Assembly: GCA_043803405.1 (NCBI GenBank)
Contig: JAZDKB010000036.1
Span: 76,963-140,962 of the forward strand
Source: Spirochaetota bacterium
GTDB taxonomy: Bacteria > Spirochaetota > UBA4802 > JAFGDQ01
DNA: 64,000 nucleotides
Direction: 5' to 3'
The notes under the pieces are model-generated. The model had not been told where the DNA came from and made no database searches. It saw nothing but the letters and a program-made list of their open reading frames with translations. Every line of letters starts with the position of its first letter. Position 1 is the stretch's first letter. The position numbers and the translations under genes were made by a program. Below are positions 1-64,000 of this stretch, in pieces.

Positions 1-1256
1 TATGTGTCAAGATCAACTCTGTCAGTATCTTCCCAGTAACAAGGTATTGCTTTTCCGTTGCTCATATAACATCCTGAAGTGTAGACTTTACCTCCGGAAA
101 CAATGATAGAGCTGGCGTATGCATTTTCGGTAGCGCTTCCGCCGCCTGTTAAATTAGTTCGCGATGTGCCTGCCCAGTAACAGGGTACGTCCTTAGTGCC
201 ATTGTTATAATAACCTGCGGTATAAACCGTCCCGTTATATACTGTAATTGCCATTGCGTCTCCCGGGCGACCTCCGGTAGGGAGAGGGGTTTGCGTTGAA
301 CCTGTCCAGTAGCAGGGTGTTGAAAAGTCTACATTGCCTGCGGTATAAACAGTGTCCTCATAAACAGTCAAACCATAGACAAAACCATCTAGATATTCGC
401 TTATGTTTAAATCCATGCGCTGGCTATTTTCCCAGTAGCAAGGGATATAACATGAGGCGGAAGAATCTACGTAGAATCCGCCAACATAGATTTTCTGACT
501 TACAAAAATACCGGTTACCGCAATTGAGGTTGCGTATGCGTTGTGGCCTGCAACACCGGTCAGGTCAGTACGCGATGTATCTGTCCAGTAGCATGGTACA
601 AAAACACCACCGCTATCATAATAACCGGAGGTATATACTACTGAAGGGAATGGGGGTATATTAGCATAAGCAACTGCGGTAGCATAGGCTGTGCTTGAAG
701 CGCCTGCTGAAAGGTTTATGCGTTGCGTGCCTTTCCAGTAGCATGGCTTCTCGTCAGTGCCGTCCATATAGTAACCCGCGTAATACGCTGTCGTGCCTGA
801 AACAATTACCGGAGAATATGCACACCCTTTGACGCTATCCAGGGTTAAAAGTGCAGCTCCTCCCCAGAACCCCGGGTGCTCATCTGAACCGTCGCTGAAA
901 TCTCCGGCATTGTACAGAAAGGTTGTTACAACGCATGAATCGCTGAACCCGCCGTCCTCGCTTGCGGCAGTAACAATAGTTGTCCCTGCAGTTACCGCGT
1001 ACACCTTTCCGTTCGCGTCTACAGTGGCAATATCAGTACTTTGTGAGTGCCATGTGACGTTCTGGTTTGCGCCCGCGGGCGTAACAGTCGCGGTAAGCTG
1101 GTCAAAACCGCCAAGCGGGATTGAGCACGCAGTCTCGCTCAGTGATACACTCTGTGCCGGCACACTGCCGGCGGAACTGTCGCTGCTGTCTTTGCTGCAG
1201 TTCAACAGAAATAACATATTAAAAACACACAAATAAAACAACAAATACCGTTTCAT
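1..1256 (-). CDS. Lipoprotein with an Ig-like (Big_2-type) domain followed by ~45-aa 'VYTAGYY...PCYW' repeats (probable beta-propeller); 3' end runs off the window
   Basis: Not in the ORF track; I translated it by hand from ATG 1256 (GGAGGA RBS upstream): MKRYLLFYLCVFNMLFLLNC-SKDSDSS... It has a lipobox-like Cys, then 'QLTATVTPAGANQNVTWHS...IATVDANGKVYAVTAGTTIVTA' (Big_2 pattern), then six PCYW motifs. No stop before base 1. Confidence 0.85.
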   Translation of the reverse strand, partial: MKRYLLFYLCVFNMLFLLNCSKDSSDSSAGSVPAQSVSLSETACSIPLGGFDQLTATVTPAGANQNVTWHSQSTDIATVDANGKVYAVTAGTTIVTAASEDGGFSDSCVVTTFLYNAGDFSDGSDEHPGFWGGAALLTLDSVKGCAYSPVIVSGTTAYYAGYYMDGTDEKPCYWKGTQRINLSAGASSTAYATAVAYANIPPFPSVVYTSGYYDSGGVFVPCYWTDTSRTDLTGVAGHNAYATSIAVTGIFVSQKIYVGGFYVDSSASCYIPCYWENSQRMDLNISEYLDGFVYGLTVYEDTVYTAGNVDFSTPCYWTGSTQTPLPTGGRPGDAMAITVYNGTVYTAGYYNNGTKDVPCYWAGTSRTNLTGGGSATENAYASSIIVSGGKVYTSGCYMSNGKAIPCYWEDTDRVDLDT

Positions 1257-1322
1257 GGGATTTCCTCCGAATATATCATTATTTTTACATCATTTGAAAA
1301 TAGCTTTAATTGGATGCGCTGA

Positions 1323-1339
1323 CATCGGGGTAAATACTT
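1323..1339 (-). promoter_or_regulatory. Candidate operator (minus strand AAGTATTTACCCCGATG), shared with 62573-62589
   Basis: 16/17 identity to 62573-62589, with the same orientation and the same position between a 7TM-LuxR gene and a lipoprotein gene. Confidence 0.65.
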
Positions 1340-1425
1340 GGATTTGAATTTTTTTAAGTAATAGTAAAAATGAAGATTTAATGGTACTTATCTTAAAAAT
1401 AAAATTTCAAATGTATAGCTGATTA

Positions 1426-1551
1426 TAAATTAAAATAGATTGCAAAATTTTTGAGGACGCCTTTCAGGCCTGAGGGAACTGCCCAAAAAAACGTAAAAAC
1501 TAACACCGAAGGCCTGATTCCGCAAAAAATTTTGCAATCTATTTTAATTTA
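1426..1551. repeat. MITE/REP-like palindromic element with a 27-bp perfect terminal inverted repeat
   Basis: taaattaaaatagattgcaaaattttt (1426-1452) pairs perfectly with 1525-1551; inner pair tcaggcct/aggcctga. Confidence 0.75.
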
Positions 1552-1582
1552 ATAAATATAAAGCATAATTTCAGGACGCGCC

Positions 1583-2830
1583 CTAAATCAGATTATATTC
1601 GCGGGCTTTGTTAAGCAGCTCTATTTTATTGTTTATGTTGAGTTTATGATAAATATTATACAAATGGGTCTCAATAGTGCGCTCTGCAAGATTTAATTTC
1701 TTTCCGATTTCAATGTTGGATAAGCCGGTTAAGGACAGGGTGATTATGTCAAACTGCTTATGCGTAAGTTTATATTTTTTCCGGAATTCTTTTATCCCTT
1801 TATTTTCCCTGGATATAACCAGAATGCCGGTAAGGTCTCCGAAATTATCTGTTATTCCTGTAAAATACGAATCTGTAAATATGTTATCAGGCTTTGCCAT
1901 ATATTCAATTTTGCAATCAAAGCTCTTTATTTGCTTTTCAGCAAGGTTATGAAGCTCTATGTTTAAATAATTGTTTTCTGATACAATTTCAGAATAATTT
2001 TTATTCTTAAGAGCCTCTTTAGAGAGATTATTATCCATTAACTCAATAAATTTATTGTTAGCTTCTATTATTCTGAAGTCCGGGCTCAGAAGGATCACAA
2101 TCTCCTGTATATTAGAAATGATTTTATCTGCTGCCATGGACGGCTGGAACACAAGGAATTTGTATTTTACCATTGAATACCACAGGCCGGTAATATAAAA
2201 AAGCAGAATAGTCGGCCCTGAATTGGGCGGATCGTAATATTTTAACGCAGGGAAAACTATATCCAGCAGGCAGGCAACAGACATGGTTATGAAGTAAAAG
2301 ATAAGGATCAATCCTGCCTGCTTTTTTATTTTCTGAAGTCTGGTGTTTTTTCTCCAGCTGGCCAGTAAATAGATTACAGTTCCGGCATTAATATTGATAA
2401 TTATTATATAAAAGATAAATCCGAATGTATCAGGAGTTATAATGAACTCCCATCTTCCTTCGTACAGGAAACAATCCGAATAAAGTGTTGAAGATGTTAT
2501 TGTGATTATTGTAAGTATGACAGCCTGTAAATATATAACAGGAATAAAACATTTGTTTAATTTCTTCCCTGTAAGCTCAAAAGTAAAATGCGTGTTCACG
2601 CTGAGAAACAGAAATACAAATGGTATCGATGCCTTGTACCAGAAAAAAACATTATCCTTGTCATTGGAGGAATATGCAAAACTGGCAAACAAAGCCCAGA
2701 TTGAAAATGTGAGACACAAAAGAAAGAACAGCCTGTGGGTTATGCTTTTATAATTGAATCTTAGAATATAAATTCCGAAATAAACGAAGCTTATAAATAT
2801 AATGATATTTAAAAGTGAAAGTATATTCAT
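1583..2830 (-). CDS. Membrane-anchored LuxR-family regulator (N-terminal 7TM sensor, PAS-like domain, C-terminal LuxR HTH)
   Basis: About seven hydrophobic segments; 'IVILLSPDFRIIEANNKF' PAS-like start; C-terminal 'LTHKQFDII...GLSNIEIGKKLNLAERTIETHLYNIYHKLNINNK' LuxR HTH. Confidence 0.9.
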   Translation of the reverse strand: MNILSLLNIIIFISFVYFGIYILRFNYKSITHRLFFLLCLTFSIWALFASFAYSSNDKDNVFFWYKASIPFVFLFLSVNTHFTFELTGKKLNKCFIPVIYLQAVILTIITITSSTLYSDCFLYEGRWEFIITPDTFGFIFYIIIININAGTVIYLLASWRKNTRLQKIKKQAGLILIFYFITMSVACLLDIVFPALKYYDPPNSGPTILLFYITGLWYSMVKYKFLVFQPSMAADKIISNIQEIVILLSPDFRIIEANNKFIELMDNNLSKEALKNKNYSEIVSENNYLNIELHNLAEKQIKSFDCKIEYMAKPDNIFTDSYFTGITDNFGDLTGILVISRENKGIKEFRKKYKLTHKQFDIITLSLTGLSNIEIGKKLNLAERTIETHLYNIYHKLNINNKIELLNKAREYNLI

Positions 2831-2979
2831 TTTCTTTTTGATAATGAAATATGGAGTTTTTCAATTATTATCATTTTGTATTACATAAAATATTCAGATT
2901 TTTAGCCTTATTATTAAAAGTGCTGTTCAGAAAAAGGATTTTCTATACAAAATACTAATTTTATGCAGATCCAGTATGG

Positions 2980-3111
2980 TTTTGCTGCTGCTTCACGGTC
3001 ATTCTACCTTTGTCTCACGATCATAGTGATGCTATGACCGTGAGGTAGAGTTGCTGCCTCACGGTCACTCTAATGCTACCTCAGTGAGGTAGTAATGCTT
3101 TCTCACTGAGG
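2980..3111. repeat. Six-unit degenerate tandem array, period 22 bp, built of alternating 11-bp pseudo-palindromes
   Basis: Cores start at 2991, 3013, 3035, 3057, 3079 and 3101 (CTTCACGGTCA, TCTCACGATCA, TGACCGTGAGG, CCTCACGGTCA, CCTCAGTGAGG, TCTCACTGAGG); linkers approximate TAGTAATGCTA. Confidence 0.8.
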
Positions 3112-3242
3112 TTTTATCCTTATATCCGTTATATTTACTTGTTTTTATTCAGAATTCAGCCTTTTTTAGGTTGTATTTATTTAAAATATATTCATTTAAG
3201 ATACTTAAATATATTAGTCAATGTAAATTCAGTTGTTAATTA

Positions 3243-4715
3243 ATGAACGAATACAAAGAAAATAATGTCCTGATCATAGGCTCCGGCATTGGCGGGCTCT
3301 CGTGCGGTATAATTCTTTTAAAGCTCGGTTATAATGTAACTGTAATCGAAAAAAACAAAGAGCCCGGCGGCATGATGCGCAGCTACAGGCGCCTCGGTAT
3401 TGAATGCCCGGTCGGCGTGCACTACTTGGGATCGCTGGATAACAACCAGGTTCTCCGCCGGATATTCGATTATCTTGGCGTTACATCAAAGATTCAACTG
3501 GAACGAATGGGCGTTAATGCGCCAATAGACAAATACATTTTCGACGACTTTGCATTTGATCTGCCTTCAGGAATAGACGAGTACGAAAATGCTCTGCTGG
3601 AAAAGTTTCCTGATGACAGGAAAGCGATTATAGAAATAATGAGCGGCGTAAGAAAGATCGCGTCCATAATGCAAACCCTCGAGTTTATTTCAGGAAGCAG
3701 CAATGAGTCTTCAATATTTACATCGTTCGAGTTTTTCGATTCAATGGGCGATCTTGTTTCAAAACTAAACTGCTCCAGGAACCTGTGCAGCGTGCTCGAA
3801 GTCCCTTGCACATGGATAGGCCTTTCATTAAAAGAGTGCCCTGTGTTTTATCATTATAATGTTCTTTCGTCTTACCTGTTTTCAGCATGGAGACTTAAAT
3901 GCAGCGGAGCTGATATGGCAAATGCGTTCGCCGGCAGGTTTAAAGAGCTTGGAGGAAAAATAATTCTCGGAGATATGGTCGAGAAGATTCTTACAAAGGA
4001 CCGCGTTGCTGAAGGTATAAGGCTTAAATCCGGACTGGAGATGAAAAGCAGTATTATTATCGCAGCTGTGCATCCGAAAACAATGCTCGCAATTTTACAG
4101 GAGGGATCTGTCAAGCCTGCTTATTCGAAAAGAATAAGCCAGATTGAAGATACGGACGGAATGTTTTCGGTTCAGCTTGGAGTGGACTCGAAAGCCAGCG
4201 AAGAACTGCCTTATAATATCTTCAGGCTGAGAGCGAATAAAGAGGGCTCATTATCAAAAGGAGCTTTTTTTCAGCTTAGGAAATCCGAAAAGCCGGATAT
4301 GAATCTCTTAACTATTATTTCGACCAGTAAATATTCTGAATGGCAAAAATGGGAAACCACTATAAGCGGAAAAAGAGGGAATGACTATCTTGATAAAAAA
4401 GGAATAATAGCTGAAGAATTAATAAACATTGCATCCGGTTGCATCGGCCCGTTTAAGGGGCAGAAAATTCTGGATACTTACTCGCCGCTCACTATACGGG
4501 ACTGGGCAGCAAGCCCGTGCGGTTCGGCGTACGGCGTTCTGCGCTCCAAGGAACAGCTTTTAAAAACAGCGCTTCTTAACAGGACTTCTGTTAAGGGGCT
4601 ATATCTTGCAGGCCAAAGCGTTCTTGCTCCCGGCATTCTTGGAACAGCGCTCGGGTCACTGGTGACTGTAAAAGACATAGTAGGAAGCGAGGCATTTAAA
4701 GCAGTTATTTTATGA
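3243..4715 (+). CDS. FAD-dependent oxidoreductase, phytoene desaturase (CrtI)/retinol saturase-like
   Basis: N-terminal GSGIGG Rossmann motif, 'VGVHYLG', C-terminal 'GSAYG...VKGLYLAGQS...PGILG'. Confidence 0.85.
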   Translation: MNEYKENNVLIIGSGIGGLSCGIILLKLGYNVTVIEKNKEPGGMMRSYRRLGIECPVGVHYLGSLDNNQVLRRIFDYLGVTSKIQLERMGVNAPIDKYIFDDFAFDLPSGIDEYENALLEKFPDDRKAIIEIMSGVRKIASIMQTLEFISGSSNESSIFTSFEFFDSMGDLVSKLNCSRNLCSVLEVPCTWIGLSLKECPVFYHYNVLSSYLFSAWRLKCSGADMANAFAGRFKELGGKIILGDMVEKILTKDRVAEGIRLKSGLEMKSSIIIAAVHPKTMLAILQEGSVKPAYSKRISQIEDTDGMFSVQLGVDSKASEELPYNIFRLRANKEGSLSKGAFFQLRKSEKPDMNLLTIISTSKYSEWQKWETTISGKRGNDYLDKKGIIAEELINIASGCIGPFKGQKILDTYSPLTIRDWAASPCGSAYGVLRSKEQLLKTALLNRTSVKGLYLAGQSVLAPGILGTALGSLVTVKDIVGSEAFKAVIL

Positions 4716-6061
4716 AAATCCTTCTTATATCCGCAAATAAACTAAAAAGCCCGTACCCTGTTTATCCGCTCGGACTAGACTATGTCTCTGGTTCTGTTTC
4801 GCAAAAACATATTGTAAAAATAATAGACCTTAATGAATTTGAGGATATTAATTCAGCCGGCATTACAGTTAAAGACTTTCCTGCTGACATTATAGGAATA
4901 TCCTTAAGGAACGTGGATAATACTGATACAGGTGACCTCAAATATTTTCTTGATCAATACAGGAATCTAATCAGCAGTATAAGAAAGAATTCAAAAGCAT
5001 TGATTGTGCTTGGCGGCAGCGCGTTCACTATTTTTCCTTCGGAGTTTATGCAGGCTCTGGATGCGGACTATGGAATTATCGGAGAGGGTGAACGGTTCGG
5101 CTTTCTGGCAGATGCGCTGGAAGAAAAAAAAGATCCGCTTGAAATTCACGGCGTAATTGCAAAGAATTCGGTAGCGAAGATACCGCAGCCGTGGCCCGAA
5201 TCAATAATAAGAAAATTTAATACGAATAATTCATATATCAATTATTATCTTAACAAGGGCGGGATGCTCAATCTCCAGACAAAGAGAGGCTGCTCTTTTA
5301 AATGCATATACTGCACGTATCCGCATATTGAGGGGAGCAGCCTGAGGCTGTTCCCGCCAGGCGAGATCGCAAAGACTGCTCTGGAACTCGAAAAAGCAGG
5401 TGCTAAATACTTATTCATTACTGACTCTGCGTTTAACTGCAGCTATGCTCACAGCACGGAAGTGGCCAACGCATTTATAAAGGCAGGATTGTCCATTCCA
5501 TGGGGCGCGTTCTTTGCCCCTACGCGCCCGCCTGCCGGTTATTATACCACGCTGGCAAAGGCAGGGCTTACGCACACGGAATTCGGCACTGAATCCATGT
5601 CGGATACCATGCTGCGAAGTTACAGGAAGCCTTTTAATACTGCGGACGTATTTCACGCTCACAAGCTTGCGCTCGATGCAGGGCTCCATGTTGCGCACTA
5701 CTTTTTATTCGGAGGCCCGGGCGAGAACAGCGCGACCCTTGATGAGTCCCTAGCCAACATTGAAAGATTATCAAAGGCAGTGTTCTTCATGTTCTGCGGC
5801 ATGAGGATTTATCCGCATACGGAGCTTTATGAGATCGCAAAAAAAGAAGGACAGTTAACAGAATCAATGTCATTGCTTGAACCGGTATTTTATAAATCAA
5901 ATGCAATCTCTTCTGAAGATATAATAAAAGCAATAGAGGCCAGGGCAGGCGGCAGGCAGAACTGGGTAACAGGTTCGGGCAGCAAAAAAACATCCAGATT
6001 GATGAGCCGCATGTATAAGCACGGGCACACAGGCCCTTTATGGGAGCATTTGATACAATGA
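4712..6061 (+). CDS. B12-binding radical SAM protein, lipid-biosynthesis-associated type
   Basis: N-terminal 'PYPVYPLGLDY...IIGISLRNVDN...LGGSAF' B12-binding domain; 'QTKRGCSFKCIYC' CxxxCxxC; ATGA-coupled to neighbours on both sides. Confidence 0.9.
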   Translation: MKILLISANKLKSPYPVYPLGLDYVSGSVSQKHIVKIIDLNEFEDINSAGITVKDFPADIIGISLRNVDNTDTGDLKYFLDQYRNLISSIRKNSKALIVLGGSAFTIFPSEFMQALDADYGIIGEGERFGFLADALEEKKDPLEIHGVIAKNSVAKIPQPWPESIIRKFNTNNSYINYYLNKGGMLNLQTKRGCSFKCIYCTYPHIEGSSLRLFPPGEIAKTALELEKAGAKYLFITDSAFNCSYAHSTEVANAFIKAGLSIPWGAFFAPTRPPAGYYTTLAKAGLTHTEFGTESMSDTMLRSYRKPFNTADVFHAHKLALDAGLHVAHYFLFGGPGENSATLDESLANIERLSKAVFFMFCGMRIYPHTELYEIAKKEGQLTESMSLLEPVFYKSNAISSEDIIKAIEARAGGRQNWVTGSGSKKTSRLMSRMYKHGHTGPLWEHLIQ

Positions 6062-6855
6062 AGAAGCGGGATAACTTTACGTTTACTCCTTTTCACATTA
6101 CAGGCATAATCGCAATACTACTCTCGGTCGTTCTTTTATTTAAGAGCGCTATGCTTGCGCTTGCTCCCCTGGCTGTTTTCGCTCTGATCTGCGCAGTGGC
6201 GCCGTTCATGACAGGTTTCGGCTTTTTTCTGCCTGTGATAAGCCGCGGGCTAGCCGGCAAAAACGCTGTTGCTCTCACATTTGACGACGGGCCTTCGGAC
6301 GACGTTACACCTGCTGTGCTGAAGCTGCTATCGAAATATTCTGCCAAAGCGACCTTCTTCGTAACAGGCGAAAACGCGTCCCGGCATCCGGAAATAATCA
6401 GAAAAATTCTTAAACAGGGACATTTAATCGGCAATCATTCGTTTAAGCACGATCCGCTGCTTATGCTTCGGACAAGAAAGACGCTCTTTAACGAAATAAG
6501 CGAATGCCAGAATATCTTACAAAAATTTAAAATAACGCCCTGTGCATTCAGACCGCCCGCGGGGATAACGAATCCGAGGCTGCGCGGTGTCCTGGCAGAA
6601 CTCGGTTTATTCTGCGTAAACTGGAGCTGCAGGGGATTCGATGCAGGGAACAGAAACGTAAAAGGCCTTTCGGATAAGATCCTCAAAAAGGTTAAGCCGG
6701 GCGACATTATTCTGCTTCACGACGTCAATCCGGGCAGCAGTGACAGCGAAAAAAAAATACTTGCCGAGTTTGAAAAATTGCTGAAAGGCCTTAGAAATTC
6801 AGGGCTTAATATTGTTCCGCTGCCGGAACTTATCGAAAAAGATGTGATGAAATAG
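6058..6855 (+). CDS. Polysaccharide deacetylase (NodB/CE4) with N-terminal membrane anchor
   Basis: TFDDGP, GNHSFKH, FRPPAG and ILLHD motifs; start at 6058 overlaps the upstream stop (ATGA). Confidence 0.9.
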   Translation: MKKRDNFTFTPFHITGIIAILLSVVLLFKSAMLALAPLAVFALICAVAPFMTGFGFFLPVISRGLAGKNAVALTFDDGPSDDVTPAVLKLLSKYSAKATFFVTGENASRHPEIIRKILKQGHLIGNHSFKHDPLLMLRTRKTLFNEISECQNILQKFKITPCAFRPPAGITNPRLRGVLAELGLFCVNWSCRGFDAGNRNVKGLSDKILKKVKPGDIILLHDVNPGSSDSEKKILAEFEKLLKGLRNSGLNIVPLPELIEKDVMK

Positions 6856-6898
6856 GCTCTTGCATATAAAAGCAGGTATAGACTTGTCTTTTTTTTAC

Positions 6899-6928
6899 TT
6901 GACATTATTTGTTATGCGGAAATATTGT
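6899..6928 (+). promoter_or_regulatory. Putative sigma70 promoter for the dehydratase-ACP-radical SAM unit
   Basis: TTGACA-N18-TATTGT in the 140-bp gap before 6995. Confidence 0.4.
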
Positions 6929-6994
6929 TAAGTTTACTTTTTATTGAACAAATTAAAAAATAATGTCATTTAATAGCCGGTTTAACAGTAAAGT

Positions 6995-7366
6995 ATGAAT
7001 GACTGGTATTCGCTTTCAAATTTGCAATTAGACTCTGGGAAAAATATTTCAGCAAATGCCGTAGTGCCTGCAGATTCGCCATGGTTTTCCGGGCATTTTC
7101 CCGGACAGCCTATATTGCCGGGTATTGCAGAATTGTCGATTGTTTTCGATTTACTAAAAAAAAATCATAATATTACTGGAAATAAGAATAATTTAATTAT
7201 ATTATCTTTAAAGAAGGTCAGGTTTAAAGTTCTCGTTAAACCGGAAGAATTGCTTAATATTAAAGTTATTCAGGTTGAGAATTCAGCAAATACCTATTCA
7301 TTTAAAATAACTGCTGCTAATAAATTAACCTGTTCAGGCACTATCGCAGTAACAGAAACCAGCTAA
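6995..7366 (+). CDS. FabZ/FabA-like (ApeI-type) hotdog dehydratase
   Basis: 'WFSGHFPGQPILPGIAEL' and 'VRFKVLVKP' motifs. Confidence 0.85.
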   Translation: MNDWYSLSNLQLDSGKNISANAVVPADSPWFSGHFPGQPILPGIAELSIVFDLLKKNHNITGNKNNLIILSLKKVRFKVLVKPEELLNIKVIQVENSANTYSFKITAANKLTCSGTIAVTETS

Positions 7367-7411
7367 AACATTTAAATGGCAGACCGATTTGTCCGAAATG
7401 GAGGAAAATTA

Positions 7412-7681
7412 ATGGCAAAAACTATTGAAGCAAAAGATATTATTTTAAAGACAGCAGAAATAATTATCAATGAATTGAAACTGGAAGATATTACAGCCGA
7501 GACATTTGACCCGGATCTTGACCTTGTTGATGAACTCGGAATTGACAGCATGGATCTTACTACTGTTGCGCTTGTGCTTCAGGATGAGTATAATATTACC
7601 ATTGATGAAGACGACTATCCGACTTTAAAGACAGTACGGTTAATATCAGATTATATTCAGAAAGAACTTAAGAGTAAATAA
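7412..7681 (+). CDS. Acyl carrier protein
   Basis: Acidic 89-aa protein with LGIDSMDL phosphopantetheine site; GGAGG RBS before ATG 7412. Confidence 0.92.
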   Translation: MAKTIEAKDIILKTAEIIINELKLEDITAETFDPDLDLVDELGIDSMDLTTVALVLQDEYNITIDEDDYPTLKTVRLISDYIQKELKSK

Positions 7682-7688
7682 TTTATAT

Positions 7689-8807
7689 ATGATTCAAGCA
7701 GGCAAAAAAATAGACGCCCTTGATTTATCAGCCCTGATAAATAAAGGCTGCGCTCTTAAAAAAAACAAATGGAAATTCTCCGATCTTATAGCTGATCCGA
7801 CTATTCGCGATAGATGGGAAAAAGTAAAAAAATATTTCTTTCTCCGCGAAACCACTTACGATATGAGCAACCGCTGTAATCTGAAATGCGACGGATGCTA
7901 TTACTATGAGGGCGACAAGCAGTTCACTGAAGAGAACAGGGACCCGGAAGCATGGCGCGCCCTTATGCGCGAAGAAAAAGCCCGCGGAATAACATACGTG
8001 GTACTTGCGGGCGCTGAGCCGTCGCTTTCGCCTGAGCTTTTAAAAGTGTGCTATGAAGAAATACCGCTCGGGAGCATAGCGACGAACGGCTTTAAGCGCA
8101 TTCCCGAAGAAGTCGATTACATGATACATATATCAGTATGGGGAAATGACAAAACAACGGCAAGGATACGCGGCGCCGAAAACCTGTTAAAAAAGCAAAT
8201 CCAGAATTACAAAGGCGATCCAAGGGCTGTATTTGTTTATACTTTCACAAAAGAGAACATAAACGAAGTCTATGAAGTAATAAATATAATATCGGAAAAT
8301 AACTGCAAAATAACATTTAACATGTTTTCATCTCCTGTAGGCTATATGGGTGGCCTTCGTCATACAAAAGAGTCCCTGCTAAGAACAAGAAATGCAATGA
8401 TAGACCTGTTAAAGAAGTATCCCGATAACGTGCTGTTCTCACCGTACAGCGCTGTTTCGCATACGCACGAAAAATCCCTGCATGATTTATTTAAATGTTC
8501 ATATCCGAGAGTAAATTCGTCCACTGATATAGGACTGGGACGTTCGTTCAGGCAGTACAGGACAAATCTTTCGTGGGACAGAAGCGCGGCGTGCTGCGTG
8601 CCCGACACTGACTGCGACGACTGCAGGCATTACGCGTCCGGGAGCGCTGTAGTAACCGCAAGGCTTTACAGGCACGCGGTAAATCCGGAATCTTTTAAGT
8701 CATGGCTGGATTATGTTGACACTTATCTGTCGATCTGGGTCAGAGGCTACGAAAAAAGCAAAAATCTTTGCGATGTTCCTTACTCACCGCCTGGATTCGA
8801 ATTATAA
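7689..8807 (+). CDS. Radical SAM protein with Cys-rich C-terminus (paralogue 1)
   Basis: CNLKCDGC, AGAEP, C-terminal CCVPDTDCDDC. Confidence 0.9.
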   Translation: MIQAGKKIDALDLSALINKGCALKKNKWKFSDLIADPTIRDRWEKVKKYFFLRETTYDMSNRCNLKCDGCYYYEGDKQFTEENRDPEAWRALMREEKARGITYVVLAGAEPSLSPELLKVCYEEIPLGSIATNGFKRIPEEVDYMIHISVWGNDKTTARIRGAENLLKKQIQNYKGDPRAVFVYTFTKENINEVYEVINIISENNCKITFNMFSSPVGYMGGLRHTKESLLRTRNAMIDLLKKYPDNVLFSPYSAVSHTHEKSLHDLFKCSYPRVNSSTDIGLGRSFRQYRTNLSWDRSAACCVPDTDCDDCRHYASGSAVVTARLYRHAVNPESFKSWLDYVDTYLSIWVRGYEKSKNLCDVPYSPPGFEL

Positions 8808-8842
8808 CACACAATCATTTATTTTTATTTTAGGAAAGGTTA

Positions 8843-9841
8843 ATGGAAACAGTCAGCTCACTATTGGATAAGGAATGGCTGCAAAGATATAAGAATATAT
8901 CGAAACTCAATATACGCAGTTCCATTTATGATGTTACAAACCAGTGCAATCTGCGATGCAAGGGCTGTTTCTTTTTTTCATCTGATGAGCACAAGAGGGG
9001 TCAGGAAGAAAAAGATTTAAATAAATGGGAACAGTTCATTGATAATGAGATAAAACGCGGAGTTAATCTCGCGATTCTGATAGGCGGAGAGCCGACGCTG
9101 TACCTTGACAGGGTCGAAGCATTTTACAAAAGGGTGCCTACATACTGCGCTACAAACGGCATTATTAAAGTTCCGCGCGACCGCTTTCCCGACATGATGA
9201 TCGGGATATCCCTGTGGGGCGATGAAGAAGACGAAAAAGTCCTGAGGGGCAAAAACGCTTTTGCTATCTCCAGGAAAAATTATGAAGGCGATCCTCATAC
9301 ATACTATTTGTATACCATCACTCCAAAACAGGTTGGGCATACAGAGCGCGTAATAAAGAAAATAAAAGATGCCGGATTAAAAGTACATCTGCAGCTTTTA
9401 TCCAATGATGAAGATGTTGACGGATTCCACTGGACTGAGGATCAGCTAAAGGATATATGCATTGAAATGGACGCAATGCTTGACAAATATCCTGAAACAA
9501 TCATTTCCAGCAAGTATTATCATAAAATCATAACAACAGGAATAATGATGGGACGTCCTTTCGGCTGGAAAGAATGCCCTTCAGTGACAGAACCGCTCGA
9601 CAAACGCAATCCCAGACCAAAAAGGCTTATCCATTTCATACGCTGGGCATCGGATCTGAAAACCATGCACAGATGCTGCACGTCCGAAACAAGGGATTGC
9701 ACAACATGCAAAGACGGGGCAGCGCACATGAGCTGGGTAATGGTCAACAAAAGAGAACACATTAAAACAAAAGAAGATCTCCAGAACTGGATTGAAGTTT
9801 ACGAGATGTTCGCGAAATTATACCAGTTCATTCCCTGGTGA
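8843..9841 (+). CDS. Radical SAM protein with Cys-rich C-terminus (paralogue 2)
   Basis: CNLRCKGC, GGEP, C-terminal CCTSETRDCTTC. Confidence 0.9.
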   Translation: METVSSLLDKEWLQRYKNISKLNIRSSIYDVTNQCNLRCKGCFFFSSDEHKRGQEEKDLNKWEQFIDNEIKRGVNLAILIGGEPTLYLDRVEAFYKRVPTYCATNGIIKVPRDRFPDMMIGISLWGDEEDEKVLRGKNAFAISRKNYEGDPHTYYLYTITPKQVGHTERVIKKIKDAGLKVHLQLLSNDEDVDGFHWTEDQLKDICIEMDAMLDKYPETIISSKYYHKIITTGIMMGRPFGWKECPSVTEPLDKRNPRPKRLIHFIRWASDLKTMHRCCTSETRDCTTCKDGAAHMSWVMVNKREHIKTKEDLQNWIEVYEMFAKLYQFIPW

Positions 9842-9849
9842 CCTCATGA

Positions 9850-9995
9850 GACTGTCTCATAATAAAAAATTTGCCACAGAGGCACAAAGGATATTTACTT
9901 AAATAAAGCTGTTTTATTAATATTTTAAACAATTCATTAAAATAATTGTTAAACTCTGTGCCTCAGTGTCTCAGTGGCATTCTTTTGAGACAATC
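9850..9995. repeat. Nested inverted-repeat (REP/MITE-like) intergenic element
   Basis: Outer gactgtctcataa / ttttgagacaatc; inner tgccacagaggcacaaag / ctctgtgcctcagtgtctcagtggca; AT-rich core. Confidence 0.65.
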
Positions 9996-10040
9996 CCCAG
10001 GGAGTGAGGTTCAAAACATACTTTTAGTATTAAATAAAAA

Positions 10041-11300
10041 TTGGCAAAAGAACGAAACAAACAGGCAGTAATACTGGGATACGATACTGTATCGCCTCTC
10101 GGAACAGATTTCCAAATCCAATGGAAGCGCGCTGTTAACGGAGAATGCGGTATAAAGGAACTTACTCGCTTTCCGCTACGTGAAGGTTTCCCGGTTAAAA
10201 TTGCCGGACAGGTTGATGAAATTGACTGCACGCCTTATCCGTTTTTAAGCCCCCGGGAGCTGGCCAACTGGACTTCTCCGATATTCAAATATGCAATGCT
10301 GGTTGTGCACAGAGCGCTTGTAAAAAGCGGAATAGAAATAACACCTGAATTATCCCCGAGAATCGGCATTACCTTCAGCTCTGCTGTAGGCGGCCTTGAT
10401 GCAGTTATTAATGCTGACAGATTATTAAACGCGAAAAACAAACTGCCTCATCCGTTTACAAATCCGAATTCATGCATAAATATGGTAGGCGGAAAAGTAT
10501 CTATATTAACAAAAGCCACAGGTCCGATTGTCTCAACCGTTACCGCGTGCGCTACAGGATGCACATCCATGATTATAGGCTCAATGATGATTGAGCAGGG
10601 AATGGCGGATGCTGTTATATGCGGAGCTGTAGATTTCTCGCTGGTTGAACCTATTGTCGGGGGCTTTGCTTCGATGAACGGCACATACAGCCCCAAAAAA
10701 GGCCAGCCTCATGAAGCGCCGGAAAAGACAAGCCGTCCATTTTCAATTAACAGAAGGGGATTCGTAATAAGCGAAGGAGCGGGGTCGGTAATAATTGCGT
10801 CCAGGGAATTTGCAGAATCGCACGGTCTTAAATATAATATTGCAATATCCGGTTACAGCATGACATCTGATGCGCATCATTTTGTGGCGCCTAATTATGA
10901 AACAGTTAAAAGATGCATTGCCCAGTCTATAGAAAATGCCGGACTTAAACCGCAGGATATTTCTGCCGTAAACGCGCATGCAACATCTACCAAAATAGGC
11001 GATACGGTTGAAGTTAAAGCTTTAACCGATGTTTTTAGCGGCAAAATACCGCCGGCTTCAGGAAACAAATCGCAGATAGGGCATTGCATGGGTGCTTCAA
11101 GCGCAATCGAGGCTATTTTTGCCATGGAAGGTATGATGCGCTATACATTGCTTCCTACAATAAACTATACGCCCGATCCTGAACTTGTTATCGACTGCGT
11201 ACCGGAGGGCGCGAGGCACGCTGAACAGGAATTTGTGCTAAAAAACGCGTTCGGGTTCGGCGGATGCAATTCATGCCTTGTTTTTCAAAGAGAAAATTAA
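10041..11300 (+). CDS. fabF: Beta-ketoacyl-ACP synthase II-like (KAS 1)
   Basis: TACATG, NAHATST, GHCMG and NAFGFGG; Cys-His-His triad intact. Confidence 0.9.
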   Translation: MAKERNKQAVILGYDTVSPLGTDFQIQWKRAVNGECGIKELTRFPLREGFPVKIAGQVDEIDCTPYPFLSPRELANWTSPIFKYAMLVVHRALVKSGIEITPELSPRIGITFSSAVGGLDAVINADRLLNAKNKLPHPFTNPNSCINMVGGKVSILTKATGPIVSTVTACATGCTSMIIGSMMIEQGMADAVICGAVDFSLVEPIVGGFASMNGTYSPKKGQPHEAPEKTSRPFSINRRGFVISEGAGSVIIASREFAESHGLKYNIAISGYSMTSDAHHFVAPNYETVKRCIAQSIENAGLKPQDISAVNAHATSTKIGDTVEVKALTDVFSGKIPPASGNKSQIGHCMGASSAIEAIFAMEGMMRYTLLPTINYTPDPELVIDCVPEGARHAEQEFVLKNAFGFGGCNSCLVFQREN

Positions 11301-11303
11301 TTT

Positions 11304-11502
11304 ACCACAGATGGACACAGATTAAACAAGTTATTAAAAATTTTGATAAAAGGATATTTTTTAGTTTTAAAAAAATTATTTTCCTTTACTTACTTTATTT
11401 CTTTTATTTTTATATCTTCAAATGTGTATAATATTATACTTTTCGAATAATTTTTTTTAAAATTTGAGACATAATTATAATTTTTCTGTGTAAATCTGTG
11501 GT
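11304..11502. repeat. Inverted-repeat-bounded AT-rich intergenic element
   Basis: accacagatggacacaga (11304-11321) vs tctgtgtaaatctgtggt (11485-11502), 16/18 complementary. Confidence 0.65.
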
Positions 11503-11511
11503 TAAACAATT

Positions 11512-12777
11512 ATGAAGGCACCAAAGAACAGACGCGTATTCGTTATCGGATACGAAGTCATAACTCCGCTCGGAAAAACTTTTAAAGAGACCTGGAACAG
11601 GGCTGTAAAATCGGAAGCCGGTTTCAGGAAGCTTACCAAGTTTAATGTGCAGTCGGATTGCAACGTGGTCGGGGAAATACCGGATTGGAATCCTGCAGAA
11701 TTTAATTTTGTAGATGAAAAAGAAATATATAACTGGAACGCTGCTTTTATTATTTTAACAATGGCAGTATGCAAGGCAGCGCTCGAAAATTCCGGGCTTG
11801 AGATTAATAAGATAACGAGTCCGAGAACCGCCTGTTTAATATCATCCTGTATTAATGGACATGATGCATACCGTATTGCAATGGACAGCCTTCTTAACAA
11901 AGGGCCATTAAAAGTGAGTCCTTATTTGCTTCCGAACATGTGCGGAAATCTGCCGGGTGGAAAATCAAGCATGCTTCTGGGCTTTACGGGTCCCATATTT
12001 TCACCGCAGGGCGCATGCGCTTCGGGCAACCATTCAATCGGACTCGGAGCCCGTATGATAAGGGATGGAGACTGCGACTTTGCAATAGTGGGCGGAGCTG
12101 ACACTCCTATCCTTCCGGAAATAATTCACGGATTCGACAACATGAATGCCACCTTAAAGGTGCGGCCAAAAGACCGCGCTTACGATGATCCGGCTCAGGC
12201 CTCCAGGCCGTTCAGCGGTGACAGAAAGGGCTTTATACTGTCCGAGGGCGCAGGGGCGCTTGTACTTGCTGCCGAGGAGATGCTCACGACTTATGGTTTA
12301 AAACCGAAAGCTGAAGTGCTCGGCATAGGCTGGACATCGGACGCGTATCATTTTACAACGCCGAATAAAGACAGCATTGTCCGCTGCATAAACGAAGCAA
12401 TTGATGACGCGGCTTTAAAACCTGAGGACATCCAGTATGTAAATGCCCACGGCACGTCAACGCAGACGGGAGACAGAAGCGAGGTCGAATGCCTTCAAAG
12501 AGTGTTCGGTAAACACCTTGCTCACATGCCGGTATCCTCAAACAAATCCCAGCTTGGCCATACGCTTGCGGGTTGCGCTGCAATAGAAGCTGCGCTTACA
12601 ATAGAAGGAATGCAAAAAGGAATAATCCTGCCGACCATTAATCATATACCTGACCCTAAGATAGAGAACATTGACGTGGTTCCCAACACACCGCGCAAAC
12701 AAAATTTTGAGCTTGCGCTTTCCAATGCATTCGGCTTTGGCGGCACCAACTGCTGCGTCATATTCAGGGGAGTTTAG
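11512..12777 (+). CDS. fabF: Beta-ketoacyl-ACP synthase II-like (KAS 2)
   Basis: GACASG, NAHGTST, GHTL and NAFGFGG; triad intact. Confidence 0.9.
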   Translation: MKAPKNRRVFVIGYEVITPLGKTFKETWNRAVKSEAGFRKLTKFNVQSDCNVVGEIPDWNPAEFNFVDEKEIYNWNAAFIILTMAVCKAALENSGLEINKITSPRTACLISSCINGHDAYRIAMDSLLNKGPLKVSPYLLPNMCGNLPGGKSSMLLGFTGPIFSPQGACASGNHSIGLGARMIRDGDCDFAIVGGADTPILPEIIHGFDNMNATLKVRPKDRAYDDPAQASRPFSGDRKGFILSEGAGALVLAAEEMLTTYGLKPKAEVLGIGWTSDAYHFTTPNKDSIVRCINEAIDDAALKPEDIQYVNAHGTSTQTGDRSEVECLQRVFGKHLAHMPVSSNKSQLGHTLAGCAAIEAALTIEGMQKGIILPTINHIPDPKIENIDVVPNTPRKQNFELALSNAFGFGGTNCCVIFRGV

Positions 12778-12778
12778 A

Positions 12779-13267
12779 ATGAAGCCGAAGCCTTTTATTG
12801 CAAAGATATATAATAATGACGAACGTTATGTGAAAGAAGAGTCAACCGGCCTCATCTGGCACAGATGCAGCCACCGCACGCTGTACGCTGATACTGACCG
12901 GTCGTCCGTGGTTTATCATTCCAATTATCTGCGCTATTTCGAGCAGGGACGCGCTACCCTTATGCGCGATAACGTGTACCCGTATTATGAAATAGAAGAA
13001 AGCGGGTACGTATATCCGATCATTGAAACTGGGATCAAATACTTCAGGCCTCTTCGTTATGATGACCTGATGTGGATTCATACAAGGCCGGATATGATAG
13101 AACGCGTTAAGCTGCAGTTCGAATATTTAATAACTCATACCGAAACCGGCGAAATCGTCTGCACCGGTTTCACCCGTCATTGCGCTTCCAATAAATCCGG
13201 CAAACCTGTCGCAATAGATCCCAAAACGGTTGAGCTATGGAAAAACTTCCCAATAATCCGGAAATGA
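12779..13267 (+). CDS. Acyl-CoA/acyl-ACP thioesterase (YbgC/4HBT hotdog family)
   Basis: 'YADTD..VVYHSNYLRYFEQGR' motif; likely start is ATG 12779, just after the KAS stop. Confidence 0.88.
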   Translation: MKPKPFIAKIYNNDERYVKEESTGLIWHRCSHRTLYADTDRSSVVYHSNYLRYFEQGRATLMRDNVYPYYEIEESGYVYPIIETGIKYFRPLRYDDLMWIHTRPDMIERVKLQFEYLITHTETGEIVCTGFTRHCASNKSGKPVAIDPKTVELWKNFPIIRK

Positions 13268-14748
13268 CCGGGAAACAAAGTATTCAAATCGAAATACCAA
13301 TCTATCCGTTCATGAAAGATCACAGATTTTCCGGCAGAATTGTTATCCCTGCTGTGGAATTATGCCAGGTACTTGCTCTGGAAATAAAAAAGCATATACC
13401 GGATATAAATAATCAAATAATATATAATGCTTCATTCGATAAATTTATTGATATCAATGGTGATGAGAAAATAACTGCACTTAACGAAATTAAATCTTAT
13501 GAGGACGGCACGTTTGTATCAAAACTATTAACAAAGACAAAAACAAGATCCGGCATAATCCGCACCAATGAACATGTATCAATGGACTTCAGAAAGGACG
13601 CTCTGCCATTTAAAGAATTAACTTACGATGTCGCTTCTGCGCTTGACGGCTTGTGTTTGCGGGTGCAGCCACAGGAAATCTACAGCGAGCTTGTGCCGTT
13701 CGGCCCGGCTTATCATAATGTCACAGGCGACCTGTATGTGGCGGACAGCGGAGCTGCTGCCTGCATAGTTGCACCGGCGGAGATGAGCCCCGGCCCGCTC
13801 GGGTCGCCTTTTGTTTTCGATGCTGCTTTGCACGCTGCCAGCGTATGGGCGCAGCGTTATCATAATACAACTGCTTTTCCGGTCGCGTTTTCCAAGCGGA
13901 TCATACTAAAGCCGGCAGAGGCAGGCAAAAAATATTTTACAAGGATTATTCCGGTACAGTCCGAAGCAAAAATATTTAAATTTGATATCTGGATTTACGA
14001 TTACGAAGGCGTTCTTCGCGAGGCGGGGTTCGGCGTCTCATTCAGGGATGTAACCGGAGGCACATTACAGACTCCGGAATGGATAACTAAAAATAAAAAT
14101 AATTTATTGTATGATATTTTATCGAAATGTGATGCGTTTTCGGTTGTTGAGCTGGATCAGATACCGGAGTTCGCCTCCAAAGCTCTCTCAATCGATGAAC
14201 TTCGCAGGCTGGAACCCATGAGAGAGAAACGCAGAAAAAGTTACACAGGCGCAAGACTGGCATGTAAATTTCTTTCCAGGAAACTCTCCAAAGAAAGCTT
14301 TGATCTGCCCGCAGATAAAATCACAACTATCATAAATAACATTTACCCTGCATGCCCGCTTCCGGACGGCAGCATGCCATACAAATGTACGGTTTCTCAC
14401 GACAGCCGTTTCGCTGTTGCAGCAGCATCACGAAAGCGCATAGGCATTGATGTTGAAGAGATATCTGAGCGTGTTATAGAGCTAAGAAAATATTATATGA
14501 GCGAGGAAGAACAAAATCTTGTTGATTCTTCAGGTCTGGAAAAAAAGGCAGCATGCCTCAGGATCTGGTCAATTAAGGAAGCAGTAACAAAAGCTCTCGA
14601 CATAGATCTAACCGGATCATGGAAAAGCGTGCAGGTAATGGATATCGGTGAAAATATCACCAAATTTTTAATTAATAATATTGAAAATAATGCATACCAC
14701 TGTACTATAGATAATCATATCTTTACGCTGGTTCAGTTCGGGGAATAA
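13264..14748 (+). CDS. Fusion: polyketide-synthase-type dehydratase plus Sfp-type 4'-phosphopantetheinyl transferase
   Basis: N-terminal 'DHRFSGRIVIPA' (HxxxGxxxxP), 'FGPAY' and 'FDAALH'; C-terminal 'VSHD...IGIDVE...WSIKEAVTKA'; ATGA overlap with the thioesterase stop. Confidence 0.85.
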   Translation: MTGKQSIQIEIPIYPFMKDHRFSGRIVIPAVELCQVLALEIKKHIPDINNQIIYNASFDKFIDINGDEKITALNEIKSYEDGTFVSKLLTKTKTRSGIIRTNEHVSMDFRKDALPFKELTYDVASALDGLCLRVQPQEIYSELVPFGPAYHNVTGDLYVADSGAAACIVAPAEMSPGPLGSPFVFDAALHAASVWAQRYHNTTAFPVAFSKRIILKPAEAGKKYFTRIIPVQSEAKIFKFDIWIYDYEGVLREAGFGVSFRDVTGGTLQTPEWITKNKNNLLYDILSKCDAFSVVELDQIPEFASKALSIDELRRLEPMREKRRKSYTGARLACKFLSRKLSKESFDLPADKITTIINNIYPACPLPDGSMPYKCTVSHDSRFAVAAASRKRIGIDVEEISERVIELRKYYMSEEEQNLVDSSGLEKKAACLRIWSIKEAVTKALDIDLTGSWKSVQVMDIGENITKFLINNIENNAYHCTIDNHIFTLVQFGE

Positions 14749-15338
14749 TGTTGCAGGTTATCATTCTATTTATAGCTGCGTATCTGGCTGGTTCTGTTAA
14801 TATAGCTATTCTGCTTTTTAAAATTATCGGCAAGGAAGATCCGCGCAGCAAATTCAGCGGCAATGCTGGAACAGTAAACATTTACCGCCAGGCAGGGCTT
14901 TTCTGGGCAGCGGTTGTATTTATACTGGATTTCAGCAAAGCAATCGGGTTATCCGCGCTTTCTTTGCATCTGTTGGAACCGGAGTTCGCGCCGCTGATCT
15001 GCTTAGGGTTGCTTCTGGGAAACAGGTTCCCGTGCTTTCATGGTTTCCGCGGAGGAAAAGGAGTAGCGAACTTTCTCGGATTTACCGCAGTTATTACGCC
15101 GATATGGGCAGGGGCAGCTGCAGCTGTGTGGGTAATTGTTTACCTGATTGTGAAGACGCCTTTTATTGCATCGCTTTCAATGACGATTCTGTTGGCTATC
15201 GGGATTATAATAGCAAATCAATATAATCAGTTCTCTGCGGTAATCAGTATCCTGATAGTATTATTTATTATTTATAATCATAAAATAAATATTACTGAAT
15301 TTAAAAAGAATTTTAAAAATCAGTCCAAATCTCCATAA
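14748..15338 (+). CDS. plsY: Glycerol-3-phosphate acyltransferase PlsY family
   Basis: 'YLAGSVN...DPR...SGNAGTVN', 'FRGGKGVA' and 'HKINI'; multiple TM helices; TAATG overlap. Confidence 0.85.
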   Translation: MLQVIILFIAAYLAGSVNIAILLFKIIGKEDPRSKFSGNAGTVNIYRQAGLFWAAVVFILDFSKAIGLSALSLHLLEPEFAPLICLGLLLGNRFPCFHGFRGGKGVANFLGFTAVITPIWAGAAAAVWVIVYLIVKTPFIASLSMTILLAIGIIIANQYNQFSAVISILIVLFIIYNHKINITEFKKNFKNQSKSP

Positions 15339-15342
15339 CCGC

Positions 15343-15375
15343 AATAAGTCGGGATAATAATTATCCTGATTTATT
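15343..15375 (+). terminator. Stem-loop after plsY (terminator or RNA stabiliser)
   Basis: aataagtcgggataat / attatcctgatttatt, 16-bp stem with two G-U pairs. Confidence 0.45.
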
Positions 15376-15425
15376 CGCTAAGATAAGAGGTTTTGGAATG
15401 CAATAATGTTAAAGAAGAATGAGTT

Positions 15426-16817
15426 ATGAATAACAAATTATTTATTATAATATTGATTTGTATCTTATCATTAATAACCAGCTTTGCGTATTTAGAAGAA
15501 AACACAAATGCTGAAAAACTGCCGAAAAACGCAAAATACCTGCAGGAACCGGTGTTTAACAGTAAAATATATTTTTATGAATCAGACAACGAATTCAAAA
15601 TAAATGTTATACTGGTACACGGCGTAGGCGATGACGCTTCGGATATATGGAAAGGCCTGGTCCCGGTGCTTGAAAAACAGTTTCATGTGATTTATTTTGA
15701 TCTTCCGGGATTCGGAAGATCGGGAAAAGAAGATGCCCTTTATTCGCCGCAAAACTACGCAGCATTAATTAAATGGATCCGTGACCGGAACCCGGATAAA
15801 CCGATGTACTTAATCGGGCACTCAATGGGCGGGGCTATTTCGCTTTGTTATGCAGGCACATATCCACAAAGCTTACAGCGCCTCATACTTGTTGACGCAG
15901 CAGGCATTTTGCACAGAACGGCTTTTACAAAAAACCTCGCGGAAGCTAAAGTATCGGAACTGAGCAGAAATAAAATTTTCAGCGATGAACTGGATATATT
16001 AAGCCGCTTTATTGAGACCAGCTTATTAATGAACGAAATGCAGCAGATACTTCCAAAGGATTTATCGCCTGTTCTTGAAAATTCTTTTTTAAGGCGAAAG
16101 CTTCTCAGCAGTCCGCAAAAAATAGCATCCGTATCTATGATTTACAGTGATTTCAGCAAGCAGATTGAAAATATTAATGTTCCGTGTTTTATTATATGGG
16201 GCGGTAAAGATCCGATAGCGCCGCTAAGAACAGGCAAAATGCTTGCCTCGAATATTCAGAACTCAAGTCTTTTTATAATGCCCGGGCTTGGCCATAACCC
16301 GATGATCGAACGTCCTGCCGAATTTAATAATCTTATCTTAAAAAGTCTAACTGCCGAATCCGTGCCAAATCAGGAAAAAAAATCACAATCTTTAAATATT
16401 AAATCCATCACACTCGACAACAGAGAAAACGTGATCATTGAGGGTGATTATAAAGAAATTAAGATAAATAATTGCCGGAATATTTTAATAAAAAATACAA
16501 ATGCCAGTGCAGTTAAAATAAAAAATTCGTGGGTTGATATGGAAAATATTTCTGTAAATTCCTCCGAAGTCGGCATGATTCTGGAAGAATCAATCATTGA
16601 AATTACCGGCGGTGTTATTTCCGGGGATACTGGGATTTCGGTTTCCGACAGCAAAGTCGATATCGCAGGAGTAAAAATAGAAGGGAAAAAGGCTGCAGTT
16701 TCATCAAGTTCAAAAAGCAATTCCACTATTGTTTTTTCAGTATGCAGAATCAGAAGCCCTTACAACAATAAAAATATTCATGATATTATTGAGATCACAA
16801 AGGAAAACTCATTATAA
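15426..16817 (+). CDS. Secreted alpha/beta hydrolase with C-terminal beta-helix-like extension
   Basis: Signal-like N-terminus; HG, DLPGFG, GHSMG, GGKDP and GHNP; Ile/Ser/Gly-rich periodic C-terminus. Confidence 0.8.
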   Translation: MNNKLFIIILICILSLITSFAYLEENTNAEKLPKNAKYLQEPVFNSKIYFYESDNEFKINVILVHGVGDDASDIWKGLVPVLEKQFHVIYFDLPGFGRSGKEDALYSPQNYAALIKWIRDRNPDKPMYLIGHSMGGAISLCYAGTYPQSLQRLILVDAAGILHRTAFTKNLAEAKVSELSRNKIFSDELDILSRFIETSLLMNEMQQILPKDLSPVLENSFLRRKLLSSPQKIASVSMIYSDFSKQIENINVPCFIIWGGKDPIAPLRTGKMLASNIQNSSLFIMPGLGHNPMIERPAEFNNLILKSLTAESVPNQEKKSQSLNIKSITLDNRENVIIEGDYKEIKINNCRNILIKNTNASAVKIKNSWVDMENISVNSSEVGMILEESIIEITGGVISGDTGISVSDSKVDIAGVKIEGKKAAVSSSSKSNSTIVFSVCRIRSPYNNKNIHDIIEITKENSL

Positions 16818-17055
16818 TAACTTTTTAGAGGATTTGTAAAAGAAAATCAGGATAGCAGGTATAATATTCAAACCTCCAAATAATATTGCTTTATGTGACA
16901 ATAAAGCCCGCCTCACCATATAACACTTCCAGCTCTTTTCCTTGACAAAAAACAGTCCGGGAATACTATTGAATTACCGGCGGATTTATTGCTGATTTCA
17001 TGTCCCAGATTACGTATAATGAGCAAAGCCGGCAAAACCCTCCCGGAGAAAAACT

Positions 17056-18711
17056 ATGCTTTTAGGTATTGACGTAGGCGGAACACATACCGATGCGGTT
17101 CTTGTCGACAGCTCCGGCATTGTGTCATCCTTTAAGACAAAGACAGAGCACGATAATCTTCTCAGATCAATTACCACTGCGCTTGAAAAAGTATCAGCCG
17201 GTATCGACAGAAAAAAGATAACCAACATAAATCTCAGTACTACCCTGTCCACCAATGCGATAGTTGAACAGAAGCTCGAAAAGACTGGAGTATTCATATC
17301 CTCGGGACCTGGACTAAATCCTGAAAATATAATCATGGGGGATTTTACCTTTATAATACCAGGCTCTATTGATCACCGCGGAAGAGTTGTTCAGGAACTG
17401 GACAATGAAAAGCTACAGAAAGGATATGAAGCATGCCGCAAGCAGGATGTAAAAGTGTTTGCATCAGTGACGAAATTTTCAACGCGAAATGATTCACAGG
17501 AAAAAGAAATATCCGGGATGATTAAACCCGTATCGGACTTTACAACAGAAGGGCACAGTCTTTCAAGCCAGCTAAGCTTTCCAAGAAGAGTAGCGACTGC
17601 ATATTACAACTCAGCAGTCTGGAGGATATACAATAATTTTGCAGACGCGATACTGAAGAGTGTGAAAAATCTGGGGATTGATGCCCCGGTCAACATCCTC
17701 AAGGCTGACGGGGGGACCCTTCCGGTATCCATGTCCAGGGAATTCCCCGTTGAATCCATTCTGTCAGGTCCGGCAGCGAGCATAATGGGAATAATAGCGC
17801 TTTGCAATATTACGGAAGATTCGGTCATCCTCGACATCGGCGGAACAACAACCGATATCGCCGTATTTGTCTTCGGCGCCCCGCTTATAGAGAGAGACGG
17901 GATCAGCCTCGGCGGATACCCCACGCTGATAAGATCGCTTAAAAACAGATCCATCGGGATAGGCGGCGACTCTGCCATTACTGTGAAGGACGGAAAAGTC
18001 TGCGTAGGACCACACAGGTATGGGCCATGCATGGCTGACGGCGGCAAAAGGCCTTCTTTAATCGATGCCATGAATGTCCGTGGAATTACAGAATATGGAG
18101 ACAGCAAAAAATCCAGTGAAGGAATAAATAAACTCTCGGAAACCGCAGGACTTCCGGTAAAAAAGCTGGCGGAAGAAGCCGTAAATTATGCTGTTCAAAG
18201 AATCAAAGATGAAATACGGAGCATGCTCGACGAGATCAACCAGAAACCTGTGTATACGATTCACGAAATGATAGAAGGGATAACCGTGAAGCCGAGCAGG
18301 ACATATATCATCGGAGGGCCGGCGATGGCTCTTGCAAAGCTTCTCAATCACGGTACAGAGGTCACAGTGCCGGAAAATTACGAAGTTGCAAATGCCGTCG
18401 GCGCGGCTCTCGCGCGGCCGACATTTGAAGCAGAGCTTTTTGCGGATACAGGATCCGGAAAAATGATAATACCCAACATCGGTATTGAAAAAAATGTGGA
18501 CATAAAATACAGCACAAAGGATGCGAAGGAAGACGCAATACGCTATCTTATAGAATACCTGAAAAAGAAAGGACTCCGTACAGAAAGCAAAGACATCGAT
18601 ATAATAGAATCATCATGTTTCAGGATGATCAGTGATTTTCATTCTTCGGGCAATGACATCAGAATAAAATGCCAGATAAAGCCCGAAGTCGCTATGAAGT
18701 TACATGCATAA
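17056..18711 (+). CDS. Hydantoinase/oxoprolinase A-subunit family protein
   Basis: GIDVGGTHTDA, SILSGPAAS, DIGGTTTD and ANAVGAA. Confidence 0.9.
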   Translation: MLLGIDVGGTHTDAVLVDSSGIVSSFKTKTEHDNLLRSITTALEKVSAGIDRKKITNINLSTTLSTNAIVEQKLEKTGVFISSGPGLNPENIIMGDFTFIIPGSIDHRGRVVQELDNEKLQKGYEACRKQDVKVFASVTKFSTRNDSQEKEISGMIKPVSDFTTEGHSLSSQLSFPRRVATAYYNSAVWRIYNNFADAILKSVKNLGIDAPVNILKADGGTLPVSMSREFPVESILSGPAASIMGIIALCNITEDSVILDIGGTTTDIAVFVFGAPLIERDGISLGGYPTLIRSLKNRSIGIGGDSAITVKDGKVCVGPHRYGPCMADGGKRPSLIDAMNVRGITEYGDSKKSSEGINKLSETAGLPVKKLAEEAVNYAVQRIKDEIRSMLDEINQKPVYTIHEMIEGITVKPSRTYIIGGPAMALAKLLNHGTEVTVPENYEVANAVGAALARPTFEAELFADTGSGKMIIPNIGIEKNVDIKYSTKDAKEDAIRYLIEYLKKKGLRTESKDIDIIESSCFRMISDFHSSGNDIRIKCQIKPEVAMKLHA

Positions 18712-18726
18712 GCAGAGGTAGCAGAA

Positions 18727-20043
18727 ATGATAAAAGCAAAAAACCGGCTCGGACTTATTTTCTTCCCTGCCTATGACTGGGCGATATCACCCACACATCC
18801 CGAAAGAGAAGAAAGACTGCTCTACACGCAGGACCAGCTGAGGGAAGAGGGTATTTTCGATATAGAAGGGATAGTGGAGCTGAAGCCTGACATAGCAAAT
18901 GAAGAAGACGTGATGAGAAGCCATTTCTGCTTTCCGGATGTCAGGAAGGTTACAACAGAATCCCATATGATTTCCGCAGGTGGAGCGATCCGTGCAGCCA
19001 GGGCAGTCCTTAGCGGAGAAGTAGACAAAGCATTTGCGCTTGTAAGGCCTCCGGGACATCACTCAATGAGATGCGTACACGGGAACAGGGGATTCTGCAA
19101 CATAAATAACGAAGCCATTATGCTGGAATACATAAGGGAAAATTCAAATATAAGACGAATTGCAATAGTTGATACAGACTGCCACCACGGAGACGGGACG
19201 CAGGATATTTTCTGGCACGATCCGGATGTTCTTTTTATATCCATTCATCAGGATGGCCGCACTCTGTATCCGGGTTCAGGACATGTTATTGAGCTGGGCG
19301 GGCCGGCAGCGAGGGGCCGTACCATCAACATTCCGCTCCCGCCCTCAACCGGGGAGGAAGGATTTCTTTACACAATCGACAACATGGTTATGCCCATTCT
19401 CAAAGATTTTAAGCCGGAAATTATAATAAACTCAGCCGGGCAGGATAATCACTATACTGATCCCATTACGAACATGAACTTCACTGCGCAGGGCTACGCG
19501 ATACTGAATGACAGGCTCAGTCCTGACATAGCAGTTCTCGAAGGCGGCTACTCAATACAGGGTGCACTGCCCTATGTCAATCTTGGAATTGTACTTGCCA
19601 TGGCAGGGATCGATTATTCCCATGTGACGGAACCTGATTATAATCCCGAATTATTGATACAGGAAAAAGCCGTAACCTCATATATAGCAGACCTGAAAGA
19701 CGTAGTCCTGAACAATTATTTTAAGCCCGAACCGTCCCGCGAGCATCCGGGCATTGGAAATTTTGCTATTAGACAAAAAAACATCTTCTATGATACTGAC
19801 GGCATCAGGGAACAGCAGAGAGAGCATGTTATGATGTGCGACAAATGCAGGGGGCTTATGTATATTGAATCAGCTTCGTCAGTGAATCCGCTTTGCATGG
19901 GCATTGAAGTACCTGTTGATGCGTGTAAAAACTGCCAGGCTGAAGGGGAAAAGATTTATAAAAAATCAGTAGAATCAAAAAAGTATCTTACGGTTCAGCT
20001 TACAGACAGGGTAAATAAAAAATACATAAGAAGCAGCCGGTAA
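18727..20043 (+). CDS. Histone deacetylase-family amidohydrolase with C-terminal Cys pairs
   Basis: HPE, RPPGHH, GFC, DTDCHHGDGTQ, SAGQD and LEGGY; C-terminal CDKC and CKNC. Confidence 0.9.
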   Translation: MIKAKNRLGLIFFPAYDWAISPTHPEREERLLYTQDQLREEGIFDIEGIVELKPDIANEEDVMRSHFCFPDVRKVTTESHMISAGGAIRAARAVLSGEVDKAFALVRPPGHHSMRCVHGNRGFCNINNEAIMLEYIRENSNIRRIAIVDTDCHHGDGTQDIFWHDPDVLFISIHQDGRTLYPGSGHVIELGGPAARGRTINIPLPPSTGEEGFLYTIDNMVMPILKDFKPEIIINSAGQDNHYTDPITNMNFTAQGYAILNDRLSPDIAVLEGGYSIQGALPYVNLGIVLAMAGIDYSHVTEPDYNPELLIQEKAVTSYIADLKDVVLNNYFKPEPSREHPGIGNFAIRQKNIFYDTDGIREQQREHVMMCDKCRGLMYIESASSVNPLCMGIEVPVDACKNCQAEGEKIYKKSVESKKYLTVQLTDRVNKKYIRSSR

Positions 20044-20149
20044 AGATGGTTCATCAGTTATTGTAAACTATTTTTAATCAATCTCACAAGTCTATTATAA
20101 AAAATCGCAATGCTGCTCACGATTGCTATTGGAAGACTATAAAAACAAC

Positions 20150-20950
20150 ATGGTGATCGCCATAGATAAAAAACACGTTCTTTACGAAATCAAGGACAAT
20201 ATCGCCTTTATTACACTCAACAGGCCTGAAGTAAAAAACGCATTCAGCCCCGAGATGATACATCTCTGGCGTGAATGCCTTGAAGCGGCAAAACTTGATA
20301 ATGAGGTAAGGGTCATCATTGTTACAGGAAAAGGAGACACATTCAGCTCAGGCGGTGACATAAAAGATATGGCAGATGGCAAGCTCAGGTCATGGGACAT
20401 GAAGCGTTTTGTCTGGGACGGAGTCCACCGGATAATCCTGGCCATGGAAGACCTCGATAAACCCGTCATTGCCGCTATTAACGGCGCAGCAATGGGAGCC
20501 GGTCTTGATATGGCGCTTATGTGTGATCTCCGGATCATGTCGGAAAAAGCTAAGATTGCAGAATCATATATTAACCTGGGACTGGTCCCGGGCGATGGCG
20601 GTTCCTACTTTCTTCCGAAACTCATCAACGTATCCAAGGCGCTGGAGCTTCTGCTTACCGGCGATGTGCTCAATGCCAGGGAAGCACTGGAACTCGGGAT
20701 TGTCAATAAAGTCGTGCCTCATGAGCAGCTTATGGAAGAAACTGTAAGGTTTGCAACTAAGATTGCAGGCAAGCCTCCCCTAGCCGTACGTATGATGAAG
20801 AGAGCTGTATATCAGTCACAGACGTCCGGTTTAAGGGCACATCTCGATTATATCTCTTCCCAGTTGTGTCTCCTTGCAGAGACTGAAGATCATATCGAGG
20901 CAGTGAATGCGTTCCTTGAAAAGCGTAAACCGGTTTTCACAGGAAAATAG
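20150..20950 (+). CDS. Enoyl-CoA hydratase/isomerase family protein
   Basis: LNRP..KNA, SSGGDI, KPVIAAINGAAMGAG and AFLEKRKPVF. Confidence 0.9.
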   Translation: MVIAIDKKHVLYEIKDNIAFITLNRPEVKNAFSPEMIHLWRECLEAAKLDNEVRVIIVTGKGDTFSSGGDIKDMADGKLRSWDMKRFVWDGVHRIILAMEDLDKPVIAAINGAAMGAGLDMALMCDLRIMSEKAKIAESYINLGLVPGDGGSYFLPKLINVSKALELLLTGDVLNAREALELGIVNKVVPHEQLMEETVRFATKIAGKPPLAVRMMKRAVYQSQTSGLRAHLDYISSQLCLLAETEDHIEAVNAFLEKRKPVFTGK

Positions 20951-20962
20951 CTAGGATGGGTT

Positions 20963-22795
20963 CTAGTTTTTAAATATAAGCATCATACAATTTTTGCAGT
21001 CAAACTCAATCCTGTATTTAACATTATTATCAATCAGATAAAATGGTTCTATATATTTACTTTTATTCCCTGGATTTTTCTGGCAGAGATTGTTTTCATG
21101 TTTAAGGCATAGCCTTGTTGTCATTAGCGGACCATCTATTCGGAATGGTGATATTTCAAAAGCTTTTTCAATTTCTTCTGCACAATGTCTTTTGTAGAAT
21201 TCTTCTGCAAGATGATTGCTTACATTATACCTGAAATCAATTTTTTTATTTGGATATATGGTTTGCGTTTTTTTTATTTCTGAATGTTTTACTTTATAAT
21301 TTGCTTTTCTCGTTTCAAGAAGTTTCCAGACTGCATTTCTTCTGAGTTCATTCAATATGCTTACAGGGAGAAAATAATTTTCAGAGAACATTATTTTAAT
21401 ATCTGATGCGGCAAATATAGTTCCGCCAAGTTTTGAAAGCTGTTTCTTTATCTGTTCATAGTCAGCTTTATCGGAACGGGAGATATCTTTGGATGAACTG
21501 ATTTCTGATGAAGAAAAGTAACCGTCTTCATCCGTTAAGGTAAGCTTAAATCCGTTATCCGTTTCTGCCAGTATCAAGGCCACATCGATCTTACGTTCGG
21601 TTTTAGATAGCGATAATGTTTTTTCAAATGCTGCATCATTGTTGCGGTAAACTATTGCATCCTTATAAATCCCGTTCATTGAAAGAGGATAAATCTTATC
21701 TGCGTCTGCTCTGTTGACTTTTACTCCTGTAAGATTCATATTATTATCAAAGAACGCGAGGCCGTCGCCGTTGTTTATTTTTTCACTGCTTTCTATCCGG
21801 AACCAGTTGCTGCCGGTTTCAGAAACCCTTCCCATCAACTTGCCAAGCGATTTGGGCGTATCATAAGAACGTATTGACTCCGAGCTGTGTAATGATTTAT
21901 TTTTCAGAAAATAATCCGTGTAGCCCCGGTTAAAAGTTCTGAACGGATCCGGGGTAAAGTCAAAATAAACTTTTCCGGAGGAAGCTTTTGTGCAATCGGT
22001 TTTTCCTTCAAGTATATTATCTATAGCAATCCGGTAATGGGCTGTTATATTTTTCACATAGTTAATATCTTTAAGCCTGCCTTCTATTTTTAACGAATCC
22101 GCGCCTGCGTCAATTATATCTTGTAAATTTGCAGTCTGGTTCAAATCTTTGAGCGACAGCGGGTATTTATGCCCGGAAACAATTTCTCCTGCTGCGTCTC
22201 TCAAAATATAGCTTTTTCTGCAAGGCTGCGCGCATTCTCCGCGGTTTGCGCTTCGCCCTCCCATTGATGCGCTCATATAGCATCTGCCGCTTAAGCTTAC
22301 ACAAAGCGCTCCATGTATAAAAACCTCAAGCTCGCAGGATGTGCTGCCGCGTATCTCTTTTATCTGCTGAATAGAAAGCTCGCGCGCAAGCACAATGCGT
22401 GAGAAGCCGGTCTTATCGAGAAACTTTATTCTTTCAATGTCGAAGTTATCTGCCTGGGTACTTGCGTGGATGGGAACCGGTGGGATGGACATCTCCAGTA
22501 TCCCCATGTCCTGTATTATTATAGCATCTATGCCGCGGTTATAAAGATCGGTTATGAGCCTTTCCGCATCTTCAAGTTCATCATTATAAAGAATTGTGTT
22601 TACCGCGGCATAGACTTTTGCATTATACAAATGTGCATGTTTGATAAGTTTCCCAATATCATCAATTGAGTTTGCCGCTGCGGCGCGCGCGCTGAATTTC
22701 TGCGCGCCTATGTATACAGCATCTGCGCCAAAGTTTATAGCGGCAATCCCGGTCTCAAGATTTTTGGCAGGAGCCAGCAGTTCTATCTTTCGCAT
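20963..22795 (-). CDS. Peptidase U32 family protein with C-terminal extension (RlhA-like RNA hydroxylase)
   Basis: ELLAPA, HASTQ, HGALCVSLSGRC, SANRGECAQPCR and KIEGR. Confidence 0.88.
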   Translation of the reverse strand: MRKIELLAPAKNLETGIAAINFGADAVYIGAQKFSARAAAANSIDDIGKLIKHAHLYNAKVYAAVNTILYNDELEDAERLITDLYNRGIDAIIIQDMGILEMSIPPVPIHASTQADNFDIERIKFLDKTGFSRIVLARELSIQQIKEIRGSTSCELEVFIHGALCVSLSGRCYMSASMGGRSANRGECAQPCRKSYILRDAAGEIVSGHKYPLSLKDLNQTANLQDIIDAGADSLKIEGRLKDINYVKNITAHYRIAIDNILEGKTDCTKASSGKVYFDFTPDPFRTFNRGYTDYFLKNKSLHSSESIRSYDTPKSLGKLMGRVSETGSNWFRIESSEKINNGDGLAFFDNNMNLTGVKVNRADADKIYPLSMNGIYKDAIVYRNNDAAFEKTLSLSKTERKIDVALILAETDNGFKLTLTDEDGYFSSSEISSSKDISRSDKADYEQIKKQLSKLGGTIFAASDIKIMFSENYFLPVSILNELRRNAVWKLLETRKANYKVKHSEIKKTQTIYPNKKIDFRYNVSNHLAEEFYKRHCAEEIEKAFEISPFRIDGPLMTTRLCLKHENNLCQKNPGNKSKYIEPFYLIDNNVKYRIEFDCKNCMMLIFKN

Positions 22796-22806
22796 AATAA
22801 TAGTTA

Positions 22807-22887
22807 TCTGAACCGTAATTTACATGATTTAAGGATTAACCTGAAAAAATCATGGAAATCCTTTAATCCCGTAAATCCTGGTTCAGA
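22807..22887. repeat. REP-like long palindrome
   Basis: tctgaaccgtaatttacatgatttaaggatt vs aatcctttaatcccgtaaatcctggttcaga, 25/31 complementary. Confidence 0.7.
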
Positions 22888-23490
22888 CTAATTTTCTCCG
22901 AATATCTTTGCATAAACTTCTTTCTTCGTTAGTTCGCGGACCTCACCGGATCTCATATTGCCAAGCTTAACGCCCTCAATAGCAGTTCTTACAAGACGCA
23001 GAGTAGGGAACCCGACTGCTGCTGTCATTTTTCTTACCTGTCTGTTTTTCCCTTCATTCAGCGTCAGCTCCAACCACGATGTTGGAATAGATTTTCTATA
23101 GCGAATAGGAGGCACGCGATCTGGCAGTTCAGGTTCTTCTTTTATTTCAGCTGCTTTTGCGGGAATTGTATGATATGGCTTTCCATTAATTGTTATTGTA
23201 ACTCCTTTACATAGCTTACCCAGCGCTTCAGGAGTTACTGTACCATCTACCTGAACCAGGTAAGTCCTTGAATGCCCAAATTTTGGATTGAGCAGCCGGT
23301 GATTCAGCTCTGTATCATTTGTAAGAATCAAAAGTCCTTCGCTATCGGCATCAAGACGCCCTACAGGATATACATCTTTCTCAAAAGACGCTAATTGACC
23401 CAGGGTAGCCTTGCTCCCTTTGGCGCTGAACTGGCTTAACATATTAAAAGGCTTGTATATAATATAATACTTCATTGTAATTATACGCAT
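22888..23490 (-). CDS. rluE: rRNA pseudouridine synthase, RluE-like
   Basis: VGRLDADSEG, PPIRYRKSIPTSW and EGKNRQVRKMTAAVGFPTLRL; no S4 domain. Confidence 0.85.
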   Translation of the reverse strand: MRIITMKYYIIYKPFNMLSQFSAKGSKATLGQLASFEKDVYPVGRLDADSEGLLILTNDTELNHRLLNPKFGHSRTYLVQVDGTVTPEALGKLCKGVTITINGKPYHTIPAKAAEIKEEPELPDRVPPIRYRKSIPTSWLELTLNEGKNRQVRKMTAAVGFPTLRLVRTAIEGVKLGNMRSGEVRELTKKEVYAKIFGEN

Positions 23491-23551
23491 TCGGAATGAT
23501 TTTTAATTATCCTGTGAACTTTATAATTGCTGTGGATCTTATTTTTAAGTT

Positions 23552-23905
23552 TTATTTTATTTTTAATTCTTCCTGGATTTTTTTTGATAAACCTTTTACT
23601 ACTAAATTATATGAATCTTTAATCCATTCCTTCAGTTGTTTATCCGGTATTTTGCCGTCCATTTTAATACTGTTCCAGTGATTTTTGTTTAAATAATATC
23701 CTGGAATTACAGAATCAAACATTTGACGGATGATCTGTGCATCATCCGGATCACACTTTACGCTAATAAGTTCAAATGTATTACAATTAGTAAGAGTAAA
23801 CATTTTACCTTTGACTTTATATACTAATGTTGTTTCATCAAATGGATACTCTTCAGTTACACCTTTAAATGAACTGCAATATTTTTTAAATTGCTTCAGA
23901 TTCAT
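23552..23905 (-). CDS. MmcQ/YjbR family DNA-binding protein
   Basis: 'EEYPFD...VKGKMF...KCDP...PGYYLNKNHWNS...SYNLV'; probable start MNLKQF at 23905. Confidence 0.9.
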   Translation of the reverse strand: MNLKQFKKYCSSFKGVTEEYPFDETTLVYKVKGKMFTLTNCNTFELISVKCDPDDAQIIRQMFDSVIPGYYLNKNHWNSIKMDGKIPDKQLKEWIKDSYNLVVKGLSKKIQEELKIK

Positions 23906-23999
23906 CTTTATGCATTTCTCCCGGTTTTGTATTGCTCCTCCGTTATTTCCTCCCATATAGCACAATGCATCGTTAAAGAGCCTGTTGCTGTGCTGGACA

Positions 24000-24461
24000 T
24001 CACATATGGTGCCTGGAAATGTATATTATACCACCGCTGATTGCCATTGTGATTAATCCAATGACATAGAGAATGATTACCGGAAACCAGAGCTGGCTGA
24101 CCGAGTTGATCTCCGCATTTTTTGGATCGACCGGGTCGTATAGAACTGTAACCTGCTGGCCTATTGCGTAATCGTCGGAATTTCCTCCTATCTGCGAACG
24201 AAATTTTATCGATTTACCGTCAGTAGTTTTAAAACTTACGATTGGTGCATAGGTTGTGAATGTCTTACCGCGGTGTATATGGAAATCAACTACTGTTCCT
24301 GTAGCTGGAATGGAGTTTTTTATAAAAATAATATTTTTAACCAGTAAAACCGACGCAAAAATAATGCATCCGCACCCTATGAGGAAGAATATCCATAGCC
24401 ACAGAGAAGAAGAATCATCTTTTTGGGATTTCATCAGACTATTACCATCGATTTCGGGCAT
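24000..24461 (-). CDS. DUF3592-like membrane protein
   Basis: TM, then 'ATGTVV...YAPIVSF.T.DG...GQQVTVLYDP.DP..A', then TM. Confidence 0.8.
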   Translation of the reverse strand: MPEIDGNSLMKSQKDDSSSLWLWIFFLIGCGCIIFASVLLVKNIIFIKNSIPATGTVVDFHIHRGKTFTTYAPIVSFKTTDGKSIKFRSQIGGNSDDYAIGQQVTVLYDPVDPKNAEINSVSQLWFPVIILYVIGLITMAISGGIIYISRHHM

Positions 24462-24697
24462 TGAAATATCCTGAAAAATGATCTTAATGGATTAGCTGGT
24501 TTAATATGATCAGAGAAATAAAATGGGTCAAGTAGAATATACGGGACTTCGTTTAATTTGAATCACGTTTCGGTTTGTGTGTTTTTTTACTTTTGAGTTT
24601 TACTAAATTTAAGTAAGGTTCGGAACAGAGGATTTGCTAGACAAAAAAAAATTTCATGATAACAATGGCATTGGGCTTCAACCCATGTTAAAATTAT

Positions 24698-25780
24698 TTA
24701 TATATTCACTGCAACTCCAACTAAAAATACAACCCCTGAGATTTTACCATCTACTTTATTGCCATTATTTAGTCTCATTTCTTTGCTTCCGGATTTAAAA
24801 TCTGATGCTACTGCATAAGGAATGTAAATCGATGAATAAAATGTAAAATTATGAAGATCAAATCCGAAACCTATGATGCCATGATAACCTAAGCTTTCAC
24901 TTCTATAATTTTCGTTAAATAAATTACTATATGGGCCTGAAGATTTACTATCTACTTTAGTATAGGTAATTGAGTTATCATATTTCATATGATATTTATT
25001 AAGCCCAGCACCTAACAATAAATATGGTTTAAATAGTACCTCGGTTGTAATATTTTTTTTATAATAAATTGAAATACCATAATAATAAGTTATAAAATCT
25101 GTTGTTAAAGATAGATCTGCATAATCTGGTTGTCCCCCAATAGTACTGGTTTTCCACATCTTTGTATAACCCAAATTTAGACCAATTCCAACTGTATTGT
25201 ATATAAATACTCTAGCTTCCATAGCTATATTCATTAATAAAAAATCATCATATGATGAACCAGAGGAATCAGCATAACAATTACTAAATTTAACATCTGT
25301 ATTTCGTAAATAATTAACATATCTTTGAGTTTGTTCTTTATTCCATTTTGTTAAATCGGGATTACTATTATAACCAAGTCCGAAAATAGGTAAAATAAAG
25401 TAAAATTTGTATTTTCTTTCTTCTTGGATATTTACATCATTTCTGTCTTTTGAAAAATTATTATTTTGTTCTATATTATCTTCAGAGATTTGAACTTCCT
25501 CTCCGGATGAATACATAATTTTTTTTACATCATCGCGTAAAATAATTCTATTATCACCTGATACTGTAAGATAGATTATTGAGTCTATTGTAACTTTAAC
25601 TATTTTCCCTTTGATAATATTTCCATCTTTTAAAAATATTGTATCATTTGCATGGATTCTCACTATATTTGCATCTTCAGATATGTTTCGATTTTCTTGA
25701 GGGTAAGCAGCTTTAAAAATAAAAAAAATAATAAAAATTATAAAAAGTATACTTCGTATTTTCATTATAAATTTCTCCAT
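24698..25780 (-). CDS. Hypothetical exported protein, probable outer-membrane beta-barrel C-terminus
   Basis: Signal peptide; 'DTIFLKDGNIIKGKIV' N-domain; alternating aromatic/Gly strands; very AT-rich. Confidence 0.6.
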   Translation of the reverse strand: MEKFIMKIRSILFIIFIIFFIFKAAYPQENRNISEDANIVRIHANDTIFLKDGNIIKGKIVKVTIDSIIYLTVSGDNRIILRDDVKKIMYSSGEEVQISEDNIEQNNNFSKDRNDVNIQEERKYKFYFILPIFGLGYNSNPDLTKWNKEQTQRYVNYLRNTDVKFSNCYADSSGSSYDDFLLMNIAMEARVFIYNTVGIGLNLGYTKMWKTSTIGGQPDYADLSLTTDFITYYYGISIYYKKNITTEVLFKPYLLLGAGLNKYHMKYDNSITYTKVDSKSSGPYSNLFNENYRSESLGYHGIIGFGFDLHNFTFYSSIYIPYAVASDFKSGSKEMRLNNGNKVDGKISGVVFLVGVAVNI

Positions 25781-26179
25781 TTAGAAATAGTTAATAATAG
25801 TTAACAAAGGATTATTAAACTTGTCTTCCCAAATGAGGAGATGTCTGGAAATAGGAATTTAAAGGACTCATTTTTCCGTATAAATGAAGTAAATCATAAG
25901 CTATTGTGGAGTCTATAGTGGTTCATATCATGCAATCACCCCGATAGGTAACAAATTACATACGGGATATCCATTTTATTTCCTGCTAAATTATGCAGCA
26001 CTCCTGCTAATCTATATTTAAAATTTTGAAATATACTGCCCGATTTTATCGATTTTTTAAATAACCGGGTGTGTTTTTTTTAAAAGCAGCGGAAAATCTA
26101 TTTGACTTTTTAAAACCTACCGAGCGATAGTTCTATTAATTAAGTAATTATAATTATAACAATACAATAGTTAAGGAGG

Positions 26180-27277
26180 ATGATAATGAAGGAAATCAAG
26201 ACAGTGGGAGTCGTCGGTTTTGGCGTAATGGGAGCCGCGATCGGACTCAATGCCGCTATGAGCGGATATAAGGTCGTCTTCAAGGAACTCAATGATGATC
26301 TGGTTAAGGCCATGTATGACAAATTCGTAGCCAAGGCAATGGCCAAAAGAGTAGAGCAGGGAAAGATGAGCAAGGAAGAGGCGGATAAAATCTGCGGGAT
26401 GATCAAAGGAACAAAGGAATTCAAGGATCTGGCAGTTTGCGATCTTATAATAGAAGCAGTTGTGGAAAATATTAATCTCAAGGTTCAGTGTTTCGAAGAA
26501 ATTTCCAAAGTGGTTCCCAAGGATACCATTATTGTAAGCAACACTTCGACCTTCCCGATTGCCACTCTTATGGCAAAGGTTGATAATCCGGCTCGGACCG
26601 CAGGTCTTCATTATTTCTTCCCTGCAAATGTTAACCGCCTGGTTGAAGTAATACGCCAGAAAGCAACGAGCGATGACACATATCAGGCACTCATGGCTTT
26701 TGGAAAGGGAAATAAAAAAGTGCCTATCACGGTCAGCGATTTCCCCGGCTTTGCAGTCAATCCTGTTTTTATTGCTGCCTACATGGTTCTCGATTTGTTC
26801 GCAGGCGGCAAGTACAATATTGCAACCCTTGAGAGCATATCACAGGAATTCCTTGGGCTTAAATTCGGGATTATGTGGGTTCAGAAGGGAGCTGGACTTG
26901 GCACATGCTATCACGCCGCAGTTTCAATGCTCGATTATCTAGGTAAAACCGATATAGGTTACCCGCCGGTTCCGGCATTTTTAAAGAAAAGCTTTGATGA
27001 AAAAGCGGATTGGAATCTGGCCGATGGCCCGGTTCTGGAAGATAAAGCAGCACGTAGTGCCGTAGGTGAAGTTTTACTGGGCTCCATTTTCTGCATTTCC
27101 AAGCACCTCATCGCAAAGAAGGTTGTGTCCATTGAGGACCTGGATCTGGGGATTCGCACATCTCTTGCATGGCCGAAAGGACCGTTCGCAATGATGAATG
27201 ACATGGGAGCGGAAAAAACCAAACAACTGATGCAAAAGGCTGTGGATGCCGGCTACTTTAAGATGCCTCCTATGTAA
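26180..27277 (+). CDS. 3-hydroxyacyl-CoA dehydrogenase family protein (extended, second C-terminal domain)
   Basis: GFGVMG, IIEAVVEN, SNTST, GLHYFFP, PGFAVN and a second 'DLDLG...WPKGPF' motif. Confidence 0.88.
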   Translation: MIMKEIKTVGVVGFGVMGAAIGLNAAMSGYKVVFKELNDDLVKAMYDKFVAKAMAKRVEQGKMSKEEADKICGMIKGTKEFKDLAVCDLIIEAVVENINLKVQCFEEISKVVPKDTIIVSNTSTFPIATLMAKVDNPARTAGLHYFFPANVNRLVEVIRQKATSDDTYQALMAFGKGNKKVPITVSDFPGFAVNPVFIAAYMVLDLFAGGKYNIATLESISQEFLGLKFGIMWVQKGAGLGTCYHAAVSMLDYLGKTDIGYPPVPAFLKKSFDEKADWNLADGPVLEDKAARSAVGEVLLGSIFCISKHLIAKKVVSIEDLDLGIRTSLAWPKGPFAMMNDMGAEKTKQLMQKAVDAGYFKMPPM

Positions 27278-27318
27278 TTAATATATTTAAACTGAAGAGC
27301 TAACTGATCTATAAAAAT

Positions 27319-27352
27319 AAAAAAGGCGAGTCTTTAATGACCCGCCTTTTTT
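27319..27352. terminator. Bidirectional rho-independent terminator
   Basis: aaaaaaggcgagtc-tttaat-gacccgcctttttt between convergent genes. Confidence 0.8.
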
Positions 27353-27378
27353 GCGTTTAGTCATAATAATTCATTTTT

Positions 27379-28743
27379 TTATGATTTTAAAATAGATTCT
27401 ATTTTCTGCCTGTCGTATTTCCCCGTTGATAAAATCGGCATTTTATCAACTATCTTGATCCTTCTTGGAAGCGCAAACGGTTCAAGAATTTCTTTTGCGG
27501 ACTGTTTCAAACCTGGAAGATCAATGGTGCCTTCTACTATTGCAGCGATCTCGTTCTCCCTCCCGCCGGACGCGGGCAATGCAATTGCAATAACGTCCGC
27601 AACTCCCGGAATCCGCTTCAGCTTGTTTTCGATCTCCCTCAGGTCAACGCGTTTGCCCGCAACCTTGACTATGCCGTCCGAACGCCCAAGATGCGCGAAT
27701 GTGCTGTTATCAGCGCTCTCAATCCTGTCCTCTGTTGCAAAAAAGCCGTCTTTATCCTTTGGCAGATCGGGAGATGTGAACTCAGAACGGACACAAAGCC
27801 TGCTGTCCTGAATCTTCCACTCAATATTATCAAACGGAGCCCATTGCATCTCCTCGCCGGAGTTATGTCTTATTGCAATACCGCCTGTCTCCGTTGATCC
27901 GAATATTTCAGCCACCTTAATTCCGGTCTCATTAAAAAAATATTTTGCGTCGTTAATGTCCAGCGTTCCGGCCGATGAAATCGCTAATCTGAGCGAAGGA
28001 AAACTAAATGTGTTTCCTTTTAAAATCCTGTAATGGATCGGAACGCTAACCAGCACTGTTGCCGAATATTTTTTTATTGATGATATAATTTCCTGAGGAA
28101 ATGAAAATATGCCGGCAGTTGTCTTTGCAGAAGAAATAAACGGAACAATAACGGAATGAAGCAAACCGTAAATATGCTGGGGCGGGACTGTTGATATAAA
28201 AATGTCTTTTTCCGTAACATTAAAAGCGCTGGAATGATATAAAGCTTCGGAAAAAATATTTCGCGGTGTTTTCTGCCATATTTTCGGCTTGCCTGTAGAA
28301 CCCCCTGTAAAAAGCTTTAGAAATACGGAATCCGGATCAAGCCGCTTTGAAAAATAATTTTCTCCGCTCTTTGCTTCCTCGATTTCGTCCGGTGTTAAAA
28401 CTTTAAACCCGGACTGTTTTATTTCCGGCATATCACTCAGCACAAAGTCGAAGTTTTCCGAATCTTTCATTTCTGCTAAAATTGTTTTATTAAAAGAATG
28501 CGGAAGAAGCACGAGCGGACCTCCGCCGAGAGATGAAAGGAGCGCAGCAGCAATAAGAGCCTTGTTTTCAGTGCACAGGCAAAGTGTGCCGGTATTGAAC
28601 TTTTGAGCAATATTAACTATTCCGCATGCCAGCCCGTATATGCTTTTATACGAATTCCCTGATACAATAAATTCATCATCCGGATTATCCGGCCCGGAAA
28701 GCAGCTTTTTATAAAAAATTTCGAAATTTGTTTTTACTGTCAA
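27379..28743 (-). CDS. AMP-dependent acyl-CoA/acyl-ACP ligase (short, aryl-polyene-cluster-like type)
   Basis: FTGGSTGKPK, VPPQHIYGL, FGSTETGGIA, GRSDGIVKVAGKR and TGK. Confidence 0.85.
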   Translation of the reverse strand: MTVKTNFEIFYKKLLSGPDNPDDEFIVSGNSYKSIYGLACGIVNIAQKFNTGTLCLCTENKALIAAALLSSLGGGPLVLLPHSFNKTILAEMKDSENFDFVLSDMPEIKQSGFKVLTPDEIEEAKSGENYFSKRLDPDSVFLKLFTGGSTGKPKIWQKTPRNIFSEALYHSSAFNVTEKDIFISTVPPQHIYGLLHSVIVPFISSAKTTAGIFSFPQEIISSIKKYSATVLVSVPIHYRILKGNTFSFPSLRLAISSAGTLDINDAKYFFNETGIKVAEIFGSTETGGIAIRHNSGEEMQWAPFDNIEWKIQDSRLCVRSEFTSPDLPKDKDGFFATEDRIESADNSTFAHLGRSDGIVKVAGKRVDLREIENKLKRIPGVADVIAIALPASGGRENEIAAIVEGTIDLPGLKQSAKEILEPFALPRRIKIVDKMPILSTGKYDRQKIESILKS

Positions 28744-28775
28744 AATAATCTATTTCCAAAAAAGTTTTAGACTAA

Positions 28776-29612
28776 TCATATCTGGGCAATAAGCTTAGTC
28801 AGCACCTTGCCTGGACCTACCTCTTCAAACACAGGCTCCGGCTGCTGTTTTAAAAATCTGATAGTTTCAACCCATCTAACAGGATTGCATATCTGCGGAG
28901 CAAGAGTTTCTTTAATTGCATTATCCTCATATTTCTTTGCAGTATAGTTCGCTATAACAGGGATCTTGGGCGCTTTTAGAGTAAACTGGCCAAGGAATTT
29001 TTCAAACTCTTCTTTAGCCGGCTTCATATAGCGTGAATGAAAAGCGCCGCTAACAGGCAAGGAAATAAAAAGCTTTGCCCCTGCTTTTTCAAAAACGCCT
29101 GTTAGTTTTTGAATATCCGCTTTAAGCCCTGATATAACCGTCTGGCTTGGCGAATTATAGTTAGCAATATCTATCGTATTAATTCCCATATTAGTCAGCA
29201 CTTCCTGGATCTTTTCCGGCTCAAGTCCGATCACTGCCGCCATGCCGCCGCCCTCGGCTTTTGCCATAATAGCGCCGCGCTTCTGCACCAGCTTTAATCC
29301 TGTAGCAAAATCGAACACTTCCGCTGCGAAAAGCGCATTGTATTCTCCAAGGCTGTGCCCTGCTACAAAATCCGGTTTGCCCGACTGCTGCACTTTTTTA
29401 AGGTACGAAAGAGCGTTTATAACATATATAGCCGGCTGGGTATAATCTGTACTATTCAGCTTTTTGTTCGGATCTTCCAGGCACAATTGTTTGATCGAGT
29501 ATCCCAGAATCGCGTCTGCCTGTTTTATTAAAAATGAAAACTTATCGAACAGCTCATTTCCCATGCCGAGAGCCTGCGATCCCTGCCCGGGAAAAACATA
29601 TACCTTTGTCAT
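28776..29612 (-). CDS. fabD: Malonyl-CoA:ACP transacylase (PksC-like stand-alone AT)
   Basis: FPGQGSQ, TQPA, GHSLGEY, GAFHS and EVGPGKVL. Confidence 0.92.
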   Translation of the reverse strand: MTKVYVFPGQGSQALGMGNELFDKFSFLIKQADAILGYSIKQLCLEDPNKKLNSTDYTQPAIYVINALSYLKKVQQSGKPDFVAGHSLGEYNALFAAEVFDFATGLKLVQKRGAIMAKAEGGGMAAVIGLEPEKIQEVLTNMGINTIDIANYNSPSQTVISGLKADIQKLTGVFEKAGAKLFISLPVSGAFHSRYMKPAKEEFEKFLGQFTLKAPKIPVIANYTAKKYEDNAIKETLAPQICNPVRWVETIRFLKQQPEPVFEEVGPGKVLTKLIAQI

Positions 29613-29810
29613 TATTAAAACTCCTGTTATTCCAAATGATTATTTTGATTTAATTTTCAATATCATCGTCCTTTAGGATATTAAAAATTTACTAAAATAA
29701 ATCCTTAAGCTAAAGATTCCGGTAAAACATTGAAAGCATTTATAAAATAAAGACAATAAAATTCATAAAAGATAATTAATCAAATAAAAAATTATATTGA
29801 AATTGTTTGT

Positions 29811-32066
29811 TTAATTATTGATAGAATTCAGGATTTGTTCTATTTCGCTTATTTTGCTTTTAGATAATAATAAGGCAGCAAATTTTTCCGCATCCTTAAT
29901 GGAAATTTTTGACAATACTCTTTTAACCTTGGGCAAATACATGGAATCAACGCTTAAATTAAGAATACCGATACCCAAAAGAAAAGGAATATAATTTATG
30001 TTGCTTGCCATATCCCCGCATATACTGACTTCAATATTGTATTTTTTGCCGGCATCTGCAATTGTTTTTAGAGAATTTAAAATAGCAGGATGATGCGGAA
30101 TGTAAAGATCCGCAACTTTTTCGTTTGTCCGGTCAACAGCCAGAGTATATTGAATAAGATCGTTTGTGCCTATGCTTAAAAAGTCCGCCTCTTTGGCTAT
30201 GTCATCAATTATACTTACCAGCGATGGAATTTCAACCATCATGCCGATTTCGGGATTGCTTATGTGAGTAATGCTTTGCTTATTTAGTTCACGAATGCAG
30301 TCATATACAATATCGCGCGATATTAAAAATTCATCGAGAGAAGAAATCATAGGGAACATTATTTTAATATTGCTTTTATATCCTGCACGGAGTATTGCCC
30401 TTATCTGCTGTTTAAATATTTCCCTGTGAGTCAACGAGAACCGTATTGAGCGCATTCCCAGAAAAGGATTCTCCTCATGCGCAACTTCGTAGTATGAAAG
30501 AACCTTATCGCCGCCAATATCGAGAGTCCTGAATGTAACCGGTTTATTATCCATATCCTGCACTAATTTTTTATAAATAACAAATTGCTCCTCTTCGGTT
30601 GGGAAATCATTTCTTATAATAAACGGAAATTCAGTTCTGTACAAGCCGATCCCGTCATTATACACCCCTTGAATATTTTTTAAATCGCTTAATAAATTAA
30701 TATTTACCATTAAATTAATTTTAATGCCTTCTGTCGTAACAGATGGAGCGTTTAAGTTTTCTTCTTTTGAAATTTCTACACGTGCTTTTTTTTGTTCATT
30801 ATACTTTATTACGATTTCTTTGGAAGGATTTATATAAACATTGCCTAATTCTGCATCAATAATGGCCATGGTTTTATCCGGAAGTTCAAGTAATTCAGGA
30901 CTGTCTGCAATTACAACCGGGATTTTAAGCGACCGGGCCAGAATGGAAACATGGGACGATACTCCCCCGCTAACCAGTATTATGCCTTTTATGTCTTCCG
31001 CAGACATGATTAATAATTCGGACGGAAATATTTCGCGAACAACAGCAATGCGGTCTTTATAACGTGTTTTTATCGTATCTCTATACAGAAGATTATTTAT
31101 AATCCGTTTTGTCAGGTCCTCGATATCCAGTATTTTTTCCCTTATGAGCTGGTTCTGACTTTCGGAAAAAATATCCTTGTATTCCTTGTATTTCTTTATT
31201 ATTGCAAAAGGAGGATTCTCGCCATTCTCAATCAGCTTTCTCATACTTCCGGTAAAAACTTCATCTTTCAGAATAAGTAAATGTGCAGAAAAAATTAATG
31301 AAGCAGCATCGGACAGTTTTTCTTCAACTTTTTTTTGCAGCATTTCAAGCTGTTGTTCGGTTGCTTTTATAGCCTTATCAAAATCCTTAATGGAATATTT
31401 TTTTGTAAAATTAATATCCTGCATTAATTCGTGAACATTTTCCACATCGACAGTCGTTACTTCGCTGTAAGCAAATCCCTCGGACGCGGATTTGCCTTTA
31501 ATAAATTTCAGTTTTTCCAGATTAACAGCTTTTTTTACCTGATCCGGTTTCTGAGGAGACGTAATAATAAATTTAATATTTTCAATCATTGAGGCCAGCT
31601 GGGATGCAGTAACCCGAAGAGCCAGAATATCCTGTTCTTCAAATGTTTTACCTTCGGTTTTTTGAACAACTAAAACGCCTATTTTGATATTACCCCTTAA
31701 AATAGGCACTGCAAGAAACGATAAATATAATTCTTCATTTATGCCGGGATAAAATTTATAATTTGGATTTTCGGGGCCACTTTTTTCATATATGGGTTTT
31801 GCATCCAGAAGAGAAAGCCCTACCAGACCTTCTCCGAGTTTTAACTTAACATTATTAACGGACTCGGGCTTTAATCCTATTGTGGCCTTTAACACAATTT
31901 CTTTAGAAGCTTCATCGTATAAAAATATTGAGCACACATCCGTATTCATATGCCGCGCTACCATTTCTACAATCTTCTGCAAAAATGTTTCAATATTAAC
32001 ACTTTTTGCAAACAGGCTGTTCAATTCGCCAATATCGTAAAGCATTTTAACGTGGTTTGTTTGCAT
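29811..32066 (-). CDS. ptsP: GAF-domain phosphoenolpyruvate-protein phosphotransferase (EI-Ntr)
   Basis: N-terminal GAF; SSHVSILAR phospho-His; GIGLYRTEF, RTLDIGGDK and SIGTNDL. Confidence 0.92.
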   Translation of the reverse strand: MQTNHVKMLYDIGELNSLFAKSVNIETFLQKIVEMVARHMNTDVCSIFLYDEASKEIVLKATIGLKPESVNNVKLKLGEGLVGLSLLDAKPIYEKSGPENPNYKFYPGINEELYLSFLAVPILRGNIKIGVLVVQKTEGKTFEEQDILALRVTASQLASMIENIKFIITSPQKPDQVKKAVNLEKLKFIKGKSASEGFAYSEVTTVDVENVHELMQDINFTKKYSIKDFDKAIKATEQQLEMLQKKVEEKLSDAASLIFSAHLLILKDEVFTGSMRKLIENGENPPFAIIKKYKEYKDIFSESQNQLIREKILDIEDLTKRIINNLLYRDTIKTRYKDRIAVVREIFPSELLIMSAEDIKGIILVSGGVSSHVSILARSLKIPVVIADSPELLELPDKTMAIIDAELGNVYINPSKEIVIKYNEQKKARVEISKEENLNAPSVTTEGIKINLMVNINLLSDLKNIQGVYNDGIGLYRTEFPFIIRNDFPTEEEQFVIYKKLVQDMDNKPVTFRTLDIGGDKVLSYYEVAHEENPFLGMRSIRFSLTHREIFKQQIRAILRAGYKSNIKIMFPMISSLDEFLISRDIVYDCIRELNKQSITHISNPEIGMMVEIPSLVSIIDDIAKEADFLSIGTNDLIQYTLAVDRTNEKVADLYIPHHPAILNSLKTIADAGKKYNIEVSICGDMASNINYIPFLLGIGILNLSVDSMYLPKVKRVLSKISIKDAEKFAALLLSKSKISEIEQILNSINN

Positions 32067-32282
32067 AAAATTTACTCATACCTAAAAAAGAATTATTCCC
32101 TGTGTAAGCCTTTTAATATATTCAGGGACCCACTTTGTGTTTTTTTACAGAAAATATAATGAGATATATAAAATAATAATTCAACTCATTTTAATATTTA
32201 AGAAAATAATTCTTTAAAATATAGTTGACTTTTACCATCCGGTTTGATAATCAACAAGGATTTTAAATTTTTGGAGGTTTAT

Positions 32283-32504
32283 ATGCCATCAAAATCCAAA
32301 TGCGTTCATTGCGGCGAAGAAGTTTATGAATGGGCACGCGAATGTCCTAAATGCGGGCGTCCTACGGCAAATCCTGACGCGCCGACGGTTTCCGATATTA
32401 ACTGGAAAACCGGCGGGCAGCATCGTAAAAAAAATATGATGCCTTTATTTATTGCCGTTATAATAATTATTATTGCAATAGCGCTCTACTTTATAAAAGC
32501 TTAA
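32283..32504 (+). CDS. Small zinc-ribbon membrane protein
   Basis: CVHCG...CPKCG plus a C-terminal TM helix; GGAGG RBS before ATG 32283. Confidence 0.75.
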   Translation: MPSKSKCVHCGEEVYEWARECPKCGRPTANPDAPTVSDINWKTGGQHRKKNMMPLFIAVIIIIIAIALYFIKA

Positions 32505-32653
32505 AAGATAAGGAACAGCTTCCGATTTTCCAAATAAGCAATTTTTATTTATACTTTGCTTATTATTGCTATTAAAACTGATTTTAATATTAATTGGCAG
32601 GATAGCTGATAATAAAACGGATTATTTAGCTCCAGTCTTTATTATGGTTACCT

Positions 32654-34234
32654 CTAAAAATTAAATAAATCCGTTTTTTTCAGGAACGTCTTCACGGCAT
32701 TAACGTCTTCATCAAGAGGTCTGTCTTCTTTTACAAACCGGGAAATTTTTCTAATTTCACCGTAAACCTTTCTTGCGAATGTTCCAAATTCACCTGTTCC
32801 GATCAAATCCATTGCCTGACACACCGCAAGCAGATGTATGGAATACTGGTAGTACAACAGCTCTAAAACCTCGCGAAGTTTTCTGCTGGAAATAGTTCCG
32901 AGAGATACCTTATCCTGATTGTGAGATTCAGTCGGTCTTGAATGAATGCTCACAGGAGAAGCCATATAATTTATTTCGCTGCATAGCGCAGATATCGAAA
33001 TCTGAGCCGCCTTGAATCCGTGAAATAATCCTTTGTCCTCCGAATCTTCCGGTATTTTCGGAATCAGGTTTTCGGTAAGATTATTATACTTACCGTCGAT
33101 AATCAGTTCTGCCTGCTTCTCTGAAAGATCGGCTATATTTGCAATCGAAGTCCTTAAATAATCGCAGGCTGCGCATATATGACCGCCGTAAAAATTGCCG
33201 CTGTTGTAAATTATACCCTCATCCGGATCAATAAGCGGATTGTCATTTGCGGAATTAAGTTCATTTTCTATCCAGCACTTTGTAAAAGCAAGAGTATCGC
33301 GCATAACTCCGTTTATTTGAGGCGAGCAACGGAGTGAATACCTGTCCTGTATTTTTACATCGGTCTTTCTGAAATTATCCCCTTTTAAAGTGCCCAGATC
33401 ATTCAGGAGATATTCATACTTAATTACTCTCCCGGAATCTTTTATCACTTGTTTTATGTATCCTGCGCTTTCTATTTGCCCGTTGTGATTTTTAATTTCG
33501 CTTACTTTTCTCCTGTAAGGAATGTCATTTCCACCGAGTATTTCAACTGTAACACCCGATATAAAATCCGAAATGTGTGATAATTTTTCCGCATGGCTCC
33601 AGCATAGTGCTGCGACTGCAGTCATAACGGAAGTCCCGTTCATTAAAGCAAGCCCTTCCTTAGCCTGCAGCTTTAAAGGAGTTAATTTTTCTTTTTTGAA
33701 TGCCGTTCCGGTTCCGGTTATTTTATTTTTGTAGTAAACCCTGCGCTTTCCCATAAGCACAGCTGCCAGATAACTCAGCGGAGTAAGGTCGCCCGACGCA
33801 CCGACCGAACCGAGCTCGGGAATTACCGGCGAGATATCCCGGTTTAGAAGCTCCTTCATTAAATCGGCGACTTCAATACGGATGGCAGAGTATCCCTTTA
33901 TATTGGAGTTGAGGCGGGCGAGGATTACGGCACGCGATTCGGCTTCGGAAAATACTTCGCCTACTCCTATTCCGTGAAAGTTCACAAGGGATTCCTGAAG
34001 CCTTTCCGTTTTTGCTGCATTTATCTGATTGTGGCATGAATCTCCGAAGCCGGTTGTTACGCCATAAACAGGGTAACCTTTATCAATAAATTTCTCTAGA
34101 ATATTTCTGCTCTTCAACAAACGATTTATAAATTTCTTATCTTTACTGAGCTCGATTTTATAATTATTAAAACTAATATTAAATAATTCTTCAATTGTCA
34201 GCGAATTACCGTCCAGTATTACAATCTTGCTCAT
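32654..34234 (-). CDS. Aromatic amino-acid ammonia-lyase (HAL/PAL/TAL family, MIO enzyme)
   Basis: VYGVTTGFG, GSVGASGDL (MIO-forming ASG), EGLALMNGT, QDRYSLRC and HNQDKVS; specificity position reads 'LVNFH'. Confidence 0.92.
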   Translation of the reverse strand: MSKIVILDGNSLTIEELFNISFNNYKIELSKDKKFINRLLKSRNILEKFIDKGYPVYGVTTGFGDSCHNQINAAKTERLQESLVNFHGIGVGEVFSEAESRAVILARLNSNIKGYSAIRIEVADLMKELLNRDISPVIPELGSVGASGDLTPLSYLAAVLMGKRRVYYKNKITGTGTAFKKEKLTPLKLQAKEGLALMNGTSVMTAVAALCWSHAEKLSHISDFISGVTVEILGGNDIPYRRKVSEIKNHNGQIESAGYIKQVIKDSGRVIKYEYLLNDLGTLKGDNFRKTDVKIQDRYSLRCSPQINGVMRDTLAFTKCWIENELNSANDNPLIDPDEGIIYNSGNFYGGHICAACDYLRTSIANIADLSEKQAELIIDGKYNNLTENLIPKIPEDSEDKGLFHGFKAAQISISALCSEINYMASPVSIHSRPTESHNQDKVSLGTISSRKLREVLELLYYQYSIHLLAVCQAMDLIGTGEFGTFARKVYGEIRKISRFVKEDRPLDEDVNAVKTFLKKTDLFNF

Positions 34235-34540
34235 TGTGATCCCTTCTCAGAAAAATTTTTAAAATTATTCTTTTTTTAAAACATCAAAAGTCAATGAAAT
34301 TTTAATGCTTTTACAGCGTTATTTATTTTAAAGAACAATTAGAAGCATTATACTGATCATTCGGATATTATTTAATCAGAAAAAAGCTTTACAAATTATT
34401 TTCTTAATTATTAATATTCAAACATAGACTGAATCAGCAGGTAAGTTTAAACTTAAAGATTAGGCGGGAATAATTATTAGAGGAGAGTATCCGGTATTTA
34501 GCCAGTCAGTTTTACTGGCAAAGGAATTTGATCTTTTTAT

Positions 34541-34588
34541 TAAAAAAAATAAAAAAATGGCTGTCTCAACTGTTGCATTGAGACAGCC
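34541..34588 (-). terminator. Rho-independent terminator of the hbd-crt-thiolase operon
   Basis: ggctgtctcaa / ttgagacagcc stem followed by a U-tract on the minus strand. Confidence 0.75.
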
Positions 34589-34605
34589 CAAAGAATAGCC
34601 CATGC

Positions 34606-35100
34606 TTAGTTCATGGGTTCAAAGGCAAAAAAGACTCTTTCCACCATTATTGTTCCTGCTTTACCTTTTTCAATCGGGAAAGCCGGAACCGGGAAAACAA
34701 CAAATTTTAATTCATCGCCTACTTTAAGCTTACCTGTTGGGCAGTTTATAACTTTCGATATCAGACGTCTCATTGGTTCAACGCCTAAGTCAAGAACTGC
34801 ATGAATAAGAGGTGATTCAAATCCTAAAGGAACACCTTTAACTTCTTCGGAAAATACACATACTTTTCCTTTTTTCGGCAGATCAATGTATTCCAAGTTT
34901 TCCGAATAGCATTCCGGGCAAATTACCTGAGGCGGGTAAGTAACTTTACCGCAATCTTTGCATTTTGTGGTTGTGAATCTGCCCTGTTTCAAATTTTCAT
35001 AGAATGGCCATACTCTGTTAAATTCTTTTGCTTCTATTGGCCATAAATCCATAGTTACCGGATATAAATTTTCAAGTACTGGAATTCCTACTACAGACAT
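34606..35100 (-). CDS. Zn-ribbon/OB-fold (DUF35) thiolase partner
   Basis: CKDCG...YPP...CPEC, followed by an OB-fold; adjacent to the thiolase. Confidence 0.88.
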   Translation of the reverse strand: MSVVGIPVLENLYPVTMDLWPIEAKEFNRVWPFYENLKQGRFTTTKCKDCGKVTYPPQVICPECYSENLEYIDLPKKGKVCVFSEEVKGVPLGFESPLIHAVLDLGVEPMRRLISKVINCPTGKLKVGDELKFVVFPVPAFPIEKGKAGTIMVERVFFAFEPMN

Positions 35101-35115
35101 AATATTCTCCTTTTA

Positions 35116-36300
35116 TTATTTTACCGGATCAAGTCCGTAAATGACTACAGTATGTTCGGCGTTCTGCCCGCTCAGGTTATGTGTAAGGCCTATATCGGCA
35201 TTCTTAACCTGGTTACGAGCTCTTCCCTGCAACTGTTTCATTATTTCAATACCCTGTCTGATGCCAGTGGCGCCAAAAGGATGACCGACCGCGAGGAGCC
35301 CGCCGTCCGTATTGATTGGAACTTTGCCGCCCAGTTCTATCTGTTTTGAGCCGCAGAATTCTCCGCCCTCGCCTTTTTTACAGAAACCGAGTTCTTCTAC
35401 TTCAATAACTTCGGAGATTGTAAAGCAGTCATGTGTCTGAGCGACTTTAATATCTTTAGGAGTAACCTTTGCTCTTTTATATGCTTTTTCACCTGCAACT
35501 CTTGTATGTTTCCAGTCTGCAAGATGCGCACCCGGGAAATTGGATGATACGTTGTTTAAAGATACCTGGGCACACCCTCTTAAGTATACCAAAGGTTTTT
35601 TAGTATATCTTTTTGCAATCTCATCTGTTGTAATAATACAAGCAGCTGCACCGTCTGTAATGGGGCAGCAGTCAAATAATGTTAACGGGGGTACTATTGG
35701 AGGTGCTGCCATTGCTTCTTCAAGAGTCAGAGCTTTCTGCATCTGAGCTACCTGATTACCTACTGCATAGTTATAATTCGCGACCGAAACAGCAGCCAGT
35801 TGTTCTTTCTTGGTTCCATAGTTTGCAAAGTGATCTTTTGCAGTCATTGCAAAGAAAGATGGAGGGAGCCCCATACCGTGAACAGCTTCCCAGTCGTGGT
35901 CTACAGATGCAAGTTCGCTGTAGAAAATCTCCCATTTCTGAGGAGTATAAAGTTTTTCTCCGCCCGAAGCCATAACTATATCAGCATTGCCCGATTCGAC
36001 TAATGCTTTTGCAAGGATAATTGCTGTGCTTCCACCGGCGCATAATGTATCGCACCTTGTGCAGATTGAAGTCGGTTTTAAACCGAGTCTTTCGGCTATA
36101 ACCGGAGCCGTGTTTACCTGGAAAGAACATCTTCCCGCGTATGATGTAGCGACAACTAAACCATCGATATCTTTGGGTTTAAGTCCCGGGATATCATCAA
36201 GACAGGCTTTAGCCGCTTCCTGGAACATGTCAACGAAATGGGCTTCACGTATACCCCATTTGCATTGGCCGCCTCCCAAAATTACTGCATTTCTCGACAT
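35116..36300 (-). CDS. Thiolase, SCP-x/SCP2 type
   Basis: TLCAGG, HDCF and GHPFGATG. Confidence 0.9.
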   Translation of the reverse strand: MSRNAVILGGGQCKWGIREAHFVDMFQEAAKACLDDIPGLKPKDIDGLVVATSYAGRCSFQVNTAPVIAERLGLKPTSICTRCDTLCAGGSTAIILAKALVESGNADIVMASGGEKLYTPQKWEIFYSELASVDHDWEAVHGMGLPPSFFAMTAKDHFANYGTKKEQLAAVSVANYNYAVGNQVAQMQKALTLEEAMAAPPIVPPLTLFDCCPITDGAAACIITTDEIAKRYTKKPLVYLRGCAQVSLNNVSSNFPGAHLADWKHTRVAGEKAYKRAKVTPKDIKVAQTHDCFTISEVIEVEELGFCKKGEGGEFCGSKQIELGGKVPINTDGGLLAVGHPFGATGIRQGIEIMKQLQGRARNQVKNADIGLTHNLSGQNAEHTVVIYGLDPVK

Positions 36301-36417
36301 ATATTAGCCTCCTGTATTTTTTGTTAAATCAGCTTTCCGCCTGGAATCATTACGCAATTAAGCCGTAAAATAAAAAACAAAGCGGAAAACTAATTATAGA
36401 ATTTAATTGTTACAAGT

Positions 36418-37200
36418 TTATTTTCCTTTATAAACTGGTTTTCTCTTTTCATTAAATGCGTTAATACCTTCTCTCCCGTCCTCGGACGCAAATGCTATTG
36501 AGAAAGCATTCATTTCCATTGTAAGGCCGGACGCGAGGTCAGTATTGAGTCCGTTATCCACACATTTTTTTATGAGGCCAAGTGCAACTTTGGGTTTCTT
36601 GGAAAGTTTTTTAGCCATTGCCTTTGCTTCTTCCATTAGCTTATCTTTAGGAACTACTTTGTTGGCGAGTCCTATACGGTAAGCTTCCTGTGCATTGATA
36701 TTATCACCGGAAAAAAGGAGTTCTTTTGCTCTTGAAGATCCAACCAGTCTGGTCAGCCTTTGAGTGGCGCCGGAACCCGGCATTATGCCGAGATTAATTT
36801 CCGGCAGGCCAAAAATTGCATCTTCGGAGGCAATTCTGAAATCACAACACAGAGCTACTTCGCAGCCGCCGCCGAGAGCAAGGCCAAATACAGCAGCTAT
36901 AGTCGGTTTTTCGATACCTGTGAGTTTATCAAACGCCTTACGCGGACCAGCCCAGCAAAAATTCAGAGCTTCAACGATCGATTTTCCCAGAACTTCCTTA
37001 ATATCAAGTCCTGCCGCGAATGCTTTATCGCCGTTGCCGGTAATGATTATAGCTCCAATCTCGGCATCGTTGTCCAGTTCGGTTACAGCGTCATGAAGTT
37101 CTAAATATAACTTCGTGCTTAAAGGATTCATCGGCGGCCTGTTAAGCTTGATAATACCGACCTTTTCCTCTCTTTCGACTATTACTGTTTCGTAACTCAT
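36418..37200 (-). CDS. Enoyl-CoA hydratase (crotonase)
   Basis: AFAAGLDI, ALGGGCE and PEINLGIMPG.GATQRL. Confidence 0.92.
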   Translation of the reverse strand: MSYETVIVEREEKVGIIKLNRPPMNPLSTKLYLELHDAVTELDNDAEIGAIIITGNGDKAFAAGLDIKEVLGKSIVEALNFCWAGPRKAFDKLTGIEKPTIAAVFGLALGGGCEVALCCDFRIASEDAIFGLPEINLGIMPGSGATQRLTRLVGSSRAKELLFSGDNINAQEAYRIGLANKVVPKDKLMEEAKAMAKKLSKKPKVALGLIKKCVDNGLNTDLASGLTMEMNAFSIAFASEDGREGINAFNEKRKPVYKGK

Positions 37201-37217
37201 AAATTCTCCTTATGCTG

Positions 37218-37258
37218 TTGCTCAGTCATTTTTTGCATAAAGAAAAATGACCGAGCAA
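37218..37258 (-). other. Intra-operon stem-loop between hbd and crotonase
   Basis: ttgctcagtcattttt / aaaaatgaccgagcaa. Confidence 0.5.
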
Positions 37259-37268
37259 TTGCAGTTTT

Positions 37269-38129
37269 TTATTTGGAATAATTATACCAGCCTTTGCCGG
37301 TCTTTTTGCCGAGCTTTCCGGATGTTACCATGTGTTTAAGGGATAGAGGCAGATTCCATTTTAATTCTTTGGGTAATTCTTCGAAAAAATATTTAATAAC
37401 GTGATAATTGATATCAAGTCCCGTGAAATCCATAAGTTCAAACGGTCCCATAGGATAGTTAAGGCCGAGTTTTGCCGCTTTGTCTATATCCTCAATAGAT
37501 GCTATGCCTGTTTCGTAAAGTTTTAATGCTTCTACCGTAACTGCGAGCATAAGCCTGTTTACAAGGAAGCCGGGCATATCGACTTTAACTTCTACTGCTT
37601 CTTTCCCCATTTTCTTTGTAAGTTCAAGAGTTGTCTTGATTGTTTCATCGCTTGAACTCATGCCTCTTATAACTTCAACTAATTTCATAAGTGGAACAGG
37701 ATTAAAGAAGTGCATACCTACTACTTTATCAGGTTTTTTTGTTGCTGTTGCAATTTCCGTAATGGACATTGAAGAAGTATTCGAAGCAAGGATGACTTCC
37801 GGTCTTGTGATCTGATCGAGTTCAGCAAAAACTTTTTTCTTAACATCCATGATCTCCAGAACAACTTCGATTACAAAGTCGACGTTCTTAAGATCTTCCA
37901 TCTTTGTGGTGCCTCTGATTCTTCCCATGACCGCTTTCTTGTCATCAGCACTCATTTTACCTTTTTCTACTGATTTAGAAAGCATTTTGTCGATATTCTT
38001 CATCCCGTTATCTACAAATCTGTCTTCAATATCTCTCATGACGACATTGTAGCCGGCCTGCGCTGCAACCTGGGCTATTCCATTCCCCATAGAACCAGCG
38101 CCAACAACTCCGATTGTTTTGATCTCCAT
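37269..38129 (-). CDS. hbd: 3-hydroxybutyryl-CoA dehydrogenase
   Basis: GAGSMGNGIA, SNTSS, GMHFFNPVP, PGFLVNR and YPMGPF. Confidence 0.92.
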   Translation of the reverse strand: MEIKTIGVVGAGSMGNGIAQVAAQAGYNVVMRDIEDRFVDNGMKNIDKMLSKSVEKGKMSADDKKAVMGRIRGTTKMEDLKNVDFVIEVVLEIMDVKKKVFAELDQITRPEVILASNTSSMSITEIATATKKPDKVVGMHFFNPVPLMKLVEVIRGMSSSDETIKTTLELTKKMGKEAVEVKVDMPGFLVNRLMLAVTVEALKLYETGIASIEDIDKAAKLGLNYPMGPFELMDFTGLDINYHVIKYFFEELPKELKWNLPLSLKHMVTSGKLGKKTGKGWYNYSK

Positions 38130-38822
38130 AATAATTCCTCCAGAATTTATGTATTTATTTGTTATTTAGATGATATTTAATTTATATATTAAAAATAAAA
38201 CATATAAAAATTAAATATTCTGAATTTATTGTTTATAACGTTAAATACATAACATGGAAAGTCAACAAAAAATTCCGAGGCTGCCACCTGGCGAACTCAG
38301 CATTATTGCAATTTTCCAGTTTGGCCCATCAGCAGTATTTTCACAGATTCGATCCGGCTTAAATGCAGCAGTCAGTCTTTTTTCACGTATCTTCTATAGT
38401 AAAAAATCCTTAAACATTTTCATGGTTTTGCAGATGTTTTTACTTTTGCGAGCCCGCACAATCTAAATTCAGTTTTATATCTCCTGTAAAAAAAACCGGA
38501 ATCGCTTTTAAAAATTTAAACTTCTTATGGGGATTATCCTTGGTTAAAATAATACTCCTTTATTTTTGTGCTATAGAAATGGTTGATAAATCTCATTAGA
38601 TAATATCTATTTGAATTGAACAGCTATCGATTGATCGGTAGAATTAATGATGAAAAAAGTCAATCATAATTTTAAATTTTTCTATATTTTTTCGGGTTTC
38701 AGCGTAAATCAGGGATTAAAAGATTAAAAAATATATCTGATAAAACATAGAGATTAAAATGTGTTCAAATCCGTCAAGTTCACCAGGAAATTGCTTTTTA
38801 TATTTAAAAACAGGCAAAAAAA

Positions 38823-39386
38823 TTATCTTTCTTTATTTTTAGTGAAAAATTGGGAAATCTTTAATATACGAAATAAAAAGACTGTACATAATCCTAAAAT
38901 AATACCGACTGCCGCACCTGCAAAGATATCCGAAGGGTAATGCTTAACAAGAATAATCCTTGATGCTGATATCAATAAGGAATTTAACAAAAGCAAATAC
39001 CAGTGCCTTTTAATGTATAAAAAATATACAATAAAAAAAGCAAAAATATTAGACGCATGATTTGACGGCATTGAATAATCTTTATCGGTTAATTGCTTTT
39101 CCTGATTTTGAAGTTTCATGTTTGTGCCGATGTTCAGTTCTATTGAGGGTCTTGGACGGCCGATTAATGGCTTGAGCACCCTGTAGCATATTATATCTGA
39201 AGCAGCAACAGACATAAGGGCGGCAAATAAAAAAATAAAAGCTACGTGTTTTACTTTTACGAATGCATAAGTGATAAATACAGCACATGTAATAAAAATA
39301 TATATTCTGCTGCTTATGATTTGTGAAGCATCAAAAAGCAGGGTATCCTTAAAAGTCAAAAAAAATTTCGCTATTTCCTGTTCCAA
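38823..39386 (-). CDS. PAP2-family phosphatase
   Basis: KPLIGRPRP, SMPSNHA and SRIILVKHYPSD. Confidence 0.88.
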   Translation of the reverse strand: MEQEIAKFFLTFKDTLLFDASQIISSRIYIFITCAVFITYAFVKVKHVAFIFLFAALMSVAASDIICYRVLKPLIGRPRPSIELNIGTNMKLQNQEKQLTDKDYSMPSNHASNIFAFFIVYFLYIKRHWYLLLLNSLLISASRIILVKHYPSDIFAGAAVGIILGLCTVFLFRILKISQFFTKNKER

Positions 39387-39525
39387 TATAAATTATCTCA
39401 TTGTTTAATAAATAATGCTTAAACTATTTTCGGCGGAAATACAATAATATTTATTTTCTAACGAAAGTCAAATAAATTAAAGTTCTTCTATTCGCTTTAA
39501 AAATAAGCAGTAAATCAAAAAGCAA

Positions 39526-39554
39526 TTGACGTTGAAGTTAGATTTATCTAAATT
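39526..39554 (+). promoter_or_regulatory. Sigma70 promoter overlapped by a DtxR/SirR-type palindromic operator TTAGATTTATCTAA (39538-39551)
   Basis: TTGACG-N17-TAAATT; 6-2-6 palindrome TTAGAT-TT-ATCTAA directly upstream of a DtxR-family gene. Confidence 0.7.
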
Positions 39555-39611
39555 TATTATAAAAGAATAATTTTATTAAATAAGCTTATTATAACTAGAG
39601 GACCTGAAAAA

Positions 39612-40316
39612 ATGGGAACAGTTGAAAAACTAATTGATCGTACATTTGAAGACACGAGTCTCACTTCTCATATGCAGGATTACCTTGAAACTATAGAAAT
39701 TCTTTCTAGAACTCAAAAGGTAGTCCGCGTAAAGGATATTGCCAAAAATCTGAACATTAAAATGCCGAGTGTTACTGCTGCCCTCCATAAACTTGAAGAA
39801 ATGGGTCTAATAAACTATGAAAGATACGGCTATGTTGATTTAACCGGAAAAGGCAAAAAAATTGCCGAGAACGTTTATGACAGGCATACGTTTCTATCTG
39901 AATTTTTTAATAAAATTTTAAAGATCGAAAGAAAAAGAGCGGATGATGTTGCCTGCCGTGTAGAACATCAGCTCACATCCGAAGCGTGCAAACAGATTTT
40001 TAAATTAATAGAATTCTTTAAATCGGAAAAAAATAATAATGAGAACTGGACAGAGAGACTTAGAAATGTTCTTGAAGAAAGAGCGCTTTCCGAGCTCCGC
40101 CAGGGAGATGAATCAATAATTTTACGTATTGCCGGATCCAGTCCTTTTAAAAAAAGGCTTGGAGAGATGGGATTCAGAAAAGGCGAACTTATTAAAGTAA
40201 TTAAATACGCTCCTTTAAAGGATCCTCTTGAAATTAAAATAAAGGATTATAATATTTCTTTAAGAGTTGATGAAGCAAAAGATATAATTGTTAAACCGGT
40301 AATAGACCAGGAGTAA
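39612..40316 (+). CDS. DtxR/MntR-family metal-dependent repressor with C-terminal FeoA domain
   Basis: MQDYLETI...VRVKDIA..L...PSV, RH, ACRVEH; C-terminal 'KRLGEMG...APLKDPLEI...ISLR' FeoA. Confidence 0.92.
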   Translation: MGTVEKLIDRTFEDTSLTSHMQDYLETIEILSRTQKVVRVKDIAKNLNIKMPSVTAALHKLEEMGLINYERYGYVDLTGKGKKIAENVYDRHTFLSEFFNKILKIERKRADDVACRVEHQLTSEACKQIFKLIEFFKSEKNNNENWTERLRNVLEERALSELRQGDESIILRIAGSSPFKKRLGEMGFRKGELIKVIKYAPLKDPLEIKIKDYNISLRVDEAKDIIVKPVIDQE

Positions 40317-40320
40317 ATAA

Positions 40321-42654
40321 ATGCATAAGAAGAAAATTGTGGTTGGCCTGGCAGGGAATCCGAATAGCGGGAAAACAAGCATTTTTAATTCATTGACCGG
40401 AGCAAGGCACAAAGTAGCAAACTGGAGCGGAGTAACTGTTGAAAAAAGGGAGGGCACCTGCATTCATAAAGGATATGTGTTAAAAATTGTAGATCTTCCC
40501 GGCACATACAGTCTTAGCTCATACAGCATTGAAGAAATAGTAGCGCGCGATTTTATTATAGGAAGTCATTACGGAATTTCCTGCCATATAGATATTCACG
40601 GCAGACATCGCCATAGAAGGCCCAGAAACAACAGGAATATTTCTGACCAGAATGATGATCTTAATACAGAAAAGATGAGTGATCCGAATACCCGCCCGGA
40701 TGTAATAATTAATGTTGTAGATGCCGGTAATCTGGACAGGAATCTTTACCTGACCACACAGCTTATTGACATGAGGGCAAAAGTTGTAATGGCTTTAAAC
40801 ATGTTCGATGAGGCCGAATCGAAGGGAGTGATAATAAATTCCGAAACGCTGGGACAGCTTCTTGGCATGAATGTGGTAAAGACAATAGCCAGCAGGGACA
40901 AAGGAATATATGAGTTAAAAGATGCTGTTTTGAATGTCGCGCTGGAGCAAAGCGAAATGGCACGGCATATTCATATTAATTACGGCGAAGACATTGAAAG
41001 AGAAATTAAAAAAATCCAGGAAATTATCAGGTCCGACAAGGGAATGGCTCAAAAATATTCCACGCGCTGGCTTGCTCTTCAGCTGATTGAAGGAGATGAG
41101 GATGCAGGACAAAAAATAAATATTTTTAATAATTCCGGAGACATATTATCCCAGTCCGAAAAAAGCAGGCGCATGATAGAAAATAAATATAATGATAATA
41201 TTGAGACCCTTATTACGGATATGCGCTATGGTTTTATAGCAGGAGCCATCAAAGAAGCAGTAAAAAAGACCGCTCCCAGGAGAAGGGATTTTACCGAAAA
41301 GATCGATAAAATTATCACACATCAGTATCTGGCTTTTCCAATTCTTATTTTTTTTCTATGGATGCTTTTTGAGCTCACTTTTACTCTTGGCCAGTATCCG
41401 ATGAATCTTATTGAAAAAGGCGTGACTTTATTAAGCGCTTTATTCAGCAACCTGCTGCCAGATAGCCCGTTTAAAAATCTTATTGTAGACGGAATCCTGG
41501 GCGGAATAGGCGGCGTTATTGTATTTCTTCCTAATATTCTTATCCTGTTCATGGGCATAAGTTTTATGGAGGATACGGGTTACATGGCAAGGGCGGCCTT
41601 TATTATGGACAAGATTATGCATAAGATAGGGCTCCACGGCAAATCATTCATTTCCCTTGTGATGGGATTCGGATGCAATGTGCCTGCGATAATGGCTACG
41701 AGATCATTGGAAAACACAAGGGACAGAATACTTACTATACTTATTAATCCGTTCATGAGCTGTTCAGCAAGGCTCCCTGTTTATATTTTATTCGCAGGAA
41801 CATTCTTCGGTGCACACGCCGGCGCAGTGGTTGCTTCTTTATATGCCGTAGGAATTATATTAGCCTTTATTTCAGCTAAATTATTCACAATGATTTTTTT
41901 CAGGGGCCAATCCACTCCGTTTGTAATGGAACTGCCTCCATACAGGCTTCCGAGTTTAAAAACGACACTGCTGCACATGTGGGACAGGGGATCATTATAT
42001 TTGAAAAAGGTGGCCGGAGCAATCCTGATTTTTTCAATAATAATCTGGGTATTAAGCGCTTATCCGAAATCAACTGAAATAGGAAACAGGTATTCGAATT
42101 TAATAAATCAATCAAATAAGACTTATGAGTCTGACAGTATAAAGATAATTAAAAAATACGGCAGGAATTCGGAAGAGCTTAAAATTCTTACCATGAACTA
42201 TAATAACAATCTGGAAAAACTGCATATTGAAAAAAAATCCGAAGAGATGAGATATACCTTTATAGGCAGATTCGGCAGTGCTGTGTTCCCTTTAATTAAG
42301 CCGCTGGGATTTAACTGGCAGATGGGCATTTCTCTTACAACGGGATTCGCAGCAAAGGAAATCGTAGTAAGCACCATGAGCGTTCTTTACCATACTTCGG
42401 ATGAAGGGGAGAATAAAAGCTCCAAGAAAACACTTCGCGAAGTATTAAAAAATAAAGAATACGGGATAACCCCTTTAATCGCCTACACATTTCTGCTATT
42501 TGTGCTTTTGTACGTTCCGTGTATCGGCACTGTGACGGTTATAGGCAGAGAGGCTGGCTGGCAATGGGCATTGTTTTCGGTTGCGTATCAAATAACGATT
42601 GCATGGATTGTATGTTTTATTTTTTATAATACAGGATTACTGCTGGGGTTTTAA
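40321..42654 (+). CDS. feoB: Ferrous iron transporter FeoB
   Basis: GNPNSGKT, NWSGVTVE, DLPGTYSL, NMFD, GFGCNVP, MSCSARLP and YVPC. Confidence 0.95.
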   Translation: MHKKKIVVGLAGNPNSGKTSIFNSLTGARHKVANWSGVTVEKREGTCIHKGYVLKIVDLPGTYSLSSYSIEEIVARDFIIGSHYGISCHIDIHGRHRHRRPRNNRNISDQNDDLNTEKMSDPNTRPDVIINVVDAGNLDRNLYLTTQLIDMRAKVVMALNMFDEAESKGVIINSETLGQLLGMNVVKTIASRDKGIYELKDAVLNVALEQSEMARHIHINYGEDIEREIKKIQEIIRSDKGMAQKYSTRWLALQLIEGDEDAGQKINIFNNSGDILSQSEKSRRMIENKYNDNIETLITDMRYGFIAGAIKEAVKKTAPRRRDFTEKIDKIITHQYLAFPILIFFLWMLFELTFTLGQYPMNLIEKGVTLLSALFSNLLPDSPFKNLIVDGILGGIGGVIVFLPNILILFMGISFMEDTGYMARAAFIMDKIMHKIGLHGKSFISLVMGFGCNVPAIMATRSLENTRDRILTILINPFMSCSARLPVYILFAGTFFGAHAGAVVASLYAVGIILAFISAKLFTMIFFRGQSTPFVMELPPYRLPSLKTTLLHMWDRGSLYLKKVAGAILIFSIIIWVLSAYPKSTEIGNRYSNLINQSNKTYESDSIKIIKKYGRNSEELKILTMNYNNNLEKLHIEKKSEEMRYTFIGRFGSAVFPLIKPLGFNWQMGISLTTGFAAKEIVVSTMSVLYHTSDEGENKSSKKTLREVLKNKEYGITPLIAYTFLLFVLLYVPCIGTVTVIGREAGWQWALFSVAYQITIAWIVCFIFYNTGLLLGF

Positions 42655-42658
42655 AGAT

Positions 42659-43009
42659 ATGGTAATGAATAAAGAAAAATTATTGTCGCTTATTCTGGAT
42701 AGCTGGAATAAACCCCTTGTCTTTGTCGATGCTGATCATATTATTCGATATATGAATGAACCCGCTAAAAAGCATTATGCTGTCTGGGGTGACTGTACTG
42801 GGAAAAGCATATTCGCTTGCCATAATGAAAATTCATGTGCTATAATAGATAATGCCTATAAACAACTGGCAAACGGAGCAGAGGAAGTTTTATTTTCCGG
42901 GTCTGAAAAACAGCGCGTGTACGTTCGGGGCGTCAGGGATGAAAACGGGAAATTAATCGGATATTATGAAAGATATGAACCTGTGTGCATAAACCAGGAG
43001 CCGGAATAA
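42659..43009 (+). CDS. Small PAS-domain protein
   Basis: 'ILDS...VFVDADHIIRYMN...GKSIFACH...VRDENGKLIGYYE'. Confidence 0.75.
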   Translation: MVMNKEKLLSLILDSWNKPLVFVDADHIIRYMNEPAKKHYAVWGDCTGKSIFACHNENSCAIIDNAYKQLANGAEEVLFSGSEKQRVYVRGVRDENGKLIGYYERYEPVCINQEPE

Positions 43010-43152
43010 TTTTATATTATTTTCGCCGGAATTCAAACTTTACGGCTTGTTTTATTCTATTAAATTTTACTTGACTCCAATAGAATATACATTGTATTAT
43101 TTTATTATAAATGATCATTAACATTCACTTAACAAAAAAATAAAATTAACCA

Positions 43153-43929
43153 ATGCCTATATCTGTTTCAATTATCTGCTTTAACGAAGAAAAAAAAATC
43201 CGCCGTTGCCTTGAGAGCGTAAAATGGGCGGATGAAATCCTTATACTGGATTCGTTCTCGACCGACAAAACGCTCGATATTTGCAGGGAATATACCGATA
43301 AAATTCATCAGCATGAATTTGACGGGCATATCCAGCAGAAAAACAGGGCGATCAGCCTTTGCAAATACGACTGGGTGTTCTGCATTGATGCAGACGAGGT
43401 TGTAAGTGAAGAGTTAAAGGAATCGATCAAGAATTTAAACACCTGGGCCTCAGAGAGCATGGGGTTTTCTTTCCCCCGTAAAGTATTTTATCTGGGTAAG
43501 TGGATAAAACACGGCGGATGGTACCCGGATTACAAAGTAAGGTACTTCCACAAGAAGTTCGGGAAGTGGGGCGGCATAAATCCGCACGATAAAGTAATAC
43601 TTATCGGCACATCCATGAAGCTGAGAGGCGACCTGCTTCATTATCCGTACGACAGCATAAAAGCGCATCTTGATCAGGTAAATAAATTTACCGATATTAT
43701 GGCAGTGGAATATGCAAAGATTGGAGAAAAACCGTCTCTGATAAATTTTACATTAAGGCCGCTTTTCAAATTTATTAAAATGTATTTCTTAAAGCGGGGT
43801 TTCCTGGACGGGAAAAGGGGCTTTATTATTGCAGTAATCGCATCTTTTTATGTGTTTATGAAGTTCGCCAAATTATTTGAGAATAAGATTGAAGAAGAGG
43901 CAAAGGATTCTGAAAAGGGGCTAAGCTAA
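43153..43929 (+). CDS. Glycosyltransferase family 2 (WaaE/KdtX-like)
   Basis: NEE..I.RCLESV.WADEI..LDS.STD, IDADE, GGWYPD and GFLDG. Confidence 0.9.
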   Translation: MPISVSIICFNEEKKIRRCLESVKWADEILILDSFSTDKTLDICREYTDKIHQHEFDGHIQQKNRAISLCKYDWVFCIDADEVVSEELKESIKNLNTWASESMGFSFPRKVFYLGKWIKHGGWYPDYKVRYFHKKFGKWGGINPHDKVILIGTSMKLRGDLLHYPYDSIKAHLDQVNKFTDIMAVEYAKIGEKPSLINFTLRPLFKFIKMYFLKRGFLDGKRGFIIAVIASFYVFMKFAKLFENKIEEEAKDSEKGLS

Positions 43930-44039
43930 AAACGGTAGCCGTGTGAATTTCCTGATCGATTGCTGATATAAGGCGCTCATTTCGACATAATTTTGCCGCC
44001 TGCGGCGTCAAGATCAGTCAATGAGCGTAGTGAATCATT

Positions 44040-44708
44040 TTAAAACTCGTCGTTTATTCTGAACAGAAAGCATACATCAATAAAACCTTCGTACTGTTTC
44101 CCCACCACATCATCCCATGATTTATCCCGTATTTCAGCTTCTCCTCCATGAGAGCTGTACCTGAACCCGGCATCAAAGCATAAAGACAATCTATTATCAT
44201 AATTATAATTGATGCCTGCTATTGCTCCTATTGAGAAAAATACCGTCCAGAAACTGTTGTATTCATATACGCCGGAAGTTTGCATATCATATTCAGCTTC
44301 CATCATTCCGAATCCTATTTGAGGGCCGGCCCAAACCCGTATATCCTCGCTTCTGTAAACGCCAAAGCCAAAACTGTTATAACAATGGAACTCGGTGCCT
44401 TTAAGATCGGGAACGCCTGAATCATTATACAATTTTATATATGCGCCGCCAAGATTCAACCTGTAATTGAAAAGCCTGTCGTATGCCAGAGCCGTATCCA
44501 GTATGAATCCGCCCCCTGCTTTGTATCCGTTGGATTTATGGCTTATTTCCTCATCGGTATAAGAATAGTCGTAATTCTGATACGTCCAGTTATAATGACT
44601 GACTGAGCCTGTCAGGTATACTCCAAGCCCGATCGCTTTTACCGGAGACGATAATAACATAATGCTTGCCGCCGCAACGCCTGCGATAATAACCACTCTG
44701 CTTTTCAT
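44040..44708 (-). CDS. Outer-membrane beta-barrel-like exported protein
   Basis: Signal peptide from ATG 44708 (AAGGAG RBS); alternating aromatic strands; C-terminal F. Confidence 0.65.
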   Translation of the reverse strand: MKSRVVIIAGVAAASIMLLSSPVKAIGLGVYLTGSVSHYNWTYQNYDYSYTDEEISHKSNGYKAGGGFILDTALAYDRLFNYRLNLGGAYIKLYNDSGVPDLKGTEFHCYNSFGFGVYRSEDIRVWAGPQIGFGMMEAEYDMQTSGVYEYNSFWTVFFSIGAIAGINYNYDNRLSLCFDAGFRYSSHGGEAEIRDKSWDDVVGKQYEGFIDVCFLFRINDEF

Positions 44709-44735
44709 GATATACTCCTTATGTTTTTTATGCAG

Positions 44736-44770
44736 ATAAGCATACTTAACAGGCGAATTGTCACAAAAAA
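44736..44770 (-). promoter_or_regulatory. ECF-like bipartite promoter, copy 1 (TGTGAC-N18-GCTTAT)
   Basis: Minus strand ttttttgtgacaattcgcctgttaagtatgcttat, 28 bp upstream of the ATG. Confidence 0.7.
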
Positions 44771-44787
44771 ATAACAAAATATATGAT

Positions 44788-45159
44788 TTATTCCTTCACT
44801 TTATAGGACTTAATATCAATAGTGCCCGACCACTGGTTCGTGTATGTTATCTTGCCGTCAGCTTCTATTATTTTATTATTTAAACTCTTCATCTCGTTTT
44901 CCATGTCTCCGATAACCTTTAATGTTTTTCTTGATCTGGATGTCCAGTTGACAACAAAATATACTGCATCATTTTGAACTTCTATTTTACCTGTGTTTTC
45001 CGCAGCTTTTATTTTGCTTTTGTCTTTTATTGAAATATTTGAGACGCTGACTTTTTCTGTATTATTACTATCCGGATTCTTTTTTACTCCATTCCCTGAG
45101 CATTGCGAAATAAAGAGCAAACTGATAAAAGCGATAAAATATTTTTTAATTATTTTCAT
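44788..45159 (-). CDS. Hypothetical lipoprotein
   Basis: MKIIKKYFIAFISLLFISQC lipoprotein-type signal; start at 45159. Confidence 0.65.
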   Translation of the reverse strand: MKIIKKYFIAFISLLFISQCSGNGVKKNPDSNNTEKVSVSNISIKDKSKIKAAENTGKIEVQNDAVYFVVNWTSRSRKTLKVIGDMENEMKSLNNKIIEADGKITYTNQWSGTIDIKSYKVKE

Positions 45160-45197
45160 GATTTTTTCTTTTGTACTTAATTTTTTAAATTTGTAAG

Positions 45198-45240
45198 ATA
45201 AAAGCAAATTCCAGATAGTTATTCCGGAATTTGCTTTTAT
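45198..45240 (-). terminator. Stem-loop/terminator after the clostripain gene
   Basis: ataaaagcaaattcc / ggaatttgcttttat, 15-bp perfect stem. Confidence 0.65.
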
Positions 45241-45283
45241 ATGTAAATATCTTTTGATTGTGTTATGTACTGATTTTAATATT

Positions 45284-46765
45284 TTATGGTAATGTCTCTC
45301 TCCATAATCTGTACAATAATCCGGGTCCTACAATGCTGCTTCCGCTATAATGGGCAACCCAATTATTATTTGCATCCTGAACAAAATCGACAGGATATGT
45401 GCTTGAATAACCATTGCAATAGTCATACCACATATTTCCACCATAACCAGAACTGTTTATATAGGTAAAATGTATAGCCAGTCCATGTGAGTTCGGATTG
45501 CCAGTATCAATAGTTCCGCTCGTATTGTGCCACTCTTTAACAATGCATCCTTCAATTGCTGTTTTTAAAGCAGTACAGTGTAACGTTGAGTTTGTGTAAG
45601 TATAAGTATTTTGTATTCTGTCAGCTAAATGCCATAAGTCGATATTATAATCAGAACTATAACCAGCGCAGTAATATTCAACATCATTCCATATGGTATT
45701 GAAAACATTATCTCTAATTGTATCTGTGCTAATGGCATTATATAAACTTTCTGAAAAAGTATTTAAAGCAGAATAGACGTCGCTGACTTTTGATAGGTCG
45801 AGTGCTGATAATGTTGTACCAGAATAAGTGATATAATATAAGCCATACGAATCAACTATTGCATTGCACATATCATCTGCTGTCTTGCCGACTGAGTCTT
45901 TAAATGATGTTAGCCATGCTTCGTAATTCCAGCCGTCACCAGGTATTGTTTCTTCAGAAGCAATCATATAACTGGCATTGTCCTTTAATTCATAAGCTAC
46001 TTCGATCATACCCATTAAACAGGCATCGAAACCGATTATGCTAAGTCCTTTGCCTGCAACCGCGCTTTTAACTTCACTCATATAAAGCGTATCGTCTCCG
46101 TTGGTATCATCCCAGCACACCGCTTTTGCTAATGATGACTTATTTTCTTTAAGAATACTTACCTCAGAGATAGATGACAATGTTTTAAGGCCTGATTTTA
46201 TATTGTTTATTATATTTTTATTTTTCCAGCCGCCACCGTGATTCCAGAGTATTAAAGCATAATTAGTAGCCGGAAAATATGTTTTGCAGTAATCAATATA
46301 TTTAGACAATGTTTGAGGATCACCCATGTTTAACTCGACATCGGATGCTTCCGGTATGCCTAAAGACGTTGATCCCAGCCTTTTTGACACAATTGCTTCA
46401 TTTGCCGATCCGGCAGAGTCGTATGCCACTTCGTATATTCTAGTACCTGTCCAGTCAGGACTGCTTGTATAGTAAGCCGGAGCTCTGTCGAACAACGTAA
46501 TAACATTAATGCTGCTACCAGTCAGGTTTACAGCTTCCATTTCATTTAAATCTGTTAAGGCTGCTTGCTCAAGATTGTTATCTCCATCAAGATATACTAT
46601 TATTGTCCAGTTTTTTGTTGTGGTAACTGATGGATCGGTAATCACTACTCCCCCTCCGCCACCGCTGCTGCTTCCCCCTCCTCCGCATGAAAATGCACAC
46701 ATTGAAAAAGCAATTCCAACTACCAATGTTCTAAAAAACATTTTAAGCCTGGTTTTTTGAAACAT
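45284..46765 (-). CDS. Clostripain-family (C11) cysteine peptidase lipoprotein
   Basis: AFSC-GGGGSSS lipobox and linker; WTIIVYLDGDNNLE, WNHGGGW (His), FDACLM (Cys) and ASEETIP; GGAGG before ATG 46765. Confidence 0.9.
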   Translation of the reverse strand: MFQKTRLKMFFRTLVVGIAFSMCAFSCGGGGSSSGGGGGVVITDPSVTTTKNWTIIVYLDGDNNLEQAALTDLNEMEAVNLTGSSINVITLFDRAPAYYTSSPDWTGTRIYEVAYDSAGSANEAIVSKRLGSTSLGIPEASDVELNMGDPQTLSKYIDYCKTYFPATNYALILWNHGGGWKNKNIINNIKSGLKTLSSISEVSILKENKSSLAKAVCWDDTNGDDTLYMSEVKSAVAGKGLSIIGFDACLMGMIEVAYELKDNASYMIASEETIPGDGWNYEAWLTSFKDSVGKTADDMCNAIVDSYGLYYITYSGTTLSALDLSKVSDVYSALNTFSESLYNAISTDTIRDNVFNTIWNDVEYYCAGYSSDYNIDLWHLADRIQNTYTYTNSTLHCTALKTAIEGCIVKEWHNTSGTIDTGNPNSHGLAIHFTYINSSGYGGNMWYDYCNGYSSTYPVDFVQDANNNWVAHYSGSSIVGPGLLYRLWRETLP

Positions 46766-46807
46766 AGTTTTAAACCTCCGTTTTAAATTTATATCAAGTA
46801 TCTGCAT

Positions 46808-46842
46808 ATAAGTATCCTTTGCAGGCGAATCGTCACAAAAAA
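46808..46842 (-). promoter_or_regulatory. ECF-like bipartite promoter, copy 2 (TGTGAC-N18-ACTTAT)
   Basis: Minus strand ttttttgtgacgattcgcctgcaaaggatacttat. Confidence 0.7.
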
Positions 46843-47043
46843 ATTAATACTATTGCAGTATTTTTTTAATGAAAACGCCATATTATAAACATAAACATTG
46901 GATTTTCATTTTTTATAGGATATGGAAATAATAAAAAATTCGTCAATAATATTTTATTATTATATTTTATGAATTATTGACGATTTATTTTTATTAAAAT
47001 TAAAATAATTTAATTCGGTGAAAATAAAAACGGAGGATTTATT

Positions 47044-48666
47044 TTATTTTTTCTTTTTATTCTTCTTTTTGGGGTTTGATCCGCTCTCGGCTTTTTGTAT
47101 AACAGGTTTTTTTCCGCAGCTATCCCTGAAAGCCTTCAGAATTTTTTCAGCTTCCGTAAAAGGCACAGTTAAAAACGAATAACTGTCTTTAATCATGACC
47201 TCGGTTATTTTGCCTGCCGGCACTTTAGCCTCATTGTTTATCAGCTTTAAAAGCTTTCTCGGATTTAGCCCGTCCTTTCTTCCGAAGGACACAAACAGCC
47301 TTGTCTTTCCCCTGTCTTCAGCGTGATCTTCCCTTGGCCTGGAGACAACCGCAATTTCCTTGTATTTCTTTTCGTTAAGGATATCTTCGAGAGAATATTT
47401 AAGCAGCGCGGCAAGGACATTTACAGGATCATTCTCTTCTATCATCTGCAAAGCTGTTTCGATATAAGGCTCATGCGAGCCTTCATTTATAAGATCGCTT
47501 AAATCCGATTTGATTTGTAATTTTTTTGTATTTATGATATCTGCAATACCGGGAATTTTTTCTTTTCTGATCTTAGTTTTGGTTTCGCTGCTAATGTGCA
47601 TAAGCTTTCTGTATTCGGACGGGCTGATAAATGTGATCGCGATTCCTTTCTTCCCCGCGCGGCCTGTTCTGCCTATGCGATGCACATAGGAGTCCGGGTC
47701 CTGGGGCAGGGAGTAGTTGATTACGTGAGTCAGGTCCATAACGTCTATGCCGCGCGCGGCAACGTCAGTGGCGACAAGTATGCTCACCCTGCGCTTCTTG
47801 AACTTGTCGAGAATACGCTCGCGCTGCGCCTGCGACAGGTCGCCGTGAATGCCCTCTGCCTCGTAACCGCGGTCGATGAGTTTATTGTAGAGCTCATCTA
47901 CCGACACCTTTGTCCTGCAGAATATCAACCCGTAAAAATCATTCTCCACATCTATTATTCTGCAAAGGGATTCGAATTTATCCGAGGGATTCACTTCGAA
48001 GTAAATCTGGTCAGTAAGATCAACCGTGAGCTGCTTGTTCTGAGCTGCAATGACAACGTAATCGCGCATGTATTTTTTCGCGATATTCTTTATCCTGTCC
48101 GGCATTGTGGCAGAGAACAGCAAAGTCCTTCTTTGCGGATTCGTATGTGAAAGTATATCCTCCACCTCATCTATAAAGCCCATGTTGAGCATCTCGTCTG
48201 CTTCATCGAGCACAACGTAATTGACATTGTTAAGCAAAAGGCTCTTTCTCTTTATGTGGTCCGATATCCTGCCAGGTGTGCCGACAACAACATCGACTCC
48301 CTTTTCAAGGCGCCTTAACTGCTCTACCATGGACTGCCCGCCGTAAATGGGAATTATCTGAAATTTCCTTTTTCCTTTAAACGAGTTAATTTCTTCCGAG
48401 ACCTGGATGGCAAGCTCTCTTGTGGGTACAAGTATTAGCGCCTGAACAGCGCCGGCCTTCTTCTGCATTTTTTCTATGAGAGGCAGCCCGAATGCCGCTG
48501 TCTTTCCTGTTCCTGTCTGCGCCTGGCCTATGATGTCCGAGTTTGACGTAAGCAATGCAGGGATTACCTTTTCCTGAATTTCTGTCGGTTCTTCAAATCC
48601 CTTTTTCTGCAATTCTTTTAGTATTTCGTCCGAGAGACCCAGACTTTTAAACTTTTCGTAATTCAT
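47044..48666 (-). CDS. DEAD-box RNA helicase with C-terminal DbpA-type RNA-binding domain
   Basis: AQTGTGKT, PTRELA, DEAD, SAT, ARGID and HRIGRTGRAG. Confidence 0.95.
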   Translation of the reverse strand: MNYEKFKSLGLSDEILKELQKKGFEEPTEIQEKVIPALLTSNSDIIGQAQTGTGKTAAFGLPLIEKMQKKAGAVQALILVPTRELAIQVSEEINSFKGKRKFQIIPIYGGQSMVEQLRRLEKGVDVVVGTPGRISDHIKRKSLLLNNVNYVVLDEADEMLNMGFIDEVEDILSHTNPQRRTLLFSATMPDRIKNIAKKYMRDYVVIAAQNKQLTVDLTDQIYFEVNPSDKFESLCRIIDVENDFYGLIFCRTKVSVDELYNKLIDRGYEAEGIHGDLSQAQRERILDKFKKRRVSILVATDVAARGIDVMDLTHVINYSLPQDPDSYVHRIGRTGRAGKKGIAITFISPSEYRKLMHISSETKTKIRKEKIPGIADIINTKKLQIKSDLSDLINEGSHEPYIETALQMIEENDPVNVLAALLKYSLEDILNEKKYKEIAVVSRPREDHAEDRGKTRLFVSFGRKDGLNPRKLLKLINNEAKVPAGKITEVMIKDSYSFLTVPFTEAEKILKAFRDSCGKKPVIQKAESGSNPKKKNKKKK

Positions 48667-48877
48667 TTATCCTTCCTGATTTATAATATTACTATTAATA
48701 ACAAAAGGCAAGAATACTACAAGCTATTTATATTAGTTGAAGTTCGTCGATATATGTATGTCCGATATATACTTTGTTAAGCTAAATAGTGTTGCGATTG
48801 ATGAATAGGTATAATCTTGAATGTTTAAATATTTTACTATAGAGACAGCGAGTTTCTATAAGGGGTTGTAGAATAAA

Positions 48878-48934
48878 TCCATGCAGGTGAAGCAAGCGTA
48901 AAGGATGATAGATTCACGTAATCACCTGCATGGA
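48878..48934. repeat. 13-bp perfect inverted repeat with 31-nt loop
   Basis: tccatgcaggtga ... tcacctgcatgga. Confidence 0.55.
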
Positions 48935-48949
48935 AATTTATAATTAATA

Positions 48950-49540
48950 TCAGAAAAGGTACCATGTACAATTAATTCCCAGATAAAGCTGCCATTTGTA
49001 CGATGAATCCAGCTCCGCATCCCTTGTCTTTGGGAAATGCTCGTTCAGCTTGTCAACTATGTCAGGATAATACTGGATACCTGCGCCGATACATAACGCA
49101 AAGGTTGTGAATGTAATTTCTCCTGTCCATCCGCCCATTATGCCTTTGCCGCCTATTGAATCGTAAAGAGCACCGAGCCGTATTCCATTCTGGAATCTGC
49201 TTTGATCGCTATTAATAAATACCACGCAGCTTAAATCGCTGTGGAACGACATGTCGAATTCCGTTTCAGTAGTTTCACCATCCTCGGTTGTATACATTAT
49301 CAGCCACGGCAGAGACCCGACTGATCCGTCAATGGCAAAATGGTTCCACCTTGCTCTCAACATGCCGCCGAATCCGTGCTCTTTAAGCGTTGTAATTCCC
49401 AGAGCAAAAGAACGCGGATTGTTTAACTGCTCTGCCTGAACGGCCGGAGCCGACTCCTGGGCAAAAAGTGTGCTGACTGAAAATAACAAAGCAAAAGCTA
49501 CGAGCGAACATAAAAATACTTCCTTCAAGATGTTTTTCAT
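48950..49540 (-). CDS. Hypothetical exported protein, probable small beta-barrel
   Basis: Signal peptide (..STLFA-Q) from ATG 49540; C-terminal 'LYLGINCTWYLF'. Confidence 0.6.
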   Translation of the reverse strand: MKNILKEVFLCSLVAFALLFSVSTLFAQESAPAVQAEQLNNPRSFALGITTLKEHGFGGMLRARWNHFAIDGSVGSLPWLIMYTTEDGETTETEFDMSFHSDLSCVVFINSDQSRFQNGIRLGALYDSIGGKGIMGGWTGEITFTTFALCIGAGIQYYPDIVDKLNEHFPKTRDAELDSSYKWQLYLGINCTWYLF

Positions 49541-49633
49541 AATACGCCTCATGAATTTTTTATTATTTTTGAATTTAATTTGTATATCAGACAATACATA
49601 GTTTTAAATAAATAAATTACAATTATTTTTTTA

Positions 49634-50353
49634 TTAAAAATTTTCCATTACATCCCATATTAATCCAGCAAGCACATCACCGCCTGCTTTACTCGGATGC
49701 AAATTATCTGTTTTAAAATATTCAGAATGGCCGGCAAATTCAGTTGAAGGATTAATAAAATGGAATCTGCTGTCTGTTATCCGGGACGCGATTTCTCCGG
49801 CTGCATAGTCCAGGATTGGATTCATGGATGCCATACTGTTTATTAGATGAGGATAGAATAAGAATATTACATGATCCGCATTATTTAAAAACATTTGCTG
49901 TACCAGGCTCTCTGCTGTGTCCACTACGGAATCGATACATTCTTCACAATTGCCGTTAAGGCCATAAGTCATGCAGTCGCTATCGTCAAAAATATCGTTC
50001 CCGCCGCCGTTCATAATTACAATTTTAATATTGCTGTCGATCGATCTTGCATAGGTATATTGCTGTCCGATTGGCATCCCGTAAGATATGTTAAATCCTG
50101 TTCCATTCATGTAGTAATGTCTGTAGCTTTCGCCTGACAAATTTTCCAGTTCATTCGCAATATATCCGTCCATTGCAAAATATGAATCGCCAATCATTAT
50201 TACTTCGGAATTTAAGGGCGGATGAGTCTGTGTTCCTGAGTTGCTGCTGCTACTGCCGCCGCACATGCATACACTTATTGAAAAGATCAGAACAATAAGA
50301 AGCACTGATTTGGATTTATGAAGATGTTTGAAAAAATTAACTAAAGCGTTCAT
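49634..50353 (-). CDS. SGNH/GDSL hydrolase lipoprotein
   Basis: CMC-GGSSSS signal and linker; IGDS, GGGND and DNLHP; GGAGG before ATG 50353. Confidence 0.85.
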   Translation of the reverse strand: MNALVNFFKHLHKSKSVLLIVLIFSISVCMCGGSSSSNSGTQTHPPLNSEVIMIGDSYFAMDGYIANELENLSGESYRHYYMNGTGFNISYGMPIGQQYTYARSIDSNIKIVIMNGGGNDIFDDSDCMTYGLNGNCEECIDSVVDTAESLVQQMFLNNADHVIFLFYPHLINSMASMNPILDYAAGEIASRITDSRFHFINPSTEFAGHSEYFKTDNLHPSKAGGDVLAGLIWDVMENF

Positions 50354-50386
50354 TTTAAAACCTCCGTTTATTTTTATTATTTGCGC

Positions 50387-50421
50387 ATAAGCAGCAGAAG
50401 GAGGCGAATCGTCACAAAAAA
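50387..50421 (-). promoter_or_regulatory. ECF-like bipartite promoter, copy 3 (TGTGAC-N18-GCTTAT)
   Basis: Minus strand ttttttgtgacgattcgcctccttctgctgcttat. Confidence 0.7.
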
Positions 50422-50547
50422 TAATTAAAAATTTTAATAAAACTATACTCATTATTGACATTCTTAAAAATTTTTTATAAATTAATGTGATTTATTCAAA
50501 TATCATCTCCTTTATCCAGTTAAAAAATAATAATGAGGTTTCACTAA

Positions 50548-51558
50548 ATGAAAAAAGAAAATCATTTTTTATGCAAAATAATGCTGCCAGCCATATTTGC
50601 TTTCATAAGTTTATCTTGCGGCTCGGATAATAGCTCCGATTCAGCACCTAATATTACACAGGGAGGGCAGATAATTGCAGACCATACAGTTGTAGACAGG
50701 TATTCGGCAATTCCGCAGGCATATATCGATATCGTTAAAACATGGCTTGTAGATATAGCTGGTGAATCACATTCCTCCGGATATAGGATAGGAATGGATT
50801 TATTAGAAGCACAGGAATCAAAATTTCAGGTAGCAACATTTGATAGTTCGATACCATCTATAACATCTTCTGAACTACGTTTAGGAAGGCATGCTTCTGT
50901 CGGTGAAGAGGATTTTTATACAAATACAGCAGCAATAACTACAATAAAGAATAAAATTACAAGTCAGCATAATGCAGGTAATCCTATTCATGTTTTAGGT
51001 TTTGGCTGGTGTTGGGATATGACATGGACAAATGACCCCGGAGGAACTGTAGATCCTGTATATGGTGTTCATTGGGCTGGTTCTTCATCTGACGGACCAG
51101 ATGGAAATTTAAGATGGGGGTTGGATGCTGGAGATGAAGCATTAACAGGAAACAGTGTTTGCATGGATACGTATCTTAATGCAGTTGTTGAATACATTAA
51201 TTATTGTACTTCGAATGGATATGTATGCAAAATTATTTTCACTACAGGTCCGGTAGATGATGTTTATGAAACTACTAATGGAACAGAAAATGGTTATCAG
51301 CGTGAACTAAAACACAATTACATCAGAAATTTTGTAGCGCAGGATTCATCACGTATACTTTTTGATTACGCGGATATTCTATGTTATAATAATTCAGGAG
51401 CAGTTGCTGAATTTACCTGGGATGGCCGCACTCATAAAGGTATACATCCAGATAATGCAGGATATAATACAGGACATATTGGCAATACAGGATCTTTAAG
51501 ACTAGCAAAAGCGATGTGGTGGATGCTGGCAAGAATGGCAGGCTGGGACGGCAACTAA
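50548..51558 (+). CDS. Hypothetical lipoprotein, possibly a divergent SGNH-like hydrolase
   Basis: SLSC lipobox; GESHS, GWCW, LFDYADI, GHI and KAMWWMLARMAGWDG. Confidence 0.65.
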   Translation: MKKENHFLCKIMLPAIFAFISLSCGSDNSSDSAPNITQGGQIIADHTVVDRYSAIPQAYIDIVKTWLVDIAGESHSSGYRIGMDLLEAQESKFQVATFDSSIPSITSSELRLGRHASVGEEDFYTNTAAITTIKNKITSQHNAGNPIHVLGFGWCWDMTWTNDPGGTVDPVYGVHWAGSSSDGPDGNLRWGLDAGDEALTGNSVCMDTYLNAVVEYINYCTSNGYVCKIIFTTGPVDDVYETTNGTENGYQRELKHNYIRNFVAQDSSRILFDYADILCYNNSGAVAEFTWDGRTHKGIHPDNAGYNTGHIGNTGSLRLAKAMWWMLARMAGWDGN

Positions 51559-51611
51559 TTTAAATTAGAATGGGCTTTATTTTTGTACTGTAGGGCATAC
51601 AGTCTCCTTTA

Positions 51612-51650
51612 AAATGAAACAGCCTGCTTTTTAAGCAGGCTGTTTCATTT
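51612..51650. terminator. Bidirectional terminator
   Basis: aaatgaaacagcctgctt / aagcaggctgtttcattt, 18-bp perfect stem between convergent genes. Confidence 0.8.
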
Positions 51651-51693
51651 AATCTAACCCAATATTCGCGATCAGTTAAGATTCAAAATGGCA

Positions 51694-54285
51694 TTATATA
51701 TAAACCTCTCTCGGTTTGCTGCCCTGCTGCGGGCCGACATAGCCGCGTTCTTCCGCGAGTTCAATGATCCTGGCAGCGCGGTTATAGCCTATGGAGAGCC
51801 TTCTCTGCAAATAAGATGCCGACGCCTTTTTGGTCTCCTCTATTATCTTGATAGCCTCGACAAAAAGCGCGTCATCCGCGGAATCGTCAATATCTTCCGA
51901 ATCATCGTCGTCCAGTTGATCCTCGATATCGACATATCTGGCTTTGCCGTACTTCCTTGTATGCCGCATTATCTTCATTATTTCTTCTTCGGAAATATAC
52001 GCGCCCTGCACCCGGACGGGAAATGAGCTAACGGGCGACTGGTAAAGCATGTCGCCCTTGCCGAGCAGAGTCTCCGCGCCGTTCTGATCGAGTATTGTCC
52101 GCGAATCGATCTTCTGCGCGACCTGGAACGCGATCCTCGCAGGGAAGTTCGCCTTTATTATACCGGTTATAATATCAACAGACGGCCTTTGCGTTGCGAG
52201 TATTAAGTGGATGCCGACTGCCCTTGCCTTTTGCGCTATCCTTGTTATCGAGCCTTCTATCTCCTTTGCTGCGATCATCATAAGATCGGCAAGCTCGTCT
52301 ATCATTATTATGATATACGGAAGATGCTCGTACTTTTCTTCGTATCCTGTGATCCTTTCGTTGTACTTATCAATATCCCTTGCGTTCACTTCGGATAAAA
52401 GCTTATAGCGTCTTTCCATTTCGGCTACTGCCCACTTGAGAGCGCGCGGTGCCATAAATGTCTCTGTTATTACAGGAGTCAATAGATGAGGCAGCCCGTT
52501 ATAAAGCTGAAGCTCTACCATCTTCGGATCAATAAGAATAAATCTTATACTGTTCGGATCATAATTGTATATTAAATCGCAGATAATGGAATTGAGGCAA
52601 ATCGATTTGCCGGAACCTGTTGCGCCAGCTATTAAAAGATGCGGCTGCTTTTTAAGGTCTATCACAACAGGCTTACCGAGAATATCCTTGCCAAGCCCTA
52701 CCTTGACTTTCATGGAAGTCTGCGAATTATATTCAGACGATTTAATAATATCGCCGATTGTTACCATTTCCCTGGATGTATTCGGGATTTCCACTCCAAT
52801 GGCCGACTTGCCGGGAATCGGAGCAACAACCCTTACTTTGTATGCTGCGAGCGCCATTGCCAGGTCGTCCGAAAGCCCGACGATCTTGTTCACTTTTATG
52901 CCGGGCGCGATCTGTATTTCGTACAGGGTTATTACTGGCCCCCTGTGCACATTAATTACGCGCGACTCGATCCCGAAATCGCTTAATGTCTTTACAAGGA
53001 GCTCCGAGTTCCGCTTTGCCTCTGCTTTCCAGCTCACCGCGTCAATGGGCATCGAGACTTCCAGAAAATCCGTAGGTATGTCGTACTTTCCGTTTAGGGC
53101 GATCTTTTCAAACACCCTGGGAATATACGAGACCGGACGGTCGCTGTCGTCCCGTATGAATGGCTTAGTTTCTTCGGAGGCCGGATCGCTTTCCTCTTCT
53201 TCGCAGTCTATCGGTTCTTCGTCTATATCAGCAGCTTCATCAACATCAACTTCATCGGCAATCAGTTCCGGCTTTACATCATGCTCAAGCACTGCGGACT
53301 TGATCCTGTTGGTCTTTATCGTATACGGCTCGTCGTCTTCAGTATAATTTACGAAAGATATTTCATTCTGAGCCGATTCGGGATAAGACAGCTGGGTATT
53401 TTCTTCAGTTTTAAAATAAGACTGCTCTGTATTTTTCTCCTGCTCCGCAGCATTCAAATAAGCCTGCTCAGGATGCGTATACATTCCTGCTGCAACAGGC
53501 ACCAGCGCTCTTTCCGATAAAATTGAGCCTGCATGTACTTCAGATGAAATAACATTGTGTTCCAGTAGTCTTAATTTATCTTCTTTGGTAAGAGGCTCAA
53601 AATTAAAATTGCCTACGATTATTTTCTTCTTTGTGATCCACGGCTGTTTCTTTCCCTTTCTTTTAACGGCCTCGTCAATATCATTCAAAGGAACAGAATC
53701 ATTATAATTAACGACAAATATCTTTTTTAATAATGCCTTTACTGATTTTTTTATGTTTGATTTTATGTTTGAATCGCTTTTGCCCAGCGACGCGATTATT
53801 AATGAGAAGGATATGATGCCCAGCAGCACAAGGCCAATAATGTTAAGGATCAGCACAACAATGAATGCCCCTATGCTTCCGAAAACGCCTGTAAACACCC
53901 TTGACAGAAAAAGCCCGATGAACCCGCCCGAATAATGAGGAGCAGAGCTTTTATACACAAGCGACAGCATAACGGAAGCGGTAACCATAAGATACAGCAG
54001 CGATAAAATCCGCTCTATTATATCCGAAGATTCGCCGTTCTTAAGAAAGCTCCAACCCGATACTGCGAAAATGATAACAGCAATGAACGAGATATACCCG
54101 AATGACGCCCTCAGAAAGTCGCTGAAGTACACGCCCGCAGGGCCAATAAAATTATGCGCGGATTTTCCCTCTGCAATAAGCTTAATGTCCCCAATACTAA
54201 AGCTCGAAAGCGAAAGAAGAAATATTACCGAAACCAGCAGAAGAAAAATGCCTGCAACTTCTTTTAATTGGCGCTCTGTAAACAC
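51694..54285 (-). CDS. ftsK: DNA translocase FtsK/SpoIIIE
   Basis: N-terminal TMs, GATGSGKS, IDPKMVEL, DELADLM, ATQRPS and gamma domain LQRRLSIGYNRAARI; GTG 54285 after GGAGGA. Confidence 0.95.
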   Translation of the reverse strand: MFTERQLKEVAGIFLLLVSVIFLLSLSSFSIGDIKLIAEGKSAHNFIGPAGVYFSDFLRASFGYISFIAVIIFAVSGWSFLKNGESSDIIERILSLLYLMVTASVMLSLVYKSSAPHYSGGFIGLFLSRVFTGVFGSIGAFIVVLILNIIGLVLLGIISFSLIIASLGKSDSNIKSNIKKSVKALLKKIFVVNYNDSVPLNDIDEAVKRKGKKQPWITKKKIIVGNFNFEPLTKEDKLRLLEHNVISSEVHAGSILSERALVPVAAGMYTHPEQAYLNAAEQEKNTEQSYFKTEENTQLSYPESAQNEISFVNYTEDDEPYTIKTNRIKSAVLEHDVKPELIADEVDVDEAADIDEEPIDCEEEESDPASEETKPFIRDDSDRPVSYIPRVFEKIALNGKYDIPTDFLEVSMPIDAVSWKAEAKRNSELLVKTLSDFGIESRVINVHRGPVITLYEIQIAPGIKVNKIVGLSDDLAMALAAYKVRVVAPIPGKSAIGVEIPNTSREMVTIGDIIKSSEYNSQTSMKVKVGLGKDILGKPVVIDLKKQPHLLIAGATGSGKSICLNSIICDLIYNYDPNSIRFILIDPKMVELQLYNGLPHLLTPVITETFMAPRALKWAVAEMERRYKLLSEVNARDIDKYNERITGYEEKYEHLPYIIIMIDELADLMMIAAKEIEGSITRIAQKARAVGIHLILATQRPSVDIITGIIKANFPARIAFQVAQKIDSRTILDQNGAETLLGKGDMLYQSPVSSFPVRVQGAYISEEEIMKIMRHTRKYGKARYVDIEDQLDDDDSEDIDDSADDALFVEAIKIIEETKKASASYLQRRLSIGYNRAARIIELAEERGYVGPQQGSKPREVYI

Positions 54286-54436
54286 GAAATCCTCCGGGAA
54301 AACAAATAACAAGATGAAAAAAAAGCTTATATTCAGCTTTTTTGGGGCTTTTGGTTATTAAGCACTCAAATTACACCTGTATTATCTATTTTTCGGCTTT
54401 TCAGGGGAATAATTTTAGCGGATAATATTATCTTAT

Positions 54437-56131
54437 TCAGGACTGAAGCTCGGCAATCCTCAGTTCTATTAGCGGCGATCTTTTTGTTAAGTTAAAAACA
54501 TGCTTCTTTATCTTTTTATTCAGTGAAAGTTCAATATCTTCCTCTCTCCTGTCCAGAAGCAGTTTCTCCAGCTCTTTTTCAGCAAACTGGGCTAAAGAAT
54601 TAATGATTTTTTCACTCTTGTATTCAATAAAACCCCTGGCAATTATTTCCGGAGCTTTAATAATATTCTCACCCCGGACAATAGCGTTTATGAACAGCAC
54701 GCCGTCCCTGGACATTGTCTGCCTTTCTTTTATGACATTGCTTTCAATATCGCCGATGTCTATACCGTGAACAAAAATTTTCCTCAGGGGAATGGAGTCG
54801 GTCTTAACAAAGGAATTCTGGGTAAGTTCGAGCATATCTCCGTTCTCTGCAAGCATTATGCGGGACTGCTTTATTTTAAGGGATTCGGCTATCCGCGCAT
54901 GCGCCCTCAGATGCATGTATTCTCCGTGTATCGGCATAAAAAATTTCGGCTTCGTAAGAGTGATCATAAGCTTAAGCTCTTCTTCCGCAGCATGGCCTGT
55001 GGCGTGTATATCTTCCATATCGTAGAATACATCCGCACCCTGCTTTAAAAGCGCGTTTACAACATTGTTCACGGTCTTTTCATTTCCGGGAATTACCGAT
55101 GCGGATATGGCAATTGTGTCTCTTTCATTTACCTGTATATGCTTGTGCGTGCCTGCTGCCATTCTGGAAAGCGCGCTCATAGGCTCGCCCTGGCTTCCTG
55201 TGCAGACCACAACGATCTTTTTATCCTGCATTCTCACAGCTTCCCTTATGTCTACAATAAGATCCTCTTTGTAGGATAAATATCCGAGCGACCTTGCGAT
55301 CTCGAAATTCTTTTCAATAGTAATGCCCGAAAGGGCGACTTTGCGGTTATACTTATGCGCCGCGTCCAGAACCTGCTGAATGCGGTGTATGTGGGACGCG
55401 AACGAAGCGACTAATATTCTGCCTCTGGATGACGCAAAAATATCGTTTAAACCCTGCTGAAGTGAGCTTTCGGATTTGGAGTATCCATGCACAAGCGCGT
55501 TGGTGCTGTCCGACATAAGAAGCAGCACTCCCTTTTCCCCGTATTCCGCAAATCTCGCCAGGTCTATAACCTTGCCGTCCAGCGGGGAAAAGTCTATTTT
55601 AAAATCGCCTGTATGAATTACCGTTCCTGCGTCCGTGTTTATCGCAATGGCAATCCCGTCCAGTATTGAATGATTTATTCTTATAAACTCAAGGGAAAAG
55701 GCGCCTATTTCCACCCTATCCCTGGGATTAACTTCTATAAGTACAGGCTCGTCCTTAGGCTGCCTTTCTTCAAGCCTGCTGCGTATAAATCCCAGCGTGA
55801 GCCCTGCGGCATAAACAGGCGCTGTTATATTCTGAAGCAGAAAAGGCAGCGCTCCTATGTGATCCTCATGCCCGTGAGTAATAATAATAGCTTTAACTTT
55901 CTTCTTATTTTTTATAACATAAGAAAAATCCGGGATCAGAAAATCAATTCCCGGCATTTCATCATCCGGAAACATCAGTCCTGCATCCACAATTATAATA
56001 TCTTCTTTATATTCAAAAAGCGTTAAATGATTGCCTATGGCTCCCAGGCCGCCCAGAGGCGTTATCCTGATCTTCTCCCCAGACCGGCTGCTTATATCTT
56101 TCTGATCTTTTTGTTTTTTTCTTGCTGTCAT
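54437..56131 (-). CDS. rnj: Ribonuclease J
   Basis: [27 protein letters not shown] and PIHGE. Confidence 0.95.
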
Positions 56132-56562
56132 GTTCCGGTATGCCCGAATCCCCCCTCATTTCTTTCTGTGGCGCTTATTTCCTCTGTTACGGCAAATTGC
56201 GCCCTGTATACTCTGGAGAATACCATCTGAGCTATTCTCATTCCGTTCTCTACGGTAAATGATTTCCGTCCAAGATTTGCCAGTATAATTTTTACTTCAC
56301 CCCTGTAATCCGAATCTATTGTCCCCGGTGTGTTTAAAAGAGTAAGCCCGTGGTTAAGCGCGAGCCCGCTCCTTGGCCTTATCTGCGCTTCATACCCTTC
56401 CGGGATCTCAACAGCTATGCCTGTAGGAATAAGTTTTATATCGCCCGGTTCAAGCGTAACAGGCTCCGGCAAACTTGCAAAGACATCGGCTCCGGCCGAA
56501 CCCGGACTTTTATACTCAGGTATATTTGCCTGCGGGAATAATTTGATTTTGACTGGGATCAT
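56128..56562 (-). CDS. dut: dUTP diphosphatase
   Basis: [25 protein letters not shown] and [10 protein letters not shown]. Confidence 0.95.
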
Positions 56563-56780
56563 ATTCTATGGTTTATTTTTTAAATATCCTAATATACTAT
56601 TATTCCCAGCTTGTCAACTTTTATATAAGAAGTGACTACTAAAACATGTTTGTTTATTATAACCACAAAAAAATTTAACCCCGAATCTGAAAGCATTTTA
56701 AAAAATGCTTGAATATATAATAATTAAACTATATTTTATACAAAATAATAATATAAATCTTTATCAACCGGAGAATAAAT

Positions 56781-56891
56781 ATGGCAAAGGGAAAGGATAA
56801 GGCAAAGGGCGAAGTAAAGAAGAAACCACAGTTAACCATTAAAGAAAAAAGAAAGCTTAAAAAGGAAAAGAACTCAAAAACATCATCTTAA
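56781..56891 (+). CDS. 36-aa very basic small protein (MAKGKDKAKGEVKKKPQLTIKEKRKLKKEKNSKTSS)
   Basis: Below the ORF-track cutoff; GGAG RBS, ATG 56781, TAA 56889-56891, hairpin ccggcagg/cctgccgg at 56905-56931 downstream. Confidence 0.7.
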   Translation: MAKGKDKAKGEVKKKPQLTIKEKRKLKKEKNSKTSS

Positions 56892-56945
56892 TCTTTTCTT
56901 TCAACCGGCAGGCTGGAAATCATCCTGCCGGCCTGTATTATTTAT

Positions 56946-57728
56946 TTAAATTATTGTTTTGGATATATGGCAGTTTAAAAATTCCATGATCGCCTTATTT
57001 ACCACCCTGGGTTTCTCGAACTGAGCAAGATGCCCGGCGCCTTCAGCAAGAACCAGCCTGGAATTTTTAATATTATTCTTTAAATATTCACCATACCACA
57101 CCGGAGTCATAATATCATTTTTAGAGCTTATTATAAGAACAGGTTTGTCGATTTTATTCAGCCTGTCCCTTATGTCGAAAGTATCGCATGCGGTAAAATC
57201 GTTCAGCATAATTTTTTTATCTATCGCAAGTATGTCCTTAAGCGACGTATCCATGCTTTCAATAACAGTATTGGCAGGAAATAAAATATCGCTCATGCCT
57301 ATAACAAATCCTTTAAAATCCTTTTTCACGGCCTCCATAATTGCCGGCAGCACTTTCAATTTCGCGCCGGTGTTCATGAGTATGCCTGCTTTTACATAAT
57401 CGGGATAATTGACCAGCATTTCGAGTACAACACCGCCCCCCATGCTTGTACCTGCCAGAATGCATTCCGGAATTTTCAAGGAGTCAATAAAACCGGCAAT
57501 ATCTTTTGCGTATTCGGCAATTGATGTTCTGCCGGAACCCCTGGTCTGTCCATGACCGGATAAATCGGGAACAATTACGTTGACTTTTTCGGCAAAATAT
57601 TTTATTTGCGATAACCAGCTTAAAGCCGTGGTTCCGGCGCCGTGAATAAACAAAATATACGGTTTTGTATTCTCAAACGGCATCCTGCCCGTTAAAAAGC
57701 TAATGCCCGAACTTTCGTGCCGCTCCAT
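56946..57728 (-). CDS. Alpha/beta hydrolase
   Basis: FIHGAG, DLSGHG, GTSMGG and GAGH. Confidence 0.88.
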   Translation of the reverse strand: MERHESSGISFLTGRMPFENTKPYILFIHGAGTTALSWLSQIKYFAEKVNVIVPDLSGHGQTRGSGRTSIAEYAKDIAGFIDSLKIPECILAGTSMGGGVVLEMLVNYPDYVKAGILMNTGAKLKVLPAIMEAVKKDFKGFVIGMSDILFPANTVIESMDTSLKDILAIDKKIMLNDFTACDTFDIRDRLNKIDKPVLIISSKNDIMTPVWYGEYLKNNIKNSRLVLAEGAGHLAQFEKPRVVNKAIMEFLNCHISKTII

Positions 57729-57946
57729 TAATTAATTGCTCCTTTCAGGATGATATTCTCATTCCTGCATAAAAAGTGCAAATATAATTATATATGTTAT
57801 TAAAAAATGTATTTAATGGAAAGAATTCCTTGACTGGTTTCAGCATGTATTAACAATTATTTTACTCTTGGTAAGCAATCAGGGAAAATCCTGTGATTTT
57901 ATTATAGAAATTTGAATTATTGACCAAAATTATTAATATTTTAAAC

Positions 57947-58891
57947 ATGATAAAGAAAAAAGTTTACGGCGAAACATTAAAAGAGCAGCTTATTGCCGGT
58001 TCAAAAGACCGCCTGCATTTGTTTTTAATGCACAATAAAAATGTTCGCGGAGTCATTTTAAACGGCACGAAAATGGTAAACGAAATGCGTTCCAACCATG
58101 AACTGGGAATAATTGAGACTCTTGTACTTGGACACGCGTACATAGCTGCTGCCCTGCTTTCAGCTAACATAAAAGGGAACAACAGGATAAGCATTCGCGT
58201 TGAATGCTCCGGCCCCATAAAAGGCTTTGATGTCGAATCGAACGGCTACAACGAAGTGCGCGGATACCTAAAAAACGTTCCCATACCTGTCAACGAGCCA
58301 CTGGACAGCTTTAATATATCGAAATTTTTCGGCGCAGGGTTCCTTACAGTGACAAAATATCCGGAGAACAGTAAAAATCCATTTTCAGGCACAGTAATTT
58401 TAAAACACGGGAGCGTAGCAAAAGATCTTGCTTATTATTTTTTAACCTCAGAGCAGATACCGACATCTTTCAACCTCAGCGTTCAATTCGATACCGAAGG
58501 CAATGTGACAGGAGCGGGAGGCCTGTTTCTGCAGGTTATGCCCGGTGCGGACGACAATATTGTTCAGTCGCTTGAAAAAATTGTGATGAATTTTCCTTCT
58601 ATCGGAGCAGCCTTTTCTTCCGGTTCCGGTTTCAACACGCCGGTAAGCCTTGTAAACGAAGTATTTAAGGAGTATAGCCCGGAATTCGTAGGAGATACCA
58701 GAACGGAATTTTTCTGCCGCTGCAAAAAAGAGCTGATGCTGCATTATTTGACGCTGCTAACCGCAAATGATATTAACGATATTATGGAAAACGGGCCTTT
58801 CCCGGTTGAGATCAGATGCCATAACTGCAACAGTAAATATTATTTTGAAAAAGACGAGATAGACCTGATTCGGAAGAAAATTATTCATTAA
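57947..58891 (+). CDS. hslO: Hsp33 redox-regulated chaperone
   Basis: SEQIPT, AGGLFLQVMPGA and C-terminal CRC...CHNC zinc switch. Confidence 0.92.
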   Translation: MIKKKVYGETLKEQLIAGSKDRLHLFLMHNKNVRGVILNGTKMVNEMRSNHELGIIETLVLGHAYIAAALLSANIKGNNRISIRVECSGPIKGFDVESNGYNEVRGYLKNVPIPVNEPLDSFNISKFFGAGFLTVTKYPENSKNPFSGTVILKHGSVAKDLAYYFLTSEQIPTSFNLSVQFDTEGNVTGAGGLFLQVMPGADDNIVQSLEKIVMNFPSIGAAFSSGSGFNTPVSLVNEVFKEYSPEFVGDTRTEFFCRCKKELMLHYLTLLTANDINDIMENGPFPVEIRCHNCNSKYYFEKDEIDLIRKKIIH

Positions 58892-58939
58892 CCAGGCTGG
58901 CTATTCGTTCAAAAATTAGCCTTAGCACAAATAAAAATT

Positions 58940-59467
58940 CTATTTGATATTCTGGGTTATATAATCAGCCAGATTATATATGGTAGCATCCAGCATTGAT
59001 TCAAGATTAGCCCAGAAGGCTCCTTTACTGGTCGTTTTAACTGTAACATTATATATTTCATTCTTCCCTGGAATTTCATAAAATTGGAGGTTGACCAGTA
59101 AATAGGTAGCACTGGGTCCTATTTCCTCAAAATTACATTTAATGAATAATTCTCCGGATGAAGGGAAAATTTTTGAATTAGTGGCATCCCCGGTTATTGT
59201 TTTTTTCCGAAGCATTGATTTTAAATGTTTTTGTAGTCCTAAGACATTCATTTCGTAAATGACTTCTTTCCATTTTTCGATTGATTCGTATCTGTAAATT
59301 TCCCATCTTGATTCTTCTAAATCAAGCCATCCTACATAAATATTATTATATTTGCTTAATTGTGGAATGCTGTTTTGTTCTTTTACAATAGAGTATTTTT
59401 GCATACAGCCAAAAAGTGAAAAGATAATTATCGAACATATAAAAGTTATAATTATTTTTGTTCTCAT
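58940..59467 (-). CDS. Hypothetical lipoprotein
   Basis: SLFGC lipobox. Confidence 0.65.
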   Translation of the reverse strand: MRTKIIITFICSIIIFSLFGCMQKYSIVKEQNSIPQLSKYNNIYVGWLDLEESRWEIYRYESIEKWKEVIYEMNVLGLQKHLKSMLRKKTITGDATNSKIFPSSGELFIKCNFEEIGPSATYLLVNLQFYEIPGKNEIYNVTVKTTSKGAFWANLESMLDATIYNLADYITQNIK

Positions 59468-59607
59468 ATAAAGGTTCCTTAATTAAACTTACATTAATTT
59501 TTAATACTTATTATTTTTTGTGATGATATGCCCAAAGATTATTTATCACTTTACTAAATTTTAGAATGTACACTAAATAAACCTGAATAAATTACAGATA
59601 GACTGTT

Positions 59608-60270
59608 TCACTGAAAAAGTTTATCGAATAACTGTTTATAAAGAGGCTCACTCTTTTTTATCAGGTTCCGATACGATATTGTGTCTGCCGGCGGTATCCA
59701 TTCCTCTTCCGTTGATACATAACCCTTCCCTATTACTTTGCCATCCTTATCAAATAAATAAATTTTCGATTCAAAGTGGTTTCCTCCCGATGAGGTAAAA
59801 AGATCGGTTTTTGTGACTTTTCCTCTCATTATTGGAATAAAAGCATAAGCGGCATTTAGCTTTTTACATTCAGAACCTATTTTAAGCTCAATATCACTTG
59901 TAATATTATCAAGAACGTTAAAGTCTTCAACATTAAATATTTGGTCTACTATAATCACTTCATTACCGGTTTTTAGTTTTATATTTTGAGCACAAAAATT
60001 GGCAATTTGCTCCGAGGCCTTTTCTTCAACTTTTTTAAATTTTTCAGTACTCTCACTTGACCTGCTTCTATATATACCAGCAGGTATAAGTGGAAATATT
60101 GGGAAATCCCGGTCGCTGAATGAATTTTTAATATATGCAATTTTAGCATCTTTAACTATTTTAGGAGCACCTGTATTAACTCTGACATCCAGCGTTGAGC
60201 ATCCTATAGAAAAAGTTATAATAGTAATAGCTGATAACAGTAAAAACAATTTGATTGGTTTTGCATACAT
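59608..60270 (-). CDS. Hypothetical lipoprotein
   Basis: SIGC lipobox; AGGAGG RBS. Confidence 0.65.
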   Translation of the reverse strand: MYAKPIKLFLLLSAITIITFSIGCSTLDVRVNTGAPKIVKDAKIAYIKNSFSDRDFPIFPLIPAGIYRSRSSESTEKFKKVEEKASEQIANFCAQNIKLKTGNEVIIVDQIFNVEDFNVLDNITSDIELKIGSECKKLNAAYAFIPIMRGKVTKTDLFTSSGGNHFESKIYLFDKDGKVIGKGYVSTEEEWIPPADTISYRNLIKKSEPLYKQLFDKLFQ

Positions 60271-60304
60271 ACGAAAATCCTCCTGATTTTTTTTTATTTA
60301 TTAT

Positions 60305-61072
60305 TTATAATCTTTCATATATCCACTCATCTCCTTCATCATCAAGGAAACTGAATGTATTTAAATCGCTCGAAGGAATAATCTCTACACATCCGCCGGA
60401 TATATTTTCAAATACTGTGTCTGCAACAATCCCAGTTACGCAAAGGCAATTCCCATAAATCGCATAGGTTCCATTTCCCGATAGATCATAGGGATCTAAG
60501 TCAAGAAACCAGTTATATGTGCCGTTATTGATAAAATTCCAAGTACTGTTAGTAAAATCAACCGATGACGGAGCGCCTTCAATATATGTCACGCCCCATG
60601 ACCCTATTATTGAAGTATGCAAAATATATAAAGTTATGGAAAAATCGCTGACAGTTAGATTAACTGTAGTGTTGCCGTTTATTGTTATATCTCTCTGTGG
60701 TATTCTTATGTCGCCATTGCTTGGTGACTGGTTATTATCCATGTCAATGCTGCATCTAAGCACATGCAAACCGCTGCTTAGTGTTACAGGACTAGCATTC
60801 GTATCAACAGCGACTGACGATCCAGTTCCGTTAATATCAACAGTAAAATACCCACCAGCTTCCGGAGCAACGGTATTTTGATATATTTGTTTTATAGATG
60901 TACCGCCCGGGAAAACCTTAAAACCGACAGAAACTCCAGATGAAAGTCCGGAAACATTCATAGTTAGCGTACCATTCGCGGAGGGCGAGTCTGCTTTTTG
61001 GGTTCCCGAATCGAAACATGCTGAGAAAAAGGCGTCAAATATAAGTAAACATATAATACTAATTCTTTTCAT
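60305..61072 (-). CDS. Hypothetical lipoprotein (beta-rich, lipocalin-like C-terminus)
   Basis: FSAC lipobox; GGAGG RBS; 'IIGSW' motif. Confidence 0.65.
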   Translation of the reverse strand: MKRISIICLLIFDAFFSACFDSGTQKADSPSANGTLTMNVSGLSSGVSVGFKVFPGGTSIKQIYQNTVAPEAGGYFTVDINGTGSSVAVDTNASPVTLSSGLHVLRCSIDMDNNQSPSNGDIRIPQRDITINGNTTVNLTVSDFSITLYILHTSIIGSWGVTYIEGAPSSVDFTNSTWNFINNGTYNWFLDLDPYDLSGNGTYAIYGNCLCVTGIVADTVFENISGGCVEIIPSSDLNTFSFLDDEGDEWIYERL

Positions 61073-61131
61073 ATTAAAACCTCCATTTTTTTAATAAATT
61101 TATAAATAATTAATTAAAAACCGTAATTATT

Positions 61132-62358
61132 CTATATCCCTGGAACACCGACTGGAGAAGATTTTATGAATGGCCAAATACTAAGGCCAATACCAAGCTG
61201 GCCATAAGAATTTGACCCCCAAGACCAAACAGTACCATCATTCTTAAGGGCTATACTATGAGAATTGCCCGCAGATATAGCTGTAATTCCCGTTAAACTG
61301 CTTATCTGTACAGGAGTATGTCTGGTAGTCGTAGTCCCATCACCAAGCTGGCCACTGGTGTTAGCTCCCCAAGACCAGACAGTACCCTCATTCTTAAGGG
61401 CTATACTATGAGAATTGCCCGCAGATATAGCTGTAATTCCTGTTAAACTGCTTACCTGCACAGGAGTATATCTGGTAGTCGTAGTACCATCACCAAGCTG
61501 GCCAGAATAATTATCACCCCAAGACCAGACAGTATTGTCATTCTTAAGGGCCATGCTGTGAACATTTTGGCTAGCAGATATCAACACAGTAGGAGATGAA
61601 CAAGTTATATTCGTGCATGTAACAATAATATTTGATTTATCCGTTCCGTTTATGATACCAGAACCACTCGATACACTACATTCCGTAGAACATTGAGTTG
61701 CTACTGAAGATACTGAATAAGAATCTCCATTACCTAATTGTTTTGGAAATACAAAAGAGCCATTTGATATAATAGTCAAATTATCAGTTCCGTTGTTTTG
61801 AAGAATTATTGTTCCATTGAGGCCATTTACAGTCCCACCCACGCTGTAAGCCCTTTCACATACAACTTGAATGTTAGTTACATTAGCATTATTTAAAGTC
61901 CCCGATCCATTTGTTATTGTGCAAACCTGATTTGATGGTTTAGAGGTAACTGTCACGGAATAATTAGAACAATTTGAAAAAGTATTTTGAAAAATGAAAT
62001 AACCATTGCTTGTAATGGTCACTTGATAATAATTATTATTTTTAAGTATAAGGGTTCCTGAAAGGCCGCTGACTGTACCACCAATAGTATATTTAACTTC
62101 AGGATTACTATTAGTGCATCCTCCACCGTAACCTAAATCTGCACAGGTTTTGCCTTCATGCCATTCACGACCAAAATAATCCAGGCATTCTGATTTAGTT
62201 TCATCATTTGAACATGAAGGATCGTCCATTGGTGTTAATTGTCTTATACAGGCACCTTTTGGTTGCTCTTCCTCAGAGCAAGATAAATAAAATATAGAAA
62301 AAACCGAAATCGAAACAATACTAATCAATAAAGCCAAGAAGGATGTTAAATGACGCAC
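61132..62358 (-). CDS. Lipoprotein with a Cys-rich N-module, two Ig-like 'Y.(I/V)GGTV.GL.GT' domains and three RCC1 repeats
   Basis: YLSC lipobox; duplicated ~80-aa domain; repeats 'ISAG.SHS.ALK.DGTVWSWG.N..GQLG'. Confidence 0.88.
   Translation of the reverse strand: MRHLTSFLALLISIVSISVFSIFYLSCSEEEQPKGACIRQLTPMDDPSCSNDETKSECLDYFGREWHEGKTCADLGYGGGCTNSNPEVKYTIGGTVSGLSGTLILKNNNYYQVTITSNGYFIFQNTFSNCSNYSVTVTSKPSNQVCTITNGSGTLNNANVTNIQVVCERAYSVGGTVNGLNGTIILQNNGTDNLTIISNGSFVFPKQLGNGDSYSVSSVATQCSTECSVSSGSGIINGTDKSNIIVTCTNITCSSPTVLISASQNVHSMALKNDNTVWSWGDNYSGQLGDGTTTTRYTPVQVSSLTGITAISAGNSHSIALKNEGTVWSWGANTSGQLGDGTTTTRHTPVQISSLTGITAISAGNSHSIALKNDGTVWSWGSNSYGQLGIGLSIWPFIKSSPVGVPGI
61193..61551 (-). repeat. 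Intragenic 150-bp near-identical tandem repeats (RCC1 units)
   Basis: ccaagctggcca recurs at 61193, 61343 and 61493; long identical stretches between units. Confidence 0.9.
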
Positions 62359-62572
62359 TTAATTGCCTCCAGTAAATTCAGAAGTTATTATGTGTTTCCT
62401 AAAAAAAACAAATTTTATATCATTTACCCTTTAACCAAATCCTGATTATTCTAAGTTAATATAATTATTTTTTTAAGAAAGCTGGGATTGTGCTGATTTA
62501 TATTTATTTGTTTATAAAGAAAGCTGTATGCACGTTTTGACATATTTAATATATCAAATAATGGAAATTAGT

Positions 62573-62589
62573 CATCGGGGTAAACACTT
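62573..62589 (-). promoter_or_regulatory. Candidate operator (minus strand AAGTGTTTACCCCGATG), shared with 1323-1339
   Basis: 16/17 identity to 1323-1339 in an equivalent context. Confidence 0.65.
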
Positions 62590-62668
62590 ATGAAGAGGAA
62601 AAACTATAAATTTTTTTGAAAAGAATGAACTTTTTTTCTTTTTTACTAAAAGAATAATAATATTTTGT

Positions 62669-63916
62669 TTAATGACAGTCGTTTTTTGGAATTACATTAA
62701 ATTTTTTAGTAATATTATAAAGTTCTATCTTATTATTTATTCCTAACTTGGTATATATATTATAGAGATGCGCTTCCGTGGTTTTTTTTGTAATTTTAAG
62801 TTTCTCTGAAATCTCGGTATTGGAAAATCCGGCTAAACTCAAATCAATTATTTCCATCTGCCTATCAGAAAGCCTGTATGTTTTTTGAAATTGTTTAATA
62901 TTCTTATTTTCATTTGAAATTAATAAAATACCGATTAAATCCCCAAATTTATCAATAATTCTGGTAATGTTACTGTTAGTAGCAACATTTTCCAGTTTAT
63001 TTTTAAAATACAATCTGCATGAACAGTGAATAAGTTCGCCGTTTTTTATTTTATTGATGTTTTGCTTAATTTCATTATTTTCGATTGCATAATCAAATAA
63101 ATAATCATCAGTATAATTTTTTTCACTCAAATTTAGTAATTCTATAAATTTATTATTATAAATAATAATTTTTAATTCGGAATTTAACAGCAAAACAGAC
63201 TCCTGAATATTATATGCGATTTCATTTAATACTAATGAAGATTTCGGTATTAGAAATCGGAATTTAACAAACGAATACCATATTGTAAATGCGTATATTA
63301 TTCTACCGATAAATCCAAAAGGAGGAAATTTATAAAACTCAAAGTGCGGTAAAAGGTAATCTGTTATACTACATATCAAAAATAGAGGTATGGTAACACC
63401 CAGAAGGGTTTTTGCCTGAAGCTTTTGTTTCCTGTACTGGCTCTTAATACCCCAGTGATAAACCAGAACCATGTCTATAACTGCATAAGAAATGGAGTAA
63501 AAAATATATAAATAGTAGCTTTTGGAATAAATATATTTCCACTGATTATTATATTTAACAAAATCAGCGACTAGCGGGTATGAAGTTTTTAAAACAATAA
63601 TGACTAGTGCAGGCAAATATAAAAGCGAAGTCTGCCATATATTTAATTTTTTCTCTGTTAGCAAAATATAAAAATGTAAATTTACCGCCCAGCAAATGAT
63701 TACGAAAAGAGCCTTAATTTGATCCCATAAAATTAATGCTTCCTTATCTTCAGCAGAAAACATCATTTTTGCCGAAAAAGCCGACAATGCAATAAGAATA
63801 CATAAAATAAAAAAAATACGATATAAGCTGTTTCTGGGATCAAATTTTAAAATATAGAGGCCAAATATTATACATAGAAGAGTTGTAATATCAGTAATAT
63901 ATATAATTATTTCCAC
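62669..63916 (-). CDS. Membrane-anchored LuxR-family regulator (7TM, PAS-like, LuxR HTH), paralogue of 1583-2830
   Basis: Same 415-aa length and architecture; 'LSDRQMEII...GFSNTEISEKL.I...T.EAHLYNIY.KLGINNK'. Confidence 0.9.
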   Translation of the reverse strand: MEIIIYITDITTLLCIIFGLYILKFDPRNSLYRIFFILCILIALSAFSAKMMFSAEDKEALILWDQIKALFVIICWAVNLHFYILLTEKKLNIWQTSLLYLPALVIIVLKTSYPLVADFVKYNNQWKYIYSKSYYLYIFYSISYAVIDMVLVYHWGIKSQYRKQKLQAKTLLGVTIPLFLICSITDYLLPHFEFYKFPPFGFIGRIIYAFTIWYSFVKFRFLIPKSSLVLNEIAYNIQESVLLLNSELKIIIYNNKFIELLNLSEKNYTDDYLFDYAIENNEIKQNINKIKNGELIHCSCRLYFKNKLENVATNSNITRIIDKFGDLIGILLISNENKNIKQFQKTYRLSDRQMEIIDLSLAGFSNTEISEKLKITKKTTEAHLYNIYTKLGINNKIELYNITKKFNVIPKNDCH

Positions 63917-64000
63917 TAATCATCAACCTTGACCAGAAGGATCTATTATCAAGATAAAAATATATTTTATATTTAAATTAAATATTAAAGAATAAAATCT

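Follow-up and report, generated by a model that had tools for sequence, protein, structure and literature searches.

The 13 genes at positions 3243-16817 of the window (the whole 64,000-nucleotide stretch of DNA analysed) form an operon composed of two units, an aryl-polyene/flexirubin-like backbone A and a previously uncharacterised cassette B. In the window, backbone A consists of a CrtI-like oxidoreductase, a TIGR04072 B12 radical SAM enzyme, a NodB-type deacetylase and a half-site ApeI-like dehydratase. Cassette B consists of an ACP, twin twitch-type radical SAM enzymes, two intact ketosynthases (KS), a thioesterase and a PKS-type dehydratase. The system as a whole comprises roughly 30 genes on five contigs, of which the window contains a fragment. 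We give an even chance to the reading that, in an anaerobe that is probably a spirochaete, a special envelope glycerolipid is made by a dedicated type II FAS/PKS pathway whose core lies here. Sequence and co-occurrence show which parts are present, that their catalytic motifs are intact and that they are inherited together, and the earlier proposal of a dedicated, conserved pathway of this type with radical SAM tailoring is supported. The cluster is common to many oxygen-avoiding bacteria and probably makes an unusual membrane lipid by means of two iron-sulfur radical enzymes.

Gene organization and catalytic motifs

All 13 ORFs lie on the + strand and their Pfam and NCBIfam domain assignments agree with the earlier list. 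Four-base ATGA overlaps are found at 4712, 6058 and 13264, and TAATG at 14746-14750 forms a one-base overlap where the plsY start meets the stop codon of the preceding dehydratase gene. The co-orientation and the four overlaps claimed in the sequence-only reading are confirmed.

The first gene (3243-4715) encodes a CrtI/CrtD-like FAD oxidoreductase (NAD_binding_8 and Amino_oxidase) whose best NCBIfam match, CrtD, scored 92.9 bits, far under the cut-off of 549.7. It had been counted as a cluster gene, which holds for the window; it was found in only 8 of 53 related loci and in 6 of the 22 loci having both KS-CLF and the B12 enzyme. Being optional, it is unlikely to be the source of the unsaturated substrate. 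The B12-binding radical SAM protein (4712-6061) belongs to TIGR04072, the family named in the sequence-only reading (392.1 bits against a cut-off of 360) and occurs in 44/63 related loci. This score, together with 37% identity to a top-scoring (672-bit) member, places it in a sister subgroup. The NodB-type polysaccharide deacetylase (6058-6855; PF01522), which carries an N-terminal hydrophobic segment, keeps three motifs in 32/32 homologues and in 10 loci forms a fusion with a methyltransferase. The ApeI/FabZ-like single hot-dog protein (6995-7366) scored above the PF07977 cut-off and below the ApeI-like one. Its reading as a FabZ-like dehydratase stands for the fold and the His motif (43/44 homologues) but not for the acidic catalytic residue, which is not conserved. 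The likely partner, at 162317-162736 of contig C18, shows the reverse half-site, with a Glu motif and no His motif in 14/14 homologues.

Cassette B starts with a dedicated ACP (7412-7681; PF00550; a longer start at 7376 is possible), located immediately 5' of rSAM1 in 74/76 loci. rSAM1 (7689-8807), a twitch/SPASM-like protein of an unnamed family, reached no family cut-off among the NCBIfam models and retains CxxxCxxC and a C-terminal C..CC..CxxC in 74/74 homologues. Its paralogue rSAM2 (8843-9841; 26% identical) has its motifs in 67/67 and 66/67 homologues with a mean column identity of 82%. In fold comparison rSAM1 matched BlsE (Z 17.3, rmsd 3.4, 261 aligned), SkfB (16.9) and anSME (16.4), and rSAM2 matched SkfB (13.1) and BlsE (12.6); enzymes that catalyse unrelated reactions thus score alike. 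Distant family members (30-33% identity) adjoin thioester chemistry genes, with the order ACP-TauD-rSAM-NRPS in Methylomagnum, whereas in Burkholderia and Alteromonas the adjacent genes encode a PaaI thioesterase or a MaoC hot-dog protein; another distant member, P0134, is a TubC_N-thioesterase-rSAM fusion.

KS1 (10041-11300) and KS2 (11512-12777) are 40% identical, have an intact Cys-His-His triad and form sister groups in a clade of their own. The catalytic motifs matched in 59/61, 53/61 and 53/61 homologues of KS1 and in 50/52, 47/52 and 52/52 of KS2; the fabF model gave KS1 328 bits, below its cut-off of 493.75. The YbgC/FadM-type hot-dog thioesterase (12779-13267; above the TIGR00051 cut-off) has its Asp/His motif in 43/43 homologues. 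The following gene (13264-14748; PS-DH and ACPS) fuses a PKS-type double hot-dog dehydratase (His motif 41/47, Asp motif 47/47) to a phosphopantetheinyl transferase (PPTase), a fused length seen in 17/47 homologues. The PlsY-type acyl-phosphate:glycerol-3-phosphate acyltransferase (14748-15338) scored 118 bits with PF02660 and below the TIGR00023 cut-off. The terminal alpha/beta hydrolase (15426-16817; Abhydrolase_1), previously listed with the cluster, is a marginal member at best, recurring in 1 of 80 related loci and as a 31% match beside PlsY in the relative G006.

Conservation and the wider system

Cassette B gave at least 562 genome hits, is conserved at 60-90% identity and is present in 25 of 301 sampled Desulfobacterota-phylum genomes. 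Among the best 80 of these matches, with only loci having enough flank counted for each gene, the order ACP-rSAM1-rSAM2-KS1-KS2-TE-DH was recurrent (ACP 74/76, rSAM2 71/71, KS1 67/69, KS2 51/57, thioesterase 49/55, dehydratase 45/52, PlsY within reach 21/45). The sequence-only reading had been made to depend on conserved synteny, and the gene order does recur beyond chance. The ketoreductase, which it had placed elsewhere since the cluster has no FabG, has a matching gene on C18, 64% identical to the FabG beside related clusters. FabG, KS-CLF, MMPL and LolA, the rest of the backbone, lie on other contigs, and the contiguity of the whole system on one contig of G006 (L123-L124) indicates that the pieces on C10, C18, C27, C35 and C36 form one pathway. 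The best PDB match of the KS-CLF fusion is 9s5h_B, which we tentatively take to be anammox FabF2.

Three genes further along the window, all on the - strand (stop codons not included), probably also belong to the system. The AMP-dependent acyl ligase (27382-28743; PF00501; ApeH-like role) has homologues of 37-63% identity in 8 cluster loci. FabD (28779-29612; TIGR00128, 349 bits against 260.9), the only stand-alone malonyl transacylase found in the genome, has homologues within clusters L109 and L107. The aromatic amino-acid ammonia-lyase (32657-34234; PF00221), a possible aryl-starter enzyme with a FlxA-like role, is of more uncertain membership, with homologues within backbone clusters L107 (40%) and L113 (34%).

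PlsY is single copy and the only PlsY found in the genome. It keeps three motifs compared with 5xj5, and these are found in 23/23, 22/23 and 23/23 homologues. PlsY of any kind occurs in 8 of 41 relatives, 7 of which carry the cluster type, which supports a PlsY that accompanies the cluster. A fused FakA-FakB fatty acid kinase, on C18 in the source genome, is present in exactly the same 8/41 relatives. In the 301 sampled genomes it was found in 25/25 rSAM2-positive genomes and 2/276 of the remainder, counts that overstate independence because the genomes are related and incomplete. The nucleotide motifs of FakA are preserved in the fusion, as is a Cys/His/His set (its second His not invariant among 6 aligned sequences) resembling Cys240/His282/His284 described for S. 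aureus in the available part of PMC9136124. PlsX was not found in the source genome (94% complete) and reached its cut-off in 0/41 related genomes; 3 of 5 tested cassette genomes have it. The loading of an ACP-bound chain by PlsY, as first proposed, needs amending, since PlsY uses acyl-phosphate and not acyl-ACP. With no PlsX found, loading requires the thioesterase and the fused kinase, and a route from thioesterase to free acid, acyl-phosphate and PlsY is likely.

Proposed pathway and alternatives

In the pathway we favour, the fused PPTase would prime the cassette ACP, FabD would load malonyl units, and KS1 and KS2, both presumably active, would extend the chain with the C18 FabG and the PKS-type dehydratase. 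As no enoyl reductase turned up in the cluster families, double bonds probably remain in the chain. The twin radical SAM enzymes may take hydrogen from the ACP-bound chain, an auxiliary Fe-S cluster accepting the second electron, and give O2-independent desaturation or ring closure, one step per enzyme; within this model such chemistry is favoured at about even odds. Methylation is the usual reaction of cobalamin-dependent radical SAM enzymes, and the TIGR04072 enzyme would most likely add a methyl group. The thioesterase would free the acid, FakA-FakB make the acyl-phosphate and PlsY place the acyl group on glycerol-3-phosphate, bypassing the missing PlsX. Further additions, namely another chain and a sugar head, could come from the aryl-polyene-like backbone (KS-CLF fusion, ApeI/ApeP-like dehydratase pair, PlsC-, LpxL- and GT2-type transferases, NodB), with export of the lipid by MMPL and LolA-type proteins. 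A product-class precedent is given by ape clusters, which according to the available text of bioRxiv 10.1101/2020.12.19.423268 yield glycerophospholipids with polyene acyl chains and an ordinary C16 or C14 chain at one glycerol position. That ordinary chain counts against the main model, as do the tied fold matches, the presence of cluster-type PlsY (E<=1e-25) in only 15/25 cassette genomes and within reach in 21/45 loci, the occurrence of FakA-FakB in genomes without the cassette, and the second His of its Cys/His/His set, which is not invariant.

The same parts may be wired differently, which we consider possible though well short of an even chance. FakA-FakB and PlsY would then use ordinary fatty acids to make no more than a plain lyso-phosphatidate anchor. 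The AMP ligase and PlsC-/LpxL-type transferases would attach the radically modified unit, as starter or as second chain, to give an aryl-polyene-like pigment lipid. G031, G275 and G311 have FakA-FakB but no cassette, so the kinase can serve other chains; PlsY accompanies it in G031 and G311 (in the loci fetched), so that PlsY belongs to the backbone and not to the cassette alone. In G031 the FabZ-like gene adjoins plsY, as if the cassette were inserted between them. The 10/25 cassette genomes lacking cluster-type PlsY, the AMP ligase and ammonia-lyase, and the plain saturated chain of APE lipids in the part of that preprint available point the same way. Against this wiring, only 1 of 61 TIGR04072-positive genomes without the cassette has the Fak fusion (G275), and an acid released by the cassette's own thioesterase (49/55) must be re-activated.

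It is improbable that the cassette is an alternative housekeeping synthase for bulk membrane lipids in lineages without canonical genes. In the 94% complete genome PlsX, FabH and a second FabA/FabZ were not found, no FabF or FabK scored above cut-off, and the best FabF-like matches and sole PlsY found lie in the window. However, 35/41 relatives lack the cassette and only 3/41 have FabF above cut-off, so these gaps are lineage-wide; the genome also holds a 3132-aa multi-ACP type I synthase and 8 PlsB/PlsC-type matches, PlsX in 3/5 tested cassette genomes likewise speaks against it, as does the failure to find an enoyl reductase in the cluster. Still more doubtful are ladderane-like cyclobutane lipids, or direct precursors, outside anammox bacteria. 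The TIGR04072 score, the adjacent CrtI-like and B12 genes and the 9s5h_B match of the KS-CLF fusion favour them, but the cluster failed the ladderane membership tests and the link drawn earlier to ladderane loci proved weak. Both KS keep the triad, against one dead site in the anammox FabF2/FabFmut pair (in the available text of bioRxiv 10.64898/2026.05.19.726425), KS2 scores canonical FabFs far higher than 9s5h_B, and the dehydratase is no more than a weak match to amxFabZ (8AYB, E 1.7e-5). CrtI is optional (8/53), and by label no PlsY, thioesterase or PKS-type dehydratase is among the 28 non-canonical-cluster candidates of PMC4790861 (Table 2). In D. psychrophila, which has the older cluster type in common, ladderanes were not detected (PMC2649909). 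A free, diffusible acid or small polyketide, a signal or antibiotic released by the cassette's thioesterase, recalls the NRPS-type clusters of the distant radical SAM relatives; the near-obligate kinase link (25/25) and the association with lipid transferases and Lol/MMPL export genes make it very improbable.

Comparison with known systems

No characterised product for the cluster was found in the literature, as the sequence-only reading had said. In Kuenenia and Desulfotalea, a cluster type resembling backbone A was already reported in 2009 (Rattray et al. 2009, PMC2649909). The likeness to this FAS II island (Kuenenia kuste3335-3352 and Desulfotalea psychrophila; PMC2649909; Javidpour et al. 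2016, PMC4790861) is at family level, by labels in the gene lists available: polysaccharide deacetylase, PaaK/F390-like ligase, glycosyltransferase, membrane exporter, methyltransferase, FabG, several FabF, one of them non-canonical, phytoene-desaturase-like protein and radical SAMs. PlsY, thioesterase, PKS-type dehydratase and Fak do not appear in those lists.

The ape clusters of E. coli CFT073 and Xenorhabdus doucetiae, which are known to make a sugar-phosphate glycerolipid carrying polyene chains, have genome counterparts here for KS (ApeO/R), CLF (ApeC, fused here), ACPs, ApeI/P dehydratases, ApeQ, ApeM, ApeL, ApeK, ApeD, ApeJ-like halves and the ApeH-like ligase. The window genes are not their one-to-one orthologues, the host is an anaerobe, and a radical SAM, a twin-KS cassette, a PKS-type dehydratase, PlsY and Fak are all absent from the ape descriptions, as far as available. 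The DarB fold includes a FabH-type C-terminal domain; none was found in the genome, which argues against a DarB-type enzyme, and an aryl starter is possible. The flexirubin (flx/dar) clusters of Bacteroidota have in common polysaccharide deacetylase, acyltransferase, LolA, glycosyltransferase, exporter, several KS, ammonia-lyase and CoA ligase, with no radical SAM cassette described (PMC3992019).

Anammox cluster I (amxACP, amxFabZ, FabF2/FabFmut, PDH, B12 radical SAM) also has adjacent desaturase-like and B12 radical SAM genes, which in several relatives lie downstream of ACP and the KS-CLF fusion. The window differs in its intact KS pair of separate clade and its dehydratase unlike amxFabZ, and additionally has twin non-B12 radical SAMs, thioesterase, dehydratase and PlsY. 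Those twins have the fold and conserved C-terminal auxiliary-cluster cysteines in common with the twitch/SPASM enzymes BlsE, SkfB, anSME and SuiB (GDGT-MAS further off), at 13-20% identity and below every family cut-off; these enzymes act on nucleosides, peptides, proteins or isoprenoid lipids and not on acyl-ACP. Firmicutes FakA/FakB, in the available part of PMC9136124, has kinase motifs, DegV domain and PlsY link in common with the fusion described here. The latter, known from sequence, is a single chain without the FakA C-terminal domain and is linked with a biosynthetic cluster of Gram-negative anaerobes, whereas the Firmicutes system serves scavenging.

Organization and distribution of the cluster

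The 13 open reading frames which the sequence-only reading placed at 3243-16817 were recovered, and Pfam and NCBIfam agreed with its labels. The overlaps it described were also found (-4 for CrtI/B12, B12/NodB and thioesterase/dehydratase, -1 for dehydratase/PlsY), and the remaining intergenic gaps are 1-211 bases. The GC content of the cluster resembles that of the remainder of the window. Promoter (53 vs 32 +/- 6) and terminator (17 vs 14 +/- 4) scans were uninformative, and no RNA runs covering 7376-12777 were listed. The window encodes a pair of one-component regulators of the 7TM-PAS-LuxR type at 1583-2830 (-) and 62672-63916 (-), each 415 aa long and 37% identical to each other, with two further paralogues on contigs C48 and C12 of the source genome; the one at 1583-2830, divergent from the cluster, could be its controller.

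GTDB species genomes were scanned with the first of the paired radical SAM proteins, rSAM1 (7689-8807, +). At least 594 pattern matches were obtained, at least 562 of them encoding a relative, and the best 80 of 562 were kept. The relatives came from Desulfobacterota-type, Spirochaetota, Myxococcales and SAR324 records. Clustering and labelling of all ORFs in the 80 loci distinguished two layers. Backbone A comprises ACPs, a KS-CLF fusion of ~730 aa, FabG, a second hot-dog protein, LolA, an MMPL-methyltransferase, LpxL- and PlsC-type acyltransferases, a thioesterase, an AMP ligase, B12 radical SAMs, a CrtI-like protein and NodB, a gene set similar to that of aryl-polyene and flexirubin clusters. 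Cassette B consists of ACP, rSAM1, rSAM2 (8843-9841, +), KS1 (10041-11300, +), KS2 (11512-12777, +), a thioesterase (TE) and a dehydratase (DH), the last with or without a fused PPTase. Among loci with enough flank, the cassette genes were present at 74/76 (ACP), 71/71 (rSAM2), 67/69 (KS1), 51/57 (KS2), 49/55 (TE) and 45/52 (DH), PlsY at 21/45, and the backbone genes at 61/74 (FabZ-like), 44/63 (B12), 40/63 (NodB), 20/52 (KS-CLF fusion) and 8/53 (CrtI), counts which overstate family-wide conservation because the 80 loci are the closest matches. The conserved synteny on which the sequence-only reading depended is thus present across these related loci (best 80 of 562). Of 301 genomes sampled evenly from the phylum of Desulfogranum japonicum, 25 carry rSAM2 at E<=1e-100, and the radical SAM pair occurs in 6 of the 41 genomes around the source genome. 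D. japonicum, Desulfosarcina widdelii and Desulfonema limicola are cultured carriers. By its closest homologues and the rSAM2 tree, the window falls among Spirochaetota records, and its host is presumably a spirochaete; the 'Myxococcota' labels in that tree derive mostly from records titled Deltaproteobacteria, and gene transfer is not argued from them. Among the papers listed by full-text searches of the open literature, none dealt with cassette B, and none was found for TIGR04072, the family of the B12 radical SAM. The cluster is real, widespread and uncharacterised.

Cassette B is an add-on to the backbone. TIGR04072 was matched at E<=1e-90 in 83 of the 301 genomes (63 above cut-off), including 22 of the 25 with the cassette and 61 without it, and genome G031 has plsY directly beside the FabZ-like gene, with no cassette between. 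In a FastTree of 48 rows without an outgroup, KS1 and KS2, 40% identical and both keeping Cys-His-His, are sister groups that stand apart from FabF, KS-CLF and the remaining backbone KS. The matches listed for KS2 on plasmids (12 of 53) were all ordinary FabFs at 36-38%, and the PDB sequence search returned only generic ACPs for both ACPs. In the source genome, where the window occupies C36:76963-140962, the backbone is dispersed over several contigs. C18:142924-162736 carries the PaaK-like ligase, TE, the fused kinase FakA-FakB, GT2, MMPL, LpxL-type, B12 radical SAM, LolA, FabG and hot-dog genes; KS-CLF and ACP are at C10:95246-97658, PlsC-type, KS and ACP at C27:96151-98443, a B12 radical SAM at C35:28877-30409, and AMP ligase and FabD in the window at 27382-29612. 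Most backbone pieces and the cassette lie together on one 47-kb contig in the relative G006. The absence of FabG from the window had been noted, with the step expected from elsewhere; FabG was found on C18.

A similar REP-like sequence is present in each of the rSAM2-KS1 (9872-9975) and KS1-KS2 (11295-11511) spacers as inverted arms that pair imperfectly. The arms at 11295-11321 and 11485-11511 are 27 nt long and 81% complementary, and a 12-base core of the first has 9 copies in the genome. Multi-kb insertions occur in the KS1-KS2 interval of several related loci. Loci of the Smithella/Syntrophaceae type (12 loci, including L040, L042, L046, L055, L076, L081, L082 and L089) carry a FabA-like gene upstream of the B12 gene, in the position that the KS-CLF fusion takes elsewhere. 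At 17056-20043 (+) of the window, a hydantoinase/oxoprolinase-like gene precedes a gene of the histone-deacetylase family whose product has a cysteine-rich tail; neither was found in the 80 cluster loci.

The radical SAM pair and the dehydratase

rSAM1 and rSAM2 are paralogues with 26% identity. The CxxxCxxC and C-terminal C..CC..CxxC motifs are kept in 74/74 rSAM1 sequences, and in 67/67 and 66/67 of rSAM2. Structure models (pLDDT 81.7 for rSAM1, 76.0 for rSAM2) both match twitch/SPASM enzymes, rSAM1 giving BlsE (Z 17.3), SkfB (16.9) and anSME (16.4) and rSAM2 giving SkfB (13.1) and BlsE (12.6); such near-equal fold scores are uninformative on the reaction. By motifs and fold, both proteins have the radical SAM core and C-terminal cysteine-rich auxiliary-cluster domain of the twitch/SPASM class; auxiliary-cluster binding is a prediction, since the cysteine regions have low pLDDT. 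The best NCBIfam scores, 35 and 30 bits, are far under every cut-off. The PDB sequence search with rSAM1 returned SkfB and PqqE only, and the ESM Atlas gave unnamed radical SAM clusters only. Prediction of an rSAM1-rSAM2 complex scored 0.00 in two runs with the controls not folded, and is given no weight here.

Profile search delimited a small radical SAM family with 67 representatives at E<=1e-30. On plasmids of Methylomagnum, Burkholderia and Alteromonas, distant single members lie next to genes for ACP, NRPS, thioesterase or hot-dog proteins, a context based on four plasmid records. P0134, a protein of 724 aa, joins TubC_N, a type I thioesterase and an rSAM1-family radical SAM in one chain; as one member on one contig, it is possibly an assembly artefact. 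The distant members beside thioester genes and the P0134 fusion support a thioester-tethered substrate. Plasmids of Alteromonas and Burkholderia, and apparently one of Tistrella, carry a small cassette in which a distant member is accompanied by a MaoC/PaaI hot-dog protein and a PaaA-like protein (distant cassettes at L103:19189-21544, L104:14267-16664 and L106:14965-17661). The Burkholderia one adjoins an A-domain/ACP/halogenase cluster and an AHL synthase.

Considering the auxiliary cluster and general radical SAM chemistry, the pair would perform desaturation or ring closure. The conservation of the pair and its position next to a dedicated ACP make it a direct candidate for this type of chemistry. 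We tentatively propose that the twin radical SAMs could be the first oxygen-independent radical desaturases/cyclases of ACP-bound fatty chains. With a private thioesterase-Fak-PlsY exit, they might enable hundreds of species of sulfate reducers, syntrophs and spirochaetes to build a membrane lipid of a new type, bearing rings or cross-links. If true, chemistry of the type suggested for ladderanes would gain a culturable model, and anoxic sediments a new lipid biomarker.

The FabZ-like protein shows the His motif in 43/44 homologues, and its acidic catalytic position is not conserved among the 40 commonest variants printed. In 14/14 members of the second hot-dog family, represented on C18, the Glu motif is present and the His motif missing. 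ApeI and ApeP form a heterodimer with a shared site, and by analogy we read the two proteins as a putative heterodimer sharing one site. The half-site FabZ-like protein and the Glu-only C18 hot-dog are further evidence that the window depends on C18 genes.

Proposed chain exit and alternative roles

PlsY (14748-15338, +) keeps the three motifs for glycerol-3-phosphate binding and catalysis when aligned to 5xj5, and they recur in 23, 22 and 23 of 23 homologues. It scored 101.3 bits against TIGR00023, under the equivalog cut-off of 137.2, and represents a divergent subfamily. It is the sole PlsY found in the source genome. The cluster-type PlsY at G110:C50:15743-16240 lies inside a 632-aa open frame and may be fused to another domain. 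The acyl-phosphate substrate of PlsY is supplied by PlsX or FakA/FakB (PMC9136124). PlsX was not found in the source genome (94% complete) and was over cut-off in 0/41 relatives. At C18:145894-147621, the FakA-FakB fusion combines a Dak2 nucleotide domain, a middle domain with Cys/His/His and a DegV fatty-acid-binding domain; the kinase motifs are kept, and it scored under the FakA and YloV cut-offs. Judged from these residues, this DAK2-DegV fusion qualifies as a predicted FakA/FakB fatty acid kinase.

FakA-FakB and PlsY occur in the same 8 of 41 genomes, one of which (G040) has a distant Fak version with an internal stop beside a different PlsY. In the 301-genome sample the fusion is in 27, including 25/25 cassette genomes, and cluster-type PlsY in 17, including 15/25, all counted over related, not independent, genomes. 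The other 10 cassette genomes may use a housekeeping PlsY. The cassette chain would probably leave through thioesterase, Fak and PlsY, and the near-obligate Fak link indicates a saponifiable glycerolipid as the place to look.

A dedicated FAS/PKS glycerolipid pathway with this exit is the best model, with about even confidence. Against a strict Fak-cassette link, the fusion is also found in the cassette-less backbones of G031, G275 and G311. A less probable but serious variant has the same system, with Fak and PlsY building a plain anchor. That the cassette releases a free metabolite is the least probable of the readings. Housekeeping fatty-acid synthesis by the cassette, which we consider very improbable, would suit the source genome, where searches for FabH, FabK, canonical FabF and a further FabZ found no match. 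However, relatives without the cassette mostly lack FabF too (3/41 above cut-off), the source genome has a 3132-aa type I synthase and 8 PlsB/PlsC-type matches, and PlsX is present in 3/5 tested carriers. A thiolase search added nothing. Overall, the cluster is an aryl-polyene/Desulfotalea-type FAS II lipid cluster distinguished by the insertion of a cassette of paired radical SAMs and paired KS, with a probable thioesterase-Fak-PlsY exit.

The type I synthase (C4:115064-124459; L101:7065-16460) contains AT, KR and DH as well as two KS regions and five ACPs, and the gene after it is PPTase-like. Many relatives lacking FabF also have giant KS-bearing ORFs of this type, which may serve as their main synthase for fatty acids. 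In many genomes of the order, among them G007 and G010-G013, neither PlsX nor PlsY nor any KS-type match above thiolase level was found, which suggests fatty-acid scavenging.

Comparison with ladderane and aryl-polyene systems

The B12 radical SAM belongs to TIGR04072 (rSAM_ladder_B12 in the NCBIfam search), as the sequence-only reading suggested (392.1 bits vs the curated 360, positions 1-443); the family was presumably defined from the ladderane-locus context. Scores across the 301 genomes are bimodal (565-672 and <430), and the window protein is in the lower group, 37% identical to a top-scoring member. CrtI is absent from 16/22 loci holding both KS-CLF and the B12 enzyme, and PDB sequence search matched only its FAD-binding stretches. 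According to PMC4790861, anammox CrtI homologues in E. coli had no CrtI-like activity. Together with the missing CrtI, this makes unsaturation more likely through KS/KR/DH cycling without enoyl reduction.

The proposed likeness to ladderane loci held for TIGR04072 and for the CrtI-like/B12 adjacency: anammox cluster I has adjacent phytoene-desaturase-like and B12 radical SAM genes, and the window equivalents at 3243-4715 and 4712-6061 overlap (compared with kuste3607/3608 by family only). It failed for the ketosynthases and the dehydratase. The FabF2/FabFmut pair of cluster I has one non-functional triad (bioRxiv 10.64898/2026.05.19.726425), whereas KS1 and KS2 both keep Cys-His-His; the KS-CLF fusion on C10 is separate from this pair. 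amxFabZ-type dehydratases share 65-84% identity (PMC10139942, also the source of PDB codes), whereas the window dehydratase matched amxFabZ (8AYB) at E 1.7e-5, weaker than 3esi and canonical FabZs. Rattray et al. (PMC2649909) described Kuenenia/Desulfotalea synteny and found D. psychrophila to be without detectable ladderanes. The link to ladderanes is weak, and a ladderane-like product, with both KS sites intact, the dehydratase only distantly amxFabZ-like and none detected in D. psychrophila, is very improbable. 'Ladderane' clusters in non-anammox phyla were already known, their function being regarded as unknown (PMC9902471). The assignment of ACP-KS/CLF-CrtI-B12 as an orthologue of anammox cluster I was dropped, the kuste3335-3352 island matching the accessory genes better at family level.

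The accessory set of the Kuenenia kuste3335-3352/D. psychrophila island (deacetylase, PaaK-like ligase, glycosyltransferase, exporter, methyltransferase, FabG, non-canonical FabF, desaturase-like, two radical SAMs) is all present in the source genome by family label and mostly contiguous in G006; published accounts of this type of cluster go back to 2009. The ape core (KS, CLF, ACP, two dehydratases, KR, MMPL) is likewise found at genome level, not within the window, as KS-CLF and ACP on C10, KS and ACP on C27, the window ApeI-like protein with the C18 hot-dog, and FabG and MMPL on C18. For an ape-type aromatic starter, an AMP ligase, under every family cut-off, and an ammonia-lyase are present. 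PF08541, the sole probe for flexirubin DarA/DarB, had no match in the source genome. Ape counterparts do not account for every gene of the cluster, a result on which the sequence-only reading had staked its claim: KS1 and KS2 lie outside the backbone KS clades, and the radical SAM, PlsY and PKS-type dehydratase genes are not among the gene roles in the available parts of the ape genetics (PMC8253772) and APE lipid structure (bioRxiv 10.1101/2020.12.19.423268) papers. The comparison also drew on literature on flexirubin clusters (PMC3992019), AmxMT1 (PMC9821293) and radical SAM lipid enzymes (review, PMC13459092). Unlike anammox bacteria, some carriers are cultured, and the backbone-only genomes without the cassette form a natural comparison set.
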